Source of the DNA: an uncultured Gemmatimonadales bacterium
GTDB taxonomy: Bacteria > Gemmatimonadota > Gemmatimonadetes > Gemmatimonadales > GWC2-71-9
Length of the DNA: 64,000 bases
Direction: 5' to 3'
Assembly (NCBI GenBank): GCA_963795085.1
Contig: CAWCFX010000001.1
Coordinates: forward strand, 576,001 to 640,000
Shown here: piece by piece, positions 1 to 64,000 of the stretch
How the letters are laid out: each line of letters starts with the position of its first letter
How positions within the stretch are numbered: the first letter of the stretch is position 1
Notes under the pieces: generated by a model
What the model was told of the DNA's origin: nothing
Databases searched by the model: none
What the model saw: the letters and a program-made list of their open reading frames with translations, nothing else
Made by a program: the position numbers and the translations under genes

Positions 1-7
1 CCGCGGG

Positions 8-664
8 GTGGCGCTCCCACCGGTCGTGGAGTACGGCCAGGGCACCGGCTGGATTTCCCCTCGCGATACCGACGCGGGCGGCACCTGGGTCGGGGTGAAC
101 ACCCACGGGGTGACCGTGGGCATCGCCAACCTCGTGCGCGATGCGGCCCCGGTGCCGGCCGGGCGCAAGGTGAGCCGGGGTCTCCTGGTCCGGGAACTCC
201 TGCAGGCGCCGGCCGCGCGCCAGGTCGAGCAGCGGGTCCGCGCGACCAGCCTGGACAGCTTCGAACCCTTTACGCTGGTCTCCCTCGAAACTGGCCAGCC
301 TCCCGTCATTCTCCGCTGGGACCGGTCCACCCTTGCCGCCGTGCCGCCGCTGGCCAAAACGCTGCTGGTGACCAGTGCCGGAGGCAACGTTGCAATCGAG
401 CGGGGCAGGGTGGCGCTGTTCGAATCCCTGGGACCAGCGGACCGCGACCCCGACCGGATCGAAGCACTGTACCGGGCGCCGCCGGATGGCAGCAACGAGG
501 CCATCTGCGTCCACCGCGCCGAGGTCTCGACGGTCAGCCTGGTCCGAATCGAAGTGACACCACCCCGCGTCTTTCTTGCCTACACACCGGGGCAACCCTG
601 CCTCACCCGGCCGGGCCCATCCATCATGCTGGATCGCAACCATGTCCCGATCACTGCTTCCTGA
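8..664 (+). CDS. NRDE/TANGO2-family protein (probably 5'-truncated by window edge)
   Basis: PRDTDAGGTWVGVN, SRGLLV, PFTL, C-terminal ICVH..STVS motifs. Confidence 0.75.
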   Translation: MALPPVVEYGQGTGWISPRDTDAGGTWVGVNTHGVTVGIANLVRDAAPVPAGRKVSRGLLVRELLQAPAARQVEQRVRATSLDSFEPFTLVSLETGQPPVILRWDRSTLAAVPPLAKTLLVTSAGGNVAIERGRVALFESLGPADRDPDRIEALYRAPPDGSNEAICVHRAEVSTVSLVRIEVTPPRVFLAYTPGQPCLTRPGPSIMLDRNHVPITAS

Positions 665-1307
665 ACCGGTCGAACGCTACCTGGCCGCCTTTGCCGGCGA
701 GACCGCTGTCCAGCGGCGGCTGCGCGAGGCCACCGCGAAGCTGCCCGATGCGGGCATGCAGATCGGGGCGGACCAGGGCGCATTCATGGCCCAACTGGTC
801 CGGCTGACCGGCGCCCGCCGCTGCCTCGAGGTGGGTACCTTCACCGGCTACAGCGCCCTCGCGGTCGCCGGTGCCTTGCCGGATGATGGACGGCTGGTGA
901 CCTGCGATATCAGCGAAGAGTGGACGGCCCTGGCCCGTCGTTACTGGACCGAAGCCGGCGTGGCGGAGAAGATCGACCTGAGGCTGGGCCCCGCCACCGA
1001 GACGCTGGACCAGTTGGCCCGGGACCCGGGTGAAGAGAGCTTCGATTTCGCCTTCATCGATGCTGATAAGCCGGCCTACCATGCGTATTACGAGAGGTGC
1101 CTCCGGCTGGTGCGTCCCAACGGACTCATCCTGCTGGACAACATGCTCTGGGGCGGCAAGGTGGTGGACGAGAACGAGCAGGACCCCGATACCGCCGCGA
1201 TCCGGGCCCTCAACGCGCTGATCCGGGACGATCGCCGGGTCGAGGCCACCCTGCTCTCCGTGGGCGACGGCGTGGTGATCGCCCGGAAGCGTCCCCCGAA
1301 GGCCTGA
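642..1307 (+). CDS. Class I SAM-dependent O-methyltransferase (caffeoyl-CoA OMT-like)
   Basis: LEVGTFTGYS, FDFAFIDADK, DNMLW motifs; ATG at 642. Confidence 0.9.
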   Translation: MSRSLLPEPVERYLAAFAGETAVQRRLREATAKLPDAGMQIGADQGAFMAQLVRLTGARRCLEVGTFTGYSALAVAGALPDDGRLVTCDISEEWTALARRYWTEAGVAEKIDLRLGPATETLDQLARDPGEESFDFAFIDADKPAYHAYYERCLRLVRPNGLILLDNMLWGGKVVDENEQDPDTAAIRALNALIRDDRRVEATLLSVGDGVVIARKRPPKA

Positions 1308-1314
1308 CCGCGTT

Positions 1315-2079
1315 TTACGGAGCGGCCGAGCCCTGGAGCGTCAGGGCAGCTCCCGACAGAAGATCGTATACCACGTATCCGCCGTACGCCGCCACCAGCG
1401 CCAGCACTCCGGCCACCACCATGCGCCGGGGGATCCGCACCGGCAGGTTCCGGGCGGTCAGCAGCGAGACCACCAGCAGGCCGATGACCGTGGGCCAGAG
1501 CCACTTGGCCTTGCGGGGCAGCTCATCGTTCAGGTGTACGATCGACACCACCGTGAGCACGTAGAAGTAGGACGCGAGGATGTACCGCTGGTGCCGCCGG
1601 TACAGCAGCGGCCGGTCGGTGAGCCCGGTCTTCAGTTCCCGGAACTCCAGCACCACCATCCAGATTCCTACCAGGGTGAACACCCGCATCGGCGTGTCCT
1701 TCCACACCGCCACCGAGAACAGTGCTACCACGCTCAGAAGCAGCAGCCAGGCCAGGGCCCGGTCCACCGGCCCGGCGGCGGGGTCTTCCGCGCAGAAGAG
1801 CCGGATGGCGCGGTAGCCGTACAGCACCATCGAGAACCCGAAGAAATTGAAGGTGACATTGCGGGCAAAGCTCCAGGTGCCCCATGCATGCTGGGTCAGG
1901 GTCAGCCAGGTGCCGGTGAGATACAGGAAAACGATCAGGTAGAGATAGGCCTTGCCCCACCGGCGGTGCACCGGCGCATCCGCAAATGCGAGGAGGGCCA
2001 GCGGTGCGACCACAAAGGCCGTGGGATAGCCCACTATCCGGTGGACCAGGACGAGCAGCGCGGTGGGTGAGTCACCCAT
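1315..2079 (-). CDS. Multi-pass membrane protein of unknown function
   Basis: Several hydrophobic segments, HRRWGKAY; start coupled (TGATG) to sulfatase stop. Confidence 0.65.
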   Translation of the reverse strand: MGDSPTALLVLVHRIVGYPTAFVVAPLALLAFADAPVHRRWGKAYLYLIVFLYLTGTWLTLTQHAWGTWSFARNVTFNFFGFSMVLYGYRAIRLFCAEDPAAGPVDRALAWLLLLSVVALFSVAVWKDTPMRVFTLVGIWMVVLEFRELKTGLTDRPLLYRRHQRYILASYFYVLTVVSIVHLNDELPRKAKWLWPTVIGLLVVSLLTARNLPVRIPRRMVVAGVLALVAAYGGYVVYDLLSGAALTLQGSAAP

Positions 2080-3449
2080 CAGGCCCGGACCGGCCGGGCC
2101 GACCACAGGTTCCATATCCACCGGAGGCGCTGGCGCAGCAGCCGCCGGTGAATGCGGCATCGCCGGAGCCGGCCCAGGGCCGCCACCGGGTCGACCGTCT
2201 GTCCGGTCTCCCGAAGCCGCTGGGCCAGCCAGCCTTCGAATTCCCCGCGCAACTCCGCTCGGAGGTGAGGCTGCGACTCGGCCAGGTTGACGGACTCCTC
2301 CGGGTCGGCCGCGAGGTCGTACACCTCCTCCGGCGGCTTGCCGTAGAGGTCCGGTTCCCGCGCAACGATCAGTTTATGGTGTTCCTTCCGCCACGCCCAT
2401 TTGAACATCCAGGTGCCCTCGCAGGCGACGGCATGGGCGACATCGCGCCACCCGTCCCGCCCGGTGAAGAGCGGCGCCAGCGGCCGGCCTTCCATCCCGT
2501 CCGGGCGAGTCATGGCCAGCAGGTCCAGGATGGTCGCGGGGATGTCCGGCGTCTGGGTTATTGCGTCCACCACGCCGGTGCCGTCGGTCACGCCGGGCCA
2601 GTGGATGATGAGGGGCGGGCGCATGGTGCAATCGTACAGCCCATGGTGGTCGAACAGGATGCCGTGCTCGCCGAGGGACTCGCCGTGATCGCCCAGGACG
2701 ATGAGCGCGGTATTGTCGCGAAGGCCCAGCCTCCCCAGCAGGTGGACCAGTTCCCGGACGCCATCGTCGGCGGCCCGCACCGATGCGTCGTACTGGGAGC
2801 GGCACCACGTCTCGTCGGCAATGCCGTCCCCCGCCGGGCTGGGCCACTCCCCGGGATTGCACTGGGTCAGCATGTAGTGGCGGAACGAACCGGCGAACAG
2901 GTCGCGCAGGCTCCGGCGGGCGGCGGGCGGCGGGTCAGGGTGAAAGAGATGCCGGTAGCGGGGCGGCGGCGCGTACGGGGTATGGGGATCTCCATACCGC
3001 ATGTAGAGGAAAAAGGGCCCGTTGCGCCGGGCGGTAAGCCAGGGGGTGACGCCCCGGTTGAACTCGAACGCCGACAGATACTCGTTGCCCTGCACCCGCA
3101 GGTTGAGATAGGCATCGAAGTCCTGCGCGAACCAGGCCTTCCGGGTTGCCAGGTTATCCACCGCACAGGTCGCGTAGCCGCGGGACCGGAGCAGCGCGGG
3201 CAGCCAGGGTGTCCCCGGCCGCAGGTCGGCGCCGCCCTTGCGCATCAGGATGCCGTGGGAGATCGGAGACATGCCCGTCAGCAGGCTGGTGCACGCCGGC
3301 AGGGTCGGGGTGCCCACCGTGAAAAAATTCCTGAACCAGGCCGCCCGGCGGCCGAGCCGGTCCAGGAACGGGGTGGTCTCCCGCGGATAGCCATAGAGCG
3401 AGAGGCGGTCGGCACGCAGGCTGTCGATAACGAGCAGGACCACGTTCAT
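2079..3449 (-). CDS. Sulfatase-family protein
   Basis: NVVLLVIDSLRAD, TPFLD, DPHTPY, GDHGE..EHG..DHH motifs. Confidence 0.88.
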   Translation of the reverse strand: MNVVLLVIDSLRADRLSLYGYPRETTPFLDRLGRRAAWFRNFFTVGTPTLPACTSLLTGMSPISHGILMRKGGADLRPGTPWLPALLRSRGYATCAVDNLATRKAWFAQDFDAYLNLRVQGNEYLSAFEFNRGVTPWLTARRNGPFFLYMRYGDPHTPYAPPPRYRHLFHPDPPPAARRSLRDLFAGSFRHYMLTQCNPGEWPSPAGDGIADETWCRSQYDASVRAADDGVRELVHLLGRLGLRDNTALIVLGDHGESLGEHGILFDHHGLYDCTMRPPLIIHWPGVTDGTGVVDAITQTPDIPATILDLLAMTRPDGMEGRPLAPLFTGRDGWRDVAHAVACEGTWMFKWAWRKEHHKLIVAREPDLYGKPPEEVYDLAADPEESVNLAESQPHLRAELRGEFEGWLAQRLRETGQTVDPVAALGRLRRCRIHRRLLRQRLRWIWNLWSARPVRA

Positions 3450-3557
3450 GAGCGGACGTCCCCCCTCGGGCGTTCGTCAGGAGCGGTGTGCGGTTCCGCC
3501 AAGATGCAGCCCCGCCCGGCGATTGGCTAGACCCGCCTGATCACGGTAACTTGTGGC

Positions 3558-4889
3558 ATGCGACTCTTCCCATCGACCTGGACCGCACCGGCGAGCGTCA
3601 TGAGCGCCCTCGCGCTCGCGGCGTGCACCTCCCCCGGCGGCGCCCCCGCGCCCGCGCTGGCCCAAGCCGGCGGCAGTGGCTGCTGTGATGCCGCTACGCT
3701 GGTCGCCGGCCTGTCCATTGCCGACCGCTACCGGGTGGCGGCCATTCAGAAACGGCGCTTCACCCATGCCGAGCTGTGGCGGGCGCTGGCGCCCTACACC
3801 GCCAGTGAAGCGCTCAGCGTCCGGCAGGTCGGCACCTCAATTCACGGCAGGGAGATTCGTGCCGTCACCTTCGGCCGGGGCACCACCCGGGTGCTGCTCT
3901 GGTCGCAGATGCACGGCGATGAATCCACCGCCACCATGGCGCTGGCCGACATCCTGCGGTTCCTGGCCGAAGGCAGCCAGGACCCGCTCCACGCCCGGCT
4001 GGCGGAGCGGCTGACCATCACCTTCGTCCCCATGCTCAATCCGGACGGGGCGGAACTGTTCCAGCGGGAGAACGCCGCCGGGGTTGACATCAACCGGGAT
4101 GGCCGGCGGCTGGTCACCCCGGAAGGCCGCGCCCTCAAGGCCCTGCGTGACTCGCTGGCGCCCCAGTTCGGCTTCAACCTCCACGACCAGGGCGTGCGCC
4201 TCCGGGTCGGGGAGACCGGGGCCCCGGCCGCGATCGCCCTGCTGGCCCCGGCCCACGACGAAGGCCGCACCTACAACGACGTGCGCTCCCGGGCCCGGCT
4301 GGTCGCCGCGGTGATTGCCCATACCCTGGCAGGCGATATCGCCGGCCGGGTGGCCCGCTACGACGACGCCTTCAACCCCCGCGCCTTCGGCGACCTGATG
4401 CAGCAGTGGGGCACCAGCACCGTGCTCATCGAGAGCGGCGGGCTTCCTTCCGATCCCGAGAAGCAGCGGCTGCGGGGCCTCAACGTGGCCGCGATCCTCG
4501 CCGCGCTCGATGCCATTGCCACCGGCGGCTACGCCGCCGCGAACCCCGCCTGGTATGATGGCCTGCCTTTCAACACCAGCGGCGCCGCCGACCTTCTCGT
4601 CCGGGGGGCCCGGCTGGTTCTCCCCGGCCAGGCTCCCCTCGCGGTGGATATCGCCATCAACTATGACGACCCGCTCCACCGGAGCGGAGCCCGGGTCCGC
4701 GAAGTGGGCGACCTCCAGGCGGTGATCGCCCTGGATACCCTCGAGGCGGCGGGGATGTACCTCCACCCGTCAGCCTCCGCCCTGACCACCAGCGCCGGCC
4801 GGCCCTGGCTGCGCATCGGCGCCAACGCCGCGTTCGACCTTCGCCGCGGGGCGGCGGCCGCCAGCGAGCTGGTTCGCCGGATCCAGTAG
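3558..4889 (+). CDS. M14 zinc carboxypeptidase-family lipoprotein
   Basis: QMHGDE, NPDG, R-N..DINRD, NLHDQ motifs; LAAC lipobox. Confidence 0.85.
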   Translation: MRLFPSTWTAPASVMSALALAACTSPGGAPAPALAQAGGSGCCDAATLVAGLSIADRYRVAAIQKRRFTHAELWRALAPYTASEALSVRQVGTSIHGREIRAVTFGRGTTRVLLWSQMHGDESTATMALADILRFLAEGSQDPLHARLAERLTITFVPMLNPDGAELFQRENAAGVDINRDGRRLVTPEGRALKALRDSLAPQFGFNLHDQGVRLRVGETGAPAAIALLAPAHDEGRTYNDVRSRARLVAAVIAHTLAGDIAGRVARYDDAFNPRAFGDLMQQWGTSTVLIESGGLPSDPEKQRLRGLNVAAILAALDAIATGGYAAANPAWYDGLPFNTSGAADLLVRGARLVLPGQAPLAVDIAINYDDPLHRSGARVREVGDLQAVIALDTLEAAGMYLHPSASALTTSAGRPWLRIGANAAFDLRRGAAAASELVRRIQ

Positions 4890-4894
4890 CGCCG

Positions 4895-6145
4895 TTGCTC
4901 CTCGTCCTGTTCCTCGTCGCGTTCGTGGACATGATCGGCCTCACGATGATCGTGCCGATCCTGCCGTTCTTTGCGCAGGACGTGGGAGCCAGCGCCACGA
5001 CCGTGGGTATCCTCATCTCCGCGTTTTCCCTGGCCCAGCTGCTGGTGGCACCGGTCTGGGGCAGCCTGTCCGACCGCTATGGCCGGCGGCCCGCGATCCT
5101 CGCCGGCCTGCTGGTGACCGCCGTGGCCTATGTGATCTTCGGGTTTGCCACCTCGGTGGGCCTGCTCCTGGTCTCCCGCGTCATCCAGGGCCTGGGCGGC
5201 GGCACCATCGGTGTCGTCCAGGCCTACGTCGCCGATGTGGCTCCCCCCGAGCAGCGGACCCGCAGTCTCGGCTGGCTCTCCGCCGTCACCAGTCTCGGCG
5301 CCGTCGCCGGACCGGCGTTCGGATCGGCCCTGACCAGCGCCGGCGGCCAGCGGGCACCCGGCCTGGGCGCGGCGGCGCTCTCTCTCCTGGTCGGGGCCTT
5401 CGCGCTTCGCTTTTTGAAGGAATCCCGGGATCTGCGTCCGTCCGGCAGCCACGCCAGGGCCCCCACCACCACCAGCCGTGCCGCGATCGCGGAAGTGCTC
5501 CTGCGGTGGAACCTTCCGGCGCCCCGGCTGATCTGGATCTACACCATCGCCATCGGCGCCTTCTACGGCACCATCCAGATCGTGCCCCTCCTGCTGTCGC
5601 AGCGGTTCCAGGTGACCGAGCACAACGTGGGCTACTTCGTCATGTTCCTCGGCGGCATGGGCGTCCTGGTGCGGTCGCTGGTGCTGGGGCCCGCGGTGGA
5701 CCGGCTGGGCGAAGCGCGGCTCTCCCGGCTGGGCCTGGTCCTGCTGGCCGCCGGTCTCGCGCTGACCGGCCTGGCCCGGAGCTGGGCCATGCTCGGACTC
5801 GGGTTTGTGCTCATGCCGATCGGGACCGCGTTCGTCTTTCCCTGCGTCACCGGCCTGCTCTCGCGGGTGGTGCCGAACTCCGACCGGGGTCTCTACATGG
5901 GAGTCCAGCATTCGTTCGGCGGCGTCTCCCGGGTCGTCTTTCCCATTGCCGCCGGCATCCTGATCGACCACTACGGAGCCGGCGTTCCGTTCTGGATTGC
6001 CGCGATCCTCGTGCTCCTGACCCTGCCGCTCACCGCCGCGATGGACACCTGGCTTGCGCCGGCTCCGGCGTCCCCCGCCGTGGCGCAGGTCCAGGAAATC
6101 GCCGCCGCCGACATTACCGCCGAGATGCCGACCGCTCCACGGTGA
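4895..6145 (+). CDS. MFS transporter (TetA/DHA1-like)
   Basis: GSLSDRYGRRP motif A, ~12 TM segments; start uncertain. Confidence 0.88.
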   Translation: MLLVLFLVAFVDMIGLTMIVPILPFFAQDVGASATTVGILISAFSLAQLLVAPVWGSLSDRYGRRPAILAGLLVTAVAYVIFGFATSVGLLLVSRVIQGLGGGTIGVVQAYVADVAPPEQRTRSLGWLSAVTSLGAVAGPAFGSALTSAGGQRAPGLGAAALSLLVGAFALRFLKESRDLRPSGSHARAPTTTSRAAIAEVLLRWNLPAPRLIWIYTIAIGAFYGTIQIVPLLLSQRFQVTEHNVGYFVMFLGGMGVLVRSLVLGPAVDRLGEARLSRLGLVLLAAGLALTGLARSWAMLGLGFVLMPIGTAFVFPCVTGLLSRVVPNSDRGLYMGVQHSFGGVSRVVFPIAAGILIDHYGAGVPFWIAAILVLLTLPLTAAMDTWLAPAPASPAVAQVQEIAAADITAEMPTAPR

Positions 6146-6156
6146 AAGGATCGCCT

Positions 6157-6792
6157 GTGATTGTGAAGGCCATATTGTTCGACCTGGACAGCGTCCTGGT
6201 TGACTCGCGCCGCTGCGTGGAACTGGTCTGGCAGGAGTGGGGCCGGATCCGGGGGCGCGATCCCGCGCCGTTTATCGCGCTGGCCCATGGGCGGCGCACC
6301 TCGGAGACCATCGCCATGGTGGCGCCGGAGCTCGATGCCCGTGCCGAGGCGGCGGTGCTGGACCGCATGGAAGAGGAATGCACCGAGGGCCTGGTGCCGG
6401 TGCCGGGCGCCATCAACCTGGTTCGCTCGATTCCGCTGGGCCGCTGGGGCGTCGTCACCTCGGGCCACCGCCCGGTGGCCACCCTCCGGCTGACCTCCGT
6501 CGGCATTCCCGTCCCGCCCGTCCTGGTGACCGGCGACCAGGTCAGCCACGGCAAGCCGCACCCGGAGCCCTACCTGGCGGGTCTGCGCGGCATCGCCGTC
6601 GCGGCCGACGAGTGCCTGGTGTTCGAGGACGCCCCGCCCGGCATCCGGTCCGCCCGGGCGGCCGGCATTCGCGTCGTGGCGGTCCGCACCACTCACCCGG
6701 CCGAGGCGCTGAGTGAAGCCGATGCCATCATCCCGGATCTTTCATCCGTCCGTATCAACGTGGTGCGTGAAGGCCTGGAAGTCCTGACATGA
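6157..6792 (+). CDS. HAD-IA family hydrolase (sugar-phosphatase-like)
   Basis: FDLDSVLVDS, VTSG, GKPHPEPY, VFEDAPPG; AAGGA RBS before GTG 6157. Confidence 0.88.
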   Translation: MIVKAILFDLDSVLVDSRRCVELVWQEWGRIRGRDPAPFIALAHGRRTSETIAMVAPELDARAEAAVLDRMEEECTEGLVPVPGAINLVRSIPLGRWGVVTSGHRPVATLRLTSVGIPVPPVLVTGDQVSHGKPHPEPYLAGLRGIAVAADECLVFEDAPPGIRSARAAGIRVVAVRTTHPAEALSEADAIIPDLSSVRINVVREGLEVLT

Positions 6793-7038
6793 TACAGTAG
6801 AGAATCTCGACAGCCGCGGCCTGCCCGCGGGTGCAACTTTCTTCCCGCCGCGCCAGCCCGCGGGCAAAGCGCGGCGGCCGCCGCTGAACCGCATCGTGGC
6901 ACTCGAGGGCAACACCTTTCCCGCCAAGGCGTAGCGGGAAGCAGCGCCGCCGGGCACACAACCTGCCGCACCATACTTCGGCGAATCCGCGCAGATCTCG
7001 GCACTCGCCGCTCTTCCCCGCTCATCAATGGAGACCTC

Positions 7039-7614
7039 ATGCGCCGCATCCCGGCGGGCCCGCTCCTGGGCCTGGTCCTGATCACGCTGGCCGGGTTCCC
7101 GGCCGGCGCCCAGCAGTTGAGCCAGCGCGGGGGCCTCTGGGCCGGCGCCGGCCTGGCCAGCGCGCTCTCCGATGTTTCGTGCAACGCCTGCGTCGAGGAC
7201 AGCAAGAGCGTGATCTCGGCGTATCTGCGCGCCGGCGTTACCCTGTCGCCCCGGCTGCTGCTGGGCGCCGAACTGGTCGGGACCGACAACAGTGAAGACG
7301 GCGTCAACGAGCGGGTGCTGGGGCTCGGGGCCGCAGGCTATTTCTACCCGACCGGCGGCGGCCTGTTCTTCAAGGGCGGCGCCGGCGTGCTCAAGTTCCG
7401 GGCCGATGACGATACCGATGCCCTCACTGCCACCCTCCTGGCTATCCAGGTGGGCACCGGGTACGAGGTGCGCCTGTCGCACCGGCTCTCGCTGGCGGCG
7501 TTCACCACCCTCATCGCCTCCGCCAACGGGGACCTGGACTACAACGGCAGCCGCGTCACCGACGACTTCAACCTCACGCTGATCCAGTTCGGGCTCGGCG
7601 TCACCTTCCACTAG
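7039..7614 (+). CDS. Outer-membrane beta-barrel protein
   Basis: Signal peptide, amphipathic beta strands, C-terminal GLGVTFH. Confidence 0.7.
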   Translation: MRRIPAGPLLGLVLITLAGFPAGAQQLSQRGGLWAGAGLASALSDVSCNACVEDSKSVISAYLRAGVTLSPRLLLGAELVGTDNSEDGVNERVLGLGAAGYFYPTGGGLFFKGGAGVLKFRADDDTDALTATLLAIQVGTGYEVRLSHRLSLAAFTTLIASANGDLDYNGSRVTDDFNLTLIQFGLGVTFH

Positions 7615-7630
7615 TCCGCGGGAGACCCGT

Positions 7631-8893
7631 ATGACTCGCACCATGGACCGTGCCAGCCGCCCCGGCCTGCTGTTCGCCGCCGGCCTGGCGATCATCGTCG
7701 CGTGCGCCGGCGAGGGCGGACTGGGGCCCGCCGGCGTCAACGGGCCCAGCAAGGCGCTCGGCGTCTGGACGCCGGGTGCGGGGGACACCTGCACCCCGGC
7801 CGTGCACGACCGCTATGTCGCGGTCGGACCGGACGGCAAGCTGTACCCCACCTGGCACCCGCCGGTGGACCCGGCGTCGGGCTGTACCTTCGGACATGAA
7901 CACGGGCGCGATCCCCGCGGCTCCGACCTGTACGGCCAGGTCGGACCGATGCCGTTCGGGTATGCCAATGAAGTGCTGGACGTCTGGGACCCCGGCGGCA
8001 TGCGCCACGAAGACCACGTGGGCCACAAGATCGAATGGGAGAACGACGTGGAGTTCCGGCTGGAGGACGGCCTGCCCTCACGGTTCCTGCGGATCAGCTG
8101 CGACGTCCTGACCAAGCTGCACCAGGGCACCCACTCCAGGGACGCGTTCACCAACAACCTGCACGAGCTGGTCTTTCACATCCGGTGCAGCGACCGCACC
8201 GAGCTGCACCTGACCGTGATGACGGCCATCGGCACGCCCGGCGAGTTTGCCCTCTCCTGCGATCATGACACCCGGGTCGCGGTAGGCCCCGCGACCCCGG
8301 CCAACTCCCCCAGCGGCGGCGGCCGGCGGATCCTGCCCGACCGGAGCTGCATTGACCAGTTCATCCTGCGGCCTCCCGGCGTCACCTCCGATTTCAACGC
8401 GGGGGTCCGGGAAAGCTGGCAGGTATCGGCCGGGATCAAGACCGCGAGCGGCGATCATATCGCCTCCATCGGCCCCTATTACCAGGTGCTGTTCCCCAGC
8501 CGCTTCTACGATGCCTCGCTTCCCAACGGGGTGGGCCGGGTCATCGATGTCTGCTACGAGACCGAGACCAACGGCGACGTGGCCCAGGGCGGCGCCTGCG
8601 ACCAGTCCACCGGCAACGGCCAGCTGCAGGGCCTGGCGTTCGACGATCCCCGGGTCGTCTTCAACGGGGCCCGGCGGTTCGTGGACGTCAACAGCATCCG
8701 CCTGGACAACGCCAACGGCAAGGAGGAGTGGTATACGGATCCGTTCGGGCGGAACGGCCGGACCACGGCCTTCCCGGGTTCCATCCGCCAGTTCGTGGCC
8801 GGCGTGAACAATGACCATGGGTTCGATGTGCACGGCCCCGCCATCGGCCAGGCCCGGAACTACGGCGGCAACGGGGTGCACGCCCCCAACTGA
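7631..8893 (+). CDS. Hypothetical His/Cys-rich lipoprotein
   Basis: IVAC lipobox, GGAG RBS; HEHG, HEDHVGH, HQGTH clusters. Confidence 0.65.
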   Translation: MTRTMDRASRPGLLFAAGLAIIVACAGEGGLGPAGVNGPSKALGVWTPGAGDTCTPAVHDRYVAVGPDGKLYPTWHPPVDPASGCTFGHEHGRDPRGSDLYGQVGPMPFGYANEVLDVWDPGGMRHEDHVGHKIEWENDVEFRLEDGLPSRFLRISCDVLTKLHQGTHSRDAFTNNLHELVFHIRCSDRTELHLTVMTAIGTPGEFALSCDHDTRVAVGPATPANSPSGGGRRILPDRSCIDQFILRPPGVTSDFNAGVRESWQVSAGIKTASGDHIASIGPYYQVLFPSRFYDASLPNGVGRVIDVCYETETNGDVAQGGACDQSTGNGQLQGLAFDDPRVVFNGARRFVDVNSIRLDNANGKEEWYTDPFGRNGRTTAFPGSIRQFVAGVNNDHGFDVHGPAIGQARNYGGNGVHAPN

Positions 8894-9008
8894 CGGCGGG
8901 GCCGCGTGGCCGGCGGCGGACCGGGGTCATGATTGAGGGATCGGGCGTCCGGGGGTAGCTTTCACCCCGTTCGCCCGGTCCCTCTTTCCAGATGAGTTCC
9001 CAGGTTTC

Positions 9009-10751
9009 ATGCGCCCGGTGTTGCTGCTGACGTCCCTGTTCGGCTGGGCCCTGCTCTCCCCGGTTGCCGCGCAGGAGAACCCCCGACCCATCCCGCCGGA
9101 AATCCGGCGGATCACCACCGCGATGCGGGCGGGAATTTCCGGCGAGCGCGCCCTGGAGACGGTCGCCTTCGTGGAGCGGCACTGGCGGCTGCCGGGGAAC
9201 ACCGGGTTCAACGCCAGCATCCAGCAGGTGGCCGGGATCCTCGAGCGGGCCGGGTACGTCGCCGAGGAGCGGGCCCGCCCGGGGGAGCGGCTGGTGTACC
9301 GGGTCGAACGGCGGCCCATGGACCGGCTCACCTGGGAGCCCCAGGATGGCTCGCTCGCGATTGCCGGCCAGGCGGCGCCGCTGCTCCGGTTCGCCACGAA
9401 CCGCAACATGCTGGCGATCAACTCGCATTCGACTCCCGCCGGCGGCGTGGAGGCGGAGGTCGTGAACGTCGGCACGGGGCGGCCGGAGGATTGGCAGGGG
9501 AAGGAAGTCCGCGGGAAGATCGTCTATGGCGAGACCTCGGTCGGCCGGCTCTACCGCGAGGCGGTGCTCAACCGGGGGGCCGCCGGGGTGCTGGTCTATG
9601 CCATTCCCGGCTACAACAAGCCGGAACGGAACCGGACCGCGATTCCCTTCGCCACCATTCCGCAGGATACCGCCCGGGCCGGATGGGCGGTCATGCTCTC
9701 CTTCGCCGCGCGGGAATCGCTCCGCCGGGCGCTCGCCCAGGGCCCGGTGACCGTCCGGGTGGAATCAAAGACCCGGCTCTACCGGGCCGATGAGCTGACC
9801 CTGGTGGCCAACGTGCGGGGCAGCGCCGCGCCCAACGAACGCTTCGTCTTCAGCGCCCACCTGCAGGAGCCCGGCGCCAACGACAACGCGACCGGGGTCG
9901 CGACCCTGGCCGAAATCGCCCGGACCTACGCTGAACTGGCCCGAACCGGGGAAGTGGTGCCCCGCCGCACCATCACCTTCATCTGGGGCGACGAGATCCG
10001 GGCCACCGCGCGCTACCTGCAGGAGAACCCTGCCAGATTGGAAGGGGTTCGCTGGGGAATGTCCCTGGACATGGTGGGCGAGAACACCCAGGTTACCGGC
10101 GGCACTTTCCTGATCGAGAAGATGCCCGATCCCTCCGCCGTCTGGACCCGGGGCGAGGATCGGCACACCGAGTGGGGCGGCCAGCCGCTCAAGCCCGACC
10201 AGCTGACGCCGCACTATTTCAACGATTTCGTGCTCAACCGGGCTCTCGACCAGGCGGCCGCCACCGGGTGGGTGGTGCGCACCAACCCGTTTGAAGGGGG
10301 CAGCGACCACACCCCCTTCCTCGACGCGAAGAAGCCCGGCCTCCTGCTCTGGCATTTTACCGACCAGTTCTACCACACCGATGCCGACCGGCTGGATAAG
10401 GTCTCCGCCGAAACCATGGCCAATGTCGGCATCACCGCCGGGGTGGTGGCCGGCGTCCTCGCCTCGGCGGACAGCACCGTGGCGGGATTCATCCTGGGAG
10501 AGACGGAACGGGCGGCGCTGGAGCGCCTGGCTCGCGAGTTCGAGTTGAGCCGGAAGGATATTGCCGGCGGCGGTCGGCTGGACCAGGAGGTCCTCATCCT
10601 GACCACCTGGACGGAATGGTATGTCAACGCGATCCGCGCCGTCAGTGACCTGGAAGCCGGCGGTCCCTCGGCCGGGACGGTGGCGGCCATCGACGCGGCG
10701 GCCGCCGCGGTCCAGCACGCGGGCCTCAACTACGTGGCCCGCCTCCGCTGA
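9009..10751 (+). CDS. M28-family peptidase with PA domain
   Basis: SAHL, GANDNATG, GDE, SLDMVG, GSDH, YHT motifs; signal peptide. Confidence 0.85.
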   Translation: MRPVLLLTSLFGWALLSPVAAQENPRPIPPEIRRITTAMRAGISGERALETVAFVERHWRLPGNTGFNASIQQVAGILERAGYVAEERARPGERLVYRVERRPMDRLTWEPQDGSLAIAGQAAPLLRFATNRNMLAINSHSTPAGGVEAEVVNVGTGRPEDWQGKEVRGKIVYGETSVGRLYREAVLNRGAAGVLVYAIPGYNKPERNRTAIPFATIPQDTARAGWAVMLSFAARESLRRALAQGPVTVRVESKTRLYRADELTLVANVRGSAAPNERFVFSAHLQEPGANDNATGVATLAEIARTYAELARTGEVVPRRTITFIWGDEIRATARYLQENPARLEGVRWGMSLDMVGENTQVTGGTFLIEKMPDPSAVWTRGEDRHTEWGGQPLKPDQLTPHYFNDFVLNRALDQAAATGWVVRTNPFEGGSDHTPFLDAKKPGLLLWHFTDQFYHTDADRLDKVSAETMANVGITAGVVAGVLASADSTVAGFILGETERAALERLAREFELSRKDIAGGGRLDQEVLILTTWTEWYVNAIRAVSDLEAGGPSAGTVAAIDAAAAAVQHAGLNYVARLR

Positions 10752-10835
10752 TTCACCGATTGACACTGGGACCGGGCGGTCCTGATTTCGCTCACGCTCC
10801 CGAGCACGTCCCGACGCTAGCAAAGGAGAAGTCAT

Positions 10836-11726
10836 ATGGCCGATGTGAAAACCATCCAGGTGCCCCCGATCGAGGGGCGCGGCTATGCCCACCCCGAAGT
10901 ACTGGTTTCCACCCAGTGGGTCGCCGAGCACCTCGACGATCCCACGGTGCGGATCGTCGAATCCGACGAAGACCTCCTGTTGTACGAGACCGGCCACATT
11001 CCCGGCGCTGTCAAGATCGACTGGGTCACCCAGCTCAACGACCCCATCACCCGCGACTACCTGGATCACGCCCAGCTGCAGCGGCTGCTGCGGTCGCTCG
11101 GCGTGAACCAGGACACCACCATGGTGATCTACGGCGACAAGAACAACTGGTGGGCGACCTACACGCTGTGGGTGTTCCGGCTGTTCGGCCTGGAAAAGCT
11201 CCGGATCATGGACGGCGGCCGCGCCCTGTGGGAAAAAGAAGGCCGCCCGATGACGCGGGACGTGCCCCGGCACCCGGAGGGCAACATCACCGTCAATCCG
11301 CGGGACGATGCCCGCATCCGGGCCTTCCGCGACGACGTGCTGGCCCACGTGACGGCGAAGAAGAAGCTGGTGGATGTCCGGAGCCCGGAAGAGTTCCGGG
11401 GCGAACGGATGCACATGCCCGACTATCCCAACGAGGGGGCCCTGCGCGGCGGCCACATCCCGGGCGCCAGGAGCATTCCCTGGGGACGGGCCGTCAATCC
11501 CGACACCCACACCTTCCGCCCCGCGAGCGAGCTCAGGACCATCTACCAGGAAGAGAACGGCCTCCAGCCCGGCGACGATGTCATCGCCTACTGCCGAATC
11601 GGCGAACGGTCTTCCCACTCCTGGTTCGCACTGACCTATTTGCTGGGCTTCGAGAAGGTGCGGAACTACGATGGATCGTGGACCGAATGGGGGAACAGCG
11701 TGCGGGTGCCGATCGAGAAGCCCTGA
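10836..11726 (+). CDS. Thiosulfate/3-mercaptopyruvate sulfurtransferase (tandem rhodanese)
   Basis: GHIPGA twice, YCRIGERS active site, [11 protein letters not shown]. Confidence 0.93.
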
Positions 11727-11783
11727 GGGTGAACTGAGTAAAGTAAGAGGTGGGAGGTGAGAGGGTCTCTCGCCTCTCACTTT

Positions 11784-12212
11784 TCACTTCCCCGTCGTCC
11801 CAATCGCCTTCGCCATCCGCTTCACCCGCTGGACCACGGCGCTCAGCCCCTGGGTCCGTGTCATCCCCAGCGCCTCGCCCAGCCTGAGCTCGTCGAGCAG
11901 GTCGTTGGGAATCCGCTCCGCCTCCTCCGCGGTGCCTCCGTTCAGGCCCCGGGCCAGCAGCGAGACGAATCCACGCACCGTCGGCGCCTCCCGGGGTACG
12001 TCGGCGTGGAGCTGGAACTTGCCCTCCTCCACCTCGGCATAGAGAAACACCGGGGTCTGGCACTCGGTCACCCGGTTCACCCCCTGGTCCCGGGCTTCGT
12101 GAAAGCGCTCGGGGAGGGGGGGCAGCCGTTCCGAGAGGTCGAGCAGCATCTCCAGGCGAGTCTGCTGATCGGTACCCTGGAACCGGCGAATGATGGTGTC
12201 GAGGGAAGCCAT
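11784..12212 (-). CDS. sufE: SufE-family sulfur acceptor
   Basis: ECQTPVF, EAPTVRGF, R..GL motifs. Confidence 0.8.
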   Translation of the reverse strand: MASLDTIIRRFQGTDQQTRLEMLLDLSERLPPLPERFHEARDQGVNRVTECQTPVFLYAEVEEGKFQLHADVPREAPTVRGFVSLLARGLNGGTAEEAERIPNDLLDELRLGEALGMTRTQGLSAVVQRVKRMAKAIGTTGK

Positions 12213-12221
12213 CCGTGAAAA

Positions 12222-12566
12222 CTAACCGGGAACCGTCACCGCGATCACCGGGTGCGGGGGCGGATGCCCCTCGCGGAGGGCCTCGCCCTCCCGGAGCATG
12301 CGGGCGACATCCACGCCGCAGTGGGCGGGGGCGAAGCGGTGGAGCAGGGGCGCCGCCTTGTCCAGCTGGGCGGTGACACCGTGGCGATTGCCCCGCTGGT
12401 GGTGGACCCAGGCGCTGGCATACAGGATGAGCCCGTGATAGAACGGGCTCCGGGTCCGGCGCCATTCGAGTTCCAGGGCCTCGTGGCTTTCCCAGAAGGC
12501 CCCGGCGTTGAAGAGTCGGGCCATCTCCAGCAGCGCGGGGGCGGGGGCGGGGGCGCCGTCCTCCAT
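12222..12566 (-). CDS. DUF309-family protein
   Basis: LFNAG.FWESHEALE..W, GLI motifs. Confidence 0.8.
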   Translation of the reverse strand: MEDGAPAPAPALLEMARLFNAGAFWESHEALELEWRRTRSPFYHGLILYASAWVHHQRGNRHGVTAQLDKAAPLLHRFAPAHCGVDVARMLREGEALREGHPPPHPVIAVTVPG

Positions 12567-13375
12567 CAGTGAGAGCCGAGCCCGTCCGGGTCCGCATCCA
12601 GCAGCGCCGGCACCGTTTCTGCCGCGGCGCTCCGGAGCCGGATATCGGCGACCCGGTCCAGTTCGGTCTCCGCGGGATCCACCACGATGACCGCCGCGCC
12701 CCTTTCCCGGGCCTCGTACACCAGGCCCGCCGCGGGGAACACCGCTCCCCGGGTCCCGATCACCAGGCAGACATCGGCCCGCCGGGCGGCCTCCAGCGCC
12801 AAGGCCATTTCCCGGGCCGGCAGCCGCTCACCGAACCAGACGACATCGGGCCGGAGCAGGCCGGCGCAACCATCGCACCGGGGTAATGCATCTACTGTAG
12901 AACTGTCCACTGGTTGCCGATAATCCATCGTGCCGCCGCAGCGGGTGCACCGGGCCCGGAAAATGGACCCGTGCAGTTGCAGCGGCGGGGTAGGGGAATC
13001 CCCGGTTTTCTCCGCGATCTCCCGAGCCGCACGCTCATGCAGCCCATCCACGTTCTGGGTGACCAGCACGGCACCCGGAGTCCGGCACATCCAGCGGGCC
13101 AGGGCCGTATGGGCCGGGTTGGGCTGGCAGGCGGCCGCGATGTCCCGCCGCCAGGCGTACCACTCCCAGACCAATCGGGGGTCCCGGGCGAACGCCTCGG
13201 GGGTAGCCAATTCCTCGGCCCGGAATGACCGCCAGAGCCCGCTGGAGCCGCGGAAGACCGGCATTCCCGATTCCGCGCTGACGCCGGCACCGGTCAGGAC
13301 CAGGGCGTGGCGGGCGTTCCGAATGAGATTTCTTGCATCGGCCAGCCCAGGCAGGGTGGCCCCGGAGTTGCTCAT
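12566..13375 (-). CDS. cobB: NAD-dependent protein deacylase (class III sirtuin)
   Basis: LTGAGVSAESG, TQNVDGLH, HGS, CxxC..CxxC, LRPDVVWFGE; YxxR motif. Confidence 0.9.
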   Translation of the reverse strand: MSNSGATLPGLADARNLIRNARHALVLTGAGVSAESGMPVFRGSSGLWRSFRAEELATPEAFARDPRLVWEWYAWRRDIAAACQPNPAHTALARWMCRTPGAVLVTQNVDGLHERAAREIAEKTGDSPTPPLQLHGSIFRARCTRCGGTMDYRQPVDSSTVDALPRCDGCAGLLRPDVVWFGERLPAREMALALEAARRADVCLVIGTRGAVFPAAGLVYEARERGAAVIVVDPAETELDRVADIRLRSAAAETVPALLDADPDGLGSH

Positions 13376-13515
13376 TGAAGGGTATTCCCAGGTGACAATC
13401 GCTGTCAGCCAATCGGTCGGTCCTGTAAGCTAAAGCTTTGGTAGCATTGCACTAGGCGGTCATCGGGTTATATTGCCGCCTCCTCCTGTCCGCCCAGTTT
13501 CTGGAGATCTCCATC

Positions 13516-14544
13516 GTGCGTATTGTGCGTGACTGGAAGGCCCTGGCCTTCCTTGGGTCAGCTTTTGGCCTTGGTTTGGTGCTGCTTCTTGCATTGGCCC
13601 GCCCCGCGGGCGGCCATGATCATGCCGCAGTTCCTTCGTTCATTCAGCCGGTTTCCACCGCCCCGTTGGGCGATGCGGAAACGGCTTCCTTTGCGGTCCG
13701 GGTGAAGGGTGAGACCATCCCCTACCGGGTCTTCGGCCTCTTCGTCATGCCCGGCGAGCGGGTCCTCCTGGAAATCGCCAAGGACGGCGCCGGCGCCTTC
13801 GAAGTGATTTCCGGGGAAGGGCGGATGGAATCCTCGCCGCCGGACGGCTGGCACTGGACCGCGCCGGCCACCCGCGGCCTCTATCCGATCCAGGTGATCG
13901 ACCATATCAGCCGCGACACCATCACGCTCAATGCCTTCGTGCTGGTCCCCTACCAGCGGCAGGAGACCCTGGACGGCTACCGCATCGGCCGCTACCAGCA
14001 GAGCGGCCTGGCCCACACGGCGGCCTACAAGGTGCCCGACGGCTTCATCGAGGTCACCCGCGAGAACCAGTCCGTCAAGGTCGCGCCCCACTTCACCCTG
14101 TCCCAGTTCGTCGCCAAGCAGTCGAGCGGCTACCCCAAGTACCTGGTCCTGCAGGAGAAGCTGCTGCTCAAGCTGGAGTTGCTGCTCGACTCGGTGCAGG
14201 CGCGCGGCGTCCGGGCGAGCACCTTCCGGGTGATGAGCGGCTACCGCACCCCGTTCTACAACCGGTCCATCGGCAACCGCACCACCTTCAGCCGTCACCT
14301 CTATGGCGACGCCGCCGACATCTATATCGATGAAAATGGCGACGGCTCCATGGACGACCTGAACGGCGACCGGCGCATCAACCGGGAAGACGCCCGCTAC
14401 CTCGCCCGCATCGCCGGCCAGGTGGAAGAGACCTCCGCCTTCAAGCGGTTCCTGGGCGGCATCGGCCTCTACCGGAGCCGGGCCAACCACGGGCCGTTCA
14501 TTCATGTGGACGCGCGGGGGACCGCCACGAGGTGGGAGCAATAG
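13516..14544 (+). CDS. Peptidase M15A (D-Ala-D-Ala carboxypeptidase-type) protein
   Basis: SGYRTP.YN, SRHLYGDAADI, FIHVDARG. Confidence 0.85.
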   Translation: MRIVRDWKALAFLGSAFGLGLVLLLALARPAGGHDHAAVPSFIQPVSTAPLGDAETASFAVRVKGETIPYRVFGLFVMPGERVLLEIAKDGAGAFEVISGEGRMESSPPDGWHWTAPATRGLYPIQVIDHISRDTITLNAFVLVPYQRQETLDGYRIGRYQQSGLAHTAAYKVPDGFIEVTRENQSVKVAPHFTLSQFVAKQSSGYPKYLVLQEKLLLKLELLLDSVQARGVRASTFRVMSGYRTPFYNRSIGNRTTFSRHLYGDAADIYIDENGDGSMDDLNGDRRINREDARYLARIAGQVEETSAFKRFLGGIGLYRSRANHGPFIHVDARGTATRWEQ

Positions 14545-14672
14545 AATTGAGGGAATGTTGGAATTGAGGGAATGGGGGAATTGAGGGAATGTTGGAATTG
14601 AGGGAATTTTGGAATTGAAAATTCTCAATTCCCACATTCCCACATTCCCTCAATTCTATTGTTCCCTCAATT
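14545..14672. repeat. Family A hairpin repeat: tandem GAATTGAGGGAAT units then inverted ATTCCCTCAATT units
   Basis: Direct reading; fills the gap between convergent stop codons. Confidence 0.9.
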
Positions 14673-15914
<1,242 letters not shown>

Positions 15915-15999
15915 GGATCCTGGTGTCGTTTAAGTGTGGGGAGACAAAGCTAATGGAGGCGGCCGGGAAGGGCACCTGTCGCAAGACAAACACCTCGGT

Positions 16000-16330
16000 C
16001 CTCCGGATTATTCTGCGGGCCATCCCTGCCCGAACACGAAAGCACGAAAAACCAAAACACCACGGGAAAGACAAGCAACCGCTACAGCGGTATTCTGTTC
16101 TTTCTTTTCTTTCCACTTTTGTCGTCCGTGGTTCGTGCTTTCGTGATCCGCAGGGCCAGCTTCAGGGGGATCCTCCGGGATTATTCTGCGGGCCATCCCT
16201 GCCCGAACACGAAAGCACGAAAAACCAAAACACCACGGGAAAGACAAGCAGCCGCTACAGCGGTATTCTGTTCTTTCTTTTCTTTCGACTTTTGTCGTCC
16301 GTGGTTCGTGCTTTCGTGATCCGCAGGGCC
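16000..16330. repeat. Family B repeat: two near-identical copies, 173-bp period, each with CACGAAAGCACGAA / TTCGTGCTTTCGTG inverted arms
   Basis: Direct reading. Confidence 0.9.
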
Positions 16331-16410
16331 GGCCTGTCACGCGAGTCGTTGTGTGGAATTCGTAATTTATCCCTGCGCCGACCGCTTCCCCCCGTTAACT
16401 TTCCCCCTCC

Positions 16411-18144
16411 ATGCCGACCTCCACGCTCGCCGCCGGGGCCGCCCGCGCCATTCAGTCGGCCTTCCTGGCCTACCATGCGCGCTTCATCGCCATCACCCGC
16501 CGGGCCAAAACCCGGTTCGAGGCGCGGGAGTGGCGGGAGGGCCAGGCCGATGCGCTGGAACGCCTCACCCTCTACCGCACCTGCGTGCAGGAGACGGTGA
16601 CGGCGATCGGGGAGATGGTCGGCGGCAACGTGCGGAACGCCTTCTTCTGGCACGAGACCAAGTCCGTCCACGCCCGGCTCAGCGAGCGCCGGCTCGACAC
16701 CGGGCTGGCGCGTACCTTCTTCAACTCCGTCACCCGCCGGATCTTCACCACCGTGGGCGTGGATGCCTCCATCGAGTACCTGGACCAGCTGGCGGAGCCC
16801 GATGTCCGGCGCGACCCGGTCGAGCCGCCCTTCTGGACCTACCGGGGCGGCCGCGGCACCGCCGACCTGCTCACCGACATTTTCTCCGGGCTGCCCTTCC
16901 GCCCCGAGTTCGACGACCAGGTGCGGGATGCCGCGCGGGCCGCGGCGATCATCGACCAGCGGCTCGCCGGCCGCCCCCTGGAAGCCATCGAGGTGCTGCC
17001 GCCCATTTTCTACCGGGGCCGGGTGGCCTACATGGTGGGCCGGGTCCAGGCCGGCGGCGACCCGGTGCCGCTGCTCGTCTCGTTTCTGCATGAGCCGGAA
17101 GGCATCGTCGCCGACGCGGTCCTGATGGACGAGCGGGAAGTCAGCATCGTCTTCAGCTTCACCCGCTCCTACTTTCACGTCGAGGTGGACCGGCCCCAGC
17201 TGACCATCGCCTTCCTCCAGTCCATCATGCCCCGGAAGCCCAGCGATGAACTGTACACCGCGATCGGCTACAACAAGCACGGCAAGACGATGTTCTACCG
17301 CAACCTGGTACGCCACCTCGACGATACCGACGACCAGTTCGAAATCGCCGAAGGAGAACCGGGCCTGGTGATGACCGTGTTCGCGCTGCCCTCGTTCAAC
17401 ACCGTCTTCAAGGTGATCCGCGACCGGTTCGGCCAGCCCAAGAGCACCACCCGGGAGGCGGTCCGCAACCGCTACGAGCTGGTCTTCGTGCACGACCGGG
17501 TAGGCCGGCTGGCCGATGCCCAGGAGTTCGAGTACCTCGAGTTCGCCCGGTCCCGGTTCACGCCGGAGCTGCTGCGGGAACTGGAGACCGAAGCCGCGTC
17601 CAGCCTCCGCATCGAGGGCGACCGGGTCATCATCCGCCATCTCTACACCGAACGCCGGGTTACCCCGCTCAATCTCTATCTCAAGGGCGCCAGTCCCGGC
17701 GCGGCGGTCGAGGCCATCGTGGACTACGGCGCCGCCATCCGGGAGCTGGCGGCCGCCAATATTTTCACCGGCGACATGCTGCTCAAGAATTTCGGCGTCA
17801 CCCGCCAGGGCCGGGTGATCTTCTACGACTACGATGAGCTCTGCCTGCTCACCGAATGCAACTTCCGCGCGATCCCCGAGACCGACGACCCCCTGCTCGA
17901 GATGGCGGCCGACCCCTGGTTCTCGGTCGGCGAGCACGATGTCTTCCCCGAGGAGTTCCGCGCCTTCTTCATCCTCCCCGGCCCGCTGGGCGAGGCGTTC
18001 ATGCACCACCACGCCGACCTGCTGACCCTCGAGTTCTGGCGCGACATGCAGGCCCGCCAGGCCGGCGGCGAACTGCCCGAGGTGCTGCCGTACCGCGAGG
18101 AACGGCGGCTTTCCCACGCCGCGCCCGATGCCGTTTCCCACTGA
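16411..18144 (+). CDS. aceK: Isocitrate dehydrogenase kinase/phosphatase
   Basis: ARTFFNSV, FSFTRSYF, ELYTAIGYNKHGKT, HDRVGRLAD.QEF, GDMLLKNFGVTR..RVIFYDYDE. Confidence 0.95.
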   Translation: MPTSTLAAGAARAIQSAFLAYHARFIAITRRAKTRFEAREWREGQADALERLTLYRTCVQETVTAIGEMVGGNVRNAFFWHETKSVHARLSERRLDTGLARTFFNSVTRRIFTTVGVDASIEYLDQLAEPDVRRDPVEPPFWTYRGGRGTADLLTDIFSGLPFRPEFDDQVRDAARAAAIIDQRLAGRPLEAIEVLPPIFYRGRVAYMVGRVQAGGDPVPLLVSFLHEPEGIVADAVLMDEREVSIVFSFTRSYFHVEVDRPQLTIAFLQSIMPRKPSDELYTAIGYNKHGKTMFYRNLVRHLDDTDDQFEIAEGEPGLVMTVFALPSFNTVFKVIRDRFGQPKSTTREAVRNRYELVFVHDRVGRLADAQEFEYLEFARSRFTPELLRELETEAASSLRIEGDRVIIRHLYTERRVTPLNLYLKGASPGAAVEAIVDYGAAIRELAAANIFTGDMLLKNFGVTRQGRVIFYDYDELCLLTECNFRAIPETDDPLLEMAADPWFSVGEHDVFPEEFRAFFILPGPLGEAFMHHHADLLTLEFWRDMQARQAGGELPEVLPYREERRLSHAAPDAVSH

Positions 18145-21013
18145 GCTCCAGCGCCAGGCGATCGAAGCCCCGTCCGGCCCGGTCCTGGTGCTGGCCGGGC
18201 CCGGCGCCGGCAAGACCTCCTGCCTCGTCGCCCGGATCCAGTTTCTCATCGCCGCGCGCGATGTCAGGCCGGAGCGGCTCTGCGCCGTCACCTTCACCAA
18301 CAAGGCCGCCGAAGAGATCGCTCTTCGCCTCAAGGCCGGGCTGGGGCGCCCCGCCGGGGACATTACCCGCGGCACCATTCACTCCCTCTGCCTCCGGGTG
18401 CTCCGGGAGCACGGTGCCGGCGTCGGGCTGCAGTCCGGGTTCGGCGTCGCCGACGACGAGTACCAGCACGCCATCCTGGCCCGGCTCCGGGTGCCCCGGA
18501 AGTATCGCGGCGGCCTGCTCACCCGGTTCGGCCGGCGGCGGCTCCAGAACTACGAACTCACGCCCGACGACCAGAAACTGCTGGAGCGCTACCAGGAGAC
18601 GCTCCACGGCGCCAACATGGCCGACTTCGACGATCTCGTCGTGCGCACCGCCGACCTGCTCAAGGGCCGCCCCGATATCGCCGACGCGGTGGCGGCCCAG
18701 TGGGACTACCTGCTGGTGGACGAGTGCCAGGACCTGAACGCCCGGCAGTACGAGATCATCCGCCGCCTGGTGGAACCCCACGGCAACCTCTTCGCCGTCG
18801 GCGACGACGAGCAGTCCATCTTCGGCTGGGCCAGCGCGGACCCGCTGATCCTCCGCCAGCTGGCCAACGACTTCCTCGTCTCCCGCCCCATCATCCTCGA
18901 CGAGAACTGCCGCTGCTCGGCGAAGATCTTCCTCGCCGCCCGGCGGCTCATCGAGCAGAATCCCCCGCTGTTCGAGAAGGGCCTCCGGGCCCGGCGCGAG
19001 TCGCCCTGGGAGGTCGAAGCCTTCACCTTCGCCGACGAGGGAGACGAGGCCGCCTGGGTCGTCGCCGATATCCTCCGGGACCGGGCCGAGTCGGGCACGC
19101 CGTGGGGCGAGTACGGCATCCTGTACCGCCGCCACGACAGCGGCGAGCTGCTCGAGGGGCGCCTCCTCGCCGCCGGCATCCCCTGCCGCCTGAGCCGGGG
19201 CCGCGCCATCGGCGACGACCGCGTGATCGGCCAGGTCCTGGCCTCGCTCCGGGTGATGCTGGCCCCCGCCGACCAGGTCGCCGTCGAGGCGCTGGCGGAG
19301 CTGGTCCTGCCCGGCATGCTCGTGGACCAGGTGCGGACCCATCACATGGCGGGCGGGTTCCTGCCCGGCCTCCGGCTGTATGCCATCGCGCATAAGGGAG
19401 AGCCGGACGCGAAGAAAGCCTGGCGCTTCATCTACGCGGTGGAGAACCTCCGCGGCATCCGCCGCGCCCAGCGCTCCCTGGCCGGCCTGGTCAGCGCGGT
19501 GCTTTCCCAGGGTGTGGGGACCTACAGGAACCCGCTGGAGGCGGAACCGGTCAGCCTCGCGCTCACCGATCCCGCGGCCTTTCCCGGCGCGCCGGATCTC
19601 GCCGACCGTCTCGCCCGGGTGCGCCGGAGCGGCGGCCGCATCTGGATTCCCCCGTCGGGCGGCCTCGAGCTGGCCATTCGCGGCATGCTGGTCAAGGCCG
19701 GCTTCACCCTGATGACCATGGGCAGCCCCGCCGCGCTGGAGCCGGACGGCCTGGACCTCGCTCCGCTCCCGCCGGGGTTCCCCCTTCTTCTCTTCAAGGC
19801 TCTCCAGCTGGAAGAGAGCCGGACCTGGGACGCCCCCCAGCGCGACTTCGTCGCGTTCGATCTCGAGACCACCGACAACGACGTGGACGAGTGCGAGATC
19901 ATCGAGATCGGCGCCGTGCGGGTGCGGGACGGCCAGGTCGTGGCCACCTTCGAGTCGCTGGTGCGCGGCGGCCGTCCCATCTCGCCCCGGGCCACCGCGG
20001 TGCACGGGTACGCCGACAGCCACGTCGCGTCCGCGCCGCCCTTCGCCCAGGCGTGGGAACGGTTCCGCGCGTTCGTGGGCAACGATGTGCTGGTCGCCCA
20101 CAACGGGCTCCACTTCGACGTGCCGGTGCTCAAGCGCATGGCGCACGGGTTCCCCGGGCTGGACGACCTCGTCTTCTACGACAGCCTCCCGCTGGCGCGC
20201 TCCCTCTCCACCCTGAGCGCCCGGCTCACCGACCTGGCCGATCGCTATGGCGTAGAAAAGGGGACCTCGCACCACGCACTGGACGACGCCAGGGCGCTGG
20301 CCGGCGTGTATGGCCATCTCCACCGGGTTCGGCTGGAGCGGGCCCGCAAGGCGGCGCTCACCAGCCTGCTCGATTACCTCGGATTGGCGTTCGCGCTGGA
20401 GGGGAGAGAGCGTTCCGGCGAGGCGGCGGACCTGTTCAGGATCTGTTCCACCTACGCGCTGGGCCGCTTCGGCGAGAGCCTGGATACCTACGCCCGTGAG
20501 CGGCCCGACGGTGCCCCGTCGCTGGACGAGGTCATTGACCGGCTCGGCGGGCAACGGCTGATGGACCGGCTCCGCACCGAGCGGCGCCCCGAAGACCGCT
20601 TCCCCGGCGCCCTGGCCCGCCTCGGCGCCCTCGTCCTGGCCAGCGAGTCCCCCGACCTGGACCAGGCCATCCGGGCCCTGCTCGACCGGGTGGCGCTGTC
20701 CCGGTCCGAAGGCATCGAGCGGGAGCGGGACCGCGTCAACCTCCTCACCCTGCACGCCACCAAGGGCCTGGAGTTCAGCCGGGTCTATATCCTGGGCGTG
20801 GAAGACAACGAATTGCCCGGAAGCCAGGCGCTGGCCCAGCAGCACCTCGGCGACATCGAAGAAGCCCGGCGCCTGCTCTACGTGGGGATGACCCGCGCCA
20901 AGGACCGCCTGGTGCTCACCCGCGCCGACTTCCGCCGGGGCAGCCCCGGCGGCGATTCCGGGTTCCTTCGGGAAATCGGGTTGGTACTCACCGCAACTGC
21001 CGCTCGCGAGTAG
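18128..21013 (+). CDS. UvrD/Rep helicase with inserted DEDDh (DnaQ-like) 3'-5' exonuclease domain
   Basis: AGPGAGKT, TFTNKAA, DECQD, VGDDEQSIF, TLHATKGLEF, LYVGMTRAK; FDLETT, AHN..FD, HHALDDA. Confidence 0.9.
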   Translation: MPFPTELQRQAIEAPSGPVLVLAGPGAGKTSCLVARIQFLIAARDVRPERLCAVTFTNKAAEEIALRLKAGLGRPAGDITRGTIHSLCLRVLREHGAGVGLQSGFGVADDEYQHAILARLRVPRKYRGGLLTRFGRRRLQNYELTPDDQKLLERYQETLHGANMADFDDLVVRTADLLKGRPDIADAVAAQWDYLLVDECQDLNARQYEIIRRLVEPHGNLFAVGDDEQSIFGWASADPLILRQLANDFLVSRPIILDENCRCSAKIFLAARRLIEQNPPLFEKGLRARRESPWEVEAFTFADEGDEAAWVVADILRDRAESGTPWGEYGILYRRHDSGELLEGRLLAAGIPCRLSRGRAIGDDRVIGQVLASLRVMLAPADQVAVEALAELVLPGMLVDQVRTHHMAGGFLPGLRLYAIAHKGEPDAKKAWRFIYAVENLRGIRRAQRSLAGLVSAVLSQGVGTYRNPLEAEPVSLALTDPAAFPGAPDLADRLARVRRSGGRIWIPPSGGLELAIRGMLVKAGFTLMTMGSPAALEPDGLDLAPLPPGFPLLLFKALQLEESRTWDAPQRDFVAFDLETTDNDVDECEIIEIGAVRVRDGQVVATFESLVRGGRPISPRATAVHGYADSHVASAPPFAQAWERFRAFVGNDVLVAHNGLHFDVPVLKRMAHGFPGLDDLVFYDSLPLARSLSTLSARLTDLADRYGVEKGTSHHALDDARALAGVYGHLHRVRLERARKAALTSLLDYLGLAFALEGRERSGEAADLFRICSTYALGRFGESLDTYARERPDGAPSLDEVIDRLGGQRLMDRLRTERRPEDRFPGALARLGALVLASESPDLDQAIRALLDRVALSRSEGIERERDRVNLLTLHATKGLEFSRVYILGVEDNELPGSQALAQQHLGDIEEARRLLYVGMTRAKDRLVLTRADFRRGSPGGDSGFLREIGLVLTATAARE

Positions 21014-21049
21014 AAGACTCCACTGACGTTCGAGCTTCCGCAACTGCCT

Positions 21050-21520
21050 GTCGCGAAAGCACGAAAGACCGCGGAAGCACGAAGAAAAGCAACAACTGGA
21101 ACTACAAGAAAAGCAACAGCTAGAACTACAAAGAACGAAATAAGAAGAAATCAGTAGTGCTTCACCTGTTTCATTTCTTTCGTATTTTGTTGTTCGGCTG
21201 TCATCATGCGTGTTTGTTCTTTTCTATTTTGTCGTCAGGCTGTTCGCACATCAGACAGATCGAACTACAAAGAACACAATAGACGACATTGGATCTCTTC
21301 TTCCATCGGTTTCGTTCTCTTTCGTGTTTTGTTGTACCGGCTGTTGTTGTTCGGCTGTCATCATGCGTGTTTGTTCTTTTCTATTTTGTCGTCAGGCTGT
21401 TCGCACATCAGACAGATCGAACTACAAAGAACGAAATAGAAGAAATTGGATCTCTTCTTTCACCTGTTCTGTTTCTTTCGTGCTTTGTTGTGCCGCTGTT
21501 GTTGTGCTACTGTTCTCATG
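21050..21520. repeat. Family B-related A-rich/T-rich repeat with ~157-bp tandem duplication
   Basis: AACTACAAAGAACGAAA vs TTTCGTGCTTTGTTGT arms; duplicated block offset 157. Confidence 0.85.
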
Positions 21521-21525
21521 CCAGC

Positions 21526-22329
21526 CTACTTTCCCCCGCCCAGCGCCAACCGCACCTCTTTCCCTTCGACCTCGACCGGGTAGGTCCCGATGGCCTTCTT
21601 GGCGGGGCCCCTCGTCGCCTTCCCGGTGGCCACGTCGAACTGGGACCCGTGCCAGAGGCACTGCACCGTGCCGCAGATCAGCACCCCGCCGGCCAGCGAT
21701 CCGCCGCGGTGGGTGCAGGCATCGTCGAAGGCCACGTAGCCGTCCGCGGTCCGCCCCAGCACGATGCGCCGGCCGTTGATGTGCAGCAGCTTCATCTGGT
21801 CCACCTCGAGCTCGTCGCTGGCGGCCACCACCAGCGGCTCGCCTGGTGCCGGGGTGATCGTCGCCTCGTTCCACCGGCCGGCCGCCGCGTAGCGGTGGTC
21901 CACGCTGATCAGGTTCCGGGAGACCAGCGTGCCCCCCTGCCATCCGGCATATCCCAGCAGCAGCACGCCGGCGCCTTCCAGCAGCAGGGTGAGGGTGGAC
22001 GGCGGCGGCGTCGCGCCGGCCCGGAGCAGCCACGCGGTCGCGAAGAGTGCCACCATCACCAGGTTGGCGATCATGTGGCGGGTCGCGCGCGCCTTGCCCG
22101 AACTCCCGGGCGGCACGGTGAAGAAGTAGTCGATGAACCCGGGGATCGCCGCCAGCAGGGCGGTGCCCACCCCGGCGATGACGAGATAGTATCCCACCAG
22201 GGTGAACGTCGGCCGGTCCAGCAGGATACCCAGGAAATCGAAGGCGGTTCCCCCCGCCAGGAAGGCGATCGGGAAGGGAATCAGCATCGGGTGAATCGGG
22301 TGGCCCTTCAGGCTGGCTGTGCTGCGCAT
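21526..22329 (-). CDS. DUF2231 membrane domain fused to Rieske [2Fe-2S] domain
   Basis: GHPIHPMLIPFPI; CTHRGG...CLWHGSQFD. Confidence 0.88.
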   Translation of the reverse strand: MRSTASLKGHPIHPMLIPFPIAFLAGGTAFDFLGILLDRPTFTLVGYYLVIAGVGTALLAAIPGFIDYFFTVPPGSSGKARATRHMIANLVMVALFATAWLLRAGATPPPSTLTLLLEGAGVLLLGYAGWQGGTLVSRNLISVDHRYAAAGRWNEATITPAPGEPLVVAASDELEVDQMKLLHINGRRIVLGRTADGYVAFDDACTHRGGSLAGGVLICGTVQCLWHGSQFDVATGKATRGPAKKAIGTYPVEVEGKEVRLALGGGK

Positions 22330-22396
22330 GGCGTCCCCGGCGTCGGAAAGTTTCTCAAGTTTAAGCCGGGGCGGGGCGGGAAGGGTGTGACTGCAG

Positions 22397-25018
22397 TCAC
22401 CCCCGGAGCGAGGCGAGGCGTTCCCCGGCGGCCTGCCGGTAGATCAGCTCGATGGGCGACCGCTCCGCGATGCTCGCCAGCCACCCCCGCGCCTCCTCGG
22501 CGCGGCCCAGGGCGAGCAGCGCTTCGCCGCGGACGAACCGGTCATAGGCCTGCGAGAAGAAGGGCGATCCCACCGTCAGCTGGAACCACACCTCGGGCCG
22601 CATCGACTCCAGCGCCCGGAGGGTGCCGCTGGCGTCCCCCCGGCTCCAGGCCATCGCCGCCCGGAGACTCACCGCCAGGTTCGCCACCGAGGCGGTGCTG
22701 TGGACCGGGACGTCGAGCGCTTCGAGCAGCGCGAGATGGTGGCCCGCTTTCGCCGCGTCGCCGATCCGCGCCGACAACAGGCCGGCCAGGTATTCCTTCA
22801 CGTGGGCATGCAGGCCGTTGTGAATCGCGAACGGGAGGTTGTGGCTGGCCCGCACCGACCCGGCATCCCACCCTTCCAGCTCGGCGAGAATGGCGAGCAC
22901 ATCGTCCCGGTCCGGGTCCAGGAACGGAAGCACCGCGAACAGCGCCCGCACTTCCAGGGTCCAGGCCGGTTCCAGCGGCCGGGCCAGCGCCAGTTGGGCG
23001 CGGGCCTCCTCCGGTCGGCCCAGGGCGGCCAGGACATGGGCCAGGCCCAGGTGGGCGAGCGCCCGGGCGTCATCCGGCGGCCTGGTATCCAGGAACCCGC
23101 GGACCAGCTGCTCCGCGCCCGGCAGGTTGCCGGAATAGAGCGCCACGTCCGAAAAGGCGATGCCGATCGTCAGCGTGCGGGCCCGGAACAGCTCGGCCGT
23201 CACCGTGGCGATCGCGGCCGGGTCGCGGCGGGCGAACGCGGCCAGCGCCCGCATCGGCAGCGCCCGGTCGCCCTGCGGGCTGAGCGCCACCACCTGTGCG
23301 ATCAGCCGGTCGCGCTCGGCGTCCCGGCCTTCGAGGCAGGCGATCCGGACCAGGTGAACCAGCGTGGTCACGTGCTCGGGATCCAGCGCCAGCGCGCGTT
23401 CAAAGGCCCGCCGGGCCTCGGTGACGGACCGGCCCCGGAGCGGGTTGAAGTGCATCTGCAGGTCGCCGAGCAGGAACCAGGCTTCGATATCGTCCGGCGT
23501 GTTCGCGACGATGGCCTGGTAGAGGTTCTCCGCCTGCGCCGCGGAACCGGAGAGCCAGGCGCGCTGCGCATCCAGCAGCAGCCGGTCCCGCGGGGCCAGG
23601 CGGTCCCGGTGCTGGTGGGCGCGCTTGGCCGCCTCGCGGGCCAGCTCCGGCATCGCGCTCGCCGCGGTGGCGGCGGCCAGCCGGTAATACGCCAGCGCGA
23701 ACCCGTCGTCCAGGCCGACCGCCTGCTGAAACGAATCCATCGCGTCGAAGTACCGGGCCGCCCGGAAATCGTGCTCGCCCCGCAGGTAGGCCTTGAGCGC
23801 GGGAAGCGACGCGGTCGTGAGCGCCGCCAGCCGGCCCACCCGCCGGCCGGTGTGACCCAGTTTGCCCGCCAGCAGTTGCCGCGCGAACTCGTCCACCAGG
23901 GTAAAGATGTCGGCCTCCGCGCCGCCCCGGGTTTCCGCGGTCGCCACCAGTTCGCCGCCGGCCCGGTAGAGCGTGCCGTTGATCTGGATCTGCCCCGCCG
24001 CCTCCACCACGCTCCCCAGCAGGTAGAACCCGGCCTCGAACCGGCCGGCCACGGCGGCCCCGGTGGCCGGCGCGGCATCGGCGATCTTCTCGTGAGACAG
24101 GTGCGCCAGCAGGGCGCGGGGATCCACGGTGCGCAGGTCGCCGGCGCCCTCCAGCTTGGTGCTCATGAGATCCACCATGCCCTCGCCCAGGTAGGCGAGG
24201 GCGGCCGAGCCGCGTACCGTGAAAGGCAGCACGGCGATGGTGCGGGCGCCGTGCTGATCGGTCGGGAGGGAAGGAGCGGCCGCCTTCACCGGGGCCGCCG
24301 CCTGCCGCGCCCGCAGCTGGGCGATCAGCCCACGCGTCTCCGGCGACGGTTCGATCTCGTACGCCTCCACCAGGCGGGACGCGAGCCCCTCGTACGCCTG
24401 GATCGCGCCGGCCCGGTCGCCGGACTTCTCGAGCAGGCCGGCCATCCGGCGAAAGGCCGCCTCGTCGAACGGCGACAGCGTGGCCAGCCGCTGGGCCCAG
24501 GAGGACGCGGCCGGAAGGTCGCCCCGCCGCTCCGCCTCGTCGGTGAGGGTCTTGAGCGCCGCCGCGGCCCGGTCCCGGAGCCGCACCCGCTCCAGGTCCA
24601 GCCAGCGCTCGAACTCCGGCGCCTGGGTGACGAAGAATCCCTCCAGCAGGTCTCCCTGGTAGAGCGTCACCGCGCCGGCGGGGTCTCCGGCAGACAGTGC
24701 CGCCTCGAAGGCCGTCGCGTCGGCGGCGAACCCCTCCTCCGCGATGGCCAGCTCCTCGTCCCCCCGCCCGACGATGACCGAGTCGCCCAGCGCCTGCCGC
24801 AGGAAATACAGCGCCCGCCGGAGCGCGGCCCGGGCGTGGCCCTGGTCCAGCTCCGGCCAGAAAATGCCCAGCAGCGCATCCCGCCGGTGAAACCGGCGCG
24901 GGGTGCTGAGGGCGAGGTAGGCGAGGAACGCCAGGCGCTTGGGCTGCTTCAGGACGGCCCGGACCTCGGTGCCGTTCTGCCGCAGGTCCAGCGTACCCAG
25001 CGTGCGCAGTTCGATCAC
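22397..25018 (-). CDS. BTAD/SARP-like transcriptional regulator with TolB-N-like and TPR regions
   Basis: LRTLG..QPKRLA.LAYLA, LRRALYFLR, LYQGDLL, PFDE, IAVLPF. Confidence 0.85.
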   Translation of the reverse strand: MIELRTLGTLDLRQNGTEVRAVLKQPKRLAFLAYLALSTPRRFHRRDALLGIFWPELDQGHARAALRRALYFLRQALGDSVIVGRGDEELAIAEEGFAADATAFEAALSAGDPAGAVTLYQGDLLEGFFVTQAPEFERWLDLERVRLRDRAAAALKTLTDEAERRGDLPAASSWAQRLATLSPFDEAAFRRMAGLLEKSGDRAGAIQAYEGLASRLVEAYEIEPSPETRGLIAQLRARQAAAPVKAAAPSLPTDQHGARTIAVLPFTVRGSAALAYLGEGMVDLMSTKLEGAGDLRTVDPRALLAHLSHEKIADAAPATGAAVAGRFEAGFYLLGSVVEAAGQIQINGTLYRAGGELVATAETRGGAEADIFTLVDEFARQLLAGKLGHTGRRVGRLAALTTASLPALKAYLRGEHDFRAARYFDAMDSFQQAVGLDDGFALAYYRLAAATAASAMPELAREAAKRAHQHRDRLAPRDRLLLDAQRAWLSGSAAQAENLYQAIVANTPDDIEAWFLLGDLQMHFNPLRGRSVTEARRAFERALALDPEHVTTLVHLVRIACLEGRDAERDRLIAQVVALSPQGDRALPMRALAAFARRDPAAIATVTAELFRARTLTIGIAFSDVALYSGNLPGAEQLVRGFLDTRPPDDARALAHLGLAHVLAALGRPEEARAQLALARPLEPAWTLEVRALFAVLPFLDPDRDDVLAILAELEGWDAGSVRASHNLPFAIHNGLHAHVKEYLAGLLSARIGDAAKAGHHLALLEALDVPVHSTASVANLAVSLRAAMAWSRGDASGTLRALESMRPEVWFQLTVGSPFFSQAYDRFVRGEALLALGRAEEARGWLASIAERSPIELIYRQAAGERLASLRG

Positions 25019-25150
25019 GATCGCTCCGCGGAGAACGTCAGGTCACACCCGGGGGACGGCTGGGCCACCGGGGGCCACGAGGTTTACACCCATTCACTGC
25101 ACGGGCCAGACGGCTGGAAGATAAAGCAGGCGGCAACCGGGAGGCATCGC

Positions 25151-25663
25151 ATGTACGGAATTCTTGGGGCCACGCTCCTCATGGCGGCGGCGATGGCGGT
25201 CCGCCCGGTCCAGGCGCAGGCCGCCCCGATTCCGCCCGGCACGGCCTGGGGCCTGACGGTGGACCGCTTCTCCATGGATGGGTCCGCCCTCCCCGCGGGG
25301 ACCTTCCACGTCTCCATCCTGCGCCCCAACCGCGTGACCCCGGAGTTCAGTCTCTCGCTCTTTCCCGAGGGCCTCTCTGAAGGAGTGGTTGTCACCAACC
25401 TGGATATCGGCGGCGCGCTGAATGTTCCGATGCCGGGGGCGACGCTGCTCCTTCGCGGGGGCGTGAGCGGGCTGTTCGGATTCGGGCGGGGTGGGGCAGC
25501 CGCCCTTCCCGGCCTGCATTATGGCGCCAGCCTGCTGGTAAAAATCCATGGGAAGACCGGCATCCGGCTGGACGTGGTGGGCCGGCACTATCTGGCGCTC
25601 TACGACCCCACGTCCGCCCTGCTCACGCTCGGCGTGGGCATCACCGCGCTTCCCGCACTCTAG
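25151..25663 (+). CDS. Hypothetical exported (possibly outer-membrane) protein
   Basis: GGAGG RBS, AQA signal peptide, beta-strand pattern. Confidence 0.6.
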   Translation: MYGILGATLLMAAAMAVRPVQAQAAPIPPGTAWGLTVDRFSMDGSALPAGTFHVSILRPNRVTPEFSLSLFPEGLSEGVVVTNLDIGGALNVPMPGATLLLRGGVSGLFGFGRGGAAALPGLHYGASLLVKIHGKTGIRLDVVGRHYLALYDPTSALLTLGVGITALPAL

Positions 25664-25687
25664 CATCGCGATCACTGGAGGCATGCC

Positions 25688-26251
25688 ATGACGACCCACG
25701 CCTTGCCAGAACCCGCCGAGGGCTACCGGGCCTTTCCCAACGTCGAGGCGAGGAACTTCACCCAGGAACGGATCGAGATCCCGCTGCTCTGCCTCCTCCT
25801 CGACCTGCCCCTGGGCGCCCGGGTGCTGGAGGTCGGCTGCGGCCGGGGCATCGGGCTCCCGGCGCTCTCCCGGCGCCTCGCGCCGCGGTCCCTCACCGCG
25901 ATTGATATTGACGAGGTGATGGTGGCCGCCGCGACGCTGCACGCGGAGTCTCGCGGCATCCCGGCCCTGGTGCGGCAGGCCGACATCCGCGCGCTCCCCT
26001 TCGGCAACGCCGCGTTTGATCTCGTGGTGGATTTCGGCACCTGCTACCACATCACCCATGCCGAGCGGGCATTGCGGGAGATCGCCCGGGTCCTGGTCCC
26101 CGGCGGCTTTCTCGTGTACGAGACCCGTGCCGGCCAGCTCCTCTCCCACCCCATCCGCTCCCTCCGCCGCCGGCTGCCCTGGCACCGGGTCCCCGATCTC
26201 CGGCGCGACCGCCACGCCGGGCTCTGGGCCACCCGCCGAAAACAGGGGTGA
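25688..26251 (+). CDS. Class I SAM-dependent methyltransferase
   Basis: VLEVGCGRG, LPF..AFDLV, EIARVLVPGG. Confidence 0.88.
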   Translation: MTTHALPEPAEGYRAFPNVEARNFTQERIEIPLLCLLLDLPLGARVLEVGCGRGIGLPALSRRLAPRSLTAIDIDEVMVAAATLHAESRGIPALVRQADIRALPFGNAAFDLVVDFGTCYHITHAERALREIARVLVPGGFLVYETRAGQLLSHPIRSLRRRLPWHRVPDLRRDRHAGLWATRRKQG

Positions 26252-26306
26252 GAACCAGTCTTTGGGTCCGTGATCGACTGTTCCCACGGCAGTACAGTTC
26301 GCTCGG

Positions 26307-27227
26307 TTACCGGCCACCCGCCGCCACCGGCCGCCGCAGCGTGTTCACCGCGGCCACCACGACATCCGGCCGCTCTTCGTGAAGAAAGAGACCCGCCCCG
26401 CCGATCCGGCTGATGGCGAAATCCGGCAGTTGCCTCGTCAGCAGCTGGACCTCGTCCGGCTTGATGCCGCCCCCGTGCTCCGCGAGCCCGATCAGCAGCC
26501 GGACCGGGAGCCGGATTCGCGCCAGGTTCGGTTCCAGTCGCTCCGCCTCCCTGGCATCCGCCATCCGGAGGTAGGCCTTGAGGGTCCCGTCCAGGTCCCG
26601 CTCGTGGCCCGTCATGTATCCGTCAAGGACTTCCTCGGTCACCCAGCTGGTGTCCCCCGATTCCGCCACCAGCTGCTCCCGCATCTTCTTCCGGACCAGC
26701 TTCACCCCGCCGAACAGCTTGACGAAGGGGACCAGGCGCATGGCGCGCCGGAATCCCGGCGTCGCCGCCCGTTCGGCCGGCCCGCCATCCAGGGAGACCA
26801 GCGCCTTCACCCGCCCGGGGAAGCGGTAACTCAGCCGCAGCGCGATCGACGCGCCCACGGCGTGCGCGACGACGATCGCGTCGGCCAGGTCGAGCTGCTG
26901 CATGGCCCGGCCCACCCGGTCCGCCTGTGATGTCAGCGAGTAGTTCGAGCGCTCGGGCCGGGAGGACTCGCCGATGCCCAGCGGCTCGATCACCACGGCG
27001 CGGTACCCGGCGCCGACGAGCCGGGCCCGCAGCGTGCGATAGCCGAACGCCGAGCCGACCATGCCGGGAATCAGCACGACCGGGTCTCCCTCGCCTTCGA
27101 TGGTGACCCGGAGCGATTCGCCGGGCGCCACCACGACGTTCAACGTCCGCGTTGTTTCCGGGGCGCTGGTCTGCGGGGCCAGGGCGACGGGCGTGAGTAG
27201 CAGGACGCCGAGCTTATACGACAACAT
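26307..27227 (-). CDS. Alpha/beta fold hydrolase (nucleophile elbow reads AHAVG)
   Basis: G.GDPVVLIPG, G.GES.RP, HEERP. Confidence 0.8.
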   Translation of the reverse strand: MLSYKLGVLLLTPVALAPQTSAPETTRTLNVVVAPGESLRVTIEGEGDPVVLIPGMVGSAFGYRTLRARLVGAGYRAVVIEPLGIGESSRPERSNYSLTSQADRVGRAMQQLDLADAIVVAHAVGASIALRLSYRFPGRVKALVSLDGGPAERAATPGFRRAMRLVPFVKLFGGVKLVRKKMREQLVAESGDTSWVTEEVLDGYMTGHERDLDGTLKAYLRMADAREAERLEPNLARIRLPVRLLIGLAEHGGGIKPDEVQLLTRQLPDFAISRIGGAGLFLHEERPDVVVAAVNTLRRPVAAGGR

Positions 27228-28692
27228 GGTTTCTCCCTGGAGTGAGGGCCCGCGATTGCTTCGCTGCTGTTCCCGGCCGCCACGTCAGTCTGCCGTCTAT
27301 GCCTTGTGGAACGGGAACCTCCAGCCAATGGAGCATCGAAGGGAAGAGATCAGCGGTTCGGAACACTCGCCGTCCCACCGGCTCGCTCGACCAGAGTGGG
27401 GTCTGCATGTGCGACCGGACAAGGCTCCCGTGGCCCGACCGATGCCTTGGCACCTCGAACCGTTCCCGGAGGTCATACCCCTCATTGGCAACCACCACCA
27501 TGTCTCCCGTCCGCGGAGACCGGAACTGATCGAGCAGTTGCACTGCCACGTCGGGATAGGGGCTGTCCCAACTTCGGCTGAGCCACTCTTCCTCGGTGGC
27601 GCTTATCGAACCACCCAGGAGCAGGACATCACCCTGCCGGGGCACGTAATGGATCCGGCCGTCCTGCCTCCACACGTCGGCCTCACCGCCGCGGCCGGTT
27701 ACCCTGATCCCGCCGGCTCGGTCTTCTCCCGCGATGAAGGCCACCGCCGGTTCCTGTGCCAGGGCCGCGACGAGGTCTGCCTTGGTCCCGAACGCGTCCG
27801 GCTGCCGGAGCCGGTCGAGCGGCCAGCGGCCTTCTCGAGGTCTGGACGGCTGGGCGTAAACCATCGCCGAACCGTTTCCTGCCACCATCACGGCGGCGCG
27901 CGGTTTCCGTGTCCACAGGACCGGATGGGACAGGGTCGGCACATCGTGCTCCCTGAACCATAGTGCCAGGTCCAGGTGAGTGTACACTGGGGCACTGCCG
28001 TGGTCACTGACCAGGAGGATAAGCGTCTCCTTGAGCTCACCCCGCCGTTCGAGCGCGGTGCGGAGCCGGCCAACCGTCGCATCCACCTTGCGAAGCGCTC
28101 GCAACACCCTGGGCGAGTCCGCCGTTCCGCCGTGAGTGTAGCCGTCGACGGCGGGAAACTGGGCGAAGATGAAGCGCCACGGCCGTTCGACTTCCCGGAG
28201 AAGGCGGGCAGCTACCATATCGTCCCCCGGCTGATGCCAGCCGGTGTAGTGCGACACCGCCCCCCAGAACTTCCGGGCACCGCTGGCCGCGTCGCGTCTC
28301 GCGTCGAGCCCCCGGGTGATCATGGAGAAAATTGCCACGCTCTCCGGGACCAGCTGGAAGATGGTGCGAACCTCCGGAGCGATGTCCTCGTCCAGCTTTC
28401 CCGCCTGGTATCCGCAGTAGCTGCGAACGCAGTCCCGGTCCCGCCACCAGCGGCCGCCATATCGGCGTCGGTCCAGCCATCGGATCGACGGGATATTGCA
28501 GGACCCCGGCGTGCAGCCGGTGAGAAATGGGAGATACGCCACACTGGTCGTGCTGGGAAAGACGGTGATGGCCCGGGCGGTGTCGCCATTTCCGACCATC
28601 GCTCCCAGGTGGGGCAGGTTTCCCGCCGCGAGGTCCTGTTCGGCGACATCAGGCCGGAGCCCGTCCACCAGTAGAAGGATGCACCGTCTCAT
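27214..28692 (-). CDS. Alkaline phosphatase/nucleotide pyrophosphatase superfamily protein
   Basis: LLVDGLRPD, FPSTT, DGYTH, VSDHG, SGHGS. Confidence 0.85.
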   Translation of the reverse strand: MRRCILLLVDGLRPDVAEQDLAAGNLPHLGAMVGNGDTARAITVFPSTTSVAYLPFLTGCTPGSCNIPSIRWLDRRRYGGRWWRDRDCVRSYCGYQAGKLDEDIAPEVRTIFQLVPESVAIFSMITRGLDARRDAASGARKFWGAVSHYTGWHQPGDDMVAARLLREVERPWRFIFAQFPAVDGYTHGGTADSPRVLRALRKVDATVGRLRTALERRGELKETLILLVSDHGSAPVYTHLDLALWFREHDVPTLSHPVLWTRKPRAAVMVAGNGSAMVYAQPSRPREGRWPLDRLRQPDAFGTKADLVAALAQEPAVAFIAGEDRAGGIRVTGRGGEADVWRQDGRIHYVPRQGDVLLLGGSISATEEEWLSRSWDSPYPDVAVQLLDQFRSPRTGDMVVVANEGYDLRERFEVPRHRSGHGSLVRSHMQTPLWSSEPVGRRVFRTADLFPSMLHWLEVPVPQGIDGRLTWRPGTAAKQSRALTPGRNHVVV

Positions 28693-29321
28693 TCGGTAGC
28701 TCCCTCGACCGCCGGCACCCCGCTGCCACGGTTCATCCGCCGCGCCCCCCGAATTCCCAGCAGTAGGAGCCCCAGGCTCGCCACCGCGATCCACTCCCCC
28801 GGTATGGGGATGGACCAGCCGAGGATCGCGAGCCAGGCATAGCGTCCGCCCCGGCCGAGGATCACGCTGGTCTGGTACTTCCACATCGGGTAGCCGGAGA
28901 GGCTGGCCAGCACCCGCATGGGATAGTGAGGGATGATCGGCAGGATGCAGGTCCCCACCAGGGTCAGGAAGGGAGCCTTGCCGTACGCATTGAGGGCCCA
29001 GCGAGTGAGCGCGTGGTTACGGAATCCCGCCGTACTGTTCCTGGCCAGGAGGCGGCCCAGCAGCTCCATGTTCCACGCTTCGACGATTACGGTACCGAAG
29101 ACGCCGACCAGGACGACCAGCCAGATCGCATGATACTGGCCCAGGGCGATGACGTAACCGTCGAAGGGAAGCGGAGCGAGCGAGTTCCCGGCGAACGAGT
29201 ACGGCAGATAAAACCAGAGCCACCGGTAAGCGGGGTCCAGCAGCGCGGCCAGAAGCGAAACGGCGGTGAGCGTGGCCATGACTGCCGGCCACAGCCAGGT
29301 GGAACGAGGCGAAAAGGTCAT
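28689..29321 (-). CDS. DedA/VTT-like membrane protein
   Basis: Hydrophobic, LPIIP..MR.LA...Y, GR.GRY. Confidence 0.6.
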   Translation of the reverse strand: MTFSPRSTWLWPAVMATLTAVSLLAALLDPAYRWLWFYLPYSFAGNSLAPLPFDGYVIALGQYHAIWLVVLVGVFGTVIVEAWNMELLGRLLARNSTAGFRNHALTRWALNAYGKAPFLTLVGTCILPIIPHYPMRVLASLSGYPMWKYQTSVILGRGGRYAWLAILGWSIPIPGEWIAVASLGLLLLGIRGARRMNRGSGVPAVEGATE

Positions 29322-29425
29322 GAGCAGTCACTTCCAGGACAGGGGATGTCCGTTGCGACACGTCAACGGTCGGAACCCCCCGTGATCCCCGTGTGCTCTG
29401 GCTGTGACTTGCTTACCTTTTCCTC

Positions 29426-29704
29426 ATGGCTACCGTCACGCTCGAAACCGTCGCCCGTGCCCGCTGGCGCGTGGCGCTCACCCTTGCCGCCGGCATGGTG
29501 ATTCTCTACTTCGGGTTCATCGCCCTCATCGCCTTTGCCCGCCCGCTGCTGGCCCGCCAGGTCCTCCCCGGCCTGACCCTGGGCATTCTCCTGGGCGTGC
29601 TGGTCATCGTCATCTCCTGGCTGCTCACCTGGTACTACATGCGCTGGACCGCCCGGCACTACGACCCGGCGCTCCGCGCCCTCAAGGAGCAACCCCCGGC
29701 GTGA
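29426..29704 (+). CDS. DUF485 (YjcH-like) membrane protein
   Basis: Two TM helices, Y..W....YD; directly upstream of actP. Confidence 0.85.
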   Translation: MATVTLETVARARWRVALTLAAGMVILYFGFIALIAFARPLLARQVLPGLTLGILLGVLVIVISWLLTWYYMRWTARHYDPALRALKEQPPA

Positions 29705-31263
29705 TGCCCTCCCTGCTCCTGGCCCAGGCGGCGCCACCCGCCACCGCTATCGGCCAGACCAACACCGTCGCCATCGCCTTCTTCTTTCTCTTCATCTCCG
29801 TCACCCTCGGCATCACCTGGTGGGCCGCCCGCCGCACCCGCACCACCGAGGAGTTCTACGCCGCCGGCCGCAGCATCAGCCCGGGCCAGAACGGCCTGGC
29901 CCTGGCCGGCGACTACATGTCCGCCGCCTCCTTCCTCGGCATCGCGGGGCTGGTCAGCACCACCGGGTTCGACGGCCTGATCTATTCGACCGGCTGGCTG
30001 GTCGGCTGGCCCATCGTGCTCTTCCTGGTCGCCGAGCCGCTCCGGAACCTCGGCAAGTACACCTTCGCCGATGTCGTGGCGCTCAACCGCCGGCCCGGCC
30101 CGGTCCGGCTGGCCGCCGCGCTGGGCACCCTCTCGACGGTGATCTTCTATCTCATCGCCCAGATGGTCGGCGCCGGCGGCCTGATCAAGCTGATGTTCGG
30201 CCTGAGCTACGAGGCGGCGGTGGTCATCGTCGGGGTGGCGATGATCGTGTACGTCCTCTTCGGCGGCATGCTGGCCACCACCTGGGTCCAGATCGTGAAA
30301 GCGGTGCTGCTCATGGGGGGCGCCCTCCTGCTCACCCTGATGGTCCTGGCCCGCTTCGACATGAACCCGCTGGCCCTCTTCCGCGCCGCCGCCGACCGCT
30401 ACGGCGCCGGCGTGCTCTCGCCCGGCAAGCTGGTCACCAGCCCGATCGAGGCCTTCTCCCTCGGCATGGCGCTGATGTTCGGCACCGCCGGGCTGCCCCA
30501 CATCCTGATGCGGTTCTACACGGTGCCCGATGCCACCGCCGCCCGCCGCTCGGTGTTCTACGCGACCGGCCTCATCGGCGCGTTCTACCTGATGACGTTC
30601 ATCCTGGGGTTCGGCGCCATGGTGCTGGTCGGCCCCGAGGCGATCACCGGGGTGGACAAGGGCGGCAACATGGCGGCGCCGCTCCTCGCCGAGTTCCTGG
30701 GCGGGACCCCGCTGCTCGGCTTCATCGCCGCGGTGGCGTTCGCCACCATCCTCGCGGTCGTGGCCGGCCTCACCCTCTCCGGCGCCGCCGCGCTCAGCCA
30801 CGACATCTGGGTCAGCGTCATCAAGAAGGGAAAGGCGGAACCGGCCGCCCAGCTCCGGGTCGCCCGGGTCGCCACCCTCTGCCTCGGCGCCATCGCGGTG
30901 GCGCTGGGGATCACCTTCAAGGGGCAGAACGTGGCCTTCATGGTCTCGCTCGCCTTTGCCATCGCGGCGAGCGCCAACTTCCCGGCCCTGATTCTCAGCA
31001 TCTTCTGGCGCAAGACCACCGGCGCCGGCGTGGTCGCCAGCATGGTCGTCGGCACCGTGGCCAGCCTGCTCCTGATCTATCTCTCGCCCACCGTGCAGGT
31101 GGATATTCTCCACCGGGCCGGCGCCCTCTTCCCGCTCAAGAACCCCGCCATCGTCACCATCCCGCTCTCGTTCCTGGTCGGCATCACCATCTCGCTGGTC
31201 ACCGGGCAGCACGACACCGAGTCGGGGTTCGACAGCCGGATGGAGAAAACCCATATGGGGTGA
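29704..31263 (+). CDS. actP: Cation/acetate symporter (SSS family)
   Basis: QNGLALAGDYMSAASFLG, AEPLRNLGKYTFAD, GTAGLPHILMRFYTV. Confidence 0.92.
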   Translation: MPSLLLAQAAPPATAIGQTNTVAIAFFFLFISVTLGITWWAARRTRTTEEFYAAGRSISPGQNGLALAGDYMSAASFLGIAGLVSTTGFDGLIYSTGWLVGWPIVLFLVAEPLRNLGKYTFADVVALNRRPGPVRLAAALGTLSTVIFYLIAQMVGAGGLIKLMFGLSYEAAVVIVGVAMIVYVLFGGMLATTWVQIVKAVLLMGGALLLTLMVLARFDMNPLALFRAAADRYGAGVLSPGKLVTSPIEAFSLGMALMFGTAGLPHILMRFYTVPDATAARRSVFYATGLIGAFYLMTFILGFGAMVLVGPEAITGVDKGGNMAAPLLAEFLGGTPLLGFIAAVAFATILAVVAGLTLSGAAALSHDIWVSVIKKGKAEPAAQLRVARVATLCLGAIAVALGITFKGQNVAFMVSLAFAIAASANFPALILSIFWRKTTGAGVVASMVVGTVASLLLIYLSPTVQVDILHRAGALFPLKNPAIVTIPLSFLVGITISLVTGQHDTESGFDSRMEKTHMG

Positions 31264-31345
31264 ACAGCACAGCACTCAGCACTCAGCACTCAGCACTCAG
31301 CACTCAGCACTCAGTCAGCTCAGTACCAGTCAGACTCAGCACTCC
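31264..31345. repeat. Heptamer tandem repeat (CAGCACT)n
   Basis: Direct reading, ~7 perfect plus degenerate units. Confidence 0.95.
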
Positions 31346-31366
31346 CTCTTCCCGGGTCCCTGAATC

Positions 31367-32465
31367 GTGCTTACGCCCGCGCAGTTCCCTGACCTGACGC
31401 CCGAAATGCTGGCCAGCGTCCCGGTAGAGCGGTCGGACACCATTCCCTCCGCCTGGTACACCGATCCCCGGTTCCATGCGCTGGACATGGCGGGGATCTT
31501 CGCGCGGAGCTGGCAGGGGGTGGGGCACGTGTCCCAGCTGCCGCGAGCCGGGGTGTTATCTCCTCGCCGAGGTGGCGGGGGACCCGGTCATCGTGGTGCG
31601 GGGAAAGGACGACGTCATCCGGGCGTTCTATAATGTCTGCCGCCACCGGGGCGGGCCGCTGGCCACCGAGAACGGCTGCGTCAACGCGCTCAAGTGCCGC
31701 TACCATGGCTGGACCTACATGCTGGACGGCAGCCTGCGCGGCGTCCCCCAGTTCGACCGGGTGGAGCTGTTCGACAAGAAGGACTTCGGGCTGGTGCCGG
31801 TGCGGGTGGAGGTGTGGGAGGGACTGGTCTTCGTGAACCTCGATGCCGGCGCGGGCCCGGTCACCGGGATCCTGGCCGGCATCCGGGAGCGGATCGCGCC
31901 GGTGGACATGTCCCGCTGGACCTTTGCCCGGCGGGTGGAATACGAGGTCCGCTGCAACTGGAAGGTGTACGTGGACAACTTCCTGGAGGGGTATCACGTG
32001 CCCCACGTCCACCCCGAGCTCTTCCGGGTGCTGGACTTCCAGACCTACCACACGGAGGTCTTCGAGCACTACTCGCTGCAGTCGAGCGAGCTTCGGGCGG
32101 GGGACAGCGTTTACAGCGCCGACGGCGGCAACGCCTGGTATTACTGCATCTTTCCCAACTACATGCTCAACATCGTCCCCGGCCGGCTGCAGACCAACCT
32201 GGTGCTGCCGCTGGCGCCGGACCGCTGCCGGGTGGTCTTCGAATACTTCTATGCCGACCCCGACCCGGCCAGGGTAGAGGCCGACGTGGCCTACAGCGAC
32301 GTGGTCCAGCGGGAGGACATGGAGATCTGCGAGCGGGTCCAGCGGGGGCTCTCATCCCGGGCCTACGACCGGGGCCGGTTCTCCGCGCAGTACGAGGAGG
32401 GGGTGTACCACTTCCAGGTGCAGCTCAAGCGGGCGTACGCGGCGTGGCTGGAGGGGCGAGGATAA
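31367..32465 (+). pseudogene. Rieske aromatic-ring-hydroxylating oxygenase alpha subunit (choline monooxygenase-like), +1 frameshift near 31542
   Basis: N-terminus (TIPSAWYTDP) in one frame; NVCRHRG, CRYHGW, NWK..DNFLEGYHVP.VH in another; may be a sequencing error. Confidence 0.8.
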
Positions 32466-32538
32466 GGGCGCGCCGCAGCATGGCGAACCCGGCGCGGGTG
32501 GGAGGGAACCCTGACGGCCCTTCTGTGGTATAAGGGTC

Positions 32539-33534
32539 ATGCCATTCTCAGCTATCCGCTGGGGCCTCTGCTGCCAGTTCCTCGACGCCCCCATCCGGTT
32601 CCGCACTGCCACCCACCGGTACGTGTCCGGCCTGTCCAGGGGCAAAGCCCGGACCTACCTGCGCCAGATCGCCCGGGACAACGCGGTGGCCCTGGCCGAG
32701 GCGGTCGAGCACTGCCATGCCCACGGCATCGGCGCCTTCCGGATCAACAGCCAGGTCCTGCCCCTGGCCACCCACCCCGTCTCGGGATACCGGCTGGAGC
32801 AGATTGACCCGAAGGGCGAGATCCACGCCCTCTTCCAGGCGGCCGGGGAGCGGGCCCGCGCGCTGGACATCCGGCTCAGTTTTCACCCCGACCAGTTCGT
32901 CGTGCTCAACTCGGTGAACCCCGGCGTGGTGACGGCGTCCCAGCGGGAGATCGAGCACCAGGCGGGGGTCGCCCGGCTGGTGGGGGCGGATACCATCGTG
33001 GTGCACGGCGGCGGCGCCGTCGGGGGAGTGGAGGCGGCCGTGGCCCGGCTGGGCCGGGGCATCGAGGGCCTGAGCGGGGAGGCCCGCGCGCTGCTCGCCC
33101 TGGAAAACGACGACCGGAGCTTCGGCCCGGCGGACCTCGCCCCGCTCTGCCTCAGCATGGGGATCCGCTTCGTGTACGACGTGCACCACCACCGGTGCCT
33201 GCCCGACGCCATGACCGTGTCCGACGCCACCAGCCTGCTGCGGGCCAGCTGGGGCGCCCGCGAACCGTATGCCCACATCTCCTCGCCCCGGGACGGATGG
33301 GCGGGCAGCAACCCGCGGGCCCACGCCCTCCGGGTGGACCCCGCCGACGTTCCCGCCGAATGGGCCGGGCTCCGGATGACGGTGGATGTCGAGGCCAAGG
33401 AAAAGGACCGGGCGGTGCTGGCCCTGATCCGGCATGCCGCTACCGCGTCGAAGCCTCGATCGCCTCGATCCCCGCGAGCACCGCGCCCGGAAGCGCGGTC
33501 TTCCGCCCCGCCGCGTAGTCGAACGACACGATGA
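32539..33534 (+). CDS. uvsE: UV DNA damage endonuclease
   Basis: RLSFHPDQFVVLNS, LENDD, YDVHHH, HISSP, VEAKEK. Confidence 0.92.
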   Translation: MPFSAIRWGLCCQFLDAPIRFRTATHRYVSGLSRGKARTYLRQIARDNAVALAEAVEHCHAHGIGAFRINSQVLPLATHPVSGYRLEQIDPKGEIHALFQAAGERARALDIRLSFHPDQFVVLNSVNPGVVTASQREIEHQAGVARLVGADTIVVHGGGAVGGVEAAVARLGRGIEGLSGEARALLALENDDRSFGPADLAPLCLSMGIRFVYDVHHHRCLPDAMTVSDATSLLRASWGAREPYAHISSPRDGWAGSNPRAHALRVDPADVPAEWAGLRMTVDVEAKEKDRAVLALIRHAATASKPRSPRSPRAPRPEARSSAPPRSRTTR

Positions 33535-33880
33535 TCCCGCTGCCCTCGGCGACCACCACCTCGCGGGTCAGCGAGACGATGGTGTAGGCCATGGTGAACC
33601 GGTCCAGGGCGACGTCGCGTGCCGAGGCGCCGATCTGCACCGTGTCGGGGAAGTAGAGCGGCTGGCGGAAGCGGGCCGAGGTGGAGTGCAGGATGGCCCC
33701 GATCCGCTGCTTCTCGTGGGTCTCCACGAAGCCGCAGCGGACCAGGTACTCCATCCGGGCCGACTCGAAGTAGCGGAAGAAGACGGCGTTGTTGACGTGG
33801 CCGTAGGCGTCCATCTCGCCCCACTGCACCGGCAGCTCGAGGACGATGGGAAAGGCGGCGAGCAGCGGGTGGAAAGGCAT
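33440..33880 (-). CDS. Acyl-CoA thioesterase (4HBT/YbgC-like)
   Basis: VQWGEMDAYGHVNNAVFFRYFESAR. Confidence 0.9.
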   Translation of the reverse strand: MPFHPLLAAFPIVLELPVQWGEMDAYGHVNNAVFFRYFESARMEYLVRCGFVETHEKQRIGAILHSTSARFRQPLYFPDTVQIGASARDVALDRFTMAYTIVSLTREVVVAEGSGIIVSFDYAAGRKTALPGAVLAGIEAIEASTR

Positions 33881-33914
33881 GGGGTCGGTTCGGTGGCAGA
33901 ATGGTCGTCGGGCG

Positions 33915-34105
33915 AAGGCACGAAACAGCCGTACTACAAAGCACTAACAGCCGAACTACAAAGCACGAAAGTACTGATAATGCAGAAAAAGAGTTTCCCT
34001 GCTTTGCTTCTATCTTGTTCTTTGTAGTACCGCGGTTGTTGTTCTTTGTCTTCGTTTTCATTTTCTTTCGTGCTTTGTAGTCCCGCTGTTGCTGTTCTTC
34101 ATGCT
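33915..34105. repeat. Family B-related hairpin repeat
   Basis: ACTACAAAGCACGAAAG vs CTTTCGTGCTTTGTAGT arms. Confidence 0.8.
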
Positions 34106-34657
34106 TTCCCCCGCCGCCTGGAGGGCGCGCTGCACCGTATTCCAGTTCCGCGTCGTCACCGTTTTCCCGTAGGCCTGTTCCAGCGCGGCCATCACGTCCA
34201 GGCTGCTTCCCTTGTCCGAGAGGGTCAGCACCGTCACCACCTCGGCGGGGGAGGCGCGGAGGATCCGGAAGTCCACGCTGGTGGGCACCTCCGGCGGCAT
34301 CCCCTTCCACCGGTCCCGGAGAAAGGTGACGTAGAGCCGGGTGGACGTGGTCACCCGGATCTCCTTGAACGGATCCAGCGCCGCGAGCGCCTCCAGCTCG
34401 GCCAGCCTCCGCAGCACCACGAGAATGGTGATCCCGAAGGCGGTCTCCAGTCCCGCTTCGATCTGTTTCTGCAGGGCGGCCCGGCTCCGCGTCGGGGCCT
34501 GGAACAGCACGTTGCCGCTGGCGAGGAGGGTGCGGACCCGGGTGAACCCCATCTCCTCGAAGGCGTGGCAGAGAATATTCATCCGGATCTGCCGGCCGCC
34601 GACGTTGATGCCGCGGAGGAAGGCGACCCATTGAGTGGGGGGGCGGATGGCTGGCAT
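34058..34657 (-). CDS. DUF1697-family protein
   Basis: AFLRGINVGG, TLLASGNV, TTRNWNTV. Confidence 0.9.
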   Translation of the reverse strand: MPAIRPPTQWVAFLRGINVGGRQIRMNILCHAFEEMGFTRVRTLLASGNVLFQAPTRSRAALQKQIEAGLETAFGITILVVLRRLAELEALAALDPFKEIRVTTSTRLYVTFLRDRWKGMPPEVPTSVDFRILRASPAEVVTVLTLSDKGSSLDVMAALEQAYGKTVTTRNWNTVQRALQAAGESMKNSNSGTTKHERK

Positions 34658-34685
34658 CAATGAATATAGAGAATGTCCGATTGAA

Positions 34686-35564
34686 CTACCCGGGGGCGCG
34701 GGTCTCCCTGCGGCTGTCGTAAACCGACTTGACCGCCGTGGCGCCGAGGATCACCGCGCCGCCGGCGAGGGACCAGGGGCCGGGGGTCTCGCCCAGCACC
34801 AGCCAGCTCCAGACCGGGTTGAAGGCCGGCTCCACCAGCAGCAGGATGGACGCCTCGAAGGCGGAGACGTGGCGGATGGCGGCGGTCACGAACAGGTAGG
34901 CGATCCCGATCTGGAAGACGCCGAGGTAGAGCATCACGGCCCAGTCGGCGGGGGAGCCGCCGGTGAGGGGCAGGGCCATGGGCAGGCAGGCCAGGAAGGC
35001 GACGATGTTGCCGACCACCACCACCGCCTGCGCGCCGCCCGGCCCCGATTCCGGCCGGGTGCTGAGCCAGCGGAACCCCATCATGGTGACGGCGTAGGTC
35101 AGCCCGCTCGCGGCGGCCAGCAGGTTGCCGAGGAAGGGGTTGGGGGCGGTCACCACCGGCGCCTCGGTCCCCACGAAGAAGAGCGAGAACCCGGCCGCCA
35201 CCACCAGCATGAACACCAGGTTCTCCCGGGTCACCCGCTCGCGGAGCAGCAGCGGGCTCAGCAGCAGCACGTAGAGCGGGGCGGTGGACTGGAGAAAGAT
35301 GGTGCTGGCGCTGGTGGTGAGCTTGTTGGCCAGCACGAAGAGCACCAGCGTCGTGGCGTAGGCCGTCCCCACCGCCAGCGTGCGCCAGGTCCAGCCCCGC
35401 CGCGCGTCGGGCAGGAGAAACCAGACCGCCACCGCGGCGATCCCGGAGCGGAGGCAGGACACCTGCCAGCTGGAGAAGGAGGCCCACTTGATCGCCGCCC
35501 CGCCGGTGGAAAAGAGCAGGCCGGCGGCGACCATCTTGAGGCGGGCGGCGGTCTTGGGGTCCAT
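34686..35564 (-). CDS. DMT/EamA-family transporter
   Basis: ~10 TM segments, LQSTAP, LVEP..NPVW..LVLGE. Confidence 0.88.
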   Translation of the reverse strand: MDPKTAARLKMVAAGLLFSTGGAAIKWASFSSWQVSCLRSGIAAVAVWFLLPDARRGWTWRTLAVGTAYATTLVLFVLANKLTTSASTIFLQSTAPLYVLLLSPLLLRERVTRENLVFMLVVAAGFSLFFVGTEAPVVTAPNPFLGNLLAAASGLTYAVTMMGFRWLSTRPESGPGGAQAVVVVGNIVAFLACLPMALPLTGGSPADWAVMLYLGVFQIGIAYLFVTAAIRHVSAFEASILLLVEPAFNPVWSWLVLGETPGPWSLAGGAVILGATAVKSVYDSRRETRAPG

Positions 35565-35599
35565 GGAGGGGGGAAATAGTATCCGGGAAAGGGCATCTC

Positions 35600-36330
35600 C
35601 ACAACCGCGGAACCACAAAGACAAAACACCTTCAACAGCAACAGCCGACACCAAAGCACCTTCAACAGCAACAGCCGATCACCAAAGCACCTTCAAACAG
35701 CAACAGCCGAACACCAAAGCACCTTCAAACAGCAACAGCCGATCACCAAAGCACCTTCAAACAGCAACAGCCGAACACCAAAGCACGAATGACCATAAAA
35801 AAAGAAGAAGAGATGTATTGCAGTCCGGTCGTTCTCGTCCCGAAGGTTTTTTCTTTTTCTTGTTCTTTCGTGCTTTCGTGAGTGGCTGTTGCGGTTGCCG
35901 GGTGTAAGGCTAGCCCCACAACCGCCGATCACGAAAAGCACCTTCAACAGCAACAGCCGAACACCAAAGCACGAAAAACCACAAAAAAAGAAGAAGAGAT
36001 GTGTTGCAGTCCGGCTGTTCTCGTCCCGAAGGTTTTCTTTTGTTCTTGTTCTTTCGTGCTTTCGTGAGTGGCTGTTGCTGTTCCTCCAAGTGTATCGGCA
36101 TTTTGGTGTTCTTGTCCTTTAGTGCTTTCGTGAGTGGCTGTTGCTGTTCCTCCAAGTGTATCGGCATTTTTGGTGTTCTTGTTCTTTAGTGCTTTCGTGA
36201 GTGGCTGTTGCTGTTCCTCCAAGTGTATCGGCATTTGTGGTATTCTTGTTCTTTCATGTTTTTGTGGTTGGCTGTTGCTGTTCGGCCGGGTGTGGCCGGG
36301 AGCCGGTACAGTTTCTCCCTGTTGTTTTCT
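35600..36330. repeat. Nested family B repeat: ~31-bp units, ~186-bp duplication, ~66-bp units
   Basis: CACCAAAGCACCTTCAAACAGCAACAGCCGA x~5; TTCGTGAGTGGCTGTTGCTGTTCCTCCAAGTGTATCGGC x3. Confidence 0.9.
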
Positions 36331-36374
36331 CCTTTGTGGTCCCGAAGGAGGCCGGCCCTGCCCCGGAACCCGCC

Positions 36375-36402
36375 TTGATACTTTGGCTCCACTCGCTACA
36401 AT
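36375..36402 (+). promoter_or_regulatory. Sigma70-like promoter (TTGATA-16-TACAAT), 5 nt before kinase ATG
   Basis: Motif match; no Shine-Dalgarno. Confidence 0.5.
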
Positions 36403-36407
36403 GCGGC

Positions 36408-38828
36408 ATGGTGTTTCTCCTCCCCAGCGCTGAGCCACCCGTACAACCGTCTCCGCCCGCCTGGCAGCTTCCCTACCTGCCCGGCGTCGGGCTGCTCGCC
36501 GTCCTGTACCTGGTCACCGCTCAGCTGGGCATCCTCGTCGCCGTCGCGCACGGGGCGATTTCCTCCGCCTGGCCGCCCGCCGGGGTGGCGCTGGCGGCGC
36601 TCCTGCTGGGCGGCTCCCGGTACTGGCCCGGCATCGCGCTGGGCTCGTTTCTTTTCTCCTGGTCGGGCGGCATCCCCCCGCTCATGGCGGCCGTCATCGC
36701 CGCCGGCAATACCCTCGAACCGTTGGCGGGGGCCTACCTGCTCGGGAGGGTGGCCGGGTTCCGCGTCACCATGGACCGGCTGTCCGACGTCCTGGCGCTG
36801 GTGTTCTTCGGCGCCTGCGTCGCGCCGGTGTTCAGCGCCACCCTGGGGATGGCCGCCCTCCTGCCGCTGGACGGGGATGCGCACCGCCAGCTCACCCTCT
36901 GGGCGGTCTGGTGGTCGGGCGACGCGGTCGGCGTGCTCCTCCTCGCCCCGCTCATCCTCGCCTGGGCGACCGGGACCCGCCCCCGCCTGGCCCGGCGCGA
37001 GATCCTGGAGATGCTCCTGCTCGCCGCCTTCCTGGCCGGCATGGCGGCGGTGCTGTTCCACACCACCTTCAGCTACGTGTACGCCATCTTCCCGGTCGCC
37101 CTCTGGGCCGCTCTCCGCTTCGGGCTCCGGGGCGCCTCGGCGGCCGGCCTGCTGGTGAGCGTCATCGCCATCATCCACACCACCCGCGGACTGGGGCCCT
37201 TCACCGACTCCACCCCCACCAACAACATGTTCCAGCTCTGGACCTTCATGGTCCTGCTGGTGGTGACCTCGCTCATCGTCGCGGCGGTGGTCAGCGAGCG
37301 GCGGCGCATCGAGCGGGCCATGGAGCATGCCGGCCGCCTGGCGCGGGAGGTCCTCGAGTTCGCCCCCGTGGGCATCTACCGCACGGCGCTGGACAGCAAG
37401 ATCCTCTTTACCAACTCCGCCCTGGCCCGGATCCTGGGATGGAACGTCGCCGACCTGCTGGGCCGCCAGCTCGGCGAGGTCGCCTACGCGAGCCCGGAGG
37501 ACCGGGAGGCGCTGGTCAAGCGCTTTCACGAGGTAGGGGAGGGCCGGGGCCTCGATGTCCGCTGGAAGCGCAAGGACGGCACCCCGATCTACGTGGAAAT
37601 GCACGCCCGGGTCATCCACGATGCCGCCGGCACGGTCATGGGGTACGAGGGGTTCATCTTCGAGACCACCGAGCGCCGCGCCCTGGAGGAGCAGCTGCGC
37701 CAGTCCCAGAAGATCGAGGCCATCGGCCGGCTCGCGGGCGGCGTGGCCCACGACTTCAACAACCTGCTCACCGCCATCTTCGGGTCCAGCGACCTGCTCC
37801 TCGAAGTCACCCCGGAGGACGATGGCCGCCGGGAAGACATCCTGGAGATCCGGAAGGCCGCCGACCGGGCCGCCACCCTCACCCGCCAGCTCCTCGCCTT
37901 CAGCCGCCAGCAGGTGCTGGCCACCCAGGTCATCGACCTGAACGCCGTGGTGCGCGGCATGGAGGGCATGCTCCGCCGGCTGGTGCGGGAGAACATCGAG
38001 TGGCGCACCGTGCTGCCGGCCGGGCTGCCGGCGGTCCGCGCCGATCCCGGCCAGCTCGAGCAGGTCATCATCAACCTGGTGGTGAACGCCGGCGACGCCA
38101 TGCCCCGGGGCGGCAAGCTGGTCGTCGAGACCGCCACCGTGACGCTGGACGAGGCCTACGCCTACGCCCACAGGCCGATCACCCCGGGGCGCTACGTCAT
38201 GCTCGCGGTGAGCGACAACGGGCAGGGCATGGCGCCGGAGGTCCAGGCCCGGATCTTCGAGCCCTTCTTCACCACCAAGCCCAAGGGCGTCGGCACCGGC
38301 CTGGGGCTGGCCATGGTGTACGGCATCGTCAAGCAGAGCCAGGGCTTCATCTGGGTGTACAGCGAGCCGGGCCGGGGCACCACCTTCAAGATCTACCTGC
38401 CCCAGGCCGGCGAGGCGGCCGAGCCGGCCACGCCCCGGTCCCTGCTGCCGGTCGCCCTCCGGGGCACCGAGACCCTGCTGGTGGTCGAGGACGAGCTGTC
38501 GGTCCGCGCGCTGGCCAAGCGGGTGCTGGAGGCCAACGGCTACACCGTCCTGGTGGCCGGCAACGGGGCCCAGGCCCTCGCCGTCGCCCACGAGGTCCGG
38601 GGCCGGATCGACCTGGTGGTCTCCGACGTGATCATGCCCGGCATGGGCGGCCGGGAGCTGGCCGAGCAGCTGATGGCGCTCCGGCCCGGCATCAAGGTGC
38701 TCTTCGTCTCCGGCTACACCGACGACACCATCATGGACCAGGGCGTCCTGATGGCGGGGACCGCGTACCTGCAGAAACCCTTCTCTCCCCACGGCCTGGC
38801 GGCGAAGGTGAGGGAAGTGCTGGGGTGA
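36408..38828 (+). CDS. Hybrid sensor kinase: MASE1-PAS-HisKA-HATPase-REC
   Basis: WPPAGV/GNTLE (MASE1), AHDFNNLL, FEPFFTTK, GTGLGL, DVIMPGM. Confidence 0.93.
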   Translation: MVFLLPSAEPPVQPSPPAWQLPYLPGVGLLAVLYLVTAQLGILVAVAHGAISSAWPPAGVALAALLLGGSRYWPGIALGSFLFSWSGGIPPLMAAVIAAGNTLEPLAGAYLLGRVAGFRVTMDRLSDVLALVFFGACVAPVFSATLGMAALLPLDGDAHRQLTLWAVWWSGDAVGVLLLAPLILAWATGTRPRLARREILEMLLLAAFLAGMAAVLFHTTFSYVYAIFPVALWAALRFGLRGASAAGLLVSVIAIIHTTRGLGPFTDSTPTNNMFQLWTFMVLLVVTSLIVAAVVSERRRIERAMEHAGRLAREVLEFAPVGIYRTALDSKILFTNSALARILGWNVADLLGRQLGEVAYASPEDREALVKRFHEVGEGRGLDVRWKRKDGTPIYVEMHARVIHDAAGTVMGYEGFIFETTERRALEEQLRQSQKIEAIGRLAGGVAHDFNNLLTAIFGSSDLLLEVTPEDDGRREDILEIRKAADRAATLTRQLLAFSRQQVLATQVIDLNAVVRGMEGMLRRLVRENIEWRTVLPAGLPAVRADPGQLEQVIINLVVNAGDAMPRGGKLVVETATVTLDEAYAYAHRPITPGRYVMLAVSDNGQGMAPEVQARIFEPFFTTKPKGVGTGLGLAMVYGIVKQSQGFIWVYSEPGRGTTFKIYLPQAGEAAEPATPRSLLPVALRGTETLLVVEDELSVRALAKRVLEANGYTVLVAGNGAQALAVAHEVRGRIDLVVSDVIMPGMGGRELAEQLMALRPGIKVLFVSGYTDDTIMDQGVLMAGTAYLQKPFSPHGLAAKVREVLG

Positions 38829-38842
38829 GGGCGGAGGGCAGA

Positions 38843-39002
38843 GTACTGAGTGCTGAGTGCTGAGTGCTGAGTGCAGCGTGCGGCGTGCAGCGTGCAGCGT
38901 GCAGCGTGCGGCGTGCAGCGTGAGGCGTGCAGCGTGAGGCGTGCAGCGTGCAGCGTGAGGCGTGCAGCGTGAAGAGTACTCTGAACTCAGCCCTCAGCAC
39001 TC
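38843..39002. repeat. Heptamer repeats (GTGCTGA)n enclosing (GTGCAGC/GTGAGGC)n, closed by inverted CTCAGCAC
   Basis: Direct reading. Confidence 0.92.
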
Positions 39003-39040
39003 ATTTGCTCCCCTGCTGGCTGGCCGATTATCATCCCCCC

Positions 39041-39673
39041 GTGCCTCCCCACCTGATCGAGACCGTCCGCGTCATCGGCGGCGCGACCCCGCTGTGGCCC
39101 CTGCACCTGGCCCGGCTGGGGCGGAGCTGTGCGGCGATCGGGCGGTCGTTTCCCACCCTGGTGCCGCCGTCGGGGGGGCCGGACCGGGTCTGCCGCTACG
39201 AGATCACCGGGGACGGGGTCAAGGTGAGCGAGCGGGACGCCGGTCCCGTCCGGGCGGTGAGGCTGCTGACAGCGAAGTGCCGCCACGCGCCTTATCCTCA
39301 CAAGACCACCGAGCGGGCCTGCTTCACCCAGGCCGGCCTGGAGGCCACCGACGCCCGGATGGACGATGCCATCCTGGTCACCCCGGAGGGCTGGGTGGCG
39401 GAGGGAACCATCTGGAGCCTCTGCTGGTGGGAGATGGGGGTGCTCTGCGCCCCGCCGCTCGGCCTCGGCATCCTGCCCGGCATCGGGCGGGCGCGGGTGG
39501 GCGAGATCCGGCACTACATCTCGGAGCGGCGGGTGACCCGCCGGGCGCTGACGGGGGTCTCGGTCTTCCTGGTCAACGCGGCGCGGGGGGTCGTGGAAGT
39601 CGAGACCTGGGATGGAGATAGAGTGCCCAGGTCGGTCGAGACGGCCCGCCTCGCGGCGCAGTTTTGGGCTTGA
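39041..39673 (+). CDS. Aminotransferase class IV (aminodeoxychorismate lyase-like)
   Basis: ETVR, HLARL, HKTT, EGT, GILPGIGR, VNAARGV. Confidence 0.85.
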   Translation: MPPHLIETVRVIGGATPLWPLHLARLGRSCAAIGRSFPTLVPPSGGPDRVCRYEITGDGVKVSERDAGPVRAVRLLTAKCRHAPYPHKTTERACFTQAGLEATDARMDDAILVTPEGWVAEGTIWSLCWWEMGVLCAPPLGLGILPGIGRARVGEIRHYISERRVTRRALTGVSVFLVNAARGVVEVETWDGDRVPRSVETARLAAQFWA

Positions 39674-39698
39674 TAAAGCCCCGCGCCGTTCTTAGTTT
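39670..39698 (+). promoter_or_regulatory. Putative tRNA-cluster promoter TTGATA-17-TAGTTT
   Basis: Motif and spacing upstream of tRNA-His. Confidence 0.5.
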
Positions 39699-39733
39699 CC
39701 CCCGGCTCGGGATGGGACCCGGGCAGGGCTCGT

Positions 39734-39808
39734 GGTGGTTGTAGCTCAATCGGTTAGAGCGCCGGACTGTGGTTCCGGAGGTTGCGGGTTCGATCCCCGT
39801 CAGCCACC
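39734..39808 (+). tRNA. tRNA-His (GTG), encoded G-1, no CCA
   Basis: Cloverleaf: GTGGTTG/CAGCCAC, CCGGA-CTGTGGT-TCCGG, GGTTCGAT. Confidence 0.95.
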
Positions 39809-39899
39809 CTGCAGGAGGGAGCCAGAGGGCAGGAGGACAAGAGGGCGTGACCGGGTGCGGTCACCCCTTGCCCCCTGTCCCACTGCCCCCCGGCCACCG

Positions 39900-39972
39900 A
39901 GGTCCGTAGCTCAATTGGTAGAGCACCGGTCTCCAAAACCGGGGGTTGCAGGTTCGATTCCTGCCGGGCCTG
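39900..39972 (+). tRNA. tRNA-Trp (CCA)
   Basis: AGGTCCG/CGGGCCT, CCGGT-CTCCAAA-ACCGG, GGTTCGATT. Confidence 0.95.
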
Positions 39973-39976
39973 TTCA

Positions 39977-40122
39977 CAGTGGGCAAGTGGGCAAGTGGGC
40001 AAGTGGGCACAGTGGGACAGTGGGACAGAGGGCAAGTGGGCAAGTGGGACACTGACCACTGACTCCCGGACCCACTGACCCCCTGACTCCCGGACCCACT
40101 GACCCACTGACCCACTGACCCC
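39977..40122. repeat. Octamer hairpin (AGTGGGCA)n / (GACCCACT)n in tRNA spacer
   Basis: Direct reading. Confidence 0.9.
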
Positions 40123-40129
40123 CTTTGCT

Positions 40130-40202
40130 GGCGCTATCGTCTAGGGGACTAGGACGGGGCCCTCTCAAGGCCCAAACACGGGTTCGAATCCCGTTAGCGC
40201 TA
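40130..40202 (+). tRNA. tRNA-Glu (CTC)
   Basis: GGCGCTA/TAGCGCT, GGGCC-CTCTCAA-GGCCC, GGTTCGAAT. Confidence 0.95.
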
Positions 40203-40209
40203 TAGGAGA

Positions 40210-40322
40210 AGAGTACTGAGTGACGAGTACTGAGGTACTGAGTGCTGAGAGAGTTCGGCTGGCCGGATCATGAACTGAGATGGGAACCACTCAGTACTCA
40301 TTTCTCAGTACTCAGTACTGCT
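40210..40322. repeat. Heptamer hairpin (GAGTACT/GTGCTGA vs CTCAGTA) in tRNA spacer
   Basis: Direct reading. Confidence 0.85.
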
Positions 40323-40329
40323 GGTTTTG

Positions 40330-40401
40330 GGCCCCATCGTCTATCGGTTAGGACACCACTCTTTCAAGGTGGGAAGACGGGTTCGATTCCCGTTGGGGCT
40401 A
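40330..40401 (+). tRNA. tRNA-Glu (TTC)
   Basis: GGCCCCA/TGGGGCT, CCACT-CTTTCAA-GGTGG, GGTTCGATT. Confidence 0.95.
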
Positions 40402-40405
40402 TGCA

Positions 40406-40568
40406 AACTGAACGTGCCGCGTGCAGCGTAGCGCGTACAGCGTAACAGCATGTCGGGCCGGATCTTCACTGAAGGGCAGTTACGCTGCACGTTTAACGCT
40501 GCACGTGCGCTGCACGCTGCACGCTGCACGCTGCACGTCGTACGCTGCACGCTGCACGTGTAGTTCAA
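40406..40568. repeat. Heptamer hairpin (GTGCAGC)n / (GCTGCAC)n in tRNA spacer
   Basis: Direct reading. Confidence 0.88.
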
Positions 40569-40570
40569 GA

Positions 40571-40643
40571 GCGCCGCTAGCTCAATTGGCAGAGCAAGTG
40601 ACTCTTAATCACTAGGTTGTAGGTTCGATTCCTACGCGGCGCA
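40571..40643 (+). tRNA. tRNA-Lys (CTT)
   Basis: GCGCCGC/GCGGCGC, AGTGA-CTCTTAA-TCACT, GGTTCGATT. Confidence 0.95.
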
Positions 40644-40653
40644 TGAATGACTT

Positions 40654-40678
40654 ACGGCTCTTTCGGGAGCCGTTTTTC
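40654..40678 (+). terminator. Intrinsic terminator after tRNA-Lys
   Basis: ACGGCTCT-TTCG-GGAGCCGT followed by T tract. Confidence 0.75.
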
Positions 40679-40740
40679 ATTGGAATGTGCGCCAAATGTG
40701 CATCCTGGGACCAGGTGTTGGTCATAAGATTGCTTACGCT

Positions 40741-41516
40741 TCAAGCAAGACGCCCGAGTCGCTTTCTTCGAAAGGCCCCTAGCGCTACCAATCCCGTGCA
40801 GATCAGTGTCGTCGTCGCCGGCTCCGGTGTTACCACGACGTCGGTATGGCTCGTGACCGGGCGGACATCGCTACTCGTGTTCGGACTTCCGCAGCGCGCA
40901 AAATGCTCCTCCTCCAAGCTGATGCCATTCGAAATCCACACCGAAGCCCAGTTCCGACATCGTTATCCGGCTGGTCGGTCTATGGAAGGAAAAAACAAAT
41001 CTTCCATCGAAGCCCTGACTCGCGCAGGTCTGGATGGCATTCGGGGTCGGGCCACCGAGGTCGTAGTCATAGGGAAACGGCCCTGGGTCGCAGCCAAAGA
41101 ATCCGACTGGTTCGACGGGGGCATAGAAGAGAGTCTCAGCCCACGCGCCGTCATACCAGTTGGAATGCCAGCCACTGGGAGCTTGCCCCGATGACGTTTC
41201 ACGTTCCCCTTCATGCCGGCCGAGAGGAGCACGACCCCGGAATCTGCAGCGACCAAACCAGTTAAAGTCGGGGTCTTGATGGAAGAGGAACATCCCCCCG
41301 ATCGAGCTGCCCCCGGTGTTGTCCAAGGGGTTCACGCCCTGAGTGTTGGCGATGGTCATGACGATACGGGTGCCGGTCGAAATCCGGACGACCCGAAGCG
41401 AGACGCTGGCGCATGCGTGGAACGCACCCGGAGTGCAGACGTCCCACTGTCTTGAGGAAGCGGCGGCAGATGAGAGTGAGACCGAGGAGTGGGAGAACGA
41501 AAAGGGCGCGTCGCAT
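40741..41516 (-). pseudogene. Frameshifted PEP-CTERM-sorted surface protein
   Basis: Signal peptide MRRALFVLPLLGL, body in another frame, VTPEPAT-TM-RRKR tail in a third. Confidence 0.7.
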
Positions 41517-41921
41517 ATGGAGAGTCCGTCAAAGGATCCACATCCTTACATTGTGGAGTGGGACTCCGCTAGAGTGTGCGTGGGTACACCCCGGGGTGTG
41601 CGTCGGCGACACACTGAGGTCTATCCTGCGCCTCCCCTGGCCTCATCTGATTTAACGGTGTGGAATCCTCGCAACACCCCTACCCCCCACATAACCGGAG
41701 ATTGGGCTCCGTGAGAGTCCTGGCAACGGGAAGGCAGCGCCGTTAGAGGCGTTCTGGCGCTGACCTCGAAGAAGCGACCAGGCTAACTCGTCGGGCTCAA
41801 GAGGGCGGATCTCCGGCAATAAGCTGCGATTGCTCCGGCAGTCGTCCCGGTTCCTGGCGGCAAGTGGCTGCTTGTCGCAGCTAAAAGACGAAGCGCCGTC
41901 GCGTCGTGACGCTCCCCGGAG

Positions 41922-42300
41922 ATGACGGTCAAGGCGCTCAAGCGCCAGCGGGCCGACCAGGCGCAGGCCCGGCTCCTCCTCGGAGCGGAGTACAACGCCG
42001 AGTTGGACCTAATCTTTGCGACCCATACCGGGGAACCGCTCGACTGGCAGAACATCGCCCATCAGTACTTCCGGCCGATCCTCCGCAAGGCCAAGCTGCC
42101 GATCATCCGCCCCTATGACCTGCGGCACACTGCCGCCACGATCCTCCTCGCAGCCGGGGAACACCCTAAAGATCGTTGCCGAGCGTCTGGGCCATTCGAC
42201 CACCACCCTAACGATGGACACTTACAGCCACGTCCTCCCAGACATGCAGGATGGGGCGGCGACGAGGCTGGGCTCGTTGCTTGCAGTGAGCAACATTTAG
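41922..42300 (+). pseudogene. C-terminal remnant of phage/ICE-type tyrosine integrase, frameshift near 42170
   Basis: YDLRHTAAT, (P)KIVAERLGH, TMDTYSHVLP. Confidence 0.88.
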
Positions 42301-42396
42301 AGTATCCCCGGTGATCAGCACAGCTGAGGGGAGGGCCGCAAGCGGGCTTTACTGCGGCCCTTTTACGCTCCCATGCGTTGATCCGGCGAGGCGAGA

Positions 42397-43475
42397 ATGA
42401 TTCGAGCAGGTTGGATACTTCATTACCGCATTCACGGCACCAGCATTGATACGGACCGGCTGCCCTTGATCCGTCAGGGTAACGGTCCAAGTGTTGAGGT
42501 TGAGATCTCACGGAGACCCTCAATTGATGGTTGGGGACCCTTCACCCCTCTGAAGACCGTAATCAGCAATCAAAAGTTCGATATGACGGTCGGCCCGAAA
42601 CCTGTTCCGAGACACCCAGACCAAGATGGCTATCACGCTCCGTATACTTGGCTCATGCTCATAATCTCCGACAATTATCAGCTTACAGGTGATCTGGAGC
42701 ATCGTTTTCGGAATAACCCCGATGCTAACAAAGACGCTGTCTTTGCTGAACTCCGTGACCAACATGCCACCCTTAAGGACGATGCCCACCTCGTTGATGG
42801 GCGCGATTGCAGCTGAGTACCCCCCACACGGTCATTCAACCTTGGTCCTCCGTTCTGGCTTGCTGGCACAAGCCAAACACATGGTCAGGGGCAGCTGACT
42901 CCGCGCCTATTGAGGTCCTCCCTGCATTGCAGCAATTGAATGCCTCAGTTGTGAATCTTGCGGTTCACAGCGCAGTTGAGCTATCAAAGCGAGCAGAGAA
43001 GGAAGTGGCCCCTATCACCCTATCGGCGCGGTGGCTTAGTAGCGCAAGGGCCGCGCCACCGGCAATGTCGGCTGAGCGTTTTCCTCGGAATGTTTCGTGT
43101 GCTGGAAACGCTCTGGATCTTCCCGGCCACACCCAAGCAGGCGCTAGACACTGATTTTGCAGGGCTAGCCGAGTGGGCGGGTGAAGATCTGGATAAGTTG
43201 AAGTTTGTTAACAACCTTCGATCCTGGTACCGCCGACCAACACTTATGGAATGCTTCAGGGCTCTCGCCATGGAGTACTCACCGGAGACGGCGGAGTCAG
43301 ACATCGCTCGTTTCCAAGTACTAGAAGAAGCTTCCGTGATGATCTGGTGCATGGGAACATTCTGAGGATACCGGACGAGGTCAACACGAAAGGAACGGCA
43401 CACGATTGGGTGGCTCGTCTCGCGCACAGCTACTTTAATACGGTTATTGAAAAGGAGTCCAAGAAAACCAACTGA
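42397..43475 (+). pseudogene. Multi-frameshifted putative ApeA-like HEPN-domain protein
   Basis: Stitched frames give LSARWL..A...ERFL..F.VLETL and R(DDLV)HG; lower GC. Confidence 0.5.
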
Positions 43476-43949
43476 TGGTCAGACTGCGACTTTGGCCCCG
43501 GGTTTCGGTCCCGGTCTTTGTAAAACGCCTGCTATCTCGGCGAATAACGGAAGCTGGCGGGCAGCGTGGAACGCTAAGCAGGGCAATACTCCTCGCTTCT
43601 AAGCGAAACCCCGTTAAGGCCACTGAGACTCTAAATCACTAGGTTGTAGGTTCGATTCATACGCGGCGCATCACGAAAGTAAGAGGAGGCAGCGACCGCA
43701 GGAGCGGCCCCGCTGCCTCTTTCTGTTGGAGCCAGCCGGCAACCCGCAGCCAGCCTGGGCCCCGTCGTTGCGAGTGAGTCCGAGCCGAACGGATCTCGGG
43801 ACATTTGGCTTTCGACGGGTGGTACTGCCGGGCTCGATGACGGAATCAAGGCGTGGAGTCAGAAGGCCACAGATCCCGAGTTGCCCCCCCCTCTTGCGGC
43901 ATGCCCAGCCAGAATGCATGCTTGCCTTATCCCTGTCCCGACAGCCACA

Positions 43950-44765
43950 ATGGCGATCAAGATGTCCAAGCGGTTTGTTGACCGCGCCAAGGCACAGCTA
44001 CGCCGTTATCAGAAGATCATTGAGAGCGCACGAGCCCGGGATGTCGGAGAATCCGATACCTGTGTGATCGTGAGCGACTTTCTCTCCGATGTCCTGGGTT
44101 ACGACAAGTATGAGGATATCACAACCGAGTCTGCCATTCGGGCCACCTTCTGTGACCTAGCGATCAAGTGTGATGGGCGCCTCTGTTACCGCATCGAGGG
44201 TGGAAGTCGGTAGGAACCGATCTCAAGGAGAATCACTTGCGCCAGGCCGTTGACTACGGCGCCAAGGAAGGCTGCGAGTGGGTGTTGCTGACCAATGGCC
44301 AGGAATGGCAGGCCCATCGAATCAAGTATGACCAGCCGATAACACACGACGAGGTGTTCCGGCTTGATCTCCTGGATCCCGGGGCCGAGCTTGGCGGATC
44401 TTGCACGGCACCTGTATCTCATCGCGAAGGAAACCAGCGGTGGGAAGGATATCGATCGATTCTGGCGCCAGAAGGAGGCTACCAGCCGGTTCGTGATTGC
44501 CCAGCTCCTGCTCCAGGATAGCTTGCTGGCCGCTCTACGGCGGGAAGTGCGACGACTCTCGCCCGATGTACGGATTACTCGAGATGACCTCGGCGCGGTT
44601 CTCCGCAACGAGGTCCTCAAGCGGGAGACTTTGGAGGGCGACCGCGCAAAAGCGGCGGAGGCATTGGTCAAGCGGCTTGCACAGAAAGCGACTTCGAAAG
44701 CAGGCTGCGGCAGAAAAACCAGTTGCCGCTGTAGCCCCATGAGAGTTGAAATCCACTTCGCTTGA
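43950..44765 (+). pseudogene. HsdR N-terminal-like PD-(D/E)xK nuclease protein, frameshifted
   Basis: ESDT..IV.D.L.DVLGYDKY, CDLAIK, HLRQAVDYG, WVLLTNG.EW split over three frames. Confidence 0.75.
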
Positions 44766-44819
44766 GGCGAGGCTGCCAGGTTGCCGGTGGCGCCGGCGGG
44801 GCCGGACCACGGTAATGCG

Positions 44820-45139
44820 GGGGGAACCCGGTTTACCTCAACTACGAGCCCAGTCCGGATGCCGCCGGCGCCTGGTCCCACGACGGCCAGAGCATCGCCT
44901 TCATCAGCGGCCGCGACCTGCAGGCCGATCGGATCTACGTCATGACGGCCGATGGTACCAGCCTCCTCCTCGACGTTCCCGAGGCCCCGCCAGGAGGCTT
45001 CCCCGACTGGAGCCCCACCGACAGCCACATCGCCTTTACCGGCAACGCCGAGATCATGACCATGCGGCCGGATGGAAGCCAACTGGTCAACCTGACCAAC
45101 AACCCCGCCCAGGACCGCTACGCCAGCTGGAGCCCGTGA
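44820..45139 (+). pseudogene. C-terminal fragment of TolB/PD40-repeat protein
   Basis: PAWS..GQSIAF, IYVMTADG, PDWSP, DGSQLVNLTNNPAQDRYASWSP. Confidence 0.75.
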
Positions 45140-45241
45140 AGGGTCATCCCTTTCCCTGGCGCGCTCGCTGCCAGGACCTACCAGAACTCACGCACCTGGG
45201 GGAACTCTAAGCGCTGTGTGTATAAACACTTGTGAACACCC

Positions 45242-45291
45242 TTGCCAATTCCATTTCTGGCTGCATACTAGCAACTAACTGGTTGTCAGGC
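45242..45291 (+). promoter_or_regulatory. Putative cassette promoter (TTGCCA-16-CATACT) and attI-like site, copy 1 (core GTCAGGC)
   Basis: Conserved with copy 2; sequence after core is complementary to the end of cassette 1. Confidence 0.65.
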
Positions 45292-45320
45292 GCCACTATC
45301 TGACCCTCACGCGAGGTGGT

Positions 45321-45728
45321 ATGGTAGAATGTCGTTTATCTCAGCCATGGGCACTCGCATTCTTGAGTTGTGGCGTTCTGTTCCTTGCCTGTAGTGACCC
45401 CTCGGCACCTGACTGCGATACTCCTCCTACTATTACTGTAGGGCCCGGTGGCGCACCCTCATTCAGCTGGTCTCCGGCCTGCCCCGTTGCCGACCTCCTT
45501 GTGGAGCCTCCTGATCCGACCGGTACGTGGTACTATCGCATTACCAATGCGAACGGAAAGAATGTTCTTGAACCCCCAATACGATATGGGGAGACCCGAT
45601 TTGGGACGGTTGTTTCGGGTCCCCCACCCGGGGGTCTAATTGCGACCGTAATTTATCGAGTTACGATTTCACGTAGCGATAGCGCCGGTCACTTTGTTAG
45701 CCTCAGCTCCCTTGTCTTCCAGCGCTAG
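45321..45728 (+). CDS. Cassette 1: hypothetical lipoprotein
   Basis: GAGGT RBS, FLAC lipobox. Confidence 0.7.
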   Translation: MVECRLSQPWALAFLSCGVLFLACSDPSAPDCDTPPTITVGPGGAPSFSWSPACPVADLLVEPPDPTGTWYYRITNANGKNVLEPPIRYGETRFGTVVSGPPPGGLIATVIYRVTISRSDSAGHFVSLSSLVFQR

Positions 45729-45743
45729 GGCGTTAATAGTGGC

Positions 45744-45841
45744 GCCGAACCCGCGCTTGGAGCGGTCACCCGCGCCCAGCTACCTGCTGGACGCCACTAT
45801 ATACTGAGCGCGGATTGCCGCTCGAGCGCAAACCGATAAGC
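45744..45841 (+). repeat. attC-like site
   Basis: GCCGAAC..GCGCTTGGAG...CTCGAGCGC..GATAAGC. Confidence 0.8.
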
Positions 45842-45859
45842 GGCTGCCCAGGATCTCGA

Positions 45860-46621
45860 GTGGACATTGAATTCGGTCTCTTCTTCCTGGCTTTCATTGT
45901 CGGGCCCGCTGTGGTCGGCATGGTCTGGCAGTGGCGTGCTCGCGAGCGTAGTATTCGGCACGCGCTCGAGAAACGGAACAACCCCAGGCGTGTTGAGGCT
46001 CTGCTCCCCCTCCTGGACAGGTGTGTCGACATCCTGATCGCGGAGTATGGAGCAGACACCTTCGCTCACCCACAGCTCACGGTCGTTCCCGGAGTCATTG
46101 CGAACCGCCGCGATTTCATCCAGCATCTCATAACGCTCGCAGCAGAACGGTGGCAGATCACCCCGCCCCCAGTGAACCTTTCTGTCGTTCCTCCCAAAGA
46201 CAGGGAACATGCCGCGGGGACCTTTGTGCAGACCACCGCTGACTGGTCATTTAACGTGGATTCTGATGGCACGATAGGGCCCTCGGATGAACCCGCGTGG
46301 AGGATCTGTATTGATCCGGCTCACTTTCACGATGATCTCGCAGTGGCAGCGATCGTGGCCCACGAGTTCGCCCACGGCGTCCTGACCCGGGATGCGGTGG
46401 CTCTCGCCAGCGATGGCGAGAATGAGGTCCTGACAGATGTCGCCGCCGCGCTATCTGGCTTTGGTCAACTCATGCTCCAGATGCAAAACCGGGTGGAGCG
46501 GCAGTACGTGGCCAACGGCGGCCTGTCATACACGGTCGGCGGGCCAGGTTACCTGTGGCCCCAGGAGCTGGCTCATGTTCTCTGGCGCCACGGCAGGCTG
46601 AGCACCAATGGAGCCGCCTAA
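45860..46621 (+). CDS. Cassette 2: membrane-anchored HExxH zinc-peptidase-like protein
   Basis: N-terminal TM, AHEFAH, NEVLTD, GYL; stop lies inside GCCTAAC. Confidence 0.7.
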   Translation: MDIEFGLFFLAFIVGPAVVGMVWQWRARERSIRHALEKRNNPRRVEALLPLLDRCVDILIAEYGADTFAHPQLTVVPGVIANRRDFIQHLITLAAERWQITPPPVNLSVVPPKDREHAAGTFVQTTADWSFNVDSDGTIGPSDEPAWRICIDPAHFHDDLAVAAIVAHEFAHGVLTRDAVALASDGENEVLTDVAAALSGFGQLMLQMQNRVERQYVANGGLSYTVGGPGYLWPQELAHVLWRHGRLSTNGAA

Positions 46622-46644
46622 CACGCCCGCCATCGGAGTCGCGT

Positions 46645-47076
46645 ATGAACGAGCGTCTGTTTTGCGAATTCCTAAGCGGTATTACCGAGGCTTCAGCCAT
46701 CGCTGCTGACTTGAACGGCACGAAGGTCACGCCGGATCACTGGTCTCACCGGACGAGCGCCAACTATCGCGGGTTGCCTATCTCACGCGAGTTTACGGTT
46801 CGGCCGGAACACGTCATTCGGCTTGTGGACGCACTGTCAGCCGGGTCGCTTACATCGGACCAGGTTACGACCGCCCTCTTCTGTGTGGAAGCGGCCCCCG
46901 ATCGGTTTGTGTGGGATACGGATACGACTGAGGGGGACCGCGTTGCCAGCGCAGTCTTCTGGCTGGGGACGCCGGAGATCAATTATCCACTCACGCCGGC
47001 GAACCTGGCGAAGATTCGACATTACCTTGAGACCGGTGAGAACACATTGACGACTGCCGATACCAAGGCCCGCTAA
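46645..47076 (+). CDS. Cassette 3: hypothetical protein
   Basis: GGAG RBS; follows truncated attC (GCCTAACACGC only). Confidence 0.65.
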   Translation: MNERLFCEFLSGITEASAIAADLNGTKVTPDHWSHRTSANYRGLPISREFTVRPEHVIRLVDALSAGSLTSDQVTTALFCVEAAPDRFVWDTDTTEGDRVASAVFWLGTPEINYPLTPANLAKIRHYLETGENTLTTADTKAR

Positions 47077-47083
47077 AGTCGAG

Positions 47084-47129
47084 GCCTAGCATGCGCTTGC
47101 AGCGATCAGCCGCGCCCGGCTACCCGCGG
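47084..47129 (+). repeat. Left half of attC-like site
   Basis: GCCTAGC-ATGCGCTTGCAGCG..CCGCGCCCGGCTACC. Confidence 0.7.
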
Positions 47130-47362
47130 TACCGATCCTGCTGGCCAGCCGCCACGTCCGGAATTGGATGCCAACCAAGACCACGCGCCCGGATGGAAGC
47201 CAGCTCGTCAACCTGACCAACAACCCCGCCCAGGACCGCGACGCCAGCTGGAGCCCGTGAAGCGTCATCCTTCTCCCTTGGCGCGCTCGCTGCCAGAAGC
47301 TACCGTAACTCACGCACCTGGGGGACCCAGGCGCTCGGCTTATATATACTTACGAACACCCC

Positions 47363-47412
47363 TTGCCAATTCCGCTTCTAGCCACATACTAGCAACTAAA
47401 TAGTTGTTAGGC
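47363..47412 (+). promoter_or_regulatory. Putative cassette promoter (TTGCCA-16-CATACT) and attI-like site, copy 2 (CAACTA-AA-TAGTTG, core GTTAGGC)
   Basis: Homologous to copy 1; canonical GTTRRRY core. Confidence 0.7.
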
Positions 47413-47457
47413 GGCCCGAATCCGACACCTGGGTGGAACACTGAGAGGAGAGTCCCG

Positions 47458-47991
47458 ATGGTCTCGATGGTCATGTTGACGTTCCGCCTTGGTGTAGCAT
47501 CGTTGCTCCTTATCGCTACGGCTTGCAGTAATGAGGGGTCTGGCGACCTGCCTGCGGCGGCAGATTTGCTGTTCTCCCTACGTGCCGCGGACTCGTCAGT
47601 TGCGGCCGCAATCGCGGCGCGCGACCCTGAGCGCACTGCGGCATTTTATGCCGATAGCGCCGTCATAATGCCCGTTGCGGAACCGATCGTGGAGGGGCGC
47701 GCGGCTATCCTCGAAGAGTGGCGGCACGTTTTCGGTATTCCCGGCTTCGCCAACAACTCGCGGCTCATTGCGGCCGTGGTGTCCTCCGGTGGCGATTTGG
47801 GATACACTCGCGGAACCTACGAGTCGCTCATGCTGAGCCCCCGCGGGCAGAAGCTTGTCGAACGGGGGAAGTGGGTCACAATCTGGAAGCGCGGCGCGGA
47901 TGGCAGCTGGCGAATCGTCCTCGACATCTTTAATACGGACACGCCGCCACCAGAACATCAGCCCAGCACCGCGGAGCGTTCCGACCACTAA
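47458..47991 (+). CDS. Cassette 4: NTF2/DUF4440 (YybH-like) lipoprotein
   Basis: FYADSA..MP, GRAAI, GDLGYTRGTY, GKWVTIWKR.ADGSWRI. Confidence 0.85.
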   Translation: MVSMVMLTFRLGVASLLLIATACSNEGSGDLPAAADLLFSLRAADSSVAAAIAARDPERTAAFYADSAVIMPVAEPIVEGRAAILEEWRHVFGIPGFANNSRLIAAVVSSGGDLGYTRGTYESLMLSPRGQKLVERGKWVTIWKRGADGSWRIVLDIFNTDTPPPEHQPSTAERSDH

Positions 47992-48027
47992 TGTCGTGAT
48001 GCGCGAGCGGCCGACTGACACGCGGCC

Positions 48028-48126
48028 GCCTATCACGCGCTTGGAGTGGCCATTCGCGCCAGGTCACCCGAAGGACGCCAGGACATTATGAGCGCGGATT
48101 GACAGCTCAAGCGCAAACCGTTAGGT
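48028..48126 (+). repeat. attC-like site
   Basis: GCCTATC..GCGCTTGGAG...CTCAAGCGC..GTTAGGT. Confidence 0.85.
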
Positions 48127-48154
48127 GGCCCAAAAGCACATGTGACCGGTGACA

Positions 48155-48271
48155 ATGAACAGACTTCGCGCTTTAGTAGAAAAGGTTGCTCATTGGGACT
48201 TCATCATTCAGACCATCTTTGTCATCGGCCTCATCGTCGTTGGCTTAGTGCTGTACTTGAAGCAACGGTAG
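48155..48271 (+). CDS. Cassette 5: 38-aa single-TM microprotein
   Basis: MNRLRALVEKVAHWDFIIQTIFVIGLIVVGLVLYLKQR fills the cassette. Confidence 0.55.
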   Translation: MNRLRALVEKVAHWDFIIQTIFVIGLIVVGLVLYLKQR

Positions 48272-48294
48272 TTTCAATGGATGTTGAGCGGGCC

Positions 48295-48390
48295 ACCTAA
48301 CACGCGCTTGGAGTGGCCATTCGCGCCAGGCCACTCGCTGGACGCCAGGATGTGATCAGCGCGAATGCCATTCAAGCGCCAACCGTAGGC
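48295..48390 (+). repeat. attC-like site
   Basis: ACCTAAC..GCGCTTGGAG...TTCAAGCGC..GTAGGC. Confidence 0.88.
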
Positions 48391-48400
48391 GGCATTTCTG

Positions 48401-48649
48401 GTGACTTGGCCTGAACGAACTCTCTCGACTCGATTGCTGGCCGGCCTGGTAGGGGCGGTCTTGGGGGCGTTCATAGGATTCGGCGTAGGCGCAGGGTGGT
48501 TCCGGTCGATGAACAACGGACATCCGCCGATCGCCCAGTTCGTTGCGGGAGCGGCGATCTTAGCTTTTCTCATTTCATTCTGGGTCGGCGACCCTGCAGT
48601 CCGCTTTCTAATGCGGATGATTGGTGGAGGACGGCCGAAGCGTTTGTGA
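48401..48649 (+). CDS. Cassette 6: small two-TM protein
   Basis: Hydrophobic ORF filling the cassette. Confidence 0.6.
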   Translation: MTWPERTLSTRLLAGLVGAVLGAFIGFGVGAGWFRSMNNGHPPIAQFVAGAAILAFLISFWVGDPAVRFLMRMIGGGRPKRL

Positions 48650-48659
48650 CGCCAATGCC

Positions 48660-48757
48660 GCCTAACACGCGCTTGGATCGGTCACCCGCGCCCAGCTACC
48701 TGCTGGACGCCACTATATACTGAGCGCGGAATGCCACTCAAGCGCCAACCGTTAGGC
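48660..48757 (+). repeat. attC-like site (most canonical copy)
   Basis: GCCTAAC ... GTTAGGC with GCGCTTGGA/TCAAGCGC inner boxes. Confidence 0.92.
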
Positions 48758-48796
48758 CGCACAACCCATTCGCCGGCAGCACTTCGGGAAAGGTCG

Positions 48797-49138
48797 TTGG
48801 TGAGATTCTCGTGGTCATGCATCCTGCTTATGCCGTCTGCCTTGGCTTGCGCCAGGCAAACGGTGATGGACAAGAACTCGCCACAACCGATCGTGAAAGT
48901 GGTGGCGGAATACCCCGCCGAACTCCGACCACTCAACCGAGTAGGCCACGTCATAGCGATTTTTATGATTGACACACTGGGTGTGCCACAGGAGCATACG
49001 ATCAAGATTGTGCAGGCCTCACATCCGGCATTTGTCGCTCCAGTGCGACAGGCTATACCGCGCTGGCGCTTTCGCCCGAGTGAAGTAACAGGGGATAGAA
49101 CACCGTGGGTGCAACTCAGGTTTGACTTTTCACCGTAG
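48797..49138 (+). CDS. Cassette 7: TonB C-terminal-domain lipoprotein
   Basis: EYPAEL, G.V.A.F.IDT.G, WRFRP; ALAC lipobox. Confidence 0.75.
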   Translation: MVRFSWSCILLMPSALACARQTVMDKNSPQPIVKVVAEYPAELRPLNRVGHVIAIFMIDTLGVPQEHTIKIVQASHPAFVAPVRQAIPRWRFRPSEVTGDRTPWVQLRFDFSP

Positions 49139-49156
49139 TGCCAGACAGAGGGTGCT

Positions 49157-49254
49157 GCCTCACCCGCGCTTGGAGCGGTCAGCCGCGCCCGGCTACCTGC
49201 TGGACGCCACTATATGCTGAGGCGCGTATTGCCGCTCGAACGCCACCGTCAGGC
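49157..49254 (+). repeat. attC-like site
   Basis: GCCTCAC..GCGCTTGGAG...CTCGAACGC..GTCAGGC. Confidence 0.82.
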
Positions 49255-49309
49255 AGCCCTGAGAGAGGACCTCCCGAATTCACGCTCCCTGAGGCCGGCC
49301 CGGCAACGT

Positions 49310-49927
49310 ATGTTCCTTGGACTGATTGGCACGGCCGTCCTGGCGGTGGATCTTCTTCTCGTACACAACGAACAGATTGTCACGTGGGTACGGTTCACTC
49401 CGCCCGCAGTTGGGTTAGTGGCGATTGTGTTGTCTGCTGTTGATCGCGAGACATTGCTGGGGTTTAGCCGGATCCGAGAGCGACCGTGGGCCGTGCTCAT
49501 GGCCATCGCGATTCTTGGCACCTATCTATGGGTGAGCGCATATTCGTCACCCGTTGGGTCCGGGGCTGTCGACTGCCGGTTGCAGGAGCGACTCTGTACG
49601 GCCCCTTACTGGCTCGCGCCGGGGATTCAACAGCTGACCGTTCTGGCGCCTCTGGTCGAAGAGAGTGTATATCGCGCGGTGGGGTTCGGAGCCTTGGCGC
49701 TAGCTCTTGGGCCCATTCCGGCCCTCATCATCTCAACGGCTGCGTTTGGGTTCCTGCATCACCTCTACGGAAGCTTGCGGTGGTTCCACCTCGCCGCTGG
49801 ACTGGCGTACACGGGCCTGTACTGGTATGGCAGGTCCCTGGCTTTGAACATTGCGACTCACGCAGCGATGAACTGGGCGGTTATGCTGAGAAACCTCGCC
49901 CGCTGGTACGCTTACTATACGCCGTGA
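49310..49927 (+). CDS. Cassette 8: CPBP (CAAX/Abi) intramembrane metalloprotease
   Basis: APLVEE..YR, S..FG.LH, H...N motifs. Confidence 0.85.
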   Translation: MFLGLIGTAVLAVDLLLVHNEQIVTWVRFTPPAVGLVAIVLSAVDRETLLGFSRIRERPWAVLMAIAILGTYLWVSAYSSPVGSGAVDCRLQERLCTAPYWLAPGIQQLTVLAPLVEESVYRAVGFGALALALGPIPALIISTAAFGFLHHLYGSLRWFHLAAGLAYTGLYWYGRSLALNIATHAAMNWAVMLRNLARWYAYYTP

Positions 49928-49941
49928 TAACCCATGGAATC

Positions 49942-50040
49942 GCCCGACAGGTGCGTGCAGTCGCCGATGCGCGCTGGGCCCACTCGATGGACATCAGCAC
50001 ATGATCACCGCGAATCCCGCTCAAGCGCCAACCGGTAGGC
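49942..50040 (+). repeat. attC-like site with degenerate left arm
   Basis: Right arm CTCAAGCGCCAACCGGTAGGC conserved. Confidence 0.7.
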
Positions 50041-50065
50041 GCTACAACCATCACAACCGGAAGCG

Positions 50066-50425
50066 ATGAGCGACCAACTCGGCGGCCTGCTCAGAAGCCC
50101 GATCGCCCAGGCAGTGATCCCCGTCGGGATGCTGCTGCTCTACGTGCGGTTCGTCTGGGAATATCGCCGCGCCCTTCGGCGTCGCCTGGAGGATCCGGAA
50201 TGGAAGGTCAATACAACGCGATTCCTCGTGTGGAAGTCGAGAATGTGGTCATTCCTCGGTGTGGGAGCGTGGATTCTGCTCGTGGTGGCGGTGGACTTGT
50301 TTGGAGGGACGACGCCAGGCACCACCACGGCGTTCACGTGGGGGTTCGGCATTCTCTTTGTGTGGGTCGGGGCGACTGCGTTCATCGAGGGATTCATGGA
50401 AGGTCCCGGCGGGAATAGCCAGTGA
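50066..50425 (+). CDS. Cassette 9: three-TM hypothetical protein
   Basis: Hydrophobic ORF. Confidence 0.6.
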   Translation: MSDQLGGLLRSPIAQAVIPVGMLLLYVRFVWEYRRALRRRLEDPEWKVNTTRFLVWKSRMWSFLGVGAWILLVVAVDLFGGTTPGTTTAFTWGFGILFVWVGATAFIEGFMEGPGGNSQ

Positions 50426-50451
50426 CGCCGCCGGTTCGTGGCCCGGTCGCA

Positions 50452-50495
50452 CGGTCAACCGCGCCGGGTTACCCGCTGGACGCAGGTACTCAGGC
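50452..50495 (+). repeat. Internally deleted attC remnant
   Basis: CGGTCAACCGCGCC..TACCCGCTGGACGC..CAGGC. Confidence 0.6.
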
Positions 50496-50527
50496 AGCCA
50501 CAGTAGGGTTCTCGTGGGAGGTCAGCG

Positions 50528-50749
50528 ATGGACCAAGGCAGCGCCGATCGGGCAAAACCCGGAATCTTTCTCTACGCTTGCTCGGGATGTGCCTGCATAC
50601 TTGGCGTGTCGCTCGTCACCCTGGGCTTACTCAGCCGTGGCGGACACCCGATGCTCCCGATCCTCGCTGGAGTGTTGGCTCTCGTGCTCGGCAGCCTCCT
50701 CTTGGCTTGGGCCCGCGGCCGCTCGCGCAGGCGGACGAGGGCAGCTTAG
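50528..50749 (+). CDS. Cassette 10: small two-TM protein
   Basis: GGAGGT RBS, hydrophobic ORF. Confidence 0.6.
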   Translation: MDQGSADRAKPGIFLYACSGCACILGVSLVTLGLLSRGGHPMLPILAGVLALVLGSLLLAWARGRSRRRTRAA

Positions 50750-50773
50750 CTTCACGGAATCAATGTCGTGGCT

Positions 50774-50868
50774 GCCTAACACGCTTGGAGCAGTCAACCG
50801 CGGCTGACTACCCGCTGGACCCCACCACCTGACTCGCGCGGATGCCGCTCAAGCGCAAACCGTTAGGA
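50774..50868 (+). repeat. attC-like site
   Basis: GCCTAAC..GCTTGGAG...CTCAAGC..GTTAGGA. Confidence 0.85.
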
Positions 50869-50917
50869 ATCACGGCCACACATCCCCTATATGTCAGGCT
50901 CCTCCAGGAGGGCTCTT

Positions 50918-51170
50918 ATGCAACTGCAACTCACGGCAGTCTTTCAGAAGGTTCCCGAGGGCTATATTGGCTTTATTGAGGAACTTCCCGGCGCCAATAC
51001 TCAAGGGGCAACCCTGGACGAGGCGCGCGCAAATCTGACCGAGGCTGTCCACCTCGTGTTTGAGGCCAATCGCGCGTTGACGGAGGAACCGTGAAGTGCC
51101 GCGACACCGCGAACTCAACAACCACTTGGCTCGGACGACCTGTCGGGATCTAGAGATCGAGGAGCCCTGA
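50918..51170 (+). pseudogene. Cassette 11: hicB-like antitoxin (50918-51094) plus C-terminal hicA-like toxin fragment (51096-51170)
   Basis: ELPGANTQGATLDEARANL.EA; VPRHRELNNHLARTTCRDLEI. Confidence 0.75.
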
Positions 51171-51319
51171 GGCCCTGACACGCGCTTGGAGCGGTCAACC
51201 GCGCCCATGTCCATGCGTTGGATGGAATCCACCTCGTCAACCTGACCAGCCCCCCAGGATTGCGACGCCAGCTGGAGCCCGTGAAGGTTCCCCCTTCATC
51301 TTACCCCCGCACCGCTTCA

Positions 51320-51660
51320 GCATACTCGACACACCCGGCAAAATCGTCCGCGCGCCCTTCATAATCGAAGTTCACCTCACCGTCATACTCGACACGCCCG
51401 GCATAATCGTCCGCGCGCCCTTCATAATAGAAGTTGACCTCACCGTCATAGCCGGCACACCCGGCATAATCGTCCGCGCGCCCTTCATGATTGATGTTCA
51501 CCTCACCTTCTTACTCCGCACTCCCGAAATAATCGTCCGCGCGCTCGACGTAATCCACAGCAAACTGTAAATAATCCACAGCACACCCGGCAAAATGTTC
51601 CGCGCGGCCTGCGTAATCCACAGTGCTGTGACCGTCATACTCCACGCGGCCTGCGAAATC
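51320..51660. repeat. 21-nt periodic tandem repeat with 63-nt higher-order unit
   Basis: CATACTCGACACACCCGGCA(A/T)AATCGTCCGCGCGCCCTTCATAAT..GTT.ACCTCACCGT x~3.5, then decaying units. Confidence 0.88.
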
Positions 51661-52062
51661 CCGTGTCCCGTCCACTTTCGGCGCCAGCCGAGGCACGAAA
51701 ACACCCGAACCTGTCCTCCCGGGGAGACGCCTGCGGCATATTCGAAAACGTGGGCCTCCAACCGATGAACACGTTTTCAATGCTCCCGCCACCACCTTCC
51801 CGAAGAGCCCGCCACCACGTGGCCCCAGCCTGGCCGATCCCCTTGATCGTCAAGGAGATCGCTGCACTCAGCCTCCCCGCATCGCAACTCGTCGCCTCAC
51901 CTGCCGCACCTCTCGCGCGCCACCCTCCATTGCCCGATGGCCCGGCTGATGCCTTCGGACAGGGCGTCGGCCCGGAGTCGGGACGCCGGGACCGAGCAGT
52001 CCTCTTTCATTGGTTCCGGTCCGCCCCCGACGCGGGCCGGCTGCTCCAGAAAGGAGCGTTGT

Positions 52063-52734
52063 ATGAGATCCCCCATTCGTAGGAAACTGGAGATGGCCGC
52101 CCGGGTCCGGGAGTTCTGCCAGGCCCACATCTCCACCGAACCCGGGTTTGCTCCGGTCCTGGCACGACTGGAAGCCACCCTGGTTCGCGGTACCGCGATC
52201 GACGCCCGGCAGCAGCAAGGCTTCATGGCGTCCCGCGTCGCCCGGGGCCGCCGGCGGGAGCTCCGCCGGCTGATCCACTTCCAGCTGGTCCGCTACGTAG
52301 TCGCCCTCGGCGCCTACGCCACCCGGGCCCAGGCCGGCGAGTCGAAGCGGTTCAAGATTCCCAACTCGAGCCTCCCCAACGCCGCCTTCGTGACCGCCGT
52401 GCGCGGGCTCATCGGCGACGCCACCCAGCACCAGGAAGAACTGGTGGCCCTGGGGATGGCCCCGGCCCTGCTGGACGAGCTGACCCTCCAGGTCGGCGAG
52501 TTCGAAACCGCCGCCGAGGCGGGGCGGACCGCGCGCCGCGACCACATCGGCGCGCGGGAAGAGCTGGAAGAGGTCAACGCCAGCATCAGCGGCGAGGTCC
52601 GCGCCATTGACGGCATCGTCGGCTATAGCTTCGGGAACAACCGCGACATCATGGCGGAATGGCGCGCCGCCAAGCGGATCCCCGGTCCGCGGAAAGGAAA
52701 CAATGGGAATGTCGGAGAGACGAAAGCCGCTTAA
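52063..52734 (+). CDS. Hypothetical alpha-helical protein
   Basis: AAGGAG RBS, host-like codon usage, no motif recognised. Confidence 0.75.
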   Translation: MRSPIRRKLEMAARVREFCQAHISTEPGFAPVLARLEATLVRGTAIDARQQQGFMASRVARGRRRELRRLIHFQLVRYVVALGAYATRAQAGESKRFKIPNSSLPNAAFVTAVRGLIGDATQHQEELVALGMAPALLDELTLQVGEFETAAEAGRTARRDHIGAREELEEVNASISGEVRAIDGIVGYSFGNNRDIMAEWRAAKRIPGPRKGNNGNVGETKAA

Positions 52735-52736
52735 AG

Positions 52737-52878
52737 AGATTGAGGGAATGTTGGAATTGAGGGAAATGTGGAATTGGAATGCAGTTCCAATTCCCACATT
52801 CCTTCAATTCCACCATTCCCTCAATTCCACCATTCCCTCAATTCCAACATTCCCTCAATTCCACAATTCCCTCAATCT
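52737..52878. repeat. Family A hairpin repeat
   Basis: GAATTGAGGGAA units then ATTCCCTCAATTCC units. Confidence 0.9.
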
Positions 52879-52880
52879 AT

Positions 52881-53315
52881 CTATCTGATCTGTTCCATCA
52901 ACGTCGCCAGGTCAAAGTACTGCCGCTGCAGCTTCACCTTTCCATCCACCACCTGCATCACGTTACAGGCCCGGAGCGAGATCTTCCGGCCGGTCGCCGG
53001 CAGCGGTCCCTTCGGCGTCTGGAGCGTCCCCGTATGGGTGCCGGTCCAGGTCAGCTCGAGGACCACCATGTCCCCGCTCACGTGGCTGGCATGGAAGGTG
53101 GGCCGAGAGTCGGGAAGCGCCGCCGCCCAGCCGCGGTACATCTCCAGCACCTGCTCCGGCCCTTCGGCCTTCCGGCCGGACGCCACCTCGTCATACACCA
53201 CGTCGGACGTCATCGCCGCCCGGGCGGCCTCCCAGTCCTTCGCGGCATAGGCCAGGAACGGCGCCTTGGCGGCTTCCACCAGGCCGGGGCGGGTGGCGGT
53301 TGACTGCGCAGACAT
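52881..53315 (-). CDS. SnoaL-like ester cyclase (NTF2 fold)
   Basis: PD, GD.VV, WTGTHTG..PATGRKI, QYFD; AGGAGG RBS. Confidence 0.85.
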   Translation of the reverse strand: MSAQSTATRPGLVEAAKAPFLAYAAKDWEAARAAMTSDVVYDEVASGRKAEGPEQVLEMYRGWAAALPDSRPTFHASHVSGDMVVLELTWTGTHTGTLQTPKGPLPATGRKISLRACNVMQVVDGKVKLQRQYFDLATLMEQIR

Positions 53316-53392
53316 AAAGCTTCCTCCTGTCAGGGGGTAGATGGGTTGGAAATTCAACCTTCTCTACGCCGGAAGACACGGGGCGGATCTAT

Positions 53393-53552
53393 TAATTGAG
53401 GGAATGGGGGAATTGAGGGAATCCGGGAATTGAGGGAATCCGGGAATTGAGGGAATCTAGGAATTGAGGGAATGTTGGAATTGAAGGAAATGTTGAAATT
53501 GAGTGCAGTTCCAATTCCACATTTCCCTCAATTCCAACATTCCGTCAATTTC
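53393..53552. repeat. Family A hairpin repeat
   Basis: Direct reading. Confidence 0.9.
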
Positions 53553-53949
53553 CCTCCTCGTTCATCACCATCCACGAGGTCCCGAACCGGTCCCGCAGCA
53601 TGCCGAAGCGGGAGGCGTAGAAGGTCTTGTCCAGCTTCACGAAGATCTCGCCGCCGTCGGCCAGCAGGGCATAGATCCGTTCGGCCTCCGCGTCGCTGTC
53701 CACCCGGAGCGACAGGTAGGCGCTCCGCATCGGCTCGGCGGCCGGGATGTCAGCCCCCATGAGGACCGTGTCGCCGATCTCGATCCGGGCGTGGAGAATC
53801 TTCTGTTCCCAGCCGGCCGGGATGCCCTCCCGCTTCGGCTGGTCGCCGTGCCGCTGCACCATGGTGATCCGGCCGCCCAGGTGCTCTTCGTAGAAGCGGA
53901 ACGCCTCCTCGCAGGTCCCGCGGTAGTTGATATAGATGTCGAGCTTCAT
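53545..53949 (-). CDS. VOC/PhnB-like glyoxalase-family protein
   Basis: EEAFRFYEEHLGG, ILHA.I.IG, FGMLRDRFG.SWMV. Confidence 0.9.
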   Translation of the reverse strand: MKLDIYINYRGTCEEAFRFYEEHLGGRITMVQRHGDQPKREGIPAGWEQKILHARIEIGDTVLMGADIPAAEPMRSAYLSLRVDSDAEAERIYALLADGGEIFVKLDKTFYASRFGMLRDRFGTSWMVMNEEGN

Positions 53950-53961
53950 TTTTAGATCCAG

Positions 53962-54125
53962 GGAATTGAGTGATGCAGGGAGTCGTGGAACTGAATGGGA
54001 AATGTAAGGAATGGGGGAATTGAGGGAAATGTGGAATTGAGGGAATGTTGGAATTGAAGGAATGTTGGAATTGAATGCAGTTCCAATTCCACATTTCCCT
54101 CAATTCCAACATTCCGTCAATTCCC
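53962..54125. repeat. Family A hairpin repeat
   Basis: Near-identical to 53461-53552. Confidence 0.9.
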
Positions 54126-54135
54126 CCACCCTCCC

Positions 54136-55647
54136 TCACCGCCGAGCCAGCACCTCCCGCACCGCGTCGCTCATCTCCATCTCCGGCGAGAGCGGCGGGA
54201 CCTTCGCCCCGGCCGCGAGCAAAGCCTGCAGGCTTCCCACGTAGTCCCCCGTCTGGCAGTGCCAGCTGTTCCGCGAACCGTGAGCCAGCCAACCCAGCGC
54301 CGTCAAGTCGTGGTCATCGCCCCGAAGCTCGAGGACAGGATGGTATCGCAGGATCTCCTCGATCATCTCCCGGTTGCCGTGCCACGCCGCCCAGTGCAGC
54401 GCGGTGCCGCCGTCCTGCCCGCGCGCATCGAGCGGCCACCCTCCCGCCAGGAGCAGCCGGACCGCGGCGAGGTTGCCGTCTCGCACGGCGTCGGGCAGCC
54501 TCCGCCGGTCGGACGGAGGAAGCGACCTGACCAGGTCCGGCCGGTCCGCCCGGAGCCGCGCGAAGCGCGCCTCGTCTCCCAGCTCGCCGGCCAGCGCCAG
54601 CGCGAGGTCGTCCGGCGTCCGTTCCATCAGGTACTCATAGACCGCCTCGTGGCCGAACTTCCGGGCGACCGCGTGGGGCGACTTGTCTCCGCCCAGGGTC
54701 CAGATGTAGATGGTTCCTCCCGCATGCCGGTGCCGCATCGGGAAGTGTCGAGCCGACACCGTGATCCGGATCGCGCCGGGGTCCTGGCCCAGGTGGCGCT
54801 CGACCAGGGCCAGGTCGCCCAGTGCCGCGGCCATCAGGATGTCGGTGCGGGCGCCCTGGGCAACCAGGTATCGCACGATGTCCTGCCGGTCGGCCACCAG
54901 GTGCTGGGCCGGGGTGGACTCGTGGTCCACGTCCAGCGCGTTCACGTCCGCGCCCTGTTCCACCAGGTACCGGGCGATCGCGAGGTCGGCCGCCTCGTGC
55001 AGGGGAGTATGGCCGTCGCCGCCCCGCGCGTGCACGGCACCGGGGTCCCGCGCCACCATGTCGCGGAGCGCGTCCAGCATGCCCAGCCGGGCCGCGGCCA
55101 CCGGTTCCAGCGTTGCCCCCCGGCCGATCAGCCACGCCGCCAGTTCCGGCGGGGCGGTGTCCAGCACGCCGAAGCCGCCGGCCCACCAGTGGCTCTTCTG
55201 GTTGATGTCGGCGCCGGCGGCGAGGAGCTGGTCAATCATCTCCCGGTTGCCATGATGCACGGCGGCCAGCAGCAGGGTGCCGCCGAACGGGAGTCCGGGG
55301 AGCGGCTCGTTGAGCCGGCGCCGGAGCGCGGGGACCCGCTGCAGCACAAGGCCGAGCGCGGGCAGGTCGTTGGCCTTCGCCGCGTTCACCAGGGTAAGGA
55401 CGGGATCTTCGGCGCGAACGAGCTTCTCGAGGTGGGCCTTGAGTTTGGGCCAGCTGGGAAACCCGTACTCCCGCGCGATGACCAGTTGGGCATCCGCGAG
55501 CTGGGCCGGCGGAACGAGGGGTTTGCCGAGGGCGGCCTGGAATCGTTCCAGCGCGGCGGGGCGCCGCTCTTCGAGATCGGCGTGGAGCGCCTTGGCCTGG
55601 GACTTCAGGTGTTCGAGACTGGGCCTGCCGGGCAGGATCCGGGACAT
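54136..55647 (-). CDS. Ankyrin-repeat protein with N-terminal LP.RPSLEHLK.QAK / AQLVIAREYGF.SW domain
   Basis: TPLHEAA, TALHWAAW, GADVN repeats; AAGGAGG RBS. Confidence 0.88.
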   Translation of the reverse strand: MSRILPGRPSLEHLKSQAKALHADLEERRPAALERFQAALGKPLVPPAQLADAQLVIAREYGFPSWPKLKAHLEKLVRAEDPVLTLVNAAKANDLPALGLVLQRVPALRRRLNEPLPGLPFGGTLLLAAVHHGNREMIDQLLAAGADINQKSHWWAGGFGVLDTAPPELAAWLIGRGATLEPVAAARLGMLDALRDMVARDPGAVHARGGDGHTPLHEAADLAIARYLVEQGADVNALDVDHESTPAQHLVADRQDIVRYLVAQGARTDILMAAALGDLALVERHLGQDPGAIRITVSARHFPMRHRHAGGTIYIWTLGGDKSPHAVARKFGHEAVYEYLMERTPDDLALALAGELGDEARFARLRADRPDLVRSLPPSDRRRLPDAVRDGNLAAVRLLLAGGWPLDARGQDGGTALHWAAWHGNREMIEEILRYHPVLELRGDDHDLTALGWLAHGSRNSWHCQTGDYVGSLQALLAAGAKVPPLSPEMEMSDAVREVLARR

Positions 55648-55785
55648 ACGACCTCCTTCTTGAGCGCCCGGTCCGCAAATCGTGGGCAGAAGTGAGGTGT
55701 CGGCCTGGATATCAGGGGAGGGCGCTCGCGCGCCCCGCCAGGTGGGATAGTCCCTTTCCGCGGACGGGAGGCATCCTGGGGTGCG
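55648..55785 (-). ncRNA. Candidate structured 5' leader (cis-regulatory RNA) of ankyrin gene
   Basis: Nested stems including GGGCGC-GCGA-GCGCCC; upstream TTGACC-18-TATTAT promoter. Confidence 0.45.
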
Positions 55786-55898
55786 GGGATATAATAGCGG
55801 ACGCGCGGGAACCGGGTCAACCGCGCCAGATACCCCGCGGTGTCCGGGATAGAGTCACCGCCCTCCCGCCGGCCGGAGGTCCGGATGCCCGGGGGTGC

Positions 55899-56120
55899 TT
55901 ACGCAGCCGCCCGGCTCCCCCGCGCCCACCCCTCGACCGCGGCCGCTACCTTCTCCACCCGGGACTCGAACCCCTCCATCGGCTCGAACACCAGCGGAAG
56001 CTCGACCGAGCCGTCGAGTCTCAGGATGTGGAGGCAATCGAACCCCGGAACCACCTCCGCCCGGTACCCACCAACCAGCGCGCCTTCCCCCACATATGCT
56101 GCAAAGTCCGCGTGTGACAT
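55899..56120 (-). CDS. Possible small hypothetical protein
   Basis: 73-aa ORF with G-rich RBS; weak support. Confidence 0.3.
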   Translation of the reverse strand: MSHADFAAYVGEGALVGGYRAEVVPGFDCLHILRLDGSVELPLVFEPMEGFESRVEKVAAAVEGWARGSRAAA

Positions 56121-56280
56121 ACATCCCCCCGGCTTGGCGTGAGACTCGTTAGAATGTGCCACGAATTTGGGGGGACCCGGCCCGGCGCACCGTGACGCAA
56201 CCCGGTACGCCGGTGTGAGCCAGGTTCCCATCGCGCTTCTCTGGTCACTGGTCACTTGTCACCTCTTACCCCGTACTCCC

Positions 56281-57051
56281 ATGGATTGGCTGACCAGCCC
56301 CGAGGCCTGGATCGGACTCGCCACGCTGACGGTGCTCGAGATCGTCCTCGGCATCGACAATATCATCTTCATCACGATCCTCTCCGGCAAGCTTCCCCCC
56401 GCCCAGCAGGACAGGGCCCGACTCATCGGGCTCGCCCTCGCCATGGGGATGCGCATCCTCCTGCTGCTCACCCTGAGCTGGATCATCCGGCTCTCGGCAC
56501 CGCTCTTCAGCGTGGTCGGCCAGGAGATCTCGGGACGCGACCTGGTCCTCATCCTGGGCGGACTCTTCCTCCTCGCCAAGAGCACCCACGAGATCCATGG
56601 GAGCCTCGAGGGGCCGGACACCGAGAGCAAGACGTTCCGCGTCAGCTCGTTCGGCAGCGTGCTGCTGCAGATCGTCCTGCTCGACATCGTCTTTTCGCTG
56701 GATTCCGTCATTACCGCGGTGGGGATGGTCAAGGAGCTGGGAGTCATGATCACGGCCGTCGTCGTGGCCGTGCTCTTCATGATGCTCTTTGCCCGGCCGG
56801 TCGGCGCCTTCGTGCTGCGGCATCCGACGGTCAAGATCCTGGCGCTGAGCTTTCTGCTCATGATCGGCATCGCGCTCATCGCCGACGGCCTGGACCAGCA
56901 CATCCCGAAGGGCTACATCTACTTCGCGATGGCCTTCTCGGTGGGGGTCGAGATGCTGAACCTGCGGGTCCGGCGAGTCCAGGAGCCACCGGTCAAGCTG
57001 CACACGCCCTACGCGGATGGTCCCGCGATGAAGGGGGAAGGTGGATCCTAA
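56281..57051 (+). CDS. TerC-family membrane protein
   Basis: LEIVLGIDNIIFI, DIVFSLDSVITAVG, HPTVK.LALSFL, PKGYIYFAM. Confidence 0.93.
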   Translation: MDWLTSPEAWIGLATLTVLEIVLGIDNIIFITILSGKLPPAQQDRARLIGLALAMGMRILLLLTLSWIIRLSAPLFSVVGQEISGRDLVLILGGLFLLAKSTHEIHGSLEGPDTESKTFRVSSFGSVLLQIVLLDIVFSLDSVITAVGMVKELGVMITAVVVAVLFMMLFARPVGAFVLRHPTVKILALSFLLMIGIALIADGLDQHIPKGYIYFAMAFSVGVEMLNLRVRRVQEPPVKLHTPYADGPAMKGEGGS

Positions 57052-57515
57052 AGGACTTCCTCGCTACGCTCGGTCGCAGGGGGTTAGGGATCCTCGGCCA
57101 CTGACCCCGCCATGCGCCCCCCCTTCCCCCGACGGGGGAAGGGGGACCCTAAAGGACTTCCTCGCTACGCTCGGTCGCGGGGGGTTAGGGATCTGAACGG
57201 CGAATGGGGACATGGTTTTTTGGGGGATTCGAACTACTCGCCGAGCGACATCACCCGCAAAATCTCGCCATGCGCCCCCCCTTCCCCCGACGGGGGAAGG
57301 GGGACCCTAAAGGACTTCCTCGCTACGCTCGGTCGCGGGGGGTTAGGGATCTGAACGGCGAATGGGGACATGGTTTTTTGGGGGATTCGAACTACTCGCC
57401 GAGCGACATCACCCGCAAAATCTCGCCATGCGCCCCCCCTTCCCCTGACGGGGGAAGGGGGACCTAAGGGACTTCCTCGCGCGCTCGCTGCAGGTCGACG
57501 GAAGGGGTTAGGGCT
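57030..57515. repeat. REP-like element, 158-bp tandem units with CCCCTTCCCCC-GAC-GGGGGAAGGGG hairpin
   Basis: Units start at 57111, 57269, 57427. Confidence 0.9.
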
Positions 57516-57890
57516 CTAGCTCCCCGGCTTGTACAGCGCCGTGGCCGCCGCTGCCGCGGCCAGCAGGGGAAGCGCGCCCAGTACGAGGCCGGCGTACTGC
57601 CGGCGGTACACCAGCACGATGGCCCCGCCCAGCAACAGCCAGATCGCCAGCTTGATGTACACCCAGCCGGGCAGCCCGCCGTGGACCACGCCCAGCCGGG
57701 CCAGCATCCCGAACCCGCCGAGGAGAACGAGGAAGGCCCCTATCCCGTGCGCCATTCCCAGGAGCCGGCGGTAGGGGTTGTCGGCGCGGGTCCCGCCCCG
57801 GAGGACATGCATTCCGGCCGCAGCCAATGCGACCACCAGGGTGATGATGCCGAAGAAGTGGATCAGCTTGTACACCGGATAGGAGATCAT
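57516..57890 (-). CDS. Four-TM hypothetical membrane protein
   Basis: Y..YK.IH, HG.G, GFGMLAR, W...KL. Confidence 0.75.
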   Translation of the reverse strand: MISYPVYKLIHFFGIITLVVALAAAGMHVLRGGTRADNPYRRLLGMAHGIGAFLVLLGGFGMLARLGVVHGGLPGWVYIKLAIWLLLGGAIVLVYRRQYAGLVLGALPLLAAAAAATALYKPGS

Positions 57891-57965
57891 TGCTCTGAGG
57901 GATTGAGGGATGTCCTGCCAACTCCTGGTCGTCCCGTCGCCGACCGCCAGCCGGCGCCGCTGTGA

Positions 57966-59381
57966 CTACGGGAAAATCCCCAGCTGGTCGTAGCTGTTGG
58001 CCACCTTCTCGATCGCCACGATCATCGCCGCGGTGCGGAGGTTGGCCTTCCCCTTCTCCTTGAGCCAGCGCTCCCGGATCGGGTGGTAGGCCCCGATCAT
58101 CGTCTCCTCGAGCCCGGAGTTGACCAGGTCCTCTTCGCTGGCGCCGTGGGTGACGCTCTCCCGCTCTTCCGCGGTCAGCTGGCGGCCGGTCAGTTTCTCC
58201 ACCGCGGCCAGGAACCGGGTCGAGGCGCCCTGCTGGAAGCGTTTTTCCATGCGGCCCAGCCGCACGTGGCCCAGGTTCTTCACCCACTCGAAGTAGCTGA
58301 CCGTGACGCCGCCGGCGTTGATGTAGGCGTCCGGCACCACCATGACGCCGGCCTGGTCGAGGATCGCGTCGGCTTCGATGGTGGTGGGGCCGTTGGCCGC
58401 CTCGACCACGATCTTCGCCTTGACCCGGGGCGCGTTCTCGCCGGTGATCTGCCGCTCCAGCGCGGCCGGGATCAGGATGTCGCAATCCAGCTCCAGGGCC
58501 GCTTCCCGGGTGGCCAGTTTGGTCGAGCCGGGGAAGCCCATGACGCTCTTGTTCTCCGCCCGGAAGGCCATCAGCTTCTCGACATCCATGCCCTTCGGGT
58601 TGGCGATCGCCCCCTCCGACTCCGCCACCCCCACCAGGATCGCGCCGCCCTCCTCGAAGAACTTCGCCGCATGGTAGCCCACGTTGCCCAGCCCCTGCAC
58701 CACGATGCGCTTGCCCTCGAGGCCGGTGGAGAGCCCCAGCTTCTTCATGTCTTCGGCGATGCTGCAGGCCTCCCGGATGCCGTAGAACACCCCGCGGCCG
58801 GTGGCCTCGGTCCGCCCCCGGATGCCGCCGGCGCTGATCGGCTTGCCGGTGACGCAGCCGATGGCGTCCAGCTCGCCCGGCCTGAGCTGGGCGTAGGTGT
58901 CGGCGATCCAGGCCATCTCCCGCCCGCCGGAGCCCACGTCCGGCGCGGGCACGTCGAGCCCCGGCCCCATGAAGTTCTTCCGCACCAGCTCGAAGATGTA
59001 GCGCCGGGTGATCCGCTCCAGCTCGCCGACCGAGTAGTTCTTGGGCCGGAACTTGATGCCGCCCTTGGCGCCGCCGAAGGGCACGTCCACCAGCGCGCAC
59101 TTGTAGGTCATCAGCGCCGCCAGCGCCTGCACTTCCTCGCCGTCCACCGACTCGGCGAAGCGGATGCCGCCCTTGCAGGGCTGCTTGTGGTGGCTGTGCT
59201 GGGCCCGCCAGGCGTGCATCACCTCGATCCGCCCGTCATCCCGCTTGAGCGGAAAGGTGGTGTAGAGGAGGTTTTTACAGGACTTGATGTTGGCGAGGAG
59301 GGCAGGGTCGAGCGAGGTGAGCCGGGCGGCCCGGTCGAAGGCTTCGTCCACCTGGGCAAGGAAACTGGCGCCTAAGGACAT
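57966..59381 (-). CDS. gdhA: Glu/Leu/Phe/Val dehydrogenase (glutamate dehydrogenase)
   Basis: KGGIRF, MTYKCA, PFGGAKGG, DVPAPD, GRTEATGRG, QGLGNVG, NAGGVTVSYFEW. Confidence 0.92.
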   Translation of the reverse strand: MSLGASFLAQVDEAFDRAARLTSLDPALLANIKSCKNLLYTTFPLKRDDGRIEVMHAWRAQHSHHKQPCKGGIRFAESVDGEEVQALAALMTYKCALVDVPFGGAKGGIKFRPKNYSVGELERITRRYIFELVRKNFMGPGLDVPAPDVGSGGREMAWIADTYAQLRPGELDAIGCVTGKPISAGGIRGRTEATGRGVFYGIREACSIAEDMKKLGLSTGLEGKRIVVQGLGNVGYHAAKFFEEGGAILVGVAESEGAIANPKGMDVEKLMAFRAENKSVMGFPGSTKLATREAALELDCDILIPAALERQITGENAPRVKAKIVVEAANGPTTIEADAILDQAGVMVVPDAYINAGGVTVSYFEWVKNLGHVRLGRMEKRFQQGASTRFLAAVEKLTGRQLTAEERESVTHGASEEDLVNSGLEETMIGAYHPIRERWLKEKGKANLRTAAMIVAIEKVANSYDQLGIFP

Positions 59382-59459
59382 GGAGGCTCCTGGAATTGGC
59401 GGGGATGCTGGAAGGTAATGGCCCCGGAGGGATCGTGTCCACGCGACGAAACCGCAACC

Positions 59460-60335
59460 GCCCCACCGCGGAAAACAGCAACAGCTCCTCGCAGAGAGCG
59501 CGGGCCGCCGGAGGGCGCGGAAACAGCAACAGCCCCCCGCGGAGAGCGCGGAAGACCGCCGGAGGGCGCGGAAAACAGCCTTGCTGGTGCTTGGCAGTCA
59601 GATTGGAAGTAAACAAGTGACTCAATCTGGGCGGTTGCACGGCTGTTCCCCTGTTCTTCTTCCGCGTTTTCTCTGTTTCACTTCCGCGTCCTCCGCGAGG
59701 GGCAGTTAAAGAACTCAACTGCCACGCCGGCCCCCAGCCACTCACCCAAGAAGCAACTCCCCTCTCCACTTCGCCTCACCCCCGACCCCTCTCCACTTCG
59801 TGGAGAGGGGAGAACAGCCCCTGGGGGAGAGCGGGTCTTGTCGCAGAACTGTGTCTTTGCTTTTCGAGTCCTCCACGAGGAGCAGTTGCGGAACTCAACT
59901 GCCACGCCATCCCCCAGCCACTCACACAAGAAGCAACTCCCCTCTCCACTTCGCCTCACCCCCGACCCCTCTCCACTTCGTGGAGAGGGGAGAACAGCCC
60001 CTGGGGGAGAGCGGGTCTTGTCGCAGAACTGTGTCTTTGCTTTTCGAGTCCTCATGAGGAGCAGTTGCGAAACTCACCTGCCGGCACCCGCACCGAAGAC
60101 AACTCCCCTCTCCATGCAATGGAGAGGGGTCGGGGGTGAGGCGAAATGGAGAGGGGGTGGGGGTGAGGCGCGAGGAGCAGTTGCGAAACTCACCTGCCGG
60201 CACCCGCACCGGAGACAACTCCCCTCTCCATGCAATGGAGAGGGGTCGGGGGTGAGGCGAAATGGAGAGGGGTAGGGGGTGAGGCGTAATGGAGCGGGTA
60301 GGGAGTGAGCTGAGGGGTTGGGGGTGAGGCAGGGA
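59460..60335. repeat. Composite repeat: CGCGGA/TCCGCG arms, 180-bp tandem duplication, CCCCTCTCCA..TGGAGAGGGG REP-like hairpins
   Basis: Direct reading. Confidence 0.88.
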
Positions 60336-60376
60336 CCGACTATCGTCCGAACAGCCACGGCTACCGGAGGATCGCG

Positions 60377-61396
60377 ATGCAGCTGGGAATGATCGGGTTG
60401 GGGCGCATGGGCGCCAACATGGTGCGCCGGCTGATGCGGGGCGGGCACCAGTGCGTGGCCCACGACCGGAGCGTCGAGGCGGTACAGGCCCTGGCCGGGG
60501 AAGGTGCCGCGCCGGCAAAGACCCTGGCGGCCCTGGTGGCGCAGCTCGCGCGGCCGCGCGCGGTCTGGCTGATGGTGCCGGCCGCCGCGGTGGACGCCAC
60601 CCTCGACGACCTGCTCCCCCTCCTTGAAGCCGGGGACATCGTGATCGACGGCGGCAACTCCTGGTACCGCGACGACATCACCCGCGCGGAACGGCTGTCC
60701 CCACTGGGCCTGCACTACGTGGACTGCGGCACCAGCGGCGGCGTGTTCGGCCTCGACCGCGGCTACTGCCTGATGATCGGCGGCGAGGCCGACATCGTCG
60801 GCCGACTGGAACCCATCTTCGCCACCCTGGCCCCCGGGGCCGGCGCCATTCCCCGGACGCCGGGTCGCGAGACGCCGGGCGGGACGGCGGAATCCGGTTA
60901 TCTCCACTGCGGGCCCGCCGGCGCCGGCCACTTCGTGAAGATGGTCCACAACGGCATCGAGTACGGCCTGATGGCGGCCTACGCCGAGGGGATCAACATT
61001 CTCCGGCACGCCAACGTGGGGAAGAGCACCAGCGAGCCGGACGCGGAACTCACCCCGCTCCGCGACCCGAAGGCCTTCCAGTATGATTTCAACCTCGCCG
61101 ACATCGCCGAGGTCTGGCGCCGGGGCAGCGTGATCACCTCCTGGCTGCTGGACCTCACGGCGGCCGCCCTGGCCCGGGACCCGTCGCTCGACAAGTTCAG
61201 CGGCCACGTGTCCGACTCGGGCGAAGGCCGCTGGACCCTGGAGGCCGCCATCGCGGAAGCGGTGCCGGCCAACGTGCTGGCCGCCGCCCTGTTCGGGCGG
61301 TTCAGCTCCCGCGGCCATGCCGATTTCCAGGACCGGCTGCTCTCCGCGATGCGGTACGAGTTCGGCGGCCACGTGGAGAAGGGGCCCGCCGCGTGA
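60377..61396 (+). CDS. gnd: 6-phosphogluconate dehydrogenase (decarboxylating, short form)
   Basis: [37 protein letters not shown]. Confidence 0.95.
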
Positions 61397-62775
61397 ACTC
61401 CGGCCGATCCGACGCGCTGGTGTTCTTCGGCGCCACCGGCGATCTCGTGTTCAAGAAGATCTTCCCCGCCCTCTACACGATGGCCCGCCGGGGCCAGTTG
61501 GAGATGCCGGTGCTGGGCGTGGCCCGCTCCGAGTGGAGCCTGGAAGAGTTCCGGGCCCATGCCCGCCGCAGCGTGGCGGCGGCGGGACCGGTGGACGAGG
61601 CCGTCTTCGCCCGGCTGGCCGATGCGCTCCGCTACGTGCGAGGCGACTACAATGACCCCGCCACCTACGTCGCGCTGCGCGCGGCGCTGGGCGCCGCCGA
61701 ACGGCCCCTCTATTACCTGGCCATCCCCCCCGCCATGTTCGAGCGGGTGGCCCAGGGACTCGGCGTCTCCGGCTGTGCCCGCAACGCCCGCATCGTGGTG
61801 GAGAAACCCTTCGGCCGCGACCTGCCCAGTGCCCATACCCTCAACGCCACCCTGCACCGGGTCTTCGAGGAAGAGAGCATCTTCCGGATCGACCACTACC
61901 TGGGCAAGGAATCGGTGCAGAACCTCCTCATGTTCCGCTTCGCCAACACCCTGTTCGAGCCGGTGTGGAACAGCAACTACGTCGCCAGCGTGCAGGTGAC
62001 CATGGCGGAGCAGTTCGGCGTCGAGGGTCGCGGCAGCTTCTACGAGGAGGCCGGCGCGATTCGCGACGTGATCCAGAATCACCTGCTGCAGGTGGTGGGG
62101 TTCCTGGCCATGGAGCCGCCTGACCTCGACTACGCCGAAGGCATCCGGGACGAACAGGTGAAGGTGTTCCGCAAGATCCGGCCGCTGGCGCCCGACTGCA
62201 TGGTCCGGGGCCAGTTCCGGGGCTATCGCGAGGAGAAGGGCGTGGCGCCGGACTCGACGGTGGAGACCTTCGCGGCGGTGCGGCTCTACATTGATTCGTG
62301 GCGCTGGGAGGGGGTGCCCTTTCTCATCCGGGCCGGCAAGGAGCTCGCGGTGACCGCCACCGAGGTGATCGTATCCTTCAAGCGGCCGCCGGTGCTCCGG
62401 CTTCCCCAGGAGGAGACCAACTACGTGCGCTTCCGCCTCGGCCCCGAGGTAGAGATCGCCATCGGCGCCCGGATCAAGGTCCCCGGCGAGAAACTGGTCT
62501 CAGAGCCGACCGAACTCCAGGTGACCCATCGCTCCACCGCCGACGAGATGAGCCCCTACGAGCGCCTGCTGGGCGACGCGATCGATGGAGACGGGATGCT
62601 CTTCGCCCGGGAGGACGGAGTGGAAGCGGCCTGGGCCGTGGTCCAGGGCGTACTCGGCGATCCAGCGCCGCCCTGCGACTATGACCCGGGCAGCTGGGGG
62701 CCCGCGGAAGCGGCGCGGCTCGCCGCCGATATCGGCGGATGGCATGACCCCGCCCCGTCCGCTTCGGAGTCCTGA
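61393..62775 (+). CDS. zwf: Glucose-6-phosphate 1-dehydrogenase
   Basis: [30 protein letters not shown]. Confidence 0.96.
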
Positions 62776-62784
62776 GGCGAGCCC

Positions 62785-63499
62785 ATGGAGGCCGACGTCC
62801 GGACCTTTCCCACCGCTCACCTCGCCGCGCGCACGGCGGCCGAACGGTTCGTCGCCGCCGCGGAAGAGGCCATCGCCCGGCGCGGCCGCTTCCTGGTGGC
62901 GCTCTCCGGCGGCTCGACCCCGAAGCCGATGTATGCCGACCTCGCGGCGGATCCGCTGGCCTCCCGGGTGGAGTGGCCGTGCGTGCACGTCATGTGGGGA
63001 GATGAACGGTGCGTCCCGCCGGACGATCCGGCGAGCAACTACCGACTGGCGCGGGAGGTACTGCTGGACCGGGTGTGGATTCCGCCGGAGAACGTCCACC
63101 GCATCCGGGGGGAGCAGGATCCGGCGCGGGCGGCGGCGGCCTACGAGCGGGAACTCCGCCAATTGCTGGCCGGCGATCCGCTTGACCTGGTATTGCTGGG
63201 ACTCGGCCAGGATGGACACACCGCATCGCTGTTTCCGGGCTCGCCGGCCATCGGTGAGGAGAACCACTGGGTCATGGCGGTGCCGGCCTCCGGTACCGCA
63301 CATTGGGCGGGTGACGCTGACCCCGGCCGTCATCAACCGGGCGAGAGAGGTGAACTTCCTGGTGACCGGGAACGAGAAGGCGGAGGTCCTTCGGCAGGTG
63401 CTGAAGGGCGGCGCGCCGGAGGACCTGCCCGCGCGGGCGATCCGGCCAACGAATGGGCGGGTGACGTGGTTCGTCGATGCGGCGGCGGCTGAGGGGTGA
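62785..63499 (+). pseudogene. pgl: 6-phosphogluconolactonase, frameshift near 63300
   Basis: LSGGSTP, GDERCVP, DGHTASLFP in one frame; RVTLT, G.EKA, LPA..I.P in another; may be a sequencing error. Confidence 0.85.
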
Positions 63500-64000
63500 G
63501 GAGCCTTGCCTCACCCCCGGCCCCTCTTCGCTTGCGCCTCACCCCCGGCCCCTCTGCACTTCGCCTCACCCCCGGCCCCTCTCCACTTCGCCTCACCCCC
63601 GGCCCCTCTCCACTTCGTGGAGAGGGGAGACCAGCCCGCCGTGTCACTTCCGGTCCGCGAGGAGCAGTTGCGGAATTCAACCACCACGCCGGCCCCCGCC
63701 GCTCACCCCGGAAGCAACTCCCCTCTCCATGTAATGGAGAGGGGTGGGGGTGAGGTCACAAAGTGGAGAGGGGCGGTTCACTGCCTCAACCACCACGCCG
63801 GCCCCCGCCGCTCACCCCGGAAGCAACTCCCCTCTCCATGTAATGGAGAGGGGTGGGGGTGAGGTCACAAAGTGGAGAGGGGCGGTTCACTGCCTCAGCC
63901 ACCACGCCGGCCCCCGCCGCTCACCCCGGAAGCAACTCCCCTCTCCATGTAATGGAGAGGGGTGGGGGTGAGGTCACAAAGTGGAGAGGGGCGGTTCACT
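63490..64000. repeat. REP-like repeat, 109-bp tandem units with CCCCTCTCCAT..ATGGAGAGGGG hairpins (runs off window)
   Basis: Units at 63681, 63790, 63899; related to 59700-60335. Confidence 0.9.

Follow-up and report, generated by a model that had tools for sequence, protein, structure and literature searches.

How can a cassette array that lacks an integrase come to possess more than one head? The question is raised by the region at 45.0-51.3 kb of the window, the 64,000-nt stretch of DNA analysed here, which contains seven intact and four damaged attC sites and no integron integrase nearby. An initial annotation had described a block of ~235 bp in this region, composed of the end of a TolB-like gene, a promoter and an attI-like site, as the best candidate in the window for an undescribed system. 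The region is better placed in a known class, the CALIN, defined as a cluster of attC sites without an integron integrase (Cury et al., 2016; PMC4889954). We consider it moderately probable that it is a CALIN that belongs to the integron system of the genome itself and in which a second head was copied, most likely via IntI.

Cassettes, attC sites and the repeated module

The features of the region are given below in order of position, with scores in bits referring to covariance model R1.

44819..45139, +, PD40-repeat ("TolB-like") gene fragment, 5′-truncated; C-terminal ~106 aa, the last ~28 codons forming the tail of module copy 1
45055..45285, +, module copy 1: PD40 tail, ~125-nt spacer, left part of attI to the crossover G at 45285 (repeat families D13, D19, D18)
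45242..45269, +, promoter-like TTGCCA-16-CATACT, candidate Pc (consensus scan, 9/12)
45264..45291, +, attI-type site 1: CATACTAG box, dyad, GTCAGGC core; crossover 45285/45286
45321..45728, +, cassette ORF, 135 aa, no Pfam match
45744..45844, +, intact attC, 106.7 bits
45815..46621, +, cassette ORF (mechanical), 268 aa, no Pfam match
~46617-46633, +, attC remnant, R″ only, read by eye; after ORF 45815..46621
46555..47076, +, cassette ORF (mechanical), 173 aa, no Pfam match
47084..47160, +, defective attC, 14.1 bits, aligning to the model along its whole length
47163..47406, +, module copy 2: PD40 tail, spacer, left part of attI to the crossover G at 47406
47363..47390, +, promoter-like TTGCCA-16-CATACT, candidate (consensus scan)
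47385..47412, +, attI-type site 2: CATACTAG box, 10-bp dyad, GTTAGGC core; crossover 47406/47407
47404..47991, +, cassette ORF, DUF4440/SnoaL-like (Pfam DUF4440, E 1.2e-12)
48028..48129, +, intact attC, 102.9 bits
48295..48393, +, intact attC, 101.8 bits; cassette ORF 48142-48300, 52 aa
48660..48760, +, intact attC, 109.7 bits; cassette ORF 48401-48649, 82 aa
49157..49257, +, intact attC, 96.2 bits; cassette ORF 48731-49138, TonB_C domain (Pfam)
49942..50043, +, intact attC, 74.4 bits; cassette ORF 49214-49927, Rce1-like/CPBP protease (Pfam)
50441..50500, +, aberrant short attC remnant, 13.7 bits; cassette ORF 50066-50425
50775..50871, +, intact attC, 85.7 bits; cassette ORF 50528-50749
51173..51206, +, left attC remnant, 34 nt: R″, L″ and start of the inner stem (repeat families D6, D11)
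51207..51297, +, module copy 3: limited to the PD40 tail, its frame disrupted by indels; ~13 nt follow the stop codon (repeat family D15)

The seven intact attC sites scored 74-110 bits, with the L″/L′ and inner stems conserved. The cassette ORFs were small and all on the plus strand, and most had no Pfam family. Among the damaged sites, attC 47084..47160 retained R″, L″ and the inner stem, had lost ~24 nt at its centre and was degenerate at its right end; its fold showed no attC-type hairpin, and a metagenome contig carried extra letters at 47125|47126. When aligned to R1, the remnant at 50441..50500 kept its centre and was unlike the model at its ends. The cassette ORF before the remnant at 51173..51206 (50891-51094) was HicB/UPF0150-like. 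The G+C content of the whole locus was 0.56-0.63 versus ~0.69, and its neighbors were a tRNA cluster and a decayed island.

The repeated block proved to be real, with its parts as claimed. Repeat finding and blastn against the whole genome showed copies 1 and 2 (45055-45292 and 47176-47413) to be 85% identical over 240 nt, with homology ending at the core. Each full copy consisted of the end of a PD40 gene (~28 codons), a ~125-nt spacer, TTGCCA-16-CATACT, a dyad (CAACTA..(T/G)GTTG) and a core (GTCAGGC at 45285-45291 in copy 1, GTTAGGC at 47406-47412 in copy 2). The start first given for copy 2 (47179) moved to ~47163-47176. By the same methods the tail was found to recur near 51206-51295, as annotated, in a partial copy 3 (~51207-51297; 80-82% identity over 83-91 nt) that had neither spacer nor attI and adjoined a minus-strand ORF built of 63-nt repeats. 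Blastn against the whole 3.89-Mb assembly yielded no further copies. The tails end in stop codons at 45137-45139, 47258-47260 and 51282-51284, respectively. The copies have diverged, as had been stated, but unevenly: copies 1 and 2 were 92% identical in the gene tail and 81% in the spacer plus core. Both later copies had been placed behind the left half of an attC; attC remnants do precede both, but that of copy 2 is a nearly whole site with the central deletion and degenerate right end described above. The tails of copies 2 and 3 began at the same base, within 1 nt, and the GATCA present there, as a candidate site, fits the GWT consensus that 10.1101/2022.09.11.507474 reports for IntI1 genomic insertion sites.

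The 106-aa gene fragment before copy 1 matched Pfam PD40 (E 5e-10) and had in-frame stop codons upstream. In a same-genus relative the gene is full-length (287 aa), and its C-terminal 107 aa shared 64% amino acid identity with the fragment. The fragment probably came in with the array. The three tails were 84-92% identical to one another; identity was 62-74% in comparisons with same-genus genes and 44-60% with the PD40 gene native to this genome.

It is hardly credible that the copies are an artefact in which an assembler chained strain variants of one array head. The assembly is of metagenome type (6 contigs, 93% complete), its main array is interrupted at contig ends, and strain variants occurred in a metagenome run. 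Against this, the copies are 15% apart and set in unique flanks, and the junctions are attC-to-tail joints rather than collapsed repeats. A 151-nt contig from a public run spanned 51154-51304, including the junction of attC with tail 3 and the end of tail 3, with one difference, and a 217-nt contig covered 47126-47207; this bridging support may not be independent, because the run may be the source sample.

The attI-type heads and the resident integron

A genome search with the curated IntI-family cut-off of 265 bits gave one match above it (C2:15552-16487; 375 bits). This single intI lies on another contig, where it heads a large array of the same attC family. A model made from the window's attC sites found, at ≥60 bits, 21 sites at C2:364-11384 and 16 at C1:1381141-1389785, all on intI's strand. 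The resident array holds >37 cassettes, and its attC sites share 80-89% DNA identity with those of the window. Three genes (3.6 kb) separate the resident intI from the main attI, and this main head shares boxes with the modules. The initial annotation had taken as canonical an attI and Pc beside intI; the premise of such a pair beside a divergent intI fails for this clade. In 16/25 relatives, GTTAG[GA] was present on the intI strand, 20-420 nt downstream of the gene, versus 0/27 in the canonical upstream, opposite-strand position. As judged from sequence, the clade, probably Gemmatimonadales, is one in which intI is co-directional with the cassettes and attI lies downstream of intI.

The last ~45 nt of each full module matched the clade-type attI, including the resident integron's array head. 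The genome contains the combination CATACTAG-N(2-40)-GTYAGGC at three places, namely the two modules and the main array head; the reversed control contains none. The CATACTAG box alone occurred seven times in 3.9 Mb, three of them at these heads, and AATAGNNGTTAGGC had two occurrences, one in module 2 and one at the main head (control, 0). Across 400 family genomes AATAGNNGTTAGGC was no commoner than its reversed control, and the motif evidence is strong only within this genome and where intI adjoins. The intI-linked attI of relative L022 shared 13/14 nt with module 2 and 18/19 with the main head. Two other relatives, G038 and G146, carried CAGCATACTAG(T/G)AGTTAGGC, in G038 at 263 nt past the intI stop codon and in G146 preceding a kinase cassette. 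On these sequence comparisons, the module end is a clade-type attI with a CATACTAG box, an AATAG-type box and, 2 bases further on, a GTYAGGC core.

The cores might instead be ordinary secondary (attG-type) sites past a PD40 gene, their likeness to attI being due to chance or to convergence on IntI preference. According to 10.1101/2022.09.11.507474, the GWT sites at which IntI1 inserts cassettes are very numerous, and such insertion may give rise to small CALINs; in addition, the heads have no adjoining intI, and AATAGNNGTTAGGC shows no family-wide enrichment. We regard this reading as very improbable, given that the CATACTAG and TAAATAG-NN-GTTAGGC boxes occur in the same order at the main array head, that both boxes together were found nowhere else in 3.9 Mb and that the same boxes occur at relatives' intI-linked sites.

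The sequence to the right of the cores also bears on their nature. At head 1, the 11 nt that follow the core match exactly, in reverse complement, the R″ flank of attC 45744, and at head 2 the same holds for 9 nt and the R″ flank of attC 48028. Since the right-hand sequence is in each case the 5′ end of a cassette pairing with its own attC, canonical G|TY crossovers took place at both cores. The cassette 5′ ends, together with the likeness to the resident head and to relatives' intI-linked attI, bear out the attI-like cores of the initial annotation and support the view that they are genuine attI-type recombination junctions, not chance GTYAGGC words.

The promoter-like motif is less clear. 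Its hexamers were the same in copies 1 and 2, with 5 of the 16 spacer bases differing, and TTGCCA-16-CATACT could, as a candidate, drive the sub-array at each intact head. Inspection by eye found the -35 hexamer neither at the main head nor in the attI regions of relatives, which counts against this role, and CATACTAG may be an IntI-binding box instead of a -10 element.

Origin of the second head

In the account that we favor, the first array head lay directly past the 3′ end of the PD40-repeat gene fragment. The second would be a copied stretch of ~235 nt (PD40 tail, spacer and attI-left), bounded on the left by the 3′ end of an attC and on the right by the attI crossover. Its most likely origin would be recombination by IntI of an attC or attI core with a secondary site of GWT type within the PD40 tail, possibly through unequal sister-chromatid exchange or, alternatively, through excision and re-insertion of a pseudo-cassette bearing attI. 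At heads 1 and 2, cassettes were inserted by IntI in trans with crossover after G, the step that the sequence shows, and separate cassette turnover at either head would have followed. Loss of R′ pairing and decay in the junction attC sites would have frozen the structure. Copy 3 would be a remnant shortened by deletion, an extra event that has to be assumed because the attC before it stops after 34 nt. Two further observations count against this account: the join of attC 47084..47160 to copy 2 could be placed only within ~47147-47176, where two right-half alignments compete, and no duplicated cassettes survive, though heads 1 and 2 are 15% apart.

A serious rival, although an unlikely one, is that plain tandem duplication came first. 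The PD40 3′ end and ~150 nt downstream, with an attI/attG-like site, would have been doubled or tripled independently of IntI, through slippage or unequal homologous exchange; IntI would later have added cassettes at each copy's site. Such duplication is plausible because PD40 tails are tandemly duplicated elsewhere without integron parts. A second tail copy of ~190 nt lies ~140 nt past the native PD40 gene (C1:506870-507057; 84% identical), and a same-genus relative has two entire PD40 gene copies in tandem. This alternative also predicts homology ending at the core and an attC adjoining the next tail, and 15% divergence suits an old event. It requires, however, that the right end of the unit coincide with the IntI crossover and that the next unit start directly after it. 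The native and same-genus duplications have boundaries other than those of the module and contain no attI-like sequence, and the head motif, being shared with the resident integron's attI, is integron-derived rather than native PD40 flank.

The initial annotation had also suggested tandem capture of allelic heads. In such a scenario, PD40-attI-array DNA from related lineages would have been taken up, and recombination at the PD40 tail or at attC sites, either homologous or homology-facilitated, would have stacked the heads. Copies 8-19% apart, cassette sets without overlap, tails closer to the relative's gene than to the host's own, the low G+C of the locus beside the tRNA cluster and decayed island, and variant contigs in a metagenome would all agree with capture, and cassette shuffling in chromosomal integrons is described in PMC12614218 as driven by transformation. 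We nevertheless find it improbable, to a greater degree than plain duplication. The three tails are each other's nearest relatives (84-92% versus 62-74% to any relative), random DNA ends would not be expected to give copies 2 and 3 a common start base, and a search of 400 family genomes and two contig collections yielded no donor-like locus. In the family genomes, the spacer and whole module gave only chance-level matches (≤39 nt, E ≥0.001), and exact-pattern scans of the metagenome and genome contig collections gave none; because no relative of either was found, the order of events is untraceable, a point that counts against the favored account as well.

Relation to known integron arrangements

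Like a CALIN as defined in PMC4889954, the region has at least seven attC sites of one family and no intI within many kb, and a complete integron elsewhere in the genome whose integrase could act on the cassettes. That definition disregards attI, which is described there as unknown for most integrons, whereas here recognizable attI-type heads are present, two intact and one a remnant, with one intact head internal. Inverted-integrase integrons, reported by the same authors from the Treponema group and others, resemble this clade in that intI and cassettes share one direction (16/25 relatives versus 0/27 at the control position); they differ in that three genes (3.6 kb) stand between intI and the main attI here, and the window's heads have no intI.

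The closest precedent for the internal head is given by attI fragments that recombine with IntI1 within arrays. For mobile integrons of classes 1 and 2, PMC12901181 describes ΔattI-type cassettes and attI1-ORF-attI1, where attI fragments of 14-244 nt within arrays are recombination-proficient and attributed to off-site crossovers. Common to these and the module are a piece of the attI region in the array, a GTTRRRY core end and then the next cassette; since such cassettes are already on record there and the locus fits the CALIN class, the proposal of an undescribed system is not supported. In the cases described, the attI piece extends ≤244 nt upstream of the crossover and replaces the attC of a resistance cassette carried by a mobile integron in clinical bacteria. 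The present array retains a decayed attC in front, the copied stretch includes a chromosomal PD40 tail and a promoter-like motif, the platform lacks intI, the host is environmental, and the copies have diverged by 15%. At attG sites, IntI acts at non-att GWT sequences, and excision "outside" the insertion point can carry or delete chromosomal DNA (10.1101/2022.09.11.507474). An event of this type is proposed for the PD40-tail junction, with the difference that the cassette-proximal cores here are attI-like and only the module's left junction would be attG-type.

The description of two integrase-free heads, each with its own cassettes, holds: there is no integrase at the locus, and cassette ORFs and attC sites follow each head. 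A satellite platform served in trans, as the initial annotation had put forward, is supported by these sequences, since the genome has an IntI that would be able to act on it and an array of the same attC family.

The repeated module and its surroundings

A repeat search of the window, together with a blastn search of the module against the whole genome, bore out the repeated block described in the initial annotation. Both methods recovered two full copies with 85% identity over 240 nt and a partial third copy with 80-82% identity across 83-91 nt, and blastn gave no further copies in the whole 3.89-Mb assembly. The features are as follows.

45055-45292: module copy 1
47176-47413: module copy 2
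~51207-51297: partial module copy 3
Contents of a full copy, in order: last ~28 codons of a PD40-repeat gene, a ~125-nt spacer, TTGCCA-16-CATACT, a dyad and a GTYAGGC core

Between copies 1 and 2, the gene tail is 92% identical and the spacer plus core 81%. The 106-aa fragment preceding copy 1 matched Pfam PD40 with an E-value of 5e-10, and what lies upstream of the heads (i.e., the attI-type sites that end copies 1 and 2) is a PD40 gene fragment truncated at its 5' end. Comparisons with an attC model and within the window also showed that an attC remnant precedes copy 2 and likewise copy 3, as had been claimed. When searched against 61 same-genus and family relatives, the module gave matches confined to the PD40 tail; a query consisting of the spacer plus attI yielded chance-level matches only among 400 family genomes, and the exact 28-nt core pattern had 0 matches in a metagenome-contig collection and 0 in a genome-contig collection. 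A small RNA or group IIC-attC intron within the module was dropped as a candidate, since an Rfam scan of 43.5-54.5 kb had no match in the modules and gave only spurious microRNA-family matches, all below the gathering score, at hairpins of 17-nt repeats at 52.7-54.1 kb. The module was likewise dropped as a giant attC, there being no L'/R'' partners by eye.

A collapsed-repeat assembly error was rejected because the copies are too diverged and their flanks too different. Among public sequencing runs, no RNA run matched the stretch, and one DNA run, which carries a hot-spring metagenome label and may derive from the source sample, matched 9% of sampled words. Its contigs were short, of low depth and 90-99% identical to the window, the parts left uncovered being uninformative; a 151-nt contig spans 51154-51304 with one difference, and a 217-nt contig covers 47126-47207.

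Covariance model R1, built from the window's own attC sites, detected 7 intact attC sites in the array (74-110 bits) and weak partial matches at 47084, 50441 and 51173. In the consensus fold, the L''/L' and inner stems are retained in 5-7 of 7 sequences for most pairs, and R''/R' pairing is visible in a single-site fold. Between 45286 and 51206 lie 11 small ORFs, all on the + strand and 52-268 aa long; four have Pfam matches (DUF4440, TonB_C, Rce1-like and UPF0150), most others have none, and no paralogs of the window's cassette proteins were found elsewhere in the genome at E 1e-5 or better. The segment represents an integron cassette array in which several junctions are damaged. Having at least two attC sites on the same strand, short co-oriented ORFs and no nearby integron integrase, it is a CALIN (an attC cluster lacking an integron integrase); the window has no intI, and the intI, attI and attC of a complete integron do not stand together at one locus. 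Aberrant junctions number at least four within 6 kb of the array. An R''-only attC stub at 46617-46633, recognized by eye, fuses two cassettes, and of a short attC at 50441-50500 only the central part is left.

The G+C content is 0.56-0.63 across 40-54 kb, compared to ~0.65-0.74 elsewhere in the window. A cluster of five tRNA genes (His, Trp, Glu, Glu, Lys) occupies 39735-40643; the spacers between them are built from tandem repeats of 7-8 nt and the complements of these repeats, which come after them, so that long inter-tRNA hairpins would form. A decayed island at tRNA-Lys (40643-43672) carries the tRNA 3' end as a direct repeat of 45 nt (43628-43672) and tyrosine-recombinase fragments, among them a frameshifted C-terminal piece at 41922-42300; the sole match of the integrase fragment at 41922-42311, to Pfam Phage_integrase, fell below the cut-off. 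The island is followed by three overlapping + strand ORFs of 110, 94 and 133 aa (43881-44765), which look like one frameshifted gene and had no significant match in Pfam, and then by the truncated PD40 fragment. Past the array, a minus-strand frame at 51298-51800 contains six 63-nt tandem repeats that specify a repeated unit of 21 aa (YDGEVNFDYEGRADDYAGCVE-like); it is broken by an internal stop, had no Pfam match and ends directly at module copy 3. Hairpins at 52732-52886, 53386-53554 and 53996-54128 are made of tandemly repeated 17-nt units of the GGAATTGAGGGAAT type, with the complement coming after them, and occupy the gaps among minus-strand genes for a 309-aa protein and for SnoaL cyclase-like, glyoxalase-family and ankyrin-repeat proteins. 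The 17-nt unit is present in ~56 clusters genome-wide, which points to a dispersed, REP-like palindromic repeat family.

The resident integron and the attI type of the clade

A genome-wide search for intI gave a single integron-integrase match over the cut-off (NCBIfam TIGR02249; 375 bits vs. a cut-off of 265), a stop-free gene on the minus strand of another contig (C2:15552-16487), so the heads are integrase-free, as initially annotated. Elsewhere in the genome, R1 located 21 sites of at least 60 bits on C2:364-11384 and 16 on C1:1381141-1389785, all on the strand of intI, as well as one further site interrupted by the end of contig C1. The genome thus has a large chromosomal integron that was split by the assembly. 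The attC sites of the window CALIN belong to the same family as those of the resident integron, with which they share 80-89% identity in DNA sequence. The array of the resident integron starts on C2 with a head of its own.

C2:11907-11856: main head, CATACTAG-N27-TAAATAG-GA-GTTAGGC

The main head is not adjacent to intI, with three genes (3.6 kb) lying between; by eye, these (C2:11856-16511) comprise an opposite-strand AraC-like regulator, a PLP-decarboxylase-like and a cupin-like gene. Repeats of the TCCAACC/GGTTGGA type crowd the ~500 nt that follow the C2 intI, and a direct repeat, GAGTTAGAC, occurs ~40 nt ahead of the GAGTTAGGC core at the main integron and likewise in a relative (G161, locus L070). 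A second CALIN (C1:1096421-1098165) allowed no comparison of heads, its own being interrupted by an IS3-like transposase gene.

The pattern CATACTAG-N(2-40)-GTYAGGC occurs three times genome-wide, in both modules and in the main head, with 0 occurrences of the reversed control. CATACTAG by itself was found 7 times in 3.9 Mb, 3/7 being at heads, and the two occurrences of AATAGNNGTTAGGC were located in module 2 and at the main head (control, 0). The boxes common to the module heads and the main head, and to nowhere else in the genome, are CATACTAG and (T)AAATAG-NN-GTTAGGC. Among relatives, the intI-linked attI of L022 matches module 2 at 13/14 nt and the main head at 18/19 nt; in G038, CAGCATACTAGTAGTTAGGC is positioned 263 nt past the intI stop; and in G146, CAGCATACTAGGAGTTAGGC lies ahead of a protein-kinase cassette that carries an attC-like site (by eye, R'' and R' boxes; no match to R1). 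By sequence, the module core is an attI-type site of this clade. Neither module head stands next to the intI of its own integron, which is on another contig, and the module spacer has no homology to the relatives' intI-attI spacers past the core boxes. A family-wide survey found AATAGNNGTTAGGC at 24 places in 22/400 genomes, which is not above the reversed control, and intI was directly upstream at only 4 of the 26 loci examined, indicating that the short motif alone is not diagnostic outside the source genome.

Integron integrases were detected in 37/61 relatives' genomes at E <=1e-40 and in 34 above the cut-off. Among the relatives' loci with enough flank to be counted (25 downstream, 27 upstream), GTTAG[GA] was found on the strand of intI, 20-420 nt downstream of it, in 16/25, at the canonical place (upstream, opposite strand) in 0/27 and upstream on the same strand in 1/27; it was also present downstream on the opposite strand in 7/25, as expected from the R'' of first attC sites. 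The relatives' cores are preceded by an A+T-rich box (e.g., CAATTG, TACAAT, CCAATAG or CATACTAG). The clade thus carries "inverted-integrase" integrons, a known arrangement (PMC4889954). The closest named relatives of the IntI, from Gemmatimonadaceae and Gemmatimonadales MAGs, are 55-56% identical to it, and a downstream core of the same type was found in 3/8 of their loci.

Cassette insertion at the heads and origin of the internal head

According to both the repeat search and blastn, homology between the modules ends at the core. In head 1 (crossover after 45285), the 11 nt past the core form a perfect reverse complement to the flank of attC 45744, as do, in head 2 (crossover after 47406), the 9 nt past the core to the flank of attC 48028; by eye, the main head has the same complementarity over 12 nt. 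The array cassettes after attC 48028, 48295 and, less exactly, 48660 also have 5' ends that pair with their own R'' flank, and the fit is poorer in later cassettes (both by eye). The complementarity to the right of each core indicates that cassette DNA begins there, joined at the canonical G|TY crossover, and is direct evidence, at the sequence level, that attI x attC insertion took place at both of these integrase-free heads.

The three PD40 tails are mutually closest, with 84-92% identity, as opposed to 62-74% with same-genus PD40 genes and 44-60% with the genome's own full-length gene (C1:505873-506738), suggesting that the heads share one ancestor. The ancestral head probably came in together with the array. 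The attC before copy 2 aligns end to end to the model, although 24 nt are missing from its center and its right end is degenerate, and no attC-type fold is left according to structure prediction; precisely at the deletion point, extra letters are present in a metagenome contig. Copies 2 and 3 share their start base in the tail to within 1 nt, and copy 1 reads GATCA at this base, fitting the GWT consensus reported for IntI1 genomic insertion sites (preprint 10.1101/2022.09.11.507474). The same preprint also describes excision "outside" the insertion point, and attI fragments of up to 244 nt within arrays are documented as recombination-proficient in class 1 and 2 integrons (PMC12901181). We propose that IntI may have recombined with a secondary site in the PD40 tail to give a "tail + spacer + attI-left" unit inside the array, in an event that would have taken the form of an unequal exchange or of a circle excised and then re-inserted.

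Alternatively, a plain tandem duplication might have come first and the cassette insertions afterwards, as PD40 tails do occur in tandem without integron parts at the native locus and in one relative. At C1:505873-507057, the native full-length PD40 lipoprotein gene has a ~190-nt second copy of its own 3' end, 84% identical, ~140 nt further on, and in a same-genus relative (L007) the whole PD40 gene is present twice in tandem; genes of this family are prone to tandem duplication of their 3' end. We consider this order of events unlikely; the right edge of the unit is an IntI crossover and its left edge an attC 3' end, as expected of IntI acting with a secondary site. Counting against the IntI route are a copy-2 junction located only to within ~30 nt, the extra deletion required for copy 3, the absence of a surviving duplicated cassette in the array and the tandem PD40 tails that lack integron parts. 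We put forward the IntI route only tentatively, at slightly under an even chance, as the origin of the internal head.

Copy 2 (47163-47412), which is preceded by a cassette ORF (46555-47076) and followed by a canonical cassette, resembles the ΔattI-type cassettes reported in PMC12901181 in being a partial attI with a GTTRRRY end inside an array, 3' of a cassette ORF. In the cassettes reported there, ΔattI takes the place of attC, whereas copy 2 keeps a decayed attC (47084-~47160). With moderate confidence, we read the locus overall as a CALIN of the resident integron system that has attI-type heads and whose internal head may have arisen via IntI recombination.

The promoter-like motif and integrase-free heads in the family

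The motif TTGCCA-16-CATACT agrees with 9/12 consensus positions in both copies; the hexamers are identical between the copies, and 5/16 spacer positions differ. Promoter-like sites in the region number 5, compared to 2.2 +/- 1.6 in shuffles. By eye, the CATACT(AG) box is also found at the main head and in relatives, where the -35 hexamer is absent, so the box may be an IntI-binding element. It is possible that the candidate promoter re-promotes distal cassettes.

Heads without a neighboring intI, each with cassettes after it, were also found in two relatives. G146 has one attI at the end of its intI contig and a second head (L014, G146:C460) on a different contig, where genes for PD40 and SnoaL_3 proteins come before it and no intI lies within 1.4 kb upstream. 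A head in G332 (L083, G332:C9) shares 72% identity with the intI-linked head of G168 across 94 nt and has no intI within 1.4 kb. These integrase-free heads suggest that satellite heads may recur in the family. Counting the three intact heads of the source genome and the intI-less ones of G146 and G332, the integron of this Gemmatimonadales-like lineage could conceivably be a distributed, multi-head system in which one IntI serves scattered attI heads. The attI and promoter-like region would itself move as an "attI cassette" between two IntI crossovers and seed new insertion or expression points in or outside arrays, so that distal cassettes would be expressed without reshuffling; we regard this extension as rather doubtful.

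The initial annotation had described the heads as attI-like, integrase-free and possibly served in trans. The first two properties stand; service by IntI in trans is probable. Every part of the locus fits known integron reactions, and the case for an undescribed kind of system, as had been suggested, is weak. The locus is a CALIN that carries a duplicated attI head of its own, and what is new is the combination of a CALIN, ΔattI-type junctions and a co-directional integron.

In integron theory, expression is limited to cassettes close to a single attI/Pc, and CALINs are seen as passive stores that can release cassettes by excision but capture none. A CALIN with its own attI heads and sequence-proven insertions could capture, and perhaps express, cassettes in trans, and such capture would blur the boundary between "integron" and "CALIN". 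The comparison also makes attI recognizable in an environmental clade without an annotated attI, yielding an attI motif and a co-directional architecture.

Follow-up and report, generated by a model that had tools for sequence, protein, structure and literature searches.

An integron is usually seen as one integrase (IntI) together with one attI, the primary site of insertion, which heads the cassette array, ends in a GTTRRRY crossover box and follows no general consensus. IntI recognises the folded bottom strand of an attC site and cleaves its right core between G and TT; the cassette is excised as a circle and re-inserted at attI. The Vibrio superintegron is the classic sedentary chromosomal integron. 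In the parts of Cury et al. (2016; PMC4889954) that define these classes, sedentary chromosomal integrons have more than 19 attC sites, and clusters of attC sites without an integron integrase (CALIN) have two or more attC sites and no intI within 4 kb. There, 83% of the CALIN carry fewer than six sites and 6.6% more than ten, and the origin routes discussed are loss of intI, rearrangement and off-target insertion. A further type, described for Treponema denticola, has an intI that is transcribed towards attI (PMC3607928).

Here, we describe a cassette array on a soil-type Gemmatimonadales chromosome, located at 45.26-51.21 kb of the window (the whole stretch of DNA that was analysed, 64,000 nucleotides). 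It consists of ten cassettes on the + strand, each with one or two promoterless ORFs followed by an attC of about 98 nt. The window contains no IntI, while an intact IntI and the same single attC family are found on another contig of this genome (C2), and we therefore regard the array with high confidence as a CALIN, a satellite of a sedentary chromosomal integron that has since decayed. It is another case of a well-known kind of element, stranded far from its own integrase and mostly disabled by mutation. New in detail are the build from two modules with PD40 tails, spacers and attI-like heads, and the eroded sites beside intact-looking genes.

Like the CALIN described by Cury et al. (2016; PMC4889954), the locus has several attC sites (ten) and no intI match in 64 kb, its cassettes are unrelated to resistance cassettes, and a complete integron is present in the same genome. 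With ten sites it is larger than most of those CALIN, and in contrast to CALIN as characterised in that description it has a pair of attI-like heads, which carry promoter-like sites, as well as tandem modules marked by gene-tail remnants. It resembles sedentary chromosomal integrons in that its attC family is that of the genome's own integron of at least 38 sites and its cargo consists of small genes of mostly hypothetical function, but it lacks an integrase, and divergence and damage of the sites go much further than in the main array. The locus is a well-dissected case of how cassette arrays may escape integrase control and become fixed chromosomal genes, in a phylum, the Gemmatimonadota, whose integrons are little studied.

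Ten cassettes with one attC family

Sites were called with a repeat-family search and an nhmmer profile (full copies: E 1e-21 to 4.5e-27), and bit scores were obtained with a covariance model (CM). As these models were built from this genome, recognition of the sites is circular with regard to detection, but not for the evidence from IntI, the hairpin and the cassette boundaries. The window holds six full, one near-full and three truncated copies:

45744..45841, + strand, attC s1: full; right core degenerated to GATAAGC; 98.8 bits; fold z -2.87
47084..47132, + strand, attC s2: left half only (nhmmer model positions 1-49); runs into PD40 tail copy 2
48028..48126, + strand, attC s3: full; left core GCCTATC, AAC lost; fold z -0.68
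48295..48390, + strand, attC s4: full; right core lacks one T (G-TAGGC)
48660..48757, + strand, attC s5: full; best-kept site of the window, both core triplets intact; 107.6 bits; fold z -3.62
49157..49254, + strand, attC s6: full; both cores mutated (GCCTCAC, GTCAGGC); fold z +0.20
49954..50040, + strand, attC s7: near-full; left core and left inner box missing, right core GGTAGGC; model positions 13-97; CM 35.7 bits
50441..50495, + strand, attC s8: remnant with an internal deletion; right end CTCAGGC; nhmmer model positions 20-56
50773..50868, + strand, attC s9: full; both core triplets intact, 2-nt deletion in the left inner box; 86 bits; fold z -2.62
51173..51206, + strand, attC s10: left third only (model positions 2-49); fused to PD40 tail copy 3

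The copies belong to one family of about 98 nt with the consensus cores GCCTAAC and GTTAGGC in the alignment, which conform to the inverted cores of attC (left RYYYAAC, right GTTRRRY). A preliminary description, made from the sequence of the window, had placed a repeat array here, and both the repeat search and the nhmmer profile recovered it at that position. Its named motifs are all present in the alignment (GCCTAAC-like left ends, the boxes GCGCTTGGAG and CTCAAGCGC, the CCGCGC/GCGCGG stem and GTTAGGY-like right ends), every site (10/10) follows a + strand ORF as it had stated, and the GC content is indeed lower in the array (0.604) than in the flanks (0.682 and 0.684). The row of cassettes it had reported is real, but the count is ten instead of about eleven; likewise, its seven near-complete sites stand, while the partial ones number three and not four. 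The fourth was most likely one of two lone GTYAGGC boxes at 45285-45291 and 47406-47412, which are attI-like junctions and not attC sites. Beyond the reach of that description were the IntI elsewhere in the genome, the much stronger erosion of the window array compared to the main array, and its composition of two tandem modules rather than one run. An Rfam search of the window returned five tRNAs only.

Hairpin structure and cassette boundaries

Across the genome, the bottom strands of the family (n=47) fold as an R-box/L-box hairpin, the form typical of attC, in which the central spacer between the paired boxes stays unpaired: in the attC register 89.9% of the cells are paired, compared to 28.9-41.8% in six slid registers. 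Three hairpin pairs show compensatory changes, and two extrahelical bases are located on the 3' arm (alignment columns 85 and 91). The mean DNA fold energy is -29.6 kcal/mol for the bottom strands versus -27.4 for the top strands. The hairpin with extrahelical bases that had been proposed as a check is a property of the family as a whole, but among the six full window sites, s3 and s6 show no advantage in folding over shuffled sequence.

The cassette boundaries provide a second line of evidence, since a crossover in the right core should leave neighbouring sites with matching ends. The left core and flank of a site are complementary to the right core and flank of the preceding site at a mean of 5.72 of 7 positions, a value reached in 0 of 10000 permutations. 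Complementarity is perfect in 18 of 39 neighbouring pairs versus 3.9% of unrelated site pairs. Within the window, the rule holds from s3 to s4 (7/7) and from s5 to s6 (6/7), and by eye also from s4 to s5, from s8 to s9 and at both attI-like junctions.

The integrase is located in the main integron of the genome

A six-frame search with TIGR02249, the curated model of the tyrosine recombinase IntI, across the whole genome (E<=0.001) yielded five matches and none in the 64-kb window, in agreement with the earlier statement that no integrase lies nearby; an intI beside attI and array, as in a complete integron, is not found there. The window does contain a frameshifted tyrosine recombinase fragment at 41922-42300. 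This fragment was rejected as the integrase of the array, being not IntI-like and part of a tRNA-Lys element.

The only IntI of the genome is encoded at C2:15534-16520 (375.7 bits with a cut-off of 265, 328 aa, no stops). It covers profile positions 1-313 of 315, a span which presumably includes the IntI-specific extra domain. Together with the end of contig C1, C2:1-16520 forms a complete integron with at least 38 sites of the window's attC family, which bears out the proposal of an integrase-less array with homogeneous attC sites of the sedentary type. Among the 47 full copies in the genome, the window accounts for six, the part of C2 directly downstream of intI for 21 and the end of C1 for 16; apart from a few small clusters the family is missing elsewhere. 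Only orientation suggests that a single array spans the end of C1 and the start of C2, and the two ends do not abut. The distance between the window array and IntI is probably about 0.8 Mb.

As in the Treponema denticola type (PMC3607928), intI and cassettes of the main integron are co-directional and the first attC lies downstream of intI. The same applies to L053 and L040, the two other Gemmatimonad loci with model matches. What sets the main integron (not the window) apart from this type as described (PMC3607928) are three genes between intI and attI, named by eye from their translations as AraC-type, PLP decarboxylase-like and cupin-like.

Two tandem modules with attI-like heads

The array is composed of two tandem modules. 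What is left of the 3' end of a PD40 gene precedes each of them; the module then opens with a spacer of 146 bp, which bears a putative sigma-70-like promoter, and an attI-like junction, and the cassettes follow. Module A (45140-47132) carries two cassettes and module B (47261-51206) eight, and at the end of both a truncated attC is joined to the PD40 tail that comes next.

44813..45139, + strand: 5'-truncated remnant of a PD40 (TolB-like beta-propeller) gene (Pfam PD40, E 4.3e-10); the final ~85 nt (45055-45139) make up tail copy 1
45140..45284, + strand: spacer 1; its promoter-like site, TTGCCA-16-CATACT at 45242-45269, is directed into the array
45264..45291, + strand: attI-like junction 1, CATACTAG and then GTCAGGC at 45285-45291, crossover triplet GTT mutated to GTC; aligned with the main attI region
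47160..47260, + strand: PD40 tail copy 2, 91% identical to copy 1 over 103 nt
47261..47405, + strand: spacer 2, with the promoter-like site TTGCCA-16-CATACT at 47363-47390
47385..47412, + strand: attI-like junction 2, CATACTAG, then TAAATAG, then GTTAGGC at 47406-47412
51204..51284, + strand: PD40 tail copy 3, the most decayed copy, with indels; 80% identity over 91 nt

The frame of the PD40 remnant is open from 44813, with the first start codon not before 44942; intact tandem orthologues of 294 and 339 aa are present in a genome of the same genus (G003). A second copy of spacer 1, 85-90% identical, occupies 47261-47405.

The module heads, both with GTYAGGC at their end, are putative attI sites, judged by their likeness to the main attI. 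The element CATACTAG occurs only seven times in 3.9 Mb (both strands), and three of these occurrences lie 21-45 nt before the start of an array (window 45264 and 47385; C2 11907). In addition, TAAATAG before the crossover is common to the window heads and the main attI and resembles the attI of L053, where the directly read junction has TAATAG immediately before the crossover. By eye, the sequence that follows junction 1 is complementary to the bases flanking the left core of s1. A strict promoter scan found no site at the attI of the main integron, so that CATACTAG may not be a -10 box. Besides the two spacer sites, the promoter scan of the array gave one promoter-like site on the + strand, inside cassette 7 (49515-49544).

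The junctions between truncated attC and PD40 tail differ: s2 retains about 48 nt of attC followed by about 28 nt of unassigned sequence before the tail, and s10 about 34 nt of attC. This inequality is not predicted by a single duplication without later deletions.

Erosion of the attC sites

Both essential triplets, AAC and GTT, are intact in 2 of 10 window sites (s5 and s9) versus 36 of 37 sites of the main array; by alignment column the window count is one of six full sites, to which s9 was added by reading the sequence, and none of the four partial ones. The fold z of the bottom strands ranges from -3.6 to +0.2 for six window sites, compared to -7.1 for one main-array site. As only s5 and s9 keep both triplets, the array appears to be, in essence, a set of small envelope-protein genes that has become fixed and may be transcribed from the spacer promoters. 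The presence of near-perfect main sites and eroded satellite sites with apparently intact genes in one genome offers a natural comparison for the upkeep of attC.

Origin of the array

In the scenario that we prefer, the front end of an integron, comprising attI, promoter and cassettes without intI, would have come to lie beside a PD40 gene. Unequal exchange between PD40 tails could then have duplicated it in tandem, the two copies may have gained different cassettes by IntI acting in trans, and the array would have decayed afterwards.

As to its source, the array may, tentatively, be what is left of a second complete integron that lost its intI by deletion, or else a segment separated from the main integron by rearrangement. 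The second-integron version is favoured by the attI-like heads and by the surrounding region (43.7-54 kb), which is low in GC and full of gene remnants. Since intI is transcribed towards attI in this clade, a former upstream intI could have been replaced. The second-integron version has to account for a window without any IntI-like frame (E<=0.001), in which the sole recombinase fragment is non-IntI; furthermore, the two attC subtypes of the window are also those of the main array, and a split from the latter would explain this just as well.

It is also conceivable, though doubtful, that the heads are orphan attI platforms, each with its own promoter, which still work or did so until recently. 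A single integrase on another part of the chromosome would then have served three separate docking-and-expression sites as a distributed integron, the PD40-linked platform having been copied in tandem and its cassettes kept as expressed envelope genes while the sites decayed. The attI-like heads would gain in importance if shown to work, since the usual picture of an integron is that of one integrase and one attI.

We consider it unlikely that the array arose in place, from cassettes inserted off-target at a secondary site that lies downstream of a PD40 gene, and not from an integron front end. Off-target insertion is one of the routes to CALIN discussed in Cury et al. (2016; PMC4889954), and the array does lie directly behind a native-looking gene with orthologues in same-genus genomes. 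However, the PD40 genes of G003 and of a further genome, G001, have no counterpart of the spacer behind them, and the rare CATACTAG together with TAAATAG links the spacer to the main attI.

Still less probable is an active satellite store, from which a trans-encoded IntI regularly excises and re-inserts cassettes with the two attI-like sites as working docking sites. An intact IntI and the same attC family do coexist in one genome, and Cury et al. (2016; PMC4889954) argue that an integrase encoded elsewhere in a genome may mobilise CALIN cassettes. Moreover, the first cassettes of the modules differ although the heads are duplicates, implying at least one IntI-type event after the duplication. 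Regular exchange is hard to reconcile with the state of the sites: s5 and s9, the only ones with both triplets, are not adjacent, junction 1 reads GTC and not GTT, four sites (s2, s7, s8, s10) are truncated, and the hairpins are weak. No paralogue of any window cassette was found in the main array either.

The view that these copies form a REP or MITE-like intergenic family, similar to attC but unrelated to it, is already contradicted and can hardly be maintained: the genome does have another dispersed hairpin repeat family and the sites were detected with models built from this genome, but this family clusters behind a bona fide IntI, obeys the boundary rule, forms the attC hairpin with extrahelical bases and is absent from the rest of the genome, a few small clusters excepted.

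Cassette genes

The decayed satellite array that we favour carries the following genes:

45321..45728, + strand, cassette 1: 135 aa; lipoprotein-type signal (lipobox); no Pfam family
45860..47076, + strand, cassette 2: two ORFs, c2a (45860-46621, 253 aa) and c2b (46645-47076, 143 aa)
47458..47991, + strand, cassette 3: 177 aa; DUF4440/SnoaL-like lipoprotein with lipobox (Pfam DUF4440, E 9.5e-13, positions 1-107 of 107)
48149..48271, + strand, cassette 4: 40 aa; one membrane segment
48401..48649, + strand, cassette 5: 82 aa; two membrane segments
48800..49138, + strand, cassette 6: 112 aa; lipobox and TonB C-terminal domain (Pfam TonB_C, E 2.1e-9, positions 4-78 of 79)
49310..49927, + strand, cassette 7: 205 aa; CPBP/Rce1-like intramembrane protease (Pfam Rce1-like, E 1.2e-11, positions 8-92 of 93)
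50066..50425, + strand, cassette 8: 119 aa; three membrane segments
50528..50749, + strand, cassette 9: 73 aa; two membrane segments; weak match to DUF202 that stays below the cut-off
50891..51094, + strand, cassette 10: 67 aa; HicB/UPF0150-like (Pfam UPF0150 25.5 bits, HicB_lk 17.6 bits, both below their cut-offs)

A membrane segment or lipobox is present in 9 of the 11 cassette ORFs according to a crude hydropathy and lipobox scan, as expected from the preliminary description of a mostly membrane and lipoprotein cargo. The cargo includes neither resistance nor virulence genes, and no intact toxin partner was seen for the HicB-like protein of cassette 10. The c2a protein combines an N-terminal membrane segment with an HEFAH motif. 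Its seven metagenomic homologues (49-76% identity) are all unnamed or annotated as 'hypothetical protein', and an Atlas search gave weak metallopeptidase leads only. Despite the decay of the sites, the testable cassette genes look intact; the matches to three Pfam domains run from one end to the other, and c2a has the same length as its homologues.

Identification of the repeats as attC sites

A repeat search of the window between 43 and 54 kb returned overlapping repeat families of 6-8 copies each at 45.74-51.22 kb. An nhmmer profile, built from six copies of the window repeat and run on the whole genome, matched there as well and gave 60 matches genome-wide at E ≤ 1, 47 of which were full length. 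The repeat family thus lies where the preliminary description had placed it, and all motifs named there were found in the attC alignment. Its count of seven near-complete and four partial sites held in the first part, with six full sites plus s7, but not in the second, since the partial sites number three. Rfam, at gathering thresholds, returned nothing for the attC sites in the 64-kb window, five tRNAs being its sole matches. The family is distributed over the genome as follows.

attC sites and related boxes in the genome (C1, contig of the window; C2 and C6, further contigs)
Window, + strand: full sites s1, s3, s4, s5, s6 and s9
Window, + strand: s7, which lacks the left end only
Window, + strand: truncated sites s2, s8 and s10
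Window, 45285 and 47406: lone GTYAGGC boxes, junctions of another kind than attC
C2:363-11387: 21 full sites
C1:1381140-1389788: 16 full sites, plus one cut by the contig end
C1:1096417-1098167: further cluster and second small CALIN (cluster of attC sites lacking an integron integrase), three sites, none of which keeps GTT in the right core
C6:416450-416554: solitary full site
C6:428-441 kb: weak partial matches

Four tests, each independent of how the sites were detected, agree that the window repeats are attC sites. Genome-wide profile searches place a dense array of the family immediately downstream of a bona fide integron integrase (IntI). IntI moves cassettes by acting on the folded bottom strands of attC. 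We drew the attC structure by hand (R box, unpaired spacer, L box and stem) on 47 aligned bottom strands, and 89.9 % of the cells paired in this register versus 28.9-41.8 % in six slid registers. Compensatory changes at three stem pairs separate two subtypes, and the expected bottom-strand hairpin with extrahelical bases is present, carrying two unpaired bases, both on the 3' arm. Calculated with DNA parameters, the mean fold energy was slightly better for the bottom strands (-29.6 kcal/mol) than for the top strands (-27.4 kcal/mol). The integron crossover takes place inside the right core of attC, from which a fit is expected between the left core of cassette n and the right-core tail of site n-1. 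On average 5.72 of 7 positions agreed and 18 of 39 comparisons were perfect, in comparison to 3.9 % of unrelated site pairs; none of 10000 permutations reached the observed mean. Each of the ten window sites is preceded by an ORF on the same (+) strand, as had been noticed before.

The cognate integrase and the main integron

Run on the genome in six frames, the integrase model TIGR02249 gave one match above the curated cut-off (375 bits versus 265) at C2:15552-16487, spanning profile positions 1-313 of 315 with an intact frame of 328 aa. In the 64-kb window, the same search found no IntI-like frame at E ≤ 0.001, so the earlier statement that no integrase lies near the array holds for IntI. 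By the definition of Cury et al. (2016; PMC4889954), this makes the window array a CALIN; the paper already covers such clusters, their presence alongside complete integrons, and origins proposed for them. The cassettes are genuine, and the gene for their cognate integrase lies in another part of the genome. The same attC family fills the IntI-headed array on C2, which bears out the assignment to the sedentary chromosomal type: the genome also carries a sedentary chromosomal integron, of which the window array is a satellite.

Judged by their orientations, the beginning of C2 and the end of C1 are likely to belong to a single array, although a search for directly abutting contig ends found none. 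In the main integron (C2 11856-16520), intI is transcribed towards the array and lies 3.7 kb from the attI junction (about 11862), versus about 190 nt in L053, another Gemmatimonadales locus. The three ORFs in between, named by eye, encode an AraC-type regulator (opposite strand), a PLP decarboxylase-like and a cupin-like protein. The gene points towards the cassettes in this genome, in L053 and in L040, a further Gemmatimonad locus; in a further intI locus from the same genus (L103), the sequence stops short of attI. This atypical orientation is described, in the part of the source available, for Treponema integrons (PMC3607928), which have the layout in common with these three loci.

The host is a Gemmatimonadales bacterium, and the best public relatives of its IntI come from Gemmatimonadaceae and Gemmatimonadales MAGs (54-56 % identity). 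Searched with a model of the attC family (E ≤ 0.001), 18 of 60 related genomes gave sites, among them three of the four of the same genus. Two of these four same-genus genomes have an IntI above the cut-off. Gemmatimonadota are among the phyla listed as integron-bearing in the accessible part of PMC8618304.

Two tandem modules with attI-like heads

The single array of about 11 cassettes of the preliminary description is indeed a cassette array; it consists, however, of ten cassettes in two tandem modules and not of one run.

Modules and PD40 segments in the window
44813-45139: upstream PD40 frame, itself a 5'-truncated remnant
45055-45292: 238-nt block, copy 1
45140-47132: module A
47176-47413: 238-nt block, copy 2
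47261-51206: module B
51204-51284: copy 3, PD40 tail alone

In the 238-nt block, 85-91 % identical between its two occurrences, the final ~85 nt of a PD40 gene and its stop codon are followed by a spacer of 146 bp that ends in GTYAGGC. Truncated s2 is fused directly to PD40 tail copy 2 and truncated s10 to tail copy 3. No PD40 tail or spacer was found near the main integron; the three copies in the genome all lie within the window. A same-genus genome (G003, C131 754-3053) carries two intact PD40 lipoprotein genes in tandem (339 and 294 aa), paralogues that end like the window tails and lie inside a segmental duplication. The PD40 gene is therefore native to the lineage, and the window is not the only case of tandem duplication at this locus. 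The spacer has no counterpart in the DNA behind the PD40 genes of same-genus genomes and is, on this comparison, not native.

The main array starts at about 11862 on C2 (- strand) with ...TAAATAGGAG/TTAGGC (slash, junction). By reading, the bases after this junction and the left-core flank of the first attC complement each other exactly, and CATACTAG is located 45 nt upstream. In the window spacers, CATACTAG stands 21 nt before TAACTGGTTG/TCAGGC (copy 1) or TAAATAGTTG/TTAGGC (copy 2). Counting both strands, the 3.9-Mb genome has only seven occurrences of it, three of them at the main-array head and the two window heads. L053 has intI, about 190 nt, ...GTAATAG/TTAGGC and then cassettes. Because both window heads resemble the main-integron head and the L053 junction, we regard them as putatively attI-like. 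Their CATACT is the second hexamer of a promoter-like TTGCCA-16-CATACT in both spacers (promoter scan); a strict scan at the main attI gave no such site.

We propose that an integron front end without intI was placed behind the PD40 gene, and that an attC-to-PD40 deletion then made the right-hand junction. The module would have been duplicated when the PD40 tails on either side of it recombined unequally; the s2 and s10 junctions differ, which a single duplication does not predict, and later deletions would be needed. Subsequently, IntI may have changed, in trans, the set of cassettes in at least one module, because the first cassettes of the modules differ, and finally the sites would have decayed with the genes kept. 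Two elements integrated in tandem at the PD40 tail would be expected to give the same picture. That a second intI was lost, rather than a piece split off from the main array, is possible but somewhat doubtful, and off-target insertion of cassettes at a secondary site is unlikely. In the accessible parts of the literature on Gemmatimonadota integrons, CALINs with sedentary chromosomal integrons and Treponema integron orientation, we found no description of attI-like, promoter-bearing CALIN heads or of gene-tail-marked tandem modules, and we do not claim that none exists.

Erosion of the sites and state of the cassette genes

The window array is eroded, and an active satellite array is accordingly unlikely. 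Both essential triplets (AAC left, GTT right) are kept in 36 of 37 main-array sites versus one of six full window sites when scored by alignment columns; on direct reading s9 also keeps both, its alignment gap being a 2-nt loss in the inner box. Two of the ten window sites (s5 and s9) and none of the four partial ones thus retain both triplets, and since s5 and s9 are non-adjacent, no single cassette has good sites on both sides. Junction 1 reads GTC. Covariance-model scores ranged from 82.6 to 107.6 bits in the six full window sites and from 103.5 to 125.7 bits in the full main-array sites, save two at 89.6 and 62.6. The bottom-strand fold z was -2.87, -0.68, -2.94, -3.62, +0.20 and -2.62 for s1, s3, s4, s5, s6 and s9, respectively, and -7.07 for the single main-array site folded.

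The ten cassettes hold eleven ORFs, nine of which have a membrane segment or lipobox in a crude hydropathy and lipobox scan, in line with the membrane and lipoprotein cargo suggested earlier. Pfam identified a DUF4440/SnoaL-like lipoprotein, a lipoprotein with a TonB C-terminal domain and a CPBP/Rce1-like intramembrane protease, each domain (DUF4440, TonB_C, Rce1-like) being covered end to end, and, below cut-offs, a HicB/UPF0150-like protein and DUF202. For the first ORF of cassette 2, seven homologues were found; one of them, of 253 aa, matches it along its entire length with 76 % identity. Where this can be judged, the cassette genes look whole by sequence, unlike the attC sites. None of the eleven proteins matched PADLOC, no cassette paralogues were found in the main array, and a distant blastn of 45140-51210 against a plasmid collection gave no match. 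All four same-genus genomes showed nucleotide matches to attC and PD40 segments only and none to the cassette genes. Cassette 10 (50891-51172), whose ORF is the HicB/UPF0150-like one, has no intact toxin gene; by eye, the ~80 nt from the stop of this ORF to s10 may hold a broken partner.

Neighboring elements

A 14-kb stretch of low GC (0.60 versus 0.68) has a cluster of five tRNA genes (His, Trp, Glu-CTC, Glu-TTC, Lys; 39735-40643) at its left edge. A 3-kb remnant (40598-43671), with 47 nt of the tRNA-Lys 3' end directly repeated at its two ends (40598-40644 and 43625-43671; 45/47 identical, counted from the alignment), is a separate, dead integrative element. It encloses a frameshifted tyrosine recombinase fragment (41922-42300) with weak NCBIfam matches of the XerC/XerD type, which we rejected as an intI pseudogene (BLASTP against IntI, E 0.46). 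Two consecutive + strand ORFs at 43881-44521 look like one frameshifted gene, its product resembling, by eye, a restriction-enzyme N-terminal-domain type protein, one more sign that the region abounds in gene remnants. Six tandem 63-nt repeats (51258-51680; - strand ORFs 51301-51795), which immediately follow the last remnant of the PD40 tail, encode 21-residue units of the YEGRADDYAG type. Long hairpins at 52721-52903, 53377-53576 and 53947-54100 flank small - strand genes and consist of tandem 8+9-nt units (AATTGAGGGAATGTTGG type) plus their complements. A 13-mer of this unit occurs 322 times in 53 clusters genome-wide, which marks a dispersed REP-like family unrelated to attC.
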